Assembly (NCBI RefSeq): GCF_000018105.1
Contig: NC_009928.1
Location: 180,001-212,000 of the forward strand
Source of the DNA: Acaryochloris marina MBIC11017
GTDB taxonomy: Bacteria > Cyanobacteriota > Cyanobacteriia > Thermosynechococcales > Thermosynechococcaceae
DNA length: 32,000 bases
Direction of reading: 5' to 3'
Below, piece by piece: positions 1 to 32,000 of this stretch (its first letter is position 1; each line of letters opens with the position of its first letter). The translations under genes and the position numbers were made by a program. Below the pieces are notes generated by a model. It was not told the DNA's origin, did no database searches, and saw only the letters and a list, made by a program, of their open reading frames with translations.

Positions 1-174
1 AAGGGCTACCAACAGTTGATCACATCGACACAACTTTGGAGGACGCCCTGCATTGGAGCGACTCAGGTGATAGGTATGCCATGCATGGAGCATGCGTTTA
101 AAGGTTCGCTTGTAGACTCGAGTTCGTCGCTTAAAGTCCTTTGCACTCAGCTGTTGAGCTGTTTCGTAATTCAT
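1..174 (-). CDS. IS5/Harbinger-like transposase (HTH_Tnp_4-type N-terminus); partial, runs off the window
   Basis: ATG at 174-172 on the minus strand. It translates as MNYETAQQLSAKDFKRRTRVYK..., paralogous to ORF 1827-2087. Confidence 0.7.
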   Translation of the reverse strand, partial: MNYETAQQLSAKDFKRRTRVYKRTFKRMLHAWHTYHLSRSNAGRPPKLCRCDQLLVAL

Positions 175-247
175 TGGGTATGGTACTGAATAGAAAGAAC
201 GTCAGGCTCAATACCATATCGCAAATTCAATTATGCAAGAGGTCTAA
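1..247 (-). mobile_element. Inverted copy of an IS5/Harbinger-like IS (left end plus 5' part); continues off the window
   Basis: The reverse complement of 1-247 aligns with 1754-2000 with about 13 mismatches by hand alignment. The shared terminus reads TTAGACCTCTTGCATAATTGAATTTGCGATATGGTATTGAG. Confidence 0.8.
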
Positions 248-568
248 TATCTTGAATAACTATTATAATTGAATAGGAAATGGCTATTGTTGCTTGTTTG
301 AGACTCGTTGTTTTATCGCCTTATCAAGTTATGACAATAATCATGTGGATAAAGCATGACGATTCAATGTCTCGATTGAAAAACTGAAAATTTTAGTTTA
401 CAAAAGCACTACCAAATAGAAATAGAGCAACAAAGTTGTATTTGATGAGTTTACAAAAATAGTTTGAATTCTGTAGAAGAATAAATTAGTTCATTGATAA
501 CTCTTTCGTCTGCTGAACTCTTTTATCTAGTTATAAGTTATTTACCTTTAAAATGAGGTGGCTTTTGA

Positions 569-787
569 ATGTCTAACCGTTATTTAGCCGATGCATTGGC
601 ACTTGTCTATAATAATTTAACGCTGGCGGAAAGAATTATTGAATGTGCTGAGGAAGCTGGTGATGACTTCAGTCCAAAGGCAAGACAAGGATTAGCCAGA
701 GCTCATGCTGGCCTAACAATGGCAACTCAAGGAATGGAATATGAAGAGCTACAGGCAGCGATTATGCTTACCCATTCCAATGAATAG
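569..787 (+). CDS. Hypothetical small protein (72 aa)
   Basis: ATG ORF preceded by GAGGTG (555-560) at 8-nt spacing. No recognisable motif. Confidence 0.5.
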   Translation: MSNRYLADALALVYNNLTLAERIIECAEEAGDDFSPKARQGLARAHAGLTMATQGMEYEELQAAIMLTHSNE

Positions 788-913
788 TTGTTTTATCAAA
801 TATAATGTAGGCTGCTTCAGATTCGGATCGCCATTCCCAATAGAATACCCATCAACTCAATTGCATGGGCGCCATGGAGGTCAATTACAGAAATAAATTC
901 TTCAGGTTCATCA

Positions 914-1138
914 TCAACGCCTAGCCAGAAGTTCATCGATTTGCACTAGGGCCTCCTTAAGCTGACTCACGATAGAACGGGTGATCATCATCCCACCTTG
1001 AACCAGTACGGTGCCATTGAGTGGATGGAGAATTGGTTGTTGCACCCTTTTACCTATCAGAGCATCTAGATCTTCAATCTGGAGAGTGATCAAAACCGGG
1101 GAAAAGAGAAATTCTTCTACCTGAAATCCATCAAGCAC
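914..1138 (-). CDS. Hypothetical protein, possibly translationally coupled to the recombinase
   Basis: Open frame 914-1174. In-frame GTG codons overlap the recombinase stop (GTGCTTGA). No family recognised. Confidence 0.3.
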   Translation of the reverse strand: MLDGFQVEEFLFSPVLITLQIEDLDALIGKRVQQPILHPLNGTVLVQGGMMITRSIVSQLKEALVQIDELLARR

Positions 1139-1690
1139 CTGCACCTTCAGTATCCTTGAGATAGCTATACACACTGGCTTTTGAGAGATTGTAATCTTCC
1201 ATTAGTACCCTGATCAGTTCTCCCTGCGCTCGTCGATTCCGCAATTCAGTACATTGCTGTGGCGTCAACTTACTATTGCGTCCAAAACTGACTCCACGGG
1301 CTCTGGCATTTTTAATCCCATCCATTTGACGCTCAGCCCGGATTTCAGTCTCGAACTGGGCAATCGCTCCGAGGACATTAAACAGCAATCGCCCCGTCGC
1401 ATCAGTCGTATCGATATTCTGGTCAAGCACCTGAAGATGCACTTGTTTCTATCTAACTGCTCTGCCACTTGGCACAGGTGAAGCGTCGAGCGAGCCAGTC
1501 GATCTAATCGAGTAACAACCAGCGTATCCCCATCCCTCACATACTCCAGACAAGCCTTAAGCCGAGGTCGTTGATACGAAACACCACTCCGCTTTTCCTG
1601 GAAGATTTTGTCACAGTCCCTGAGCTTATCAAGCTGGACATTCAGACTCTGCCCTACGGAACTGACCCGCGCATAGCCAACCCTCGCCAT
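1131..1690 (-). pseudogene. Small serine recombinase (resolvase/invertase family), frameshifted
   Basis: ORFs 1265-1690 and 1131-1442 together give a full resolvase. The N-terminus is MARVGYARVSSVGQSLNVQLDKL...DTLVVTRLDRLARS, followed by VLDQNIDTTDATGRLLFNVLGAIAQFETEIRAERQ and a C-terminal HTH. The two frames join near 1440-1446 through a 1-nt shift. Confidence 0.85.
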
Positions 1691-1753
1691 GATCTGCCTC
1701 TCAATGTATCGCGATGTTTTAAACTATATGAGAAAGGTATTTTGAACCATTAA

Positions 1754-2199
1754 TTAGACCTCTTGCATAATTGAATTTGCGATATGGTATTGAGCCTGAC
1801 GTTCTTTCTATTCAGCACCATACCCAATGAATTACGAAACAGCTCAACAGCTGAGTGCAAAGGACTTTAAGCGACGAACTCGAGTCTACAAACAAACCTT
1901 TAAACGCATGCTCCACGCATGGCATACCTATCACCTGAGTCGCTCAAATGCAGGGCATCCACCAACGTTATGTCGATGTGATCAGCTTTTGGTGGCCCTT
2001 CAATATTGGTGGGAATATCGGACCTATTTCCACATTGCTGGAGATTGGGAAGTCTCTGAATCAACTGTCTGCCGTATTGTCCAGTAGGTCGAGACCGCTC
2101 TGATGAACTCAGGACTTTTCTGCCTACCAGGCAAGAAACATCTACTACAAGGGGTTGAGCAACCGGATGTCGTTGTGATGGATGTGACTGAAACGCCCA
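1754..2199 (+). mobile_element. Second copy of the IS5/Harbinger-like IS (5' part), truncated by the IS200-type element
   Basis: Same terminus as the copy at 1-247, in inverted orientation. Homology ends where the IS200-type hairpin sequence starts, around 2200. Confidence 0.8.
1827..2199 (+). pseudogene. IS5/Harbinger-like transposase N-terminal part, with an in-frame TAG and truncation
   Basis: The sequence reads ...LLVALQYWWEYRTYFHIAGDWEVSESTVCRIVQ, then TAG at 2085-2087, then VETALMNSGLFCLPGKKHLLQGVEQPDVVVMDVTETP in the same frame. TAG sits where family members have Trp. The ORF stops at the IS200 insertion. Confidence 0.8.
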
Positions 2200-2727
2200 A
2201 ATGAACTACCCCGCTGCAAGCAGACGGGATATCGTTTCAAAAGAGCTGTAGCTGCTGATCATTTCTATGCAGTTGCATGTATTCCTTACCCTGAACTTTT
2301 ACATATTTCTTGATCATCTCTTCATCGCCATGCTTGCCTACTGTACTGGCAAAATAACCATCACTCCAAAATTCTCCGCCCCACAACTGTTGCTTTACAT
2401 GAGGACAACGCTTAAATACCTCACGCGACGTCAAACGCTTTAACATCTTCACTATCTTGGTCACGCTGTATGTTCGGACTGACTGAATTAAAAAGTGTAC
2501 ATGGTCTTTGTCGACACCTATTTCGATAAACTTCACCTCATAACGATTCTCTATATCCATACAAATGTTGCGAAGCACTTCATCCACGCTCTCATCAAAG
2601 ATGGCACGTCTATATTTTGCAGGAAACACTAAGTGATATAGCAATACGCTTACGTTATGACTCTTATGGATATACTCACTCATTCCTCGATCTTACGCTG
2701 CAAGCAGCGGGGAATGGCCCCTCAGAG
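2200..2727 (-). mobile_element. IS200/IS605-family element (tnpA only)
   Basis: tnpA is flanked by subterminal hairpins: CCCCGCTG-CAAG-CAGACGGG at about 2208-2229 and CGCTG-CAAG-CAGCG at about 2696-2709. The flanking DNA belongs to two different transposase relics. Confidence 0.85.
2237..2683 (-). CDS. tnpA: IS200/IS605-family Y1 (HUH) transposase TnpA
   Basis: 148 aa with an HUH motif (DKDHVHFLIQ) and a C-terminal catalytic Tyr region (WSDGYFASTVG). The ORF is intact. Confidence 0.93.
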   Translation of the reverse strand: MSEYIHKSHNVSVLLYHLVFPAKYRRAIFDESVDEVLRNICMDIENRYEVKFIEIGVDKDHVHFLIQSVRTYSVTKIVKMLKRLTSREVFKRCPHVKQQLWGGEFWSDGYFASTVGKHGDEEMIKKYVKVQGKEYMQLHRNDQQLQLF

Positions 2728-2949
2728 ATTCAAGTCGAGTTTTTATATCTGCCGTCCTACTCCCCCAAGTTGAATTTGGTTGAATATGTGATTTACCTAC
2801 TCCGCTTGCGATTTCTGCATCATCTCCCTCTAGGAACGACCCTGACACAGATCAAACAACAGCTCCATGAGTTCTTTGCTGCTAACCAGTTTCTATCGGC
2901 TGAACAAGTTCAAAACAACCTGAATTTTATATTTTCACTTGTTCCATAA
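2728..2949 (+). pseudogene. IS630/Tc1-mariner-type transposase C-terminal relic
   Basis: Reads ...IQVEFLYLPSYSPKLNLVEYVIYLL..., matching the LPPYSPELNPIE signature of IS630 DDE transposases. There is no N-terminal part, and it starts at the IS200 boundary. Confidence 0.65.
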
Positions 2950-2978
2950 TCTTATAGCCGGAAGGGAGTAATCCAATT

Positions 2979-4082
2979 TTATGCTTTTAGATACTGCTTA
3001 TGCTTGAAGTATGCTTTACATGCTACAGATCTAAAATTATACAAAATACCATACCTAGATTCCGCTAAATTGCTATTTTCTAAGCTGATTTTCCCCTCTT
3101 TTGAAATTTGACTAGGTTTATAGGTAGATGCTTGCTTTGGTTTTATGCTTGGGACTTGATTAGATTTATAGGTAGATGCTTGCTTTGGTTTTATGCTTGG
3201 GACTTGATTAGATTTATAGGTAGATGCTTGCTTTGGTTTAATACTTGGGACTTGATTAGATTTATAGGTAGATGCTTGCTTTGGTTTGATACTTGGGACT
3301 TGATTAGGTTTATAAGTAGATGCTTGCTTTGGTTTTATGCTTGGGACTTGATTAGATTTATAGGTAGATGCTTGCTTTGGTTTTATGCTTGGAATTTCAT
3401 TTGAATTATTTTTAGAAGTTTGAAGAGTAAGGCCAGGGAGAGTGTTTGTGCTAGCTGATGAGGTATTCTTTTCTTGAGCAACAGCCCTAATAGGTTGCAT
3501 CTGCTTCTGAGGTAAGTTGATAATACCTAAGGAAAATAGAAGCGCAAAACATGAAATAATTAGACTAAAGGTACTAACCCCAAGTGACCAAGTCCATCTT
3601 TTTTCTAATTCTCCTTCAAAATTTGTAGATTTATTGTTCATATCATTAGATGAAAAATCATTAGAGAAATAGATATTAGACCATTCGCATTGATCTAATA
3701 TCTTTTCAATTTTTCCTGCATTAGAAAGTTTATGCATATAGATTTTAGAATCGCTTATTCCAAATAAACTTAGGTTTAAGAGTAGATACTCATCAACTTG
3801 TTGGATATTAGATAAGAGATAACTCCATGTTTCTTGGCTTGATAGTTTAGGAATCAAGGGTTTATCAGTATTATTTATGCATTCAATAGTTGTGTTTTGT
3901 TTGCCATATGTCAAGTTAATTGCACCAATATACGTGCCAGGAAATGAAGTTTTTGAAATATTTTTAATATTTATAGTAATATCTTTAGGATATATTTTAT
4001 CTTTAGAATTCTCCAAAATATTTTGTAGACTATTAGAATTATTTGGATTGAATGTAGTTGTTACAAGAAGATTATATTCCAT
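2979..4082 (-). CDS. Single-pass membrane protein with seven tandem 16-aa repeats (AT-rich island)
   Basis: The ATG at 4082 is preceded by GAGGA; the track start at 4085 is TTG. A hydrophobic segment reads WSLGVSTFSLIISCFALLFSLGIINLP. It is followed by seven copies of SNQVPSIKPKQASTYK. Confidence 0.75.
   Translation of the reverse strand: MEYNLLVTTTFNPNNSNSLQNILENSKDKIYPKDITINIKNISKTSFPGTYIGAINLTYGKQNTTIECINNTDKPLIPKLSSQETWSYLLSNIQQVDEYLLLNLSLFGISDSKIYMHKLSNAGKIEKILDQCEWSNIYFSNDFSSNDMNNKSTNFEGELEKRWTWSLGVSTFSLIISCFALLFSLGIINLPQKQMQPIRAVAQEKNTSSASTNTLPGLTLQTSKNNSNEIPSIKPKQASTYKSNQVPSIKPKQASTYKPNQVPSIKPKQASTYKSNQVPSIKPKQASTYKSNQVPSIKPKQASTYKSNQVPSIKPKQASTYKPSQISKEGKISLENSNLAESRYGILYNFRSVACKAYFKHKQYLKA
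3105..3392. repeat. Six near-identical 48-bp tandem repeats, inside CDS 2979-4082
   Basis: The unit is GACTTGATTAGATTTATAGGTAGATGCTTGCTTTGGTTTTATGCTTGG. Unit starts are 3105, 3153, 3201, 3249, 3297 and 3345, with few substitutions per unit. Confidence 0.95.
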
Positions 4083-4234
4083 CAAAAAAATTTCCTCGAA
4101 ACATTTTATAAATAATTTTTCTATTTATCTTTTAGAAATTTATAACGATCTATTTAAGTTTAAAACCTGGATTATGGTAGCTCTTAAGATATAAATGAAT
4201 TCAAAATCCTGATATTCAAACTTTATTGATCAAT

Positions 4235-4453
4235 TCAAAAGAAACCTTGCTCTGCAATTGAGTCAGCTACAACAGCATCTGGATTTATTGGAACATCTGT
4301 CATATGAATAACTAGTTCGCCCGTTTCTGGGTCAAAAATTAATTGTTGATCGCCTAAGTTACTCTCATTGAATGCAACATCTTTAAAATACTGCTGAACT
4401 TCTTGGTTACTATTTTGACTTTTTTTTGAATTTCTCGATGCTTTCTCATTCAT
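4235..4453 (-). CDS. Hypothetical small protein (72 aa from ATG 4453; 77 aa from TTG 4468)
   Basis: Open frame in the AT-rich island. It is paralogous to the ORF at 4713-4955: ..EVQQYFKDV..DQQLIFDPETGELVIH..DAVVADSIA versus ..EVQQYLMDM..DQRLIFDTGTGKLVIQ..DSVITDSIA. Confidence 0.55.
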   Translation of the reverse strand: MNEKASRNSKKSQNSNQEVQQYFKDVAFNESNLGDQQLIFDPETGELVIHMTDVPINPDAVVADSIAEQGFF

Positions 4454-4622
4454 GGTAATTATATTCAATTATTTATTTCAAACTTTTCAGAACAATGTAT
4501 TGTTTCAGATAATGGCATGACTTATATTTTGAAATTTTCATTCTTCATTAAATCCGAATTTAGCCTAGATTAATGATATGCAGATCATGAAATATATATT
4601 CTTTCATAGAATATTTTTTAAA

Positions 4623-4663
4623 ATTTTAAACTGAATATACCTAAATTATATTCAGTTTAAAAT
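4623..4663. repeat. Perfect 17-bp inverted repeat (hairpin) between the two small paralogs
   Basis: ATTTTAAACTGAATATA (4623-4639), 7-nt loop, TATATTCAGTTTAAAAT (4647-4663), followed by TATCTTTTT on the plus strand. Confidence 0.6.
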
Positions 4664-4712
4664 TATCTTTTTACACAATTATTTTCATTTTTTATGGCTA
4701 AAACACAAAAAA

Positions 4713-4955
4713 TCATAGTTTTGCAATCGAATCAGTAATAACAGAATCTAGACTTATAGGACTAACTTTTTGCTGGATTACGAGTTTTCCTGTTCCTGTA
4801 TCAAAAATTAAGCGCTGATCTTCTGAGTTAGTCTCTTCTTTGAACATATCCATTAGATACTGTTGAACCTCTGGAGTATTAGATACCTCAACTTGAAGTA
4901 CATTCTCCTATTCGTCCTCCTCAGTTAGTTGTTTAAAATCGTTAGAATTGTTCAT
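4713..4955 (-). pseudogene. Paralog of the 4235-4453 small gene, with an in-frame TAG
   Basis: Hand translation gives MNNSNDFKQLTEEDE, then TAG at 4908-4910, then ENVLQVEVSNTPEVQQYLMDMFKEETNSEDQRLIFDTGTGKLVIQQKVSPISLDSVITDSIAKL and a stop at 4713-4715. A shorter product from an internal Met is possible. Confidence 0.5.
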
Positions 4956-5372
4956 ATCTCTAAACTCTTTATTTGCTTAATGTGAAAAATTGCAAATACA
5001 ATGAATCTACCTTAATAGGTAGATTTCATGTCATAAAAAAGATTTATTAAAACGATTTAGCCTCCTAGTTGAGATCTTTCAATCTCAGATACTTAACTCC
5101 CACTATGTATCATACAAAATCCAAGCACTAGCATAGTATTTATTAATTTTTTAGATATGTCCGGATTTTACCAATGGAGCATGAAAAGTAATTAGAATTT
5201 TATAAACTAGACTAAAAGTCTTAAAATTAAATATATTATGTGGGCAATTAACTTTGATTCTCTTGATAATGTTAAATATTTTGAACCACTAGTCATTCGT
5301 CTAATCAAATTGAGCCAGTTGTCAGTATTCTCAAAACTCCTTAATCTATGAGCAACTAAGAACACCGAATAA

Positions 5373-7394
5373 ATGAAGATTTTACTAGTTGAAGATCAAG
5401 AAAATATTATTAACGAATTACTAAATATTTTTAGTCAATATAACTATATTGTTGATGTTGTTAGAGATGGAGAATTAGGTTGGAAGTATAGTACAGCATT
5501 TGAATATGATTTGATAATTATTGATATCATAACCCCAAAAATTGATGGAATATCTCTATGCAAAAAACTTCGCACTGAAGGATATTTCACTCCTATTCTA
5601 TTACTAACAGAACAAGGAAGTTTAACAGCAAAGATAAATGGACTAGATGCTGGTGCTGATGATTATTTAGTTCAACCATATCATCAAGCAGAATTAATAT
5701 CTCGCATCCGAGCTTTGATAAGACGATGTAGTACTAGTCCTTTACCAATTTTGAGTTGGGAAAATTTATTATTGAATCAAAGTACCTGTGAGGTAAATTA
5801 CGATGAACTACCTCTCAAATTAACAAATACTGAGTATGAATTGTTGGCATTATTGATGAGAGATAGTCAGCATGTATTCAGTTGTGAAGAATTAATTGAT
5901 CGACTATGGTCTTCGGAAGATTTTCCATCTCCAGCTACAGTTAGATCACATATTCGAAGATTACGCCAGAAACTATCAGAAGCTGGCGCTCCTAAAGATT
6001 TAATATCTACTGTTCATGGGAGAGGTTATTACTTAAAACCTCTCATAGATAATATTAATAATAGAGATATACCTCATCGAAACAGTAAAGAGAACAATAA
6101 TGAAGTCATTATTGTTAATAAATCAGCTATTCTAGAGCCAGAGTCAGTTAATGCCAAAAATAAATACCCTAAGTCAAGCTATGTATATCAAGAATATTTA
6201 AATTATTTAAATGAACTCTGGTCTAAAGAGAAACAGGGTTATATGAATTCTATAGAAAAGTTATCTCAATCTATTCTTAGCTTAAACTCTTTTAAAGATA
6301 AAGGTAAAAATACAACAAATATTCTAAATATCTATCATCAATTAATTGGAGCCTTTGGTATATTTGGATTATCTTATGCAATGCGAATCCTGAATAACTG
6401 CAAAAACATAATTATAAGTGAATCTACTCCATTCAATGATTCTATATATTTGGAAATTCATGAATCACTAACTCAATTAAAGCAGCATCTTTCCAATAAT
6501 AAAATTATTGAAAATAATGCGAATTTTAATTCATATTTAAAACTATTTATAGTGACTAATAAAGCTATTAATCATGGTCAAAGGATTATTCAGCTGGGAA
6601 TAGAACTTAGGGTAATTATTCATTTTATAATTTTATCTGACGAGGGCTGTGGAAACGATATTACTTCTGGCGTTGATCAATCCAAACCTGAAATCAATAT
6701 TTTATCTCCTGATGTAGTTTTGATATTATTATCAGATAAATTGGCTATTTCAAATAATGAAAATTTATCTATAATTGATAACAAAAACGTAATTGATATT
6801 TACAATTTTTTTGTGAATTCCCATCCTTTTGTAGAGTTTTATATCTCAAGTGAATTCAAGGTAAGACAAATCTACAAGTTAAAAAAGCAAAAGGATATAT
6901 TTACCATTGTAGATACTAGTATATTTAGTCAACTTACGCCAGCGATCACCCAAATCGCTGAGTTACTTGATCATCTCAAAGAAGTTCATGTCATAATTAT
7001 CGACTCTGATGAAGACTGGTTATGCTCAATTCCAAATGTTATTAAGCAAAAGGGATATACAGCTACCACTCTTGCAGATGATTCTCAATTTTGGACAGTG
7101 TTAGAAGTAATTCATCCTGATGCATTAATTATTGAATATAAAAGCCCACAGATTGATAGCACTGAAATATGTAGGTTAATTCGTAATCATCCTTACTGGA
7201 ACTACCTACCAATATTGTTACTTGTAGATGGTTTGAAAGTTGAAAATCAAAATCTTCTATACCAAGTAGGTGCCGATGATATTTTATTTAAACCTATCTC
7301 TAGTAATGAGTTAGCAAATAGAATTAGTCATAGACTAAAACGTATGCAGGATTATGCTGAACGTTTTAGATTGTATGCAAACTATTTCAGTTAA
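5373..7394 (+). CDS. RcaC-architecture response regulator: REC, OmpR-type winged helix, HPt-like, C-terminal pseudo-receiver
   Basis: 673 aa. The N-terminal REC has an acceptor Asp at 51 (YDLIIIDIITPKIDG) and K at about 100 (YLVQP). The wHTH reads LTNTEYELLALL...VRSHIRRLRQKL...TVHGRGYYL. An HPt-like His at 322 lies in NIYHQLIGAFGIFG. The C-terminal REC-like domain (about 538-655) has Glu588 at the acceptor position (DALIIEYKSPQIDSTE). Confidence 0.85.
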   Translation: MKILLVEDQENIINELLNIFSQYNYIVDVVRDGELGWKYSTAFEYDLIIIDIITPKIDGISLCKKLRTEGYFTPILLLTEQGSLTAKINGLDAGADDYLVQPYHQAELISRIRALIRRCSTSPLPILSWENLLLNQSTCEVNYDELPLKLTNTEYELLALLMRDSQHVFSCEELIDRLWSSEDFPSPATVRSHIRRLRQKLSEAGAPKDLISTVHGRGYYLKPLIDNINNRDIPHRNSKENNNEVIIVNKSAILEPESVNAKNKYPKSSYVYQEYLNYLNELWSKEKQGYMNSIEKLSQSILSLNSFKDKGKNTTNILNIYHQLIGAFGIFGLSYAMRILNNCKNIIISESTPFNDSIYLEIHESLTQLKQHLSNNKIIENNANFNSYLKLFIVTNKAINHGQRIIQLGIELRVIIHFIILSDEGCGNDITSGVDQSKPEINILSPDVVLILLSDKLAISNNENLSIIDNKNVIDIYNFFVNSHPFVEFYISSEFKVRQIYKLKKQKDIFTIVDTSIFSQLTPAITQIAELLDHLKEVHVIIIDSDEDWLCSIPNVIKQKGYTATTLADDSQFWTVLEVIHPDALIIEYKSPQIDSTEICRLIRNHPYWNYLPILLLVDGLKVENQNLLYQVGADDILFKPISSNELANRISHRLKRMQDYAERFRLYANYFS

Positions 7395-7635
7395 ATGCAT
7401 GTGGTACGTGACACTCATCCCTCTAACCCTGTGGGTGAGGAAACTCTTCTTTGAGCGATTCGACTTGCTAAACTGAGCCGGAGTTTAAGGCAGTAGAGGT
7501 TAAAACTCCAGAAGCGTTTACGTGTCTAGCACGGAAGCCCCGACGTGCACCGTCGTACTTAATCTACGCCTCAAGATATTGATTAGACCTCTTGCAAGAT
7601 TCATTTCACAATGTGGTATTGCTGTTTGCCATCCC

Positions 7636-7929
7636 TTAAACAGCCAATGATAGCTCATGGTTATAGATAGCTGAAATCAAGTTACACTACAGCGCGTAAC
7701 GACGACAACGATTGCGATAGCGCTCAGACAGAATTCTAAAAATCTTCAGGCTACGATTAATGTGTTCAATCTAGTGAGGGTAGATTCCCCGCTGCTTGCA
7801 GCGAAGAAATGGGATTGTAATCCAAATCTACGGTTTGGGAGCAAATCGTATTCCATACCCCGTCTGCTTGCAGCGGGGCAGTAGATTCCCCATTCGTTCT
7901 TGACTCAGAGCACGGTTATTCGCTTGGGG
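7636..7929 (-). pseudogene. C-terminal relic of the IS5/Harbinger-like transposase, split by a MITE and carrying an in-frame TAG
   Basis: The minus strand reads PQANNRALSQERM (7929-7891), then the 120-bp insert, then IEHINRSLKIFRILSERYRNRCRRYAL, TAG at 7687-7689, CNLISAIYNHELSLAV and a stop at 7636-7638. A related IS terminus (TTAGACCTCTTGCAAGATTC...) is at 7583. Confidence 0.75.
7771..7890 (+). mobile_element. 120-bp tnpA-less derivative (PATE/MITE-like) of the IS200-type element at 2200-2727
   Basis: It carries both subterminal hairpins of the parent: TTCCCCGCTGCTTGCAGCG at about 7785-7803 and CCCCGTCTGCTTGCAGCGGGG at about 7857-7877. Removing 7771-7890 (120 nt) rejoins ...ALSQERM to IEHINRS... 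in frame. Confidence 0.8.
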
Positions 7930-8268
7930 CTAGCAATTTCCAACCCCTGGTTTTATATTCCACCGATCTGGCGAGCTTTTTGAACTTTGGGAAGCCAACA
8001 GGCTAATGCCTCGCTTGCAATTCTCATAGAATCGACTGGTTGAACTCCAAGCCCGCTCAGCAGATGCCTTTCGAGCCATAGAGTTGAGTTTTTAGCGAAA
8101 GGAAACTCATGGGCCAGGGATTTACACAACTTGTTTAAGTCGTATTTCCCCGTACCTCTGCTATCCATCCAGTATCGACTGGTTTATTACGAATGAACTG
8201 AGCTGTCCTGATGACTTCATCAATCGTATTCGTTGGAAGTTTACTAGTTCTTGCCTTAGACTTTAGTA
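7930..8268 (-). pseudogene. tnpB: TnpB (IS605 OrfB-type) N-terminal relic with multiple frameshifts
   Basis: Pieces in three frames match the cyanobacterial TnpB N-terminus: TIDEVIRTAQFIRNK, WMDSRGTGKYDLNKLCKSLAHEFPFA, LNSMARKASAERAWSS.SRFYENCK and FPKFKKLARSVEYKTRGWKL. It is truncated after about 120 codons. Confidence 0.75.
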
Positions 8269-8333
8269 CAATTATACTATTAAACTCGCATGTTCAACAT
8301 AACAATATGCTTTGAATTAAGTGCTACACGCAT

Positions 8334-8360
8334 CTCCAACTAATATTTGTATAGTTGGAG
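8334..8360. repeat. 9-bp stem hairpin upstream of the TnpB relic (possible IS605-type end structure)
   Basis: CTCCAACTA (8334-8342), 9-nt loop, TAGTTGGAG (8352-8360). Confidence 0.4.
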
Positions 8361-8442
8361 TCTTCAATCACATTCTCCAGATAATATGAGTTCCAAGCCT
8401 GACTAGCCCGTAATATCTTGATCAGCTTTAATGGAGGATTGG

Positions 8443-9318
8443 ATGGCATCGGCACAGCTTCAACATCACACCTACACCTGGCAATGGCAAAATCACACCA
8501 TAAACGTCGCCACTGAAACATTGGGCTCCGGTCCTTCCGTGTTACTGTTGCCCGCCTTTAGTACGGTATCTACTCGCGCAGAACTGACAACACTAGCTCA
8601 GGTTTTAGCCTCTCACTTTCAGGTTACGCTTCTAGACTGGCCGGGGTTTGGCGATTCCGACCGTCCTTCACTCCCGTATCAGCCGGAGTTCTATCGCCGC
8701 TTTCTGAAGGCATTTGTTCAAGATACCTTGCCTCAAGAGGTGGCTGTTGTGGCGGCAGGCCATGCTGCTGGCTATGCACTCGCCCTCCAGTCCTGGTCGC
8801 GAATGGTCTTGATTGCGCCGACCTGGCGAGGCCCACTGGCAGTTATGGGTGCCCCAGTAGCGGTGCGTCGAGGAATTCGCCAGCTAGTGATCGCACCTTT
8901 AATCGGTTCAGCACTGTATGGGCTGAATACTCGTCCAGGGTTCTTGAAATGGATGTATCGTCGCCATGTGTTTGTCGATGAAACCCAGTTGACCTCTGAA
9001 TTTATTACGCAGCGATATCAAAACACGCAGCAACCCGGTGCCCGATATGCACCGGCAGCCTTTGTTACAGGGGGCTTAGATCCAGTGGATGAGCGAGGGG
9101 AATTCTTAGCTGGCTTGGCGCAACAAGCTGGGCCAGTGATGGTGATCGTGGCGGAACAAGCCCCACCTGGCTCCAAAGCTGAAATGGAAGCGATGGTTCA
9201 ATTGCCGAATATCCAAGCTAATTACTTACCTGGAAGCCTGGGCATGGCAGAAGAGTTTGGTGACGAAATCGCATCAACTATCCAATTTTTCTTACAGGGA
9301 AACACAGCACTGACTTAG
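8443..9318 (+). CDS. Alpha/beta-hydrolase-fold protein lacking the canonical nucleophile
   Basis: Contains VLLLPAFSTVSTRAEL...LDWPGFGDSDRP. The nucleophile-elbow position reads GHAAG rather than GxSxG. The ATG at 8443 follows GGAGGA (8433-8438); the track start at 8431 is also an ATG. Confidence 0.8.
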   Translation: MASAQLQHHTYTWQWQNHTINVATETLGSGPSVLLLPAFSTVSTRAELTTLAQVLASHFQVTLLDWPGFGDSDRPSLPYQPEFYRRFLKAFVQDTLPQEVAVVAAGHAAGYALALQSWSRMVLIAPTWRGPLAVMGAPVAVRRGIRQLVIAPLIGSALYGLNTRPGFLKWMYRRHVFVDETQLTSEFITQRYQNTQQPGARYAPAAFVTGGLDPVDERGEFLAGLAQQAGPVMVIVAEQAPPGSKAEMEAMVQLPNIQANYLPGSLGMAEEFGDEIASTIQFFLQGNTALT

Positions 9319-9745
9319 TTATTGACTCTTAATGAGATACTTCTCAGAGTAACTCTCCATTTAAAAGCTATTGATTAATTGGTGTTTGGTAGCTAATTTC
9401 ACTGTCGCATCAACTTACATTGCCTGATTATTCTCTGATTATCATATTTTTTGATGTTTTAAAATCCTACTGCGGTCTTTTTCGGCACTTTACCTACTCC
9501 TTTATGGTTTCTAGGATTTATATTTTTTACTTAATCAATCCCATAAATAACCTCAATGGTTAGCTTTCATTTTCAATATTTATATTAATCATAGGTGTTT
9601 TCTTGGTGATTAAGTTAACACTAGACTAATCGCGAGGTAAATTTGACTAAAAATATAAGGGAGCCTCATAGGTGAGTGTGAATAGGTATTGAAAATGACC
9701 AATGCGGGATCAGAATCTTCCTCTACCATGTCTATGCATCCTGCT

Positions 9746-11047
9746 CGCCTGACACATCTCTGTATCGTTACCCCTATAAGATTTTGCACTGTAACGAGCG
9801 AATTCGAGAAAATCAGATTTTATCGTAGTACTTCTTTTAAGCTTTCTTGGAGGCAAAACACGGTTGTGGGTCATTCATGAGCAGGGGAATTGGCATTAAC
9901 AACTGGCGTCCTTTATTAACGACCCCCTTGAGCCATCGCAGTCCAATTTTGAGATAACTGATTCCCCGTCGCCAATGCGGATCCACTTGCTCACGCAGTC
10001 CTTCAATTTGAACAGCCATCCCGTGAGTGGTGCTGTAAAGCAGTGCTACTGCAGCGACCAAGTAAAGTCGTTCAAGGGCATCAGCACAGCGAATTTTTGA
10101 GTCTTCTAGTTCAAAAGCTCCAGATTTGCTATCGAGAAATAATTCTTCCACCCGAAACCTCAAAGCGTATTGCCACAAGGTCTGTAGCGTGGGTGATTCA
10201 TCCGTAATCACCGCCCATGGCTCTTTCACACCTCGAATATTAGCCAGCACCAGATTGCACCGACATACACCATCTTCCCAAAGACCCACATTGCGATAGA
10301 GGATTGCTTCACCTTTCGATGGCCACAATCTACGGACTTCCCTTGGGCATCGACGTGGACCATGGAGGATAACATCGCAAGGGATACGTAGACAGTAATG
10401 CCAACGGCTCTGCTGTAACCAGCTCATCAGTTGATGGTTCGCAAACCCACGATCTGCCAACAGCATCACATCTGGATGCTTTCGTAAGAACCAACGGGCT
10501 CGACGCAAGAGGGGTTGATATTCCTCGAAGCCGACAGCCGCACTTTTGTGCGCTAACACCAGCCATAAAAATGGCACAGCTCTGCCACAGCAGACGACCG
10601 ATAGATGAATCATGCAATATTGATTCCACAAAACCGTTGTATCCAATGCCAGATAAAGACGATGGGATTACCGGTCTTTGAGCGCTAGCAGGACCAGAGG
10701 CACATAAGTTTGTTGATATCAATACGTTTATTGGATATGAATCGATGCCAGCGACGCTCGACACTCTGGGCTTTTTTTGCTCGACTCGGAACATAAGATT
10801 CCCAGGCAGACAAGCTTAATTGACCACTACAAATTAATGCACTCAGCATCCACGCTAGGGCAATGATATGACGCAGGTCTCGATAATGGCTGTATTGACG
10901 CAGAAAGGAGAAAAGTTGACTGTAAATTGCAGTGGAATGAGATATGTGGACATAGCTAATTTTTAGTGGAATCTAGCTTCACATGTTCTCTTCACTTTCT
11001 CTTGAAAGTCTTATAGATCAAGCCTCTATGGCACTTATGTCAGGCAG
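9746..11047 (-). mobile_element. IS4-family insertion sequence, degraded
   Basis: The end ...CTTATGTCAGGCAG (11034-11047) recurs at 17441-17454. The opposite end carries an imperfect inverted match, CGCCTGACACAT, at about 9746-9757. Confidence 0.7.
9837..10953 (-). pseudogene. IS4-family DDE transposase with frameshifts and an internal stop
   Basis: The N-terminal piece YSQLFSFLRQYSHYRDLRHIIALAWMLSALICSGQLSLSAWESYVPSRAKKAQSVERRWHRF is in a different frame from 9837-10646 (LALDTTVLWNQYCMIHLSVV...LADRGFANHQLMSWL...LFLDSKSGAFELEDS). The ATG at 10953 is out of frame with the conserved frame. Confidence 0.8.
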
Positions 11048-11377
11048 ACAGTTTGAAACAGTCCTGACTCTGGAGCTTCATAAACTTCAGTTTTTTAAAA
11101 TGTGTGTTGCTAAGGCTTATTCTTGCATTGTCAAAATAAGCCTATTGATCCTTTCTCAGGATTGCAGAAGCTTTGACTTTTACCGCTAATCAAAACTAAC
11201 TCAACCTCAGATTAGTTAAGTATCCTGAGGCTTTATCAAGCTTGGTCATGATTATAGCTTTGTTCTATTCCTCATTTGAATCTATTTCAATATTTATTAA
11301 CTGATGATCAAGTTTTAATTGTAAGAGGGAATAGATGGGAAAACAAAACTGTAACTCAAAAAACAGGAGAAATAATC

Positions 11378-11773
11378 ATGTCTGCAAAAACATTGATTCC
11401 TCAAATTCCTTTGCTTGACATAGGAGATTGGTGTTCTTTTAATGTCCCATATGGCCAGGGAAAATTTAAACATAAAGGTATCCAAGTTCAATTTAAAGGA
11501 TATGAGTCAGTAGCAATCATGAGTGTTGTTATGTGGCCAGCATCTTATGATATTAATCTTGCCTTGACTCATAAAGAAAAAGAAAAAATGGTAACACTTT
11601 ACAGGCATACTGATATTTCGGAACCTCCTTGCTTATCGAATGAACAAATGCTTGACATAGCTAAACAAGTAGGGTCAGATTTGCTAGAAGAGCTAGTCAA
11701 ACAATGCCTTACTGAAGATCTTGAGAAAAGGTATCCATGGATTCATAATCCTGATTTTTCTGTAGGAGAATAG
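11378..11773 (+). CDS. Hypothetical protein (131 aa), AT-rich block
   Basis: The ATG at 11378 is preceded by AGGAGA (11365-11370). No motif recognised. Confidence 0.55.
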   Translation: MSAKTLIPQIPLLDIGDWCSFNVPYGQGKFKHKGIQVQFKGYESVAIMSVVMWPASYDINLALTHKEKEKMVTLYRHTDISEPPCLSNEQMLDIAKQVGSDLLEELVKQCLTEDLEKRYPWIHNPDFSVGE

Positions 11774-12453
11774 AGATGCTGATTGCCTGAGCGGATACAA
11801 ACCATCAATCGATCGATGATTTGATTGACACTTTGGGAAAGGTTATTACTTTTTCTCTAATCGTTCACATTTGTGGCTCTCATCAATATCTATAGCTGCA
11901 ATAATTCATTAGTTATCTCAATTCATACCTTTCACGTACAATCTCAGAACAAGAACAATATTCCTTAACCACATCTCGAGATATTGAGGAAATTCGCCAA
12001 AACTATAACAGCGATGCAAAGAAAATGCGGGTTAAAGCCGCCAAAGCTAGAATTTCAGCTCGACGCAAAGCGGAACGAGATGCTCGGGAAAGAGCGGCAA
12101 TTGAGAAGATTCCACCGGAGCATCAGTATGTGCCTGATCAGGCCAGACAACCATCCTGATCGGATAACCTGAGACATACACAGATACTCTTTCCATCAGT
12201 CAACCCAGTAATACTCGCAGCTATTCTAGGTGTCCTAGTACAGAGTATTCTCATCTAAGTTCATCTCATCTGAGTCATTGCCCAGGTTTTCGACCTCGGG
12301 GTACTTGAGTTGACACTGTTGGCGAATTATTCCGAGATGATCTCAGAAGGCTGAAATAGCTTCTAAAAATTGATGCAGTTAGTCTTTCGTAGATTTAGGT
12401 ATGGTACTGCTAAAACTCAAAATCAATCAGGCGCTGCTCAATGACGGGATGAC

Positions 12454-13159
12454 TCACGCAGGAATAGGTACTTCCCCAAACTTGAGATAGTGGATCAATA
12501 GTCGAATTGAATGCTTGAGCATGTCCACCGACTTTGAATAACATAAAGTCTTACGATGAAGCCGTGCCAAGTAATGTCGTAAACGCGTGTTTTCTCCCTC
12601 TACTCGTGTCATGTAGGTCTTGCTAACAATCTGGTCACCCTCTGGGATAAAGCCTGGATAGACGGGATTGCCATCACTGACCCAGAAGAAACATTACCAA
12701 CAGACGATTGCTTGCCATAACGGTCGAAAGGTCTCAGCACTATGGTCACCCACAACCCAGCCTAGAATGCCGGCAATGGTCTATTAAGAGGATTTAGATT
12801 CTCGTAGCCTTTATTAAATAAGCATTTGAGCCTTCTATCTCCACTTACTTTGAAGACTATAGACCAAAAGGGTTTTGAACTTGTAGATCCTCTTAAGAAA
12901 CCAGTTCCAGAATGCCAGGGTGAAAATGATCCACCACTGTCCAAATCCAGACCTTGTTGCGTTTTTTGCCCACAAAGGTTTCAAGTTCATCTAATTCTCC
13001 GACCTGTGGGATATCGTCGGGTTCATAAGCATCAGGTAATAGAACTCCAACTTGTTGAACCCAATGAATCACAGTGGTATGAGCAACGCCTATGACTCGT
13101 TCGATACCTTCAACCCCATTCCATTGACATACATTCTCAGGCAGAGTCGTTTCGTCCAA
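12454..13159 (-). pseudogene. IS1 InsB-like transposase, interrupted by a MITE and an in-frame TAA
   Basis: Reads ...VWIWTVVDHFHPGIL, then a 137-bp insert, then GWVVGDHSAETFRPLWQAIVCW, TAA, CFFWVSDGNPVYPGFIPEGDQIVSKTYMTRVEGENTRLRHYLARLHRKTLCYSKS...HYLKF. Confidence 0.85.
12772..12908. mobile_element. 137-bp MITE with terminal inverted repeats and an 8-bp target-site duplication
   Basis: The left end is GGCAATGGTCTATTAAGAGGATTTAGA. The reverse complement of the right end is GGAACTGGTTTCTTAAGAGGATCTACA, about 21/27 matching. It is flanked by AGAATGCC at 12764-12771 and 12909-12916. Confidence 0.8.
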
Positions 13160-13287
13160 TCACTGTATTCACGCTTTGAGCAAGTTGAAAGAAACTGTCG
13201 TCCACAGGTCACACAGATATGATTTTGTTTACCTCGACGATGCCCATTCTTATGGATATGTTGACCACCACACTCTGGACACTTCAT
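13090..13287 (-). CDS. insA: IS1 InsA-like protein (zinc-finger plus HTH N-terminal ORF)
   Basis: Begins MKCPECGGQHIHKNGHRRGKQNHICVTCGRQF, a CxxC...CxxC arrangement typical of InsA. Confidence 0.75.
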   Translation of the reverse strand: MKCPECGGQHIHKNGHRRGKQNHICVTCGRQFLSTCSKREYSDWTKRLCLRMYVNGMGLKVSNES

Positions 13288-13374
13288 ACAGATTCCTCAT
13301 GATGTTCGAAATAGTCATGAGGTTATCCTGACGCAATAAAATTCATCCCGTCATTGAGCAACGCCACAAAACTG

Positions 13375-13407
13375 TTCACCTCCAACATTCGTAGACTCTG
13401 AGGTGAA
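13375..13407 (-). terminator. Hairpin plus T-run downstream of the E1-like gene
   Basis: TTCACCTC (13375-13382), 17-nt loop, GAGGTGAA (13400-13407). On the minus strand the stem is followed by CAGTTTTGT. It lies between the E1-like stop (13489) and the IS1 end (13365). Confidence 0.5.
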
Positions 13408-13488
13408 GATGATAAATGAAGAAAAAGAATAAGCTTATATTGAGAAGAGGAATTATGTTATTAGCTTATAAATTATAATTCATGTATT

Positions 13489-14769
13489 TCATTTAAAAAT
13501 ATTGTCATCGCTTAAGTCAGATTCTTCTATCTCAGCACATACAGGACAATAGGGATTGCGTTCAATTTTAGCGCCATACCAACGTAAAATTGAGGGCTTT
13601 TGAGAACCATATTCCATTATCTGATAGTTTGAATAAGCAAGTTCTCGGCGATTTGCCCAAATATAAAAATCTGCTATTAGGTCTTTTTCAAGTGAAGTTA
13701 ATCCACTTTCTTTGTTTTTAGATAATTCTAACAAAGCAAGCTTAACAATCATATTAGAAATAGGTTGAATGTCGGAAGATAACCCAACTTGTATCGTTGC
13801 TTCAACCCTGTCATCTGAGACATAGTCAGGCATTTCATTGCGGGCTTGCTTAAAATGAGAAACTTCATCTGGAAAGCTATTGGCGAATTCCTTCGTAAAC
13901 ACACATGCTAAACATGGGCCAAGTCTTGGACGAACTCTTAAAACATCCCCACCTACGGCTCTAGTAATTGCTCTTCCAAAAATAGTTGTTATAGAATGAT
14001 CCAAGGCAAACTGATTAATATTAAATCGACTTCTGTTATTATCAGTTGCACCAATAATTAAGTTGCATTGTTTAAGTTCTTTACTAACTTTAGACAAATC
14101 AGTATTAATATCAACCTCATAGGTCTCAACTTCAATGTATGGATTTTTAGCTAACAGTAAATCTTTAATTGCTTTAGTTTTGAATCGCCCTAAATCATTA
14201 ATACCACAAATATGTCTCGATATATTTGATAATTCTAGTCTATCAAAATCAACTAAAATAAATTTTCCAACGCCTGCTTTAGCTAACTCTATCGCTACTG
14301 ATGATCCTCCACTCCCTAACCCAATTAATCCTACATTAGAAGCATTAAGTATCGAGGTCTCCAAGAGACCTTTACTACGAGAGTAAATTTCTGAAATTCC
14401 AGGCACAATTTTTATAATTCCTTCAAAAATTTCTGCTTCAATTACTATAAAGACTCTAAATGCCTGTTCATTAGCGAATAATATAATGATTCTTGAATCA
14501 TCATGGTCATTAATGTCAGTATCCCGGTAAGTTTTTTTAGCAAATTTTATACACTTTTCTTTATCAGAAATATCATCAAAAATTCTTGCAACAGCTCTTT
14601 TTGGGGTACCTGAGAAGTGAATCTTAGGTAAATCACTATAAATATGATAGACTTCTCCTTCATCCAAACAGTAAGAAAATAGATTGAGACAATCAGATTT
14701 TGAGTTCTTTAGCTTATTAAAGATTTCACTTATTTCATCATTAAATATATATATTAAAGGTAATTCCAT
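13489..14769 (-). CDS. E1/ThiF/MoeB-superfamily adenylyltransferase with an unassigned ~125-aa N-terminal domain
   Basis: 426 aa. Core motifs are YSR (129-131), GLGSGG (150-155), VDFD (173-176), NISRH (182-186) and GATDN (240-244). Two CxxC pairs are C286/C289 and C408/C411, with no Cys between residues 290 and 407. AT-rich codon usage. Confidence 0.85.
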   Translation of the reverse strand: MELPLIYIFNDEISEIFNKLKNSKSDCLNLFSYCLDEGEVYHIYSDLPKIHFSGTPKRAVARIFDDISDKEKCIKFAKKTYRDTDINDHDDSRIIILFANEQAFRVFIVIEAEIFEGIIKIVPGISEIYSRSKGLLETSILNASNVGLIGLGSGGSSVAIELAKAGVGKFILVDFDRLELSNISRHICGINDLGRFKTKAIKDLLLAKNPYIEVETYEVDINTDLSKVSKELKQCNLIIGATDNNRSRFNINQFALDHSITTIFGRAITRAVGGDVLRVRPRLGPCLACVFTKEFANSFPDEVSHFKQARNEMPDYVSDDRVEATIQVGLSSDIQPISNMIVKLALLELSKNKESGLTSLEKDLIADFYIWANRRELAYSNYQIMEYGSQKPSILRWYGAKIERNPYCPVCAEIEESDLSDDNIFK

Positions 14770-15013
14770 TATAATATTCTCAAAACGAAAATTTTAAAAA
14801 ACTAATTGGATCTAATTTGATTTCAAAAATCTAAATAAATATCTAAAATCATTGAGCCTGAAGTTTTTTCTAAATATCATAGATAAGCCAATAAATACAT
14901 TCTATCTAGTAGGAAAAATTCTACATACTTAGAGATTTAGACTAAAAAATTCTATACAGACTCAACTTATCATATTAAATAATATTATATTTTATTTGAT
15001 AGAACTGATTAAA

Positions 15014-15667
15014 TTATGAATCATTATCCATATTACACAATTCTAAAAAAGCAAGACGGGCTCGTGCACTCACTGCAAAATCAGGATCCTTGCTTTCAAT
15101 AGATCTAACATGAGATTTAATCTTAAATTTTATTTGTTCATTTTCATCTGTCATTAACCTATATTGCAACTGTAAACCCACAATTGCTGAATATCTCACA
15201 GCCCATTCCTCATCTTTCTCGCTAATGGAAAGTAGAGTTTCTAAAACTTCTAATTCTCGAGGATCTAAAGAATTTTTTGGCTTTATTGGCCACTGTATCT
15301 CACCCAAACCTTTCGCAGCAGTGCGCCTTACACTAGGAGAGAAATCTGTGGTCGCGGCCTTTAATAAGACATCTACACTCCTTGGATCACCAATACCCGC
15401 TAATGCTCTTATTGCCCAAGCTTTTGCAGTGTAGTTTTGATTATTGATTTCCTCCATGAGTGCAGGTACAGATTCTTTACCAATTTTTACTAGACCTTTA
15501 ACAGCTGCAACTGCTGCACCTGGATTATTGTAACTAAGCACAGAAATCAAAGTTGGTATTGATTCGTCACTACATGCTTTTGATAAACTTGATACTGCAA
15601 CTAGTAATTTAATTGAAGAATCTGCCTTTTCTACATCATTTATCAAGTCAGAAATTGATTTGCTCAT
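15014..15667 (-). CDS. HEAT-repeat protein of the PBS-lyase (CpcE/NblB-like) repeat type
   Basis: 217 aa with consecutive repeats, for example NPGAAVAAVKGLVKIGKESVPALMEEI, TAKAWAIRALAGIGDPRSVDVLLKAA, SPSVRRTAAKGLGEI and EWAVRYSAIVGL. Confidence 0.8.
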   Translation of the reverse strand: MSKSISDLINDVEKADSSIKLLVAVSSLSKACSDESIPTLISVLSYNNPGAAVAAVKGLVKIGKESVPALMEEINNQNYTAKAWAIRALAGIGDPRSVDVLLKAATTDFSPSVRRTAAKGLGEIQWPIKPKNSLDPRELEVLETLLSISEKDEEWAVRYSAIVGLQLQYRLMTDENEQIKFKIKSHVRSIESKDPDFAVSARARLAFLELCNMDNDS

Positions 15668-15821
15668 GTCTTATTTTTTTACTAACTTAAATCATTTGAA
15701 TTTCAAAATTTAAAATTTTTCTTTTCCTTGTTTCCATAAGCAGACAAAAAAGATATTTTGTATTTTACAATCTATTATAGTTGCAAACATGTTTTTTACT
15801 AATAATAGATAAAATCAGATA

Positions 15822-15878
15822 CAATATTATCAAAACGACCTTTGAAGTTGTCCCGCAAAAGTCGTTTTGATAATATTG
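15822..15878. promoter_or_regulatory. Perfect 18-bp inverted repeat with a 21-nt spacer, in the divergent intergenic region
   Basis: CAATATTATCAAAACGAC (15822-15839) pairs with GTCGTTTTGATAATATTG (15861-15878). It lies upstream of the HEAT gene near the edge of the AT-rich block. Confidence 0.45.
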
Positions 15879-15908
15879 ATAACCTATTTGTTAACAGTGG
15901 CATCAAAA

Positions 15909-15936
15909 TGCCGACCTAAATGAAGCTTGGTCGGCA
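15909..15936 (-). terminator. Terminator-like hairpin (8-bp stem) followed by TTTTGATG on the minus strand
   Basis: TGCCGACC (15909-15916), 12-nt loop, GGTCGGCA (15929-15936). The plus strand upstream reads CATCAAAA. No minus-strand gene upstream of it was found. Confidence 0.3.
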
Positions 15937-16086
15937 GAATTGAAATCAATATTTAAGGGCTGGCAATATAAATCTTTGCCAACAATATTTATAGGCTTGT
16001 TTCTATGATCTCCTAAAAAGGTGAACTTCGCTAGAGGGGAAATACCCACAGTACTTTGATCAATGAGATATTGCCCTCGATCTATT

Positions 16087-16905
16087 ATGAAGCTAGCCTT
16101 TCAAGATGCCCCAGATGGCTTACTCTCTCTCTCTGCCACCAAACTCCTCACTTATAAACGATGTCCCCAGGCGTACAGCTTCAAGTACGAACGGGGTCTA
16201 ACCTCACCCTCAGCTTTTGGTTCTCCTAAATTTGGTAATGCCCTGCATGGTGCTCTGGCTGACATCTATCGGGATTGGAACTACGCTTATCCCCTTCCCT
16301 CTCTGGATTGGTTTGCCATTTGTTGGCAACAGCATACTGGAGAACTAAGCTCAACTCAAATCCATGAGGGCTGGATGGCCTTGCAGCTCTACTATGAAAG
16401 GTATATGGCTCCTCTCCCCCAGATCCGAAAACCGCTTGGTGTAGAGGGCAAAATCAAGGCTAACTTTCAAGTTAATAACATCGAATTCTCTCTTGCCGGT
16501 CACTATGACCGCCTGGATTACTTTGGGGATGGATTGGAGCTAATCGACTACAAAACGAGCAAAATAGTTAAACCATCGGACGGAATTGATTGGCAGCTCG
16601 GACTCTATAACCTCATTCTAGAACAGACCTATCACCAAGCACTTCAGCGCTTGAGCCTAATTTATCTTCGACAGGGCCAGAGAATCACTTATGACGTAAC
16701 CCCGGAACATCACCGGCAAGTCCGGGAGCTGATCGGGGACTTGGCAGTGAAGCTGAGGATAGATCAGGAGTGGGAGCCAGAAGTGGGAGGACATTGCGTT
16801 CGCTGTGGGTATCAAAAATATTGCCCTGCGAAGTCAGAGAAGCTAGAGCCTATACCGGAAGGGGCTAAGGAGGGGCGGCAAATGCAGTTAGTTTTGGGTC
16901 TTTAA
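16087..16905 (+). CDS. PD-(D/E)XK nuclease, Cas4/RecB-like, with a four-Cys cluster
   Basis: Motifs: LSATKLLTYKRCPQAY, GNALHGAL, HYDRLDY, LELIDYKTSK, QLGLYNL and a C-terminal CVRCGYQKYC (C...CxxCx5C pattern). I chose the start at 16087 by homology with the paralog at the window end; the track start is 16063. Confidence 0.85.
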   Translation: MKLAFQDAPDGLLSLSATKLLTYKRCPQAYSFKYERGLTSPSAFGSPKFGNALHGALADIYRDWNYAYPLPSLDWFAICWQQHTGELSSTQIHEGWMALQLYYERYMAPLPQIRKPLGVEGKIKANFQVNNIEFSLAGHYDRLDYFGDGLELIDYKTSKIVKPSDGIDWQLGLYNLILEQTYHQALQRLSLIYLRQGQRITYDVTPEHHRQVRELIGDLAVKLRIDQEWEPEVGGHCVRCGYQKYCPAKSEKLEPIPEGAKEGRQMQLVLGL

Positions 16906-17229
16906 ATCCCAGAAGTATTTTTGGTATGCAACGATAAAGCTGTTGATAGGACCAATCTGCAGCTTTAATCATTGGGCAGTGGGTTGCTTCAGACAGGCTT
17001 TCCTTTCTTATTCTTGGAATAATCGATGAGTCTAAACTCCAATAGGGTGAAAATACTGTTAGTGGGTCTATCTCACTGCCTAATGGCTAGGATGGCGTTA
17101 AAGCCTTGATGCTAAAAGATTTGGAGGATTGGGGTTCCTGATCGTTGGAGGGAGAGAGACTAGGCAACACTACTGATTAGAACACCAATGGGGAGGATTC
17201 TAAAACATCCGTGTGATGAATGATAAGGA

Positions 17230-17454
17230 AACCTGTCTTCTCAATTGATAACCATCCACGTAAGAGCAATGAGATGACGTAGATCTCGGTAATGGCTGTA
17301 TTGACGCAGAAAGGAGAAAAGTTGACTATAAATTGTAGTGGAGTTAGACATGTGGGCAAAGCTGATTTTTGGTTGAATCTAGCTTCATATGTCCTCTCCA
17401 CCTTTTTTCCGAAAGTTACTTAGAAAAGGGCTTTGAGGTACTTATGTCAGGCAG
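17230..17454 (-). mobile_element. Fragment (end plus first ~40 codons) of a second IS4-family copy
   Basis: About 80% identical by eye to 10840-11047, and ends with the same CTTATGTCAGGCAG. The ATG at 17351 gives MSNSTTIYSQLFSFLRQYSHYRDLRHLIALTWM. Confidence 0.75.
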
Positions 17455-17459
17455 GCAGG

Positions 17460-17537
17460 GGTAAATCTGCGATCGATATTGCTCAACAAAAAGGGGATCC
17501 TGAAATAATAAAGTTACTGTTACAGGGAATAAGTTAG
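17460..17537 (+). pseudogene. 3' remnant of an ankyrin-repeat gene, cut by the IS4 fragment
   Basis: Reads GKSAIDIAQQKGDPEIIKLLLQGIS-stop, which fits the ankyrin consensus G.TAL.lA...G..eivklLl. It starts right at the IS end. Confidence 0.4.
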
Positions 17538-18124
17538 ATTTAAGTAAGGAATCTGTCTGTCCAAAATTTTCAGGGGTGGTTAACCAAGTTCTCTAAAATT
17601 GCCATTATGCATCCTGAACTTTGTCTTTTTTTATTAAGCAGCTTGGAATATTTCTTCGAGTTCACTAGCGCCTTGGATGAACTTCATTCTTCGATTAGAT
17701 AAAGATACGAATTCTCCCATTCAGCTCAGAGACATCAGGCAACTTCCCAAGTCGTTTATTAGAGTGCCTTTCAATATGTTTTGCAAAGGGTACGGAAACA
17801 GCCGATGACTTACGCTAAACCAGATCTTCTCAATTCTCAATAGCTAGATCTTCCTGTCCGCACCTGGATTAAATCTACGGATTTTCTATGCTTTCCCCCC
17901 TTTGCATGCTCTTATTGACTGAAAGAGCATGTAGAATCAATCCATTAAACAGGATCGGTAGGGATAAGCCAGGGGACTATCCTCGGATCAGTGAAGGGTT
18001 TTTGCTGGTAATCCTGTGATACCGTTGCTGCAGCCTGAGTCATTACGATCAATCTTGATTCAAAAGATGTAATTATCTGGCCGTTTATCAGTACTATTGT
18101 ATTATTCACGATAGTTGAATCGTT

Positions 18125-18622
18125 ATGGTGAAATATACCCTTAAAGAAGAACCTGAAACTGTCATTGAAATTCCAGGAAAAGACTCCAAGAAGACCCGCT
18201 CAAAAGCAATGGAGCAATTAGTGGAGATGATGGATAATGGACAACTGAAAACAACTCTTGACAGAGGATTTGGGCTGAATGATTTTATTGAGGTTCAAGA
18301 AAAATCTCATAATGAACCTTCAGCAGAGGAAGATGAGGTCGCTCAAGCAGTACAAGTATTGAATCGTCTGGCATCCTTAAAGCTGAAACTGCAAGATACG
18401 CAACAAGATGCATTGGAAATTCGAGCAATTGTAGATTTGCTGTTTACTGATTCCCCTATCTCTGAGGAAGATGTGCATAGACTAAAACAAGGCTTTAAAC
18501 TTCTCAAGAAATTTGCTCAAGCTAACATTCAATATCGTGAAGCTCGTTCTCAAGCGGAGGCTGCTAGGGCTATTCTCGACCAGGCTTTGCAATCTGAATT
18601 ACCTGCATCACAAGAATCTTAG
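18125..18622 (+). CDS. Hypothetical acidic, probably helical protein (165 aa)
   Basis: ATG ORF. No motif recognised. Confidence 0.55.
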   Translation: MVKYTLKEEPETVIEIPGKDSKKTRSKAMEQLVEMMDNGQLKTTLDRGFGLNDFIEVQEKSHNEPSAEEDEVAQAVQVLNRLASLKLKLQDTQQDALEIRAIVDLLFTDSPISEEDVHRLKQGFKLLKKFAQANIQYREARSQAEAARAILDQALQSELPASQES

Positions 18623-18753
18623 AAGAGCCGGGTCTAATTGTGGCCTGACGAAGAGTAGTAATGCTTTTCTAGAATATATCCGTAACGCCTTTCAGGATCA
18701 CTCCTCAACTTAGACTTTGAGAATCCTAAAGGAGATCTAACGTCTTTAATTCA

Positions 18754-18924
18754 ATGATTTATATACTGACATTTATGATCCTTGCTTCTTTAGTAGGCTC
18801 CACGTTCTACAGGCTACTGCCCAAGCCTAAAAGAAAACTTGAAGCTGAAAGAACTTCACAGCAGGACGATAAAAAGGGTGTAACTTCCGAGCAACCAGTC
18901 AGTTCCTCACCACAAGATCAGTAG
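18754..18924 (+). CDS. Possible small membrane protein (56 aa), below the ORF-track cutoff
   Basis: MIYILTFMILASLVGSTFYRLLPKPKRKLEAERTSQQDDKKGVTSEQPVSSSPQDQ, a hydrophobic N-terminus followed by a charged tail. It fills the gap between two plus-strand genes. Confidence 0.35.
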   Translation: MIYILTFMILASLVGSTFYRLLPKPKRKLEAERTSQQDDKKGVTSEQPVSSSPQDQ

Positions 18925-18973
18925 TTGAGATGTATCAAAAAAAGGTTTCCTCTGATCAGCGTACAGGACAGCC

Positions 18974-19558
18974 ATGAGTGAACCCCTACCCTCCTTAACC
19001 GTCAATCGCTCCTTCATGGAAGAATTCATTGAAGCGGAGAAACCCTGCTGTGGTTTGGGAATGGTGGAAGTTGAGGATCAACAATGTGGATTTGTGGCCC
19101 TACGACCGGAGCAGATGATTCCCCCAAGCGTGACGGATCTGGGTTTCAATTTTGGACATACAATTTTCGGAACCAGCACCTATGAAGTGATTCACTTCGC
19201 CTTTGAATTCTACGGTTTCAAAACCTTCAACATTCTCATCAACCCCAATAATGCAATTGCTCAGGCAGTTTTGGAACAGATGATTGAGAGTGGCGATTTT
19301 TTCTTCTTTGCTATTGATGAACAGACGGGGATTGCCACTGCCTTTCGCAGTGAGATTGATAATGACACCTTGCATAGTCTGGTAGAAAACTGGGAGCGGA
19401 TTCAGCACTCCAGCACGACGGAAGACCAATACTATCAGGTGATGCTGAAGTTTGCAGCGAACCCACACCCTCCAGGAATTCTCCTTAAATGGGTGTGCAA
19501 GACTAATGTCGAGTATTTGGATTTGAGCGAGGATACGATGGATTTGACACCCGTATAG
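18974..19558 (+). CDS. Hypothetical protein (194 aa)
   Basis: The ATG is preceded by AGGA. No motif recognised. Confidence 0.6.
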   Translation: MSEPLPSLTVNRSFMEEFIEAEKPCCGLGMVEVEDQQCGFVALRPEQMIPPSVTDLGFNFGHTIFGTSTYEVIHFAFEFYGFKTFNILINPNNAIAQAVLEQMIESGDFFFFAIDEQTGIATAFRSEIDNDTLHSLVENWERIQHSSTTEDQYYQVMLKFAANPHPPGILLKWVCKTNVEYLDLSEDTMDLTPV

Positions 19559-19716
19559 TTACTTGATTCTTAAATTATTGACAGGGGTTCATCCCCATTC
19601 GCTTATTAGGTAGAGAAAGAGAATACAAGCCATGGGTAAAACCAACGGTATACCCAGACCAACCCCAAAATTAGTCACTCATAAAGATTTTTCATACGAA
19701 CCAGCGGAGAGGATTT

Positions 19717-20361
19717 ATGGCAACACTCGATCTTGAGAATCAGCTGGTCACCGTTATTATCCTATTCAAAGTTAAGGACGGACGGCAAGCAGCCGTAATT
19801 GAGAAGGTAAAGGATCTCTTTAAGATCGCCAAAAAGCAGCCAGGATTTGTATCTGCTAACCTTCATCGTAGTCTAGACGGTCTCAAGGTCGCCAACTATG
19901 CTCAATGGGAAAATGAAACAGTTCTAGAAGCTTTCAGAAATTTACCTCAAACGCAGGCCCTTGCGGCTCCTCTTCAAGACTAGGTTGAAGAAGCTGATTC
20001 ACATCTATATGAAATCGTAGCTTCTGAATCAAAGATAGGAATCCCGCAAATCAACGCCGGAGAATATTTTGTTCACTTTGCTGAATTTCGGATGCCGGCA
20101 AAAAACCAACCCCGAATGGTCGAGCTGGCCAAAGAGCATGTAGGGCCAGCCATGTCGTTAGAAGGGTTAGTTTCTGCAAATTTCCATCGGTCTCTAGACG
20201 GAGAGCGGGTGATTAACTACGGTCAATGGGAAAACGAAGACGCGATCACGAAGTTAACTCAACGGCCTGGGTTCGGCAAGGAAGATGGCCACTGGACAGG
20301 CTTGGCTGAAAATGAGTTTCATCTTTATGAGGTTGTTCTAGTTGAACCTGATGTTACTTAG
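19717..20361 (+). pseudogene. Tandem ABM (antibiotic-biosynthesis-monooxygenase/Dabb-like) domain gene interrupted by an in-frame TAG
   Basis: ORFs 19717-19983 and 20092-20361 are in the same frame, and the frame stays open from 19984. The repeated motifs are FVSANLHRSLDGLKVANYAQWENE and LVSANFHRSLDGERVINYGQWENE. TAG at 19981-19983 falls inside domain 1, before ADSHLYEIV. Confidence 0.75.
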
Positions 20362-20668
20362 ATGTATGGATTAATGATCATGGACTTTTAATTACGCCAT
20401 GCCTCCAGAGTTGACAGACCCACAATTTCAAATCTTTAGCCATCCCCCGATTCATCCGCAGATCATCTGGAGTCTCGACGTAAATCTTTAAGTCCAGATG
20501 TTCTAGAAATTGGGTCAGTGTCAGCACAATCTCCCCCTAGACAATGGTGATCGGATGGGGATGGACCTGAATCACTAGATAAAGTTGGAAAATCTTCACA
20601 CAATACTCAGGTTCGACCTCTAAGCTCGATGTTGAGAGCAAACGATTCCCACCGACTGGAGTATTCAA

Positions 20669-21007
20669 GTGATTAAAAAAACAATTCCAAGTAGTTTAGA
20701 AACAAGAGCATCAAAAGCCTCAGATAAGAATGATGATTTATGTTCAGGTTGGTGGTTAGAGGTGGGTACTGCAAATCCTCCCTGTATAGATTTCTATGGG
20801 CCTTTTGAAGGCAAAGCTGAGGCTGAGGTTGCAAAACTGGAATATGTCCAAAAATCTACTAAAACATCTCAAATCGTTTTTTCTCACAGCAAATTTTGCC
20901 AGCCACGTCAGCGCACACTGACAGAGAAAGACTTCACCATTCAAGATTTGGAAGATTGCCCGCCCACATTTTTCAAAGCCGTCTTAGGTGGCCATCGCAT
21001 TTATTAA
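20669..21007 (+). CDS. DUF1816-like protein (family recalled from memory)
   Basis: Contains WWLEVGTANPPCIDFYGPFEGKAEAEVAKLEYVQ, paralogous to 22778-23035. The GTG start is preceded by GGAG. Confidence 0.6.
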   Translation: MIKKTIPSSLETRASKASDKNDDLCSGWWLEVGTANPPCIDFYGPFEGKAEAEVAKLEYVQKSTKTSQIVFSHSKFCQPRQRTLTEKDFTIQDLEDCPPTFFKAVLGGHRIY

Positions 21008-21336
21008 ACAAATAAGTTAGGGATCTGTAACTTTGACATATTCCAAGGACTTCCAGGTTTGCGAACATTTTAGGAGTATTTCTCTGCCATTCTGCTTTGA
21101 CTCCCACTTCTTCGTTAGAAAAGTCCATGTTAGCTATGCAGCAAGTAAATCAGATCTTTCATAAGGTCACTGCTGATTCAGTCAGATGTGGAGCGCTAAC
21201 TATATTCGCTGTGGCACCAGAACTATTCATCGGTGTGACGTGATGCCACTCACCCCATCAATTGCTTTAAAAAACGATGAAGAAGGTAGCAAAATCCTCT
21301 AAGAGTCTAAAATTTCTGATAACGGATATTGGTGTT

Positions 21337-22032
21337 ATGAAGCTTAACTGGTTTAAATTTCTACCCCTGTCAGCATGTCTATTACTCTGTATTTTTCCGC
21401 GAAACGCAATGGCTCTTGAATCTCATGATGAAGTGCAAGAATCAACTAAAGTGTTTACGGAAATCAATCGCGAACCTAAAACTCGGATCCCCTCAAGTCT
21501 CCTACAACGTAGTCAAGCGATCGCCATTCTTACCAATGTCACCCAAGGGGGATTCATCTTTGGAGTTCGACGGGGCGATGGCGTCATCCTCATTCGCAAG
21601 CCGAATGGTGGTTGGAGTAATCCAGCCTTTATTACGATTACGGGAGGTAGTTTTGGTCTACAAGCAGGTGCTAGATCCAGTGATGTCATCCTGGTCTTTC
21701 CCAGTCAAACTGCGCTAAAGACTGTGCTTTCTGGGGCATTTGAATTTGGAGGGAGCGTCTCGGGAACTGCAGGACCTGTGGGAGAACAACCCGTTGAGTC
21801 TTTGGAAGGATTCAATGGGGATAAAGTCTATACCTACTCCCGCAGTGAAGGGCTCTTTGGCGGGGTGACTCTGGAAGGCTCCGATCTAGATGATGATGAC
21901 GGTCTGAACAAGGAATTTTATGGGCAGCCTATTACTGCTACTCAAATTTTCCAGCGGTCCTCTATGCAGGCACCTGTAGTTGTTGACTCACTGAAACAGG
22001 TTCTTCAACAAGCTGAAGCTGGGATTCGTTGA
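21337..22032 (+). CDS. SYLF (Ysc84/DUF500) lipid-binding-domain protein with a signal peptide
   Basis: Signal peptide MKLNWFKFLPLSACLLLCIFPRNAMA, then AIAILTNVTQGGFIFGVRRGDGVILIR..GGWSNPAFITITGGSFGLQAGA...YTYSRSEGLFGGVTLEGS. The track start is 21277. Confidence 0.8.
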   Translation: MKLNWFKFLPLSACLLLCIFPRNAMALESHDEVQESTKVFTEINREPKTRIPSSLLQRSQAIAILTNVTQGGFIFGVRRGDGVILIRKPNGGWSNPAFITITGGSFGLQAGARSSDVILVFPSQTALKTVLSGAFEFGGSVSGTAGPVGEQPVESLEGFNGDKVYTYSRSEGLFGGVTLEGSDLDDDDGLNKEFYGQPITATQIFQRSSMQAPVVVDSLKQVLQQAEAGIR

Positions 22033-22075
22033 CCATCACTCAAGCTCAGTATTTAAGATATTGGGGGTTCGAGTC

Positions 22076-22732
22076 ATGATGCCACTTCTCCGTAATCGTG
22101 CCGATGCTGGTCAACAGTTAGCAACTCAATTAACTCACTATGTAAACCAATCCAATGTTTTGGTAATTGCCTTACCTCGGGGAGGTGTCCCCGTTGCTTT
22201 TGAGATAGCAAAGGAACTCAATGCACCTTTAGATCTCTGCCTAGTGCGTAAGTTAGGTGTCCCTGGCATGAACGAGCTGGCAATGGGAGCAATAACTTCA
22301 GATGGGGTAATACTGTTGAATGATGAGGTTGTCAGTGAACTAGATATTTCTCCTCAGATTATTGAGCAAGTGGCAACCAATGAGATGCGAGAATTATGCC
22401 GCCAAGCTTATCTTTATCAAGATGATCGTCCACCATCCCGTATTCATGATCATATCCTTATTCTTGTTGATGATGGGATAGCTACAGCTACAACGATTCG
22501 AGCTGCTATTGTCATGCTTCAGAAGCAGCAGCCTTGTCAAATCGTTGTAGCTGCTCCAGTGATTAAAGCAGGGACTTATGAAACATTGAAAACCGAAGTG
22601 GAAGAAGTGGTGTTTCTGATAAACCCAAAGCCTTTGTACTCGATAGGCTTCTGGTATGAAGACTTTTCTCAAACATCTGATGAAGAGTTGAAACAGTTGT
22701 TAGCTATTAAATATCGATCCAAGTATCGTTAA
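22076..22732 (+). CDS. Type I phosphoribosyltransferase-family protein
   Basis: Contains ALPRGGVPVAFEIA and the PRPP-binding loop ILILVDDGIATATTIRAA. The ATG at 22076 follows GGGGG. Confidence 0.8.
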   Translation: MMPLLRNRADAGQQLATQLTHYVNQSNVLVIALPRGGVPVAFEIAKELNAPLDLCLVRKLGVPGMNELAMGAITSDGVILLNDEVVSELDISPQIIEQVATNEMRELCRQAYLYQDDRPPSRIHDHILILVDDGIATATTIRAAIVMLQKQQPCQIVVAAPVIKAGTYETLKTEVEEVVFLINPKPLYSIGFWYEDFSQTSDEELKQLLAIKYRSKYR

Positions 22733-22777
22733 AAAGCGTTACTACGTAGTATCTGAAGTTCTGCCACTCCTAGAAAG

Positions 22778-23035
22778 TCAGCACGAATACTCCATCTCAT
22801 TGCAAATGGTCAAATGGGGTGGATGACAACGCTGAATATGGGCAACTATGTTCTGAGCCTGTTCTGCTTCTAAATCTTCTACATACCCAAACAATGCCGC
22901 TTCTGCTTCCTTGCGAATCAGAAAGGGACCAAAAAAATAAGTACATATCGGAGATAACGTTTTGATTTCAACCCACCAGGCTAGACCCAGGTGATTCGAT
23001 AGATCAGCCAGGAAACTTAATAGAGTAGCCATCAT
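22778..23035 (-). CDS. DUF1816-like protein
   Basis: Contains WWVEIKTLSPICTYFFGPFLIRKEAEAALFGYVEDLEAEQAQ. Confidence 0.65.
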   Translation of the reverse strand: MMATLLSFLADLSNHLGLAWWVEIKTLSPICTYFFGPFLIRKEAEAALFGYVEDLEAEQAQNIVAHIQRCHPPHLTICNEMEYSC

Positions 23036-23121
23036 ATTTGTAGGGGTGTAATTTACAAATTACTCTTTATCATTCATTCGTCAAGACTAGAAGGAAAACT
23101 TGAGAATTATGTGAGGACTAA

Positions 23122-24018
23122 GAGGTTGTTTGAGAAGTTAGGGAAGCTCTCAAGAGAGTAATCTGTCAATGTAGAAATTTCGACAGGGCCTTGAGAGCAA
23201 TGCCTACAGCTTACGCTAGCGACCTAACAGCAGAGCAATGGGAATTACTCGAGCCCCTGATTCCCGCTGCTAAACCTGGAGGTAGACCTCGCACCACTGA
23301 TATGCTCAGTGTTCTCAATGCCATTTTTTATCTCGTGGTTACGGGTTGTCAGTGGAGACAGCTACCTCATGATTTTCCCTGTTGGTCAACGGTCTATAGC
23401 TATTTTCGAAGGTGGCGCGATGATGGGACTTGGAGTCAAATCAATGAACATCTACGCATGCAAGTGCGGGTGAGTGAAGACCGTCATCCCAGTCCCAGTG
23501 CCGCTATCTGCGATGCTCAATCGGTCAAAGTCGGCAATCCTCGGTGTCACTTGATTGGGTTTGATGGTGGAAAACAGATTAAGGGGCGTAAACGTCATGT
23601 GCTCGTTGATACTTTAGGGCTGGTTCTGATGGTGATAGTCACTGCTGCCAATATCTCTGACCAACGAGGGGCCAAAATACTGTTTTGGAAAGCTCGACGC
23701 CAAGGTGCGAGTTTGTCCCGTCTAGTTCGGATATGGGCCGATGCTGGCTATCAAGGACAAGCTTTGATGAAGTGGGTAATGGACCGTTTTCAATATGTCT
23801 TGGAAGTGATCAAACGCTCAGATCATCTAGCGGGGTTTCAGGTTATTCCCAAACGATGGATTGTAGAACGGACGTTTGGGTGGTTACTGTGGTCTCGCCG
23901 ACTTAATAAAGATTATGAGGTTTTGACCAGAACAGCTGAAGCCCTTGTTTATGTGGCAATGATTCGACTGATGCTTCGAAGGCTGGCGCAGGAGTACTAA
24001 AACTTCTCAAACAGCCTC
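23122..24018 (+). mobile_element. Intact IS5-family insertion sequence with a TAA target duplication
   Basis: The inverted repeats GAGGTTGTTTGAGAAGTT (23122-) and AACTTCTCAAACAGCCTC (-24018) are each flanked by TAA (23119-23121 and 24019-24021). Confidence 0.85.
23200..24000 (+). CDS. IS5-family DDE transposase
   Basis: Contains MPTAYASDLTAEQWELLEPLIP...GRPR...CQWRQLPHDFP..STVYSYFRRWRDDGTW...DAGYQGQ...KRWIVERTFGWL. The frame is uninterrupted. Confidence 0.9.
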   Translation: MPTAYASDLTAEQWELLEPLIPAAKPGGRPRTTDMLSVLNAIFYLVVTGCQWRQLPHDFPCWSTVYSYFRRWRDDGTWSQINEHLRMQVRVSEDRHPSPSAAICDAQSVKVGNPRCHLIGFDGGKQIKGRKRHVLVDTLGLVLMVIVTAANISDQRGAKILFWKARRQGASLSRLVRIWADAGYQGQALMKWVMDRFQYVLEVIKRSDHLAGFQVIPKRWIVERTFGWLLWSRRLNKDYEVLTRTAEALVYVAMIRLMLRRLAQEY

Positions 24019-24062
24019 TAAGATCGTTCCGACAAAATTTAGCTAAGGCTCTTAACTTCCTA

Positions 24063-24323
24063 AAGCTTCCAGGAATTCCTAATTATGTATGACATGGATA
24101 GCCTTGTCGAGTGACTAGACCTCAGTCGCTTCAGATGATCGATCATCAGTCCCGTGTTCAGGGCTTCTGGTAGATCATAGTTGCCTCAGGGAATGTAGCG
24201 GTAATAGCGATCGTGACTGATGAGCAAGGCACGACCATTGCATCTATCAGCTAAAGCTTTAGCCAAGGTGGTCTTGCCTGCGCCACTACCACCAGCGATG
24301 CCAATGATTATGGATTTGGTCAT
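24063..24323 (-). pseudogene. udk: Uridine kinase/P-loop kinase N-terminal relic
   Basis: MTKSIIIGIAGGSGAGKTTLAKALADRCNGRALLISHDRYYRYIP, then TGA at 24186-24188, then GNYDLPEALNTGLMIDHLKRL.... It has a Walker A motif and the D.YY..NfDhP pattern, and is truncated next to the IS5 element. Confidence 0.65.
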
Positions 24324-24509
24324 GGCTCTGTTATATCTCCGGACAAAATTACGGTTCTTATACCAAGATTATTTACGAGAAACCCTTCGAAGAACTACTT
24401 TTCGCAAAACTGTGAGTATACTCTGAGGAGTCTACTCACAGCTCACCAAGTGTTTAGTGATGATTAGTCGTGCCACCAAAACAGGATCAATATGAAAATT
24501 TTTTATTTG

Positions 24510-24554
24510 ACTTTACATTCATCGCATAAACTCAGTATTTGATGAATGTAAAGT
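24510..24554. promoter_or_regulatory. 14-bp inverted repeat upstream of parA (candidate operator or centromere-like site)
   Basis: ACTTTACATTCATC (24510-24523), 17-nt spacer, GATGAATGTAAAGT (24541-24554), 68 bp upstream of the parA ATG. Confidence 0.4.
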
Positions 24555-24621
24555 ACTGATGCGCTAATTAAAACTTGAGGATAATCAGCTAGTTCAAAGA
24601 GTTATTTGAGTAAACGAGTAT

Positions 24622-25218
24622 ATGGCAATTATCACTGTCACAGGAAATAAAGGTGGCGTAGGAAAAAGTACTACTGCCGTTCATCTGGCGACTTATCTTA
24701 GCGATTTTGGTCAAACTCTGTTAGTCGATGGAGATCCTAATCGAACAGCTATTAAGTGGGCTGAACGTGGATCACTCCCATTCAAAGTTGCTGATGAACG
24801 TCAAGCTGTTAAGCTCGCTAGGGAAGTTGAGCATGTGGTTTTTGATACTCCTGCAAGACCTGAATCAAATGATTTGCTTGAGCTTGCCAAGGGATGTGAT
24901 CTACTTATTCTTCCTACTACGCCTGATCTAGTGAGTCTAGAGCCAATGCTTGAGACGGCAGCAGTACTTAACACTACAAATTACTTTTTCCTTATAACCA
25001 TTGTCCCGTCCTACCCCAGTAAAAGAGGCGAAGACATGAAAAATGATCTAAGAACAGGAAAAATACCAGTATTCAACACAACAGTTAGAATGTCTGATGG
25101 GTTTAAAACGGCAGCAGAAGAAGGAGTACCTGTAAGGCAAGTGAAAGACTCTCGGAAACGAGCTGCTTGGAAAGATTATGAAGCACTTGGTAGTGAAATC
25201 ATGGAGTTACTGAGTTGA
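24622..25218 (+). CDS. parA: ParA/Soj-family partition ATPase
   Basis: Deviant Walker A, MAIITVTGNKGGVGKSTTAVHLA. 198 aa. Its stop overlaps the parB start. Confidence 0.9.
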   Translation: MAIITVTGNKGGVGKSTTAVHLATYLSDFGQTLLVDGDPNRTAIKWAERGSLPFKVADERQAVKLAREVEHVVFDTPARPESNDLLELAKGCDLLILPTTPDLVSLEPMLETAAVLNTTNYFFLITIVPSYPSKRGEDMKNDLRTGKIPVFNTTVRMSDGFKTAAEEGVPVRQVKDSRKRAAWKDYEALGSEIMELLS

Positions 25219-26147
25219 AGAAAGGCAGATTTACCGAAGTAATCTCTGAAGCAAAACTTGCTCAGAAGCTAGATTCTGAGCAAATCGAGGATCAAAGAAG
25301 TGGAAATATTCCTCTCACAAAAATTAGCCTACCTAAGCAACAGCCCAGACGATATTTTGATCCTGCAAAGATGCAAGATCTCATTCTATCCATTTCTAAA
25401 AATGGGATCTTAGAACCGCTCCTAGTTCGACCTTTACCTAGAAGCAAATATGAACTTGTGGCGGGCGAGCGACGTTTGCGAGCTGCAAAAGCTTTAAAGC
25501 TAAAAGAAGTACCTGCTGTTATTCGAAAGTTAGATGACGATCAAGCATTACAACTTGCGATCATTGAAAACCTACAACGTGAAGATCTCAACCCAGTTGA
25601 AGAAACTGAGGCTATCATTGGTCTCATTTCCATACAGGTCAAAATAAACACTAGTGAGGTTCCTTCTCTTCTATACAAAATGCAGAATGAGGAGAAGGGG
25701 AAAATTACCCCAAGCGTTTGGGGTAATCCTAATGGAGATGCAATATTAGAAGTATTTGAGAATTTAGGGCTGAATTGGAAATCGTTTGTAAAAACTCGAC
25801 TACCTTTACTTAAGCTTCCTTCTGACGTTCTAGAGTCTCTTATGCAGGGGCAAATAGAATACACAAAAGCGACAGAAATAAGTCGCATTAAAGATGAAAG
25901 TCAACGGAAGGAGTTTTTATCAGATGCCATCGATAAAGATCTGTCACTAAAAGAGATAAAGACACATATCAAGGCGCTAAAGACTAACAAAGAAGCGGTA
26001 GGTATCGTTCTAAAGTCTAGATTCTCAAATACATATACTAGTTTCAAAAAATCAAAAGTCTGGGATAATCCCAAAAAACAAAAGCAACTTGAAAAACTGA
26101 TACTAGAGTTTGAAACTAAAATCGCTAAGCTAATTGAGGATGATTAA
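25215..26147 (+). CDS. parB: ParB-family partition protein
   Basis: ParB N-terminal motifs ILEPLLVRPL and YELVAGERRLRAAKAL. The TTG start overlaps the parA stop (TTGA). Confidence 0.85.
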   Translation: MKKGRFTEVISEAKLAQKLDSEQIEDQRSGNIPLTKISLPKQQPRRYFDPAKMQDLILSISKNGILEPLLVRPLPRSKYELVAGERRLRAAKALKLKEVPAVIRKLDDDQALQLAIIENLQREDLNPVEETEAIIGLISIQVKINTSEVPSLLYKMQNEEKGKITPSVWGNPNGDAILEVFENLGLNWKSFVKTRLPLLKLPSDVLESLMQGQIEYTKATEISRIKDESQRKEFLSDAIDKDLSLKEIKTHIKALKTNKEAVGIVLKSRFSNTYTSFKKSKVWDNPKKQKQLEKLILEFETKIAKLIEDD

Positions 26148-26345
26148 TTTTGATTTTGGTTTTTATCGCTCAGAATGCTAAGAGAAAAAACTGCTCGCCA
26201 CTAGACCAGTTTCTGGAAGTTGGTTTTGAAGCGAAAGTCGGCTAAAGATGATACCAGTGAGGATATCCACAGATCGGTAATGTCGCCATCACAAAGCCGT
26301 TCCATTCCTTTACTCCGCTCCCTGCCTTTACTTGGAGATGTTGCA

Positions 26346-26768
26346 TTACTTGAGCATTGAGTCTTCACACGGTTGAACAGCCTGAACTCTTATTTCTTGA
26401 ATCCACACATAGCTGAAATCTTCAAATTCTTCCCCAGGCATGGCGACACGATTCGTTCCCTTTTGCCTAGTAATGTATTTATCTCGCCATATTTCCCAGG
26501 CGAGGATAGAGGGATGCTCTATATCTATGCTGAACTTAGTCCATGATTTCTTTTGAAATCGCGAAAAATCAAGACGCATCAGTTTGGACTTAACTTCAAT
26601 CAAATTCAAATCAATCAGCTTCTGAATAACGGCTGCATATTCGGTTGGAGGCTCACCATGGTTAATGATTGGCATCTCACAATACAGTTTAATTGTCTTA
26701 CTAGGATACTTTTTGGCAAGCCGTAAAATCGCTAATTGTTTGAGGGAAAGAGTTGGGATACAAATCAT
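26346..26768 (-). CDS. Hypothetical protein (140 aa), paralog of 27349-27753
   Basis: GGAGG lies 6 nt upstream of the ATG. It aligns along its full length with the 134-aa ORF: MI.IP.L...L..L..AKKY..KT...CYE.PI...PP......IQKL.D..LIEV.SK ... PSI.AW..WR...I..Q ... PGE.FE.FS.VWIQEI. Confidence 0.65.
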   Translation of the reverse strand: MICIPTLSLKQLAILRLAKKYPSKTIKLYCEMPIINHGEPPTEYAAVIQKLIDLNLIEVKSKLMRLDFSRFQKKSWTKFSIDIEHPSILAWEIWRDKYITRQKGTNRVAMPGEEFEDFSYVWIQEIRVQAVQPCEDSMLK

Positions 26769-26885
26769 TTGATTCCTCCGCGCTAGCAGAATAGTAGCAT
26801 CAACCCAACCACTCAGCCCCAGGCTCCCCTAAAACCTGTTGCTTTATTTAAAGGATGGCTTACTACATATATTCACTGTAAATTT

Positions 26886-27224
26886 GTGCGATCGCTCGGC
26901 CAACACCATGAAATTAGTGGGAACAATCTAACTACCAAAAGACTCAACTTCATCAACGCAGGTTATAGGAGGTTCCACTTGACTGATTCCACAAATAGGC
27001 AAGAGAACTGCGAGTTAGGGCGGCAGCTTTGGAGTCTAAAGAATCTAGCAGAACAAACCAATGTCGCTGCTAAACAGGCTGAACAAAAGTCTCGCACTAT
27101 TGGACAAGTTAGTCTCGCCCGTAAATTATTGGATATCCAACGGCAAGTTTGTGTTCTTCAACTAACACTCAAAGATTCTGAAATTCAGGATTGGACTGGG
27201 ACGCAAATGCAAATACCATTTTAA
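26886..27224 (+). CDS. Doubtful ORF (112 aa, GTG start) between the two paralogs
   Basis: The only support is that it is the longest open frame in the 580-bp gap. There is no ATG, no clear RBS and no motif. Confidence 0.2.
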   Translation: MRSLGQHHEISGNNLTTKRLNFINAGYRRFHLTDSTNRQENCELGRQLWSLKNLAEQTNVAAKQAEQKSRTIGQVSLARKLLDIQRQVCVLQLTLKDSEIQDWTGTQMQIPF

Positions 27225-27348
27225 TCTCTTAATTACTCACACTCGGACAATACCTGACGCATCTTCCAAAGCCGCTACCAAGTCTTACATCTAGGATTAT
27301 CAATCAAAAGTCATGCTCCTACCTCAAGAACAAGCCACTAGCTTCTTG

Positions 27349-27753
27349 CTATTGGGGTTGGGTTGCATGAAAATTGATTTCTTGTATCCAGACATCGCTA
27401 AACTCCTCAAAACCCTCCCCAGGTAAAAGGACATGGGGAGCCTCTTGTTGACTGGCAATGAATTCTTTGCGCCACAACTTCCAAGCCCGTATAGAGGGCA
27501 GCTCCAAATCCGCGCAGTATTCATACCAGCTATCCCTTTCAAAGAGTGAGGGACCACTGAGGACTTGCTTGGATTCGACTTCAATCAAGCCACAATCTAC
27601 AAGTTTCTGGATGAAGGGAGGGGTCTTAATCGGTGGCTTTCTGGGATCAGTGATCGGGGTTTCATAGCAAATCCGCACGGTCTTACCAGAATACTTTTTG
27701 GCTGTTCTAAGTAGTTCTAATAGAGCCTGAGTTAAGGAGGGGATGGTGATCAT
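27349..27753 (-). CDS. Hypothetical protein (134 aa), paralog of 26346-26768
   Basis: See 26346-26768. ATG at 27753. Confidence 0.65.
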   Translation of the reverse strand: MITIPSLTQALLELLRTAKKYSGKTVRICYETPITDPRKPPIKTPPFIQKLVDCGLIEVESKQVLSGPSLFERDSWYEYCADLELPSIRAWKLWRKEFIASQQEAPHVLLPGEGFEEFSDVWIQEINFHATQPQ

Positions 27754-27928
27754 GGGCTAACCTCACACAGAATCATCGAATTCTCCCGCTAGGCACTCAC
27801 CCTGCCCATAAGGCCACTGCTTTCTTGCTCGATTTAGCTCAATCACCACCCAACCTAAGCCACTGTCATCCTATCAGAACCACCCAGCCCCCAAGTCCCC
27901 TCAGAGGCCAGGTACACCAGTTGCTTGC

Positions 27929-28588
27929 CTAGGATTTGGCAGCTTCTTGCTTCATCACATCAGCTAGGGTCACCCTCTTGGTTCCAGTCCGACGTTTCCC
28001 ACTACCACTAGCCACAACAGGAGTCGGGTCTTGAGGAACGGCCAACTCATCATCTAGTGGGTCAGGATCAACAGGCGGATCAAGGACCGGGACCGAGGAT
28101 TCATCCAAGATAGTCATGGATTCCTCCTCAGCCACGGGTGCAGCCTCCTCCAGGTCTTCCGTAATATCAGGAGTCAGATCCTCAGCCTCGACCTCAGAAG
28201 TATCCTCGACCGGGTTGTCGGCCAGGAATGCCTGGGTCTTGACCTTGAACCAATCGAGAGCCTGATCATGGAGATTCCAATGGGCATCAATTCGATCCGT
28301 GAGCTGAGTTTTGATGAGCGCTTGGACGAATGCCGTCTCCTGCTGACAACCTTTGCGGTAGACCGCCACAGTTCGTTCCTTTACCTCCTCAAAGATGGGG
28401 CCATGCTTCTGGCTTACTTTGAACAGGCCCCAAGAGCAGAGAGCAGTGAAGTTTTTCCAGCCCTGGATTTCCTTGCGAATGACGAACAGGAAGGCTTTGT
28501 TTGCAACTAGGCCCACTTGGGTAGCAGCACTGTCGATGACTTCGGTGTGGTCAGCTTGTTGGATTTTGACAGAAGTTATCAATTTCAT
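27929..28588 (-). CDS. Hypothetical protein (219 aa) with an acidic, Pro-rich C-terminal half and a basic tail
   Basis: The ATG at 28588 is preceded by AAGGA. The C-terminal half reads ...EDTSEVEAEDLTPDITEDLEEAAPVAEEE...DPPVDPDPLDDE...GKRRTGTKR. Confidence 0.65.
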   Translation of the reverse strand: MKLITSVKIQQADHTEVIDSAATQVGLVANKAFLFVIRKEIQGWKNFTALCSWGLFKVSQKHGPIFEEVKERTVAVYRKGCQQETAFVQALIKTQLTDRIDAHWNLHDQALDWFKVKTQAFLADNPVEDTSEVEAEDLTPDITEDLEEAAPVAEEESMTILDESSVPVLDPPVDPDPLDDELAVPQDPTPVVASGSGKRRTGTKRVTLADVMKQEAAKS

Positions 28589-28880
28589 GAGTGTTGTCCT
28601 TTAAATAACGAATAGTGGATAGGGCGCGACTGGTATGTGCCACCGAGTCGGCCAAGTGGATATTGAGAAAACGCAAGGGGTTGTTTTGGCCTCGCGTGAG
28701 AATATACCCTCGGGAAAAATCAGGCTCGATGGAGAGCCGTGGTGAGGTGGATTTGGAGAAAAACTTTGGGTGGGAGTGGTCCCTTTCCGGCCCGATCCAA
28801 CGTTCACGGGGACGGGCGTTTACCGAGGTGCCTTCTCGCTGATTTTCAAGGGTAATCAGGAACCTTTGTCTTGGAACCAT
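28551..28880 (-). CDS. Doubtful ORF (109 aa) overlapping the next gene by 38 nt
   Basis: ATG ORF in a GC-rich stretch where three frames are open. Weak RBS and no motif. Confidence 0.3.
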   Translation of the reverse strand: MVPRQRFLITLENQREGTSVNARPRERWIGPERDHSHPKFFSKSTSPRLSIEPDFSRGYILTRGQNNPLRFLNIHLADSVAHTSRALSTIRYLKDNTHEIDNFCQNPTS

Positions 28881-28973
28881 CCTAATCTAGACAGATATGG
28901 GAATCAAGGAATGCATACTAGGAATTGCTTATGAGTACTGGGGGATCTATAAGCTAGAGCTAGTGTGCTTAGA

Positions 28974-30422
28974 TTACCTTCCACGGCTGGGACCTCGATC
29001 AATATCCGGTCCACGGTCCTGCCCAGGTGGAGGTGGCTGCTCTCGTTTCTTCATCTTCCAGCCTTCACGCATAATCTCCCCCGTGTAGTGCTGGCTAGCG
29101 CGTTCTCCTTTTCGAGCTTCGAGGTCGCGTATCATAGGCGAAAAAGAAAGGATTTTCTTGACCTGGAAACTAGAAATTCCCTGCTTAAAGGCATTGGTAG
29201 CCAGTCTCACCAGAAACTCCTGTGATTCTTCCTCGCTAATCTCTGCGGATAGCCGATTGTAAGCCAGTTGATTGATGTCCCGGTCCATCTGCTCTCGGGT
29301 TTCCTTTGAGATAGACTGTCCTTGCCTGAAATCTTTCTCGACATCGCTAATTTCCCCTAGCGCTTGTGCCGATTTACCCAATTGTTCAGCCACACCATAC
29401 CAAGTCTGGAGTGAATGCAATCCTTCTTTAAAGTCATCAAAATCCTTATTCATTAGCCTTGTAGCTAGATCAGGAAAAGGCTTTCCTTGTTCGTAAGCTA
29501 TTACATATGCTTTGGCATTATCTTGAAGAACACGACCTCGACCAACGGCTGAAGCGTAGATCGGCAACGTACTGGAGTTGGGAATATCCCATTGTTGAAT
29601 TTGCTTCCCAGTGACTTGCCTCACCAAGCGCTCCATCAGCGTAGCCATTTGGAATGGACCCACACCCCCTGGAACTGGAGTAATATTCAGCGGAATATCG
29701 TAGGCAGATCGGTTGACATCTCCCAGAATCGGAGAATCAGCGAGAGGGATGAAGCCTGAATCTACAACTAACCGATGTTCAGGGATAATATGACGCTCGT
29801 CTAATTCATTCGGGCTTCCCATCGCTGAGACGACAATATTAGCTTGCCTTGTCAAAGTAAGATCATCATTTTTATCGAGGCCAATGACACTGATTCCAGA
29901 CTCTTCCAGGAGTCGAGTTACCCCGCCACCCACAAATCCTTCTGCGCCCACAACAGCAACAACATCATTTTCTTGAGCAAACGGTTCGACTATACGGAAT
30001 ATGGTTTCTGAGGTAGCTGAGACCCGAAAGAATGGATTATCCCTCCTTAAACCATCTATATCTTTCTCATAAGAAATTTCTGATAGCCAACTCTTAAAAT
30101 CTTCAGGGAAAGGATTTTGAACGATTACAGATATAGACTTTTTATTTACATGTTTGAGTAATCTGCCAAATTCTACACTCGTTGTGGAGGCATCCAAGTT
30201 GAGATGTTCAACCTCACAACCTAGCGCTTTAAAGGTTTTTACCTTATGTTCTGTTGAAAATCTGGCTGCCTCATACTTAGCCAAGAGAGTAGGATCTTCT
30301 AGATTAGGTGGTGGACTTAAGCGGATAATTGTTACACGCTGATTCGAAAAATCACCTGAAAATGGAGCTAGTATAGTTTTTACCTTTTTTAATACTGGCC
30401 CCCCAGTAACTTTATTGACCAC
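28974..30422 (-). CDS. FolD-like (methylene-THF dehydrogenase/cyclohydrolase fold) protein fused to an unknown ~210-aa C-terminal domain
   Basis: 482 aa. FolD-type landmarks are HKVK (59-62), VQNPFP (101-106), KDIDGL (120-125), a Rossmann VAVVGAEGFVGGG and TPVPGGVGP (248-256). Residues about 273-482 are unassigned and end in KKREQPPPPGQDRGPDIDRGPSRGR. The GTG start overlaps the upstream gene by 11 nt. Confidence 0.75.
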   Translation of the reverse strand: MVNKVTGGPVLKKVKTILAPFSGDFSNQRVTIIRLSPPPNLEDPTLLAKYEAARFSTEHKVKTFKALGCEVEHLNLDASTTSVEFGRLLKHVNKKSISVIVQNPFPEDFKSWLSEISYEKDIDGLRRDNPFFRVSATSETIFRIVEPFAQENDVVAVVGAEGFVGGGVTRLLEESGISVIGLDKNDDLTLTRQANIVVSAMGSPNELDERHIIPEHRLVVDSGFIPLADSPILGDVNRSAYDIPLNITPVPGGVGPFQMATLMERLVRQVTGKQIQQWDIPNSSTLPIYASAVGRGRVLQDNAKAYVIAYEQGKPFPDLATRLMNKDFDDFKEGLHSLQTWYGVAEQLGKSAQALGEISDVEKDFRQGQSISKETREQMDRDINQLAYNRLSAEISEEESQEFLVRLATNAFKQGISSFQVKKILSFSPMIRDLEARKGERASQHYTGEIMREGWKMKKREQPPPPGQDRGPDIDRGPSRGR

Positions 30423-30900
30423 CTGCTAACCTATCTAAAATTTCTGACACTGAGGTGAATGAAACTCTAGAAAACAGTTCCTCTTGTTCAGATTCACTCA
30501 GCACAACTTCTTTACGCTCCCACACATTGAAAGTTGAAGATAGAGGCCAAACGAGATAAATCTTTGTCAATCGGTCTGGAGTACCGATATTCTCAAACGA
30601 GTCAGCCACTGAGAACATTCCATAGTGACAGATCCAAGTAACATCGGTAATTTTAGTTGGGTCAAGTAATTCAGGATATTGGTTTGCAACCGCTAGGGCT
30701 AACTCTTCAAAGTGCCTAGAAACATGTTTTCCCATTTCGTTGTTGCTATAAAGTTCTGATGCCACCACATAAGCTTTCTGGGTTTGGTCATCAGAATAAA
30801 TCCTGAGTAAACAATGACTCGGATCATCAGCTTGCCAATGAAAAATGGTCTCAACCACGGGGCTAAGCTTATGGGCTGCAATGACTTCTTTGCTGATCAT
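30412..30900 (-). CDS. Hypothetical protein (162 aa)
   Basis: The ATG lies 4 nt after the GT2 stop, with GAGG upstream. No motif recognised. Confidence 0.6.
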   Translation of the reverse strand: MISKEVIAAHKLSPVVETIFHWQADDPSHCLLRIYSDDQTQKAYVVASELYSNNEMGKHVSRHFEELALAVANQYPELLDPTKITDVTWICHYGMFSVADSFENIGTPDRLTKIYLVWPLSSTFNVWERKEVVLSESEQEELFSRVSFTSVSEILDRLAGGQ

Positions 30901-30904
30901 GTCG

Positions 30905-31660
30905 CTACCTCGCGAATGCTGGTAATGGAGTCTGAGATTTCTGTTGGTACTTCTGAATCGCCTGGGGCATCCAATCAGCCCAATCTGCCCTTATTCCTCC
31001 ATAGGCTAAGCGCTCATCATAGAGCTGTTGCAACTCCCTCGCCCATTCAACATAGCCTGATTGTCCAATAATGCCGTCCGTGGTCTGAATGTAATTTACT
31101 AAGACTTTAGGATTGAAGAAAAATTGTTCGCCCCAAGTGATGTCGCACTGGCTGATGCATTGGAGAAAAAACTCATAATCACAGAAGATCCTATAGTGGG
31201 GATTCCAACGTGGTGCCCCTATGCGTTGGTGAGTAAATCCATTGCTATCGAACAGCGAGCGCTGAGTAATCAGATCCTTAAGGGTCGTTTCAGGGTGAGG
31301 TGAGACAAAGGGGGTTCCCTGCTTGATCACCTGACCATCCTTAAGGACATCTCGACGACGCCATTGCTGGGGGAGGAAGAAGCGACACTGAGGCTGTTGT
31401 TCAATCCAAGTATTGATAGTTGCTACAAATTCAGCTCGAAGGCTATTGTCATCATCTAGGTAGCAGATATACTCTCCCCGAGCAGCATCTATGCCTAAGT
31501 TACGAGCAATGCAGAGACCAAAGCCTTCTGGGGGATGGTCAATTTCCAGGTATTGGTGAGCAAAGGGAAGTTCAGTAGATTGAATGAACTGACGGGTACC
31601 TGCATCTTTACCATCATTGATAATGACCCATTCAAAATCAAGGTCAGCTTGATTGAGCAA
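30905..31660 (-). CDS. Family-2 glycosyltransferase; the conserved N-terminus extends upstream of the listed TTG start
   Basis: Contains FEWVIINDGKDAGT and CYLDDDN (DxD). The same frame stays open up to 31780 and encodes FKLSIVTATRHRATTLKNNALSSLLNQ, the typical GT2 beta1-alpha1. There is no ATG, GTG or TTG between 31780 and 31660. Confidence 0.75.
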   Translation of the reverse strand: MLNQADLDFEWVIINDGKDAGTRQFIQSTELPFAHQYLEIDHPPEGFGLCIARNLGIDAARGEYICYLDDDNSLRAEFVATINTWIEQQPQCRFFLPQQWRRRDVLKDGQVIKQGTPFVSPHPETTLKDLITQRSLFDSNGFTHQRIGAPRWNPHYRIFCDYEFFLQCISQCDITWGEQFFFNPKVLVNYIQTTDGIIGQSGYVEWARELQQLYDERLAYGGIRADWADWMPQAIQKYQQKSQTPLPAFAR

Positions 31661-31859
31661 GCTAGAAAGGGCGTTATTTTTGAGGGTTGTAGCCCGGTGA
31701 CGAGTGGCTGTGACAATCGATAGCTTGAATGGTTGATCTCCTATGATTAGTCCAAAAGAAGACTGAGAATAGTTACAAGTTCAATTATATGCCTTGTATA
31801 ATTCCGATTGTGATAGAAAGCCCGATCTATGATGGAGCTAGCCTTTCCAGGTGCCCCAG

Positions 31860-32000
31860 ATGGCTTATCCCCTCTCAGCCACCAAACTCATCACCTACCA
31901 GCAGTGCCCCAAAGCCTACAACTTCAGATATGAGCGGGGACTCTCTTCACCCTCTGCCTTCGGTTCGCCTGCCTTTGGGATTGCCCTTCACAAAACTCTC
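31860..32000 (+). CDS. Second PD-(D/E)XK Cas4/RecB-like nuclease paralog; partial, runs off the window
   Basis: MAYPLSATKLITYQQCPKAYNFRYERGLSSPSAFGSPAFGIALHKTL parallels 16087-16905. Homology continues upstream to the ATG at 31832 in another frame, because of a 2-nt length difference near 31877. Confidence 0.7.
   Translation, partial: MAYPLSATKLITYQQCPKAYNFRYERGLSSPSAFGSPAFGIALHKTL

Follow-up and report, generated by a model that had tools for sequence, protein, structure and literature searches.

Our analysis indicates that the 426-aa protein encoded in the window, that is, the whole 32,000-nucleotide stretch of Acaryochloris marina MBIC11017 DNA analysed here, probably serves as E1 in a ubiquitination-like conjugation system of four components that is intact but scattered in this organism, and that the HEAT-repeat gene next to it is an incidental cpcF. 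The system, which comprises a peptidase, an E2, a small tag protein and an E1, is apparently widespread in bacteria and undescribed. A literature search did not find this architecture described, and operon classes 6a-6e, CBASS, Bil and Bub differ from it by description; an earlier bioinformatic mention is possible. The preliminary description of this DNA had proposed that the HEAT-repeat gene and the E1-like gene form a pair of their own. Both ORFs, of 217 and 426 aa, respectively, are present as claimed (Table 1).

Table 1. Positions of the features discussed in the text, numbered from the first letter of the window.
Feature	Position	Strand	Basis
E1-like activating enzyme, 426 aa	13489..14769	-	PF00899 ThiF, full-length homologues
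E1 N-terminal domain, residues ~1-125, predicted MPN/JAB-like fold	14395..14769	-	AlphaFold2 and Foldseek
ThiF-type adenylation domain, two CxxC pairs, Cys-free between them	13489..14394	-	Sequence, PF00899, alignment
HEAT-repeat protein, CpcF-type phycocyanobilin lyase beta subunit, 217 aa	15014..15667	-	NCBIfam NF058515
cpcF-E1 spacer, 244 bp, 20% GC	14770..15013	-	Sequence
Tag gene 1, 72 aa (ATG 4453) or 77 aa (TTG 4468)	4235..4468	-	tblastn, HMM
Tag gene 2, second, apparently damaged copy	4713..4853	-	Homology searches, alignment
AT-rich block with cpcF and E1 gene	13366..16000	.	GC, comparison with second strain
IS1-family element, strain-specific insertion, abuts 3' side of E1 gene	12430..13365	.	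Inverted repeats

The E1-like enzyme and its domains

The 426-aa protein matched the Pfam ThiF family (PF00899) with E = 3.9e-33 and 115 bits against a cut-off of 28. The match begins at residue 141, and some 125-140 N-terminal residues lie outside it. All adenylation motifs named in the preliminary description were located, namely YSR (129-131), GLGSGG (149-154), VDFD (173-176), NISRH (182-186) and GATDN (240-244), as were the CxxC pairs at 286/289 and 408/411, which by analogy with MoeB and ThiF may constitute a zinc site. Most of these core motifs are invariant or nearly so in the family alignment; GLGSGG, R185 and D243 are family-invariant, which places the protein in the E1/ThiF/MoeB superfamily. 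The invariant columns also include H42, R131, C286, C289, Y316 and C408, and every family-invariant residue is retained in the Acaryochloris protein. Residues 290-407 contain no Cys, in accordance with the earlier observation that a crossover-loop Cys is absent, and the acidic C-terminal tail ends ...DDNIFK. Full-length homologues share 45-58% identity over 96-100% coverage. The E1 is under purifying selection, with a dN/dS of 0.16 against the sister strain in a comparison of two strains.

The protein scores far under the NCBIfam equivalog cut-offs of the housekeeping enzymes MoeB, ThiF, TcdA and MoeZ (92 bits against 275 for ThiF, 75 against 449 for MoeB and 36 against 304 for TcdA), and the earlier assignment to a non-housekeeping E1/ThiF-type adenylating enzyme thus stands. 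An E1 of the PRTRC or conjugation-module type was also rejected, since the TIGR03736 score of 15.9 bits is far from the cut-off of 145. When the model of an E1 homologue was searched as a whole chain with Foldseek, Cap2, BubCD, UBA5, ThiF, MoeB and MccB were matched; Cap2, which was the top match, and the JAB-E1 fusion BubCD lead the list over 450-500 columns.

Concerning the N-terminal region, its AlphaFold2 model has a pLDDT of 88.9, and nearly all of its leading Foldseek matches in the PDB were MPN proteins, i.e., AF2198, BRCC36, Rpn11/Rpn8 and CSN (best E = 5e-4; TM 0.44-0.52; probability 0.97-1.0 for AF2198, BRCC36 and Rpn11). On these best fold matches, whose scores are moderate, the first ~125 residues are predicted to fold as an MPN/JAB-like domain. 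Inactive JAB was one of the guesses made earlier for this region and agrees with the fold search, which in turn speaks against an N-terminal domain of the MccB/PaaA type. The JAMM motif E...HxHx7Sx2D appears here in a degenerate form (H42-x-Y44 ... S53), in which H42 and S53 are kept, the second His is replaced by Tyr and the Asp is gone, and the domain is predicted to be catalytically dead. Its comparison with the active JAB of the system by hhalign was not significant (probability 0.1); the motif spacing matches.

The four-gene family and its dispersed members in Acaryochloris

The survey covered 81 loci with a homologous E1, which represent at least six phyla (Cyanobacteria, Caldisericota, Bacteroidota, Actinomycetota, Verrucomicrobiota, Planctomycetota and others). 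JAB, E2 and tag genes were found together with the E1 in 65 of the 81 loci, and the remainder are mostly or all interrupted by contig ends. The usual gene order is JAB/JAMM peptidase (~310-390 aa), E2-like protein (~150 aa), tag (60-90 aa) and E1; in Nostoc and Halomicronema the E1 homologue is the last gene of such a four-gene operon. The JAB family has a complete JAMM motif (E24, H85-x-H87, S96, D99). A search with the JAB matched about 700 clusters, formed at 90% identity, at E <= 1e-10. In the E2 family, C104 and the His located 13 residues before it (H91) are each present in at least 95% of 70 sequences, the latter also in 17/17 members of a diverse subset. The E2 profile matched only UBC/RWD-fold chains in the PDB, and did so weakly (best E = 0.0016). 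The best matches in the PADLOC library were CBASS models, both for JAB and for E1-E2. Clustering of the neighbours within 5 kb revealed no further universal partner gene and gave only lineage-specific sets; in many Bacteroidota a gene for a ClpB-like or other AAA+ ATPase follows the operon.

The tag alignment is characterized by the conserved motifs LxFDPxTGELV and DGF[F/A], followed by a tail of 0-17 residues. In other cases the tag forms the N-terminal part of the E1 protein, and such tag-E1 fusions are present in several phyla. Within GF[F/A] the Gly alone is invariant, although a number of genes have their stop codon directly behind GFF or GFA, and the putative cleavage site is ambiguous. 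The tag, which has a conserved structured region of about 55 residues, is modelled as a helix followed by a beta-hairpin and a second, short helix, and nothing in this prediction points to a beta-grasp fold. The tag profile gave nothing significant against Pfam and PDB sequences. Given the lack of both a beta-grasp sign and such a match, conjugation of the tag is proposed by analogy.

The Acaryochloris E1 belongs to this family by its full-length similarity, including the N-terminal domain, and by all the invariant residues. The gene directly upstream of it is cpcF instead of JAB, E2 or tag, and the components of the system are present but scattered. According to the preliminary description, the enzyme had no Ubl, E2 or JAB partner. 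Indeed, none is adjacent and no JAB or E2 homologue was found anywhere in the 32-kb window, but two tag homologues are located in the window, both ~9 kb from the E1, and JAB and E2 are found elsewhere. Tag gene 1 (tblastn E = 5e-15 and HMM E = 2e-22 against the family tags) ends exactly with ...DSIAEQGFF before the stop codon and was called on 9 other Acaryochloris contigs. Tag gene 2 has an in-frame stop upstream and an early end, ...DSIAKL, without GF[F/A]. Outside the window, JAB P0293 of A. marina, followed by an intact E2, lies in AT-rich DNA downstream of cpcE and cpcT, and this cpcE scores above its own NCBIfam cut-off. The longest contig of JAB P0293 and that of the E1 both measure 273,121 bp, and the cpcE-cpcT-JAB-E2 block is apparently on the same 273-kb replicon as the E1. 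What had earlier been considered a degenerate conjugation module is better described for A. marina as a complete but dispersed ubiquitination-like system with its catalytic motifs kept.

The cpcF gene and the AT-rich locus

CpcF acts as a lyase jointly with CpcE on Cys-84 of alpha-phycocyanin. The HEAT protein scored 264.3 bits with the NCBIfam CpcF model NF058515, against a cut-off of 220, and a cut-off-passing cpcE is also present in A. marina, in line with a CpcE/CpcF phycocyanobilin lyase; unlike in that lyase, the Acaryochloris cpcF is apart from cpcE and AT-rich. Its identity to other CpcF proteins is only 50-53%, and its closest homologue outside Acaryochloris, at 52% identity, is encoded by cpcF in an operon of the order cpcBA-C-D-E-F. 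On profile similarity, the HEAT gene is assigned as a cpcF-type lyase subunit outside the tagging system. It shows relaxed constraint between two strains and is not under purifying selection, the dN/dS of 0.91 being based on only 21 substitutions.

The AT-rich block carrying cpcF and the E1 gene has the IS1 element on one side and a PD-(D/E)XK nuclease gene on the other; a second Acaryochloris-like strain (sister contig L088) shares the block at 95% identity. The low GC content reported earlier holds for the block (31.5% at 13366-15900), although the flanks are at ~44% and not ~50%. The IS1 end next to the E1 gene was also recovered: the 23-bp inverted repeat at 13343-13365 pairs with that at 12430-12452. 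The element is missing from the sister contig, in which window position 13366 joins 12308 directly. The hairpin with a T-run at 13375-13407, noted previously, has an 8-bp stem, a 17-nt loop and -10.9 kcal/mol; with z = -0.09, shuffled sequence folds equally well, and a scan for intrinsic terminators called none after the E1 gene. In the cpcF-E1 spacer, a sigma-70-like site with 10/12 matches, a consensus match only, ends at the E1 start codon; the number of promoter-like sites there does not exceed that of shuffled sequence. Megablast of the cassette against PLSDB gave zero matches, only other Acaryochloris plasmids matching other parts of the window, and a protein-mode search of PLSDB with the E1 returned only two distant matches on Bradyrhizobium plasmids.

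Alternative explanations, mechanism and significance

It could be argued that HEAT protein and E1 make up a two-gene system of their own, the E1 adenylating the C-terminus of a peptide or protein and the HEAT protein serving as adaptor or target. The genes are adjacent, co-stranded and both AT-rich, the pair is kept in two Acaryochloris-like strains (DNA 95% identical), and the partner lyase gene cpcE adjoins JAB-E2, so that lyase genes flank both enzyme loci. However, a HEAT neighbour was found in 0 of the 81 homologous E1 loci, and the neighbourhood survey thus largely refutes the pairing, as well as the notion of the HEAT protein as a general partner, adaptor or target. Furthermore, the HEAT protein passes the CpcF cut-off, its nearest relative outside Acaryochloris being a genuine cpcF in a phycocyanin operon; its dN/dS of 0.91 (on those few substitutions) differs from the 0.16 of the E1; the two genes are separated by a 244-bp spacer; and the E1 has other well-defined partners. 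Overall, a two-gene system appears very improbable. The best reading is that the HEAT-E1 adjacency, seen only in Acaryochloris, is a local result of rearrangement, the likely cause being an imported AT-rich island with lyase genes and the tagging system that was reshuffled by insertion sequences. Since lyase genes stand beside both enzyme loci (cpcF-E1 and cpcE-cpcT-JAB-E2), there is some room for a lineage-specific link between lyase and tagging.

Another explanation would be decay, with the A. marina E1 being a functionless orphan from a broken operon. The canonical operon is split, IS elements directly adjoin the E1 as well as the tag locus, tag gene 2 is damaged, and Acaryochloris plasmids in PLSDB (at least MBIC10699, S15 and 'Moss Beach') have no E1 match at E <= 1e-30. 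Yet all the invariant residues of the E1 are kept, its dN/dS is low (0.16), the catalytic motifs of JAB and E2 are preserved, one tag gene is intact and the longest JAB and E1 contigs are of the same length, which makes decay quite improbable. The small protein might instead be the precursor of a RiPP-like pathway, the E1 modifying its C-terminus through an acyl-adenylate and the JAB acting as maturation peptidase, with no conjugation involved. Such a role is suggested by PaaA and MccB, which are among the PDB proteins that best match the adenylation domain in sequence, by the lack of a thioester (crossover-loop) Cys and the extra domain ahead of the adenylation domain, as in these two enzymes, and by a small protein that combines no beta-grasp features with a conserved C-terminal motif and a variable tail. 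We nevertheless consider it unlikely, since the N-terminal domain is predicted to be MPN-like and neither a peptide clamp nor an RRE winged helix, and since the E1 has, unlike MccB and PaaA, constant partners in the JAB and in an E2-like protein whose Cys is near-invariant and whose His is conserved. In addition, Cap2 and BubCD lead the whole-chain fold matches, and an untargeted look at the recurring neighbours revealed neither an exporter nor an immunity gene nor any further tailoring enzyme. MccA is a heptapeptide, a size far exceeded by the ~55-residue structured region of the small protein.

In the favoured four-component conjugation system, the tag would be synthesised either with its variable tail at the C-terminus or joined to the N-terminus of the E1, and the JAB peptidase would trim it at the conserved ...DGF[F/A]. 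The freed C-terminus would then be adenylated by the ThiF domain of the E1, and the tag handed to the E2 cysteine and subsequently to a target. As the E1 has no crossover-loop Cys, the adenylate may serve as direct donor to the E2, or the transfer may pass through another E1 residue. We infer that the dead MPN domain probably docks the active JAB or the tag, as Rpn8 does for Rpn11. The suggested order of these reactions follows that of the analogous CBASS, Bil and Bub pathways (PMC10557695; PMC11601596). Against this explanation counts that the A. marina genes are not co-located, their co-expression being putative. More tentatively, and with considerable doubt, the 60-90 aa protein may be a new covalent modifier without the ubiquitin fold, matured by the JAMM peptidase and attached to target proteins through a Cys-less MPN-ThiF E1 and a Cys E2.

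A number of known systems share some of these features. Type I Bub (6E/DUF6527; BubCD with BubAB) also has an MPN/JAB-type domain N-terminal to a ThiF-type E1 without a catalytic Cys, and its modifier can be a fusion that needs cleavage (PMC11601596); BubCD was among the best whole-chain fold matches, as mentioned above. However, the MPN domain of the Acaryochloris-type E1 has lost the HxH...D metal ligands and a separate active JAB is encoded, the E2 has the near-invariant C104, while that of Bub uses a Ser oxyester (PMC11601596), and the tag is without beta-grasp features. No DUF6527 protease was found in the two Pfam-annotated loci, L001 and L003. Type II CBASS likewise applies E1, E2 and JAB chemistry to a non-beta-grasp substrate, with Cap2 being an E2-E1 fusion and Cap3 the JAB (10.1101/2022.03.31.486616). 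In the tagging system, in contrast, E1 and the ~150-aa E2 are separate proteins, the E1 N-terminus is predicted to be MPN-like and not an E2 domain, and the substrate is a dedicated 60-90 aa tag; an untargeted look at the two Pfam-annotated loci and the recurring neighbours revealed no CD-NTase or effector. Bil (BilABCD; classes 6C and 6D) resembles the system in having four separate components and a JAB that pre-processes the modifier, but in Bil the modifier is a beta-grasp Ubl with a terminal Gly, and the E1 has the architecture IAD-AAD-CYS (PMC10557695; PMC1779556), whereas here the E1 has a single adenylation domain with no Cys domain or insertion and the tag is modelled as helix, hairpin and short helix. 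The Ub-like domain fused to a Campylobacter ThiF (Iyer, 2006) belongs to a different family and is not the same thing.

The HEAT-E1 pairing thus dissolves into an accident of rearrangement next to an ordinary phycocyanin-lyase gene. In the system itself, enzymes of the ubiquitination type (E1, E2 and JAB) are combined with a modifier in which nothing points to a ubiquitin fold, and the E1 bears a peptidase domain that is predicted to be dead. The system would offer a compact setting for studying how an E1 lacking a catalytic Cys passes its cargo to an E2. If the tag is truly conjugated to proteins, E1-E2 chemistry would not be bound to beta-grasp modifiers. Given the AAA+ ATPase gene that follows the operon in many Bacteroidota, a tag acting as the new covalent modifier tentatively suggested above might direct proteins to unfolding or degradation, in which case it would represent a third bacterial tagging route beside Pup and the beta-grasp Ubls.

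The E1-like protein and its neighbor

Both ORFs of the AT-rich cassette were recovered where the preliminary description had placed them, and the adenylation motifs it listed for the 426-aa E1-like protein (hereafter E1) were all found, namely YSR (residues 129-131), GLGSGG (149-154), VDFD (173-176), NISRH (182-186) and GATDN (240-244), along with the CxxC pairs at 286/289 and 408/411. Most of the listed motifs are invariant or nearly so among homologues. Residues 290-407 contain zero cysteines and, as had been noted, the N-terminal part is unassigned by sequence, the Pfam ThiF model beginning at residue 141. The low GC content of the block is real (31.5% over 13366-15900), but its flanks are at ~44% and not at ~50%. 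The IS1-family end next to the E1 gene was also confirmed, with 23-bp inverted repeats and the element stopping right after the gene. The supposed hairpin plus T-run at the same end did not hold; its 8-bp stem and 17-nt loop do not stand out from shuffled sequence (z = -0.09), and it was not called by a terminator scan.

The E1 of the window is 100% identical to an annotated Acaryochloris marina protein, and the largest contig carrying it is 273,121 bp long. Genes for ParA and ParB and several transposase genes fit a plasmid. In addition, contig L088 (7.4 kb), from another Acaryochloris-like strain, shares 95% identity with window positions 17018..13366 and runs from 13366 directly into 12308..11053, which marks the IS1 copy as a strain-specific insertion. 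In both strains, cpcF (see below) and the E1 gene are flanked by a PD-(D/E)XK (Cas4-like) nuclease gene and by a 165-aa ORF. The nuclease gene of the window is of normal GC content, and no cas genes were found close to it. At the edge of the AT-rich block, upstream of cpcF, ~57 bp align with the sister contig in the opposite orientation, which makes this segment a near-perfect palindrome. Insertion sequences of the IS1-family, IS4-type DDE, IS630-like, IS200-like and IS5-type groups are dense in the window.

CpcF is the beta subunit of the phycocyanin alpha-Cys84 phycocyanobilin lyase, and the 217-aa HEAT-repeat protein scores above the curated NCBI cut-off for CpcF (264 vs 220 bits). Its closest relatives outside Acaryochloris share 50-53% identity, and the best of these is encoded by the cpcF gene in a cpcB-cpcA-linker-cpcE-cpcF operon of the classical kind. 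When the two Acaryochloris strains are compared, the E1 gene is under purifying selection (dN/dS 0.16), while cpcF has a dN/dS of 0.91 based on the small numbers of 5 synonymous and 16 non-synonymous changes. The preliminary description had proposed, as one of two readings, that the HEAT-repeat protein and E1 work together, and had named lack of neighborhood in other genomes as what would speak against this. None of the 81 homologous E1 loci carries a HEAT gene, therefore the proposal falls by its own standard and the pair is no functional unit.

A JAB-E2-tag-E1 gene system

Many full-length E1 homologues share 45-58% identity with the window protein over 96-100% of its length, N-terminal region included. 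In Nostoc and Halomicronema, the homologue closes an operon of four genes, preceded by genes for proteins of ~314 aa with a JAMM motif (JAB), ~151 aa (E2) and 63-70 aa (tag). With each species represented by one genome, a survey yielded 80 loci, which belong to Cyanobacteria, Caldisericota (Cryosericum), Bacteroidota, Actinomycetota, Verrucomicrobiota, Planctomycetota and other groups. When all loci were searched with iterated HMMs of the three partners, JAB, E2 and tag were found to adjoin E1 in 65 of 81, nearly always in the order JAB, E2, tag, E1; truncated contigs account for most or all of the remaining loci. E1 belongs to a widespread ubiquitination-like system.

The JAB family conserves E24, H85-x-H87, S96 and D99, a full JAMM site, and matches CBASS Cap3-type JAB models, scoring slightly below the Prok-JAB cut-off. 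Among the annotated proteins of the coral Stylophora pistillata there is a JAB homologue (P0294; 45% identity over about half of the query), encoded on a 713-kb contig; contamination or transfer into a eukaryote may account for it. In the 150-aa E2 family, the Cys of an I-C-H-Y sequence is near-invariant, and a His located 13 residues before it is invariant. Against the PDB, its profile matched solely UBC/RWD-fold chains, although weakly (best E = 0.0016), among them FANCL, UBE2T, the RNF25 RWD domain and E2-25K. Neither Pfam nor NCBIfam holds a model for the tag or E2, and no family or sequence was matched when the tag was compared with Pfam and with PDB sequences.

The tag carries conserved LxFDPxTGELV and DGF[F/A] motifs, the latter followed by 0-17 variable residues or, in several phyla, by a fused E1. 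Such a sequence pattern is expected of a modifier precursor that would need trimming. Only the Gly of GF[F/A] is strictly invariant, therefore cleavage after Gly or after F[F/A] are both possible. For one naturally fused tag-E1 protein, AlphaFold2 models the tag as a helix followed by a beta-hairpin and a short helix, an order that, as modeled, is not that of the beta-grasp fold. Two tag copies per operon, one free-standing and one fused to E1, occur in Nostoc (L001) and Cuspidothrix (L011). Furthermore, an acidic C-terminal tail (for example ...DDNIFK, ...DDDFFG and ...ADGGFFG in the E1 alignment A1) is present in many E1s of the family, most of them from cyanobacteria. This tail resembles the ...EDGFF end of the tag and might be a pseudo-substrate or docking motif.

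Residues 1-129 of the window E1 were modeled with confidence (pLDDT 88.9). Among PDB folds, nearly all of the leading matches are MPN/JAB proteins (AF2198, BRCC36 with KIAA0157, Rpn11 with Rpn8, and CSN subunits; Foldseek probability up to 1.0, best E = 5e-4, TM 0.44-0.52); Cap2 and the N-terminal domain of Atg7 were matched as well. The full-length model aligns with BubCD, a JAB-E1 fusion, over 450-500 columns. Profile-profile comparison of this domain with the system's own JAB was not significant, yet the same alignment pairs F-H42-x-Y44 ... P-S53-G with W-H85-x-H87 ... P-S96-G-G-D99 at identical spacing. We thus read the modeled domain as a probable dead MPN domain that has lost the second His and the Asp.

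Dispersed parts in Acaryochloris

Searches of the 32-kb window with tblastn and HMMs revealed no JAB or E2, and located two tag genes in a second AT-rich block (29.7% GC). The 368-aa ORF downstream of them encodes a predicted membrane segment together with seven 16-residue repeats in tandem (NQVPSIKPKQASTYKS). It had no family match and may represent a target, or else unrelated cargo of the proposed island (see below). The regulator on their other side has a receiver, a DNA-binding and a second, C-terminal receiver domain, and its divergent arrangement with the tag genes is kept on other Acaryochloris contigs.

Positions of features in the window, unless another contig is named
Feature	Position	Strand	Remark
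Serine recombinase gene	1265-1690
Insertion-sequence regions	12430-13365; 9837-10794; 1827-2972; 23191-24000
IS630-like end	2972..2727
Second AT-rich block	2979-7394
368-aa ORF	2979-4085	-	AT-rich; directly downstream of tag genes
Tag gene 1	4235-4468	-	Ends exactly ...AEQGFF, then stop codon
Tag gene 2	4713-4853	-	In-frame stop upstream; without C-terminal motif
673-aa OmpR-type response regulator	5373-7394	+	AT-rich; divergent from tag genes
IS1-family inverted repeats	12430-12452; 13343-13365
Supposed hairpin plus T-run	13375-13407
E1	13489-14769	-	426 aa
E1 C-terminus	13489-13530	-
cpcF	15014-15667	-	217 aa
Near-perfect palindrome	15822-15878
PD-(D/E)XK, Cas4-like nuclease gene	16063-16905	+	Divergent from cpcF
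ParA and ParB genes	24622-26147
cpcE-cpcT-JAB-E2 block	L099 1-4006		AT-rich; Acaryochloris contig outside the window

A cyanobacterial JAB query found the missing A. marina JAB (P0293, 307 aa), whose largest contig is again of 273,121 bp. Its short contigs carry cpcE, cpcT, JAB and E2 in this order, all at ~30% GC. This JAB retains an intact JAMM motif and the E2 an intact Cys, and the cpcE product (274 aa) is above the NCBI CpcE cut-off. The lyase subunit genes cpcE and cpcF are normally adjacent; with cpcE at JAB-E2 and cpcF at E1, they are thus separated, each beside a different part of the tagging system. The IS end behind the A. marina E2 gene recurs in the window as the IS630-like end at 2972..2727. 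The simplest reading is one imported AT-rich island scrambled by IS-mediated rearrangement. Acaryochloris has the whole tagging system, its parts apparently scattered on one plasmid.

Known systems, putative mechanism and role

Compared by description, none of the operon classes 6a-6e (Iyer et al., 2006) matches the JAB-E2-tag-E1 architecture, nor do their characterised forms Type II CBASS (6b), Bil (6C/6D) and Bub (6E). NCBIfam has a model named 6A-MBL. Each of these differs from the four-gene system: in CBASS, E2 is fused to E1 and the substrate is a CD-NTase; in Bil, the modifier is a beta-grasp Ubl and E1 contains a Cys domain; in Bub, an active JAB is fused to E1, E2 is Cys-less and a DUF6527 protease is present. 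No description of the system was found in the literature compared, and it appears to be undescribed so far.

If the analogy to CBASS, Bil and Bub holds (10.1101/2022.03.31.486616; PMC10557695; PMC11601596), JAB would trim the tag, E1 would adenylate its C-terminus, and the tag would then be passed to the E2 Cys and from there onto a target. Removal of the modification by JAB is possible as well. E1 lacks a crossover-loop Cys, and candidate residues for an E1-bound intermediate are the near-invariant C188 (RHxCG motif) and S304 and the invariant Y316. The Bub E1 employs a Tyr oxyester (PMC11601596). It is conceivable that the putative dead MPN domain pairs with the active JAB, as Rpn8 does with Rpn11.

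The neighborhoods of the E1 loci vary by lineage. In filamentous cyanobacteria, the neighbors are NB-ARC-WD40, TPR-CHAT and AAA_16 (STAND-like) proteins, while Cryosericum species have a common, stable flanking gene order including DnaJ, TPR and PP2C-like phosphatase genes. Directly downstream of E1 and on the same strand, 11 Bacteroidales loci (within L057-L083) carry a ClpB-like double-AAA+ gene and 8 Flavobacterium loci (L072, L075, L078 and L081 among them) a 575-aa AAA gene, a hint that the system may be connected with the unfolding or degradation of proteins. Defence or protein quality control are both possible roles of the tagging system.
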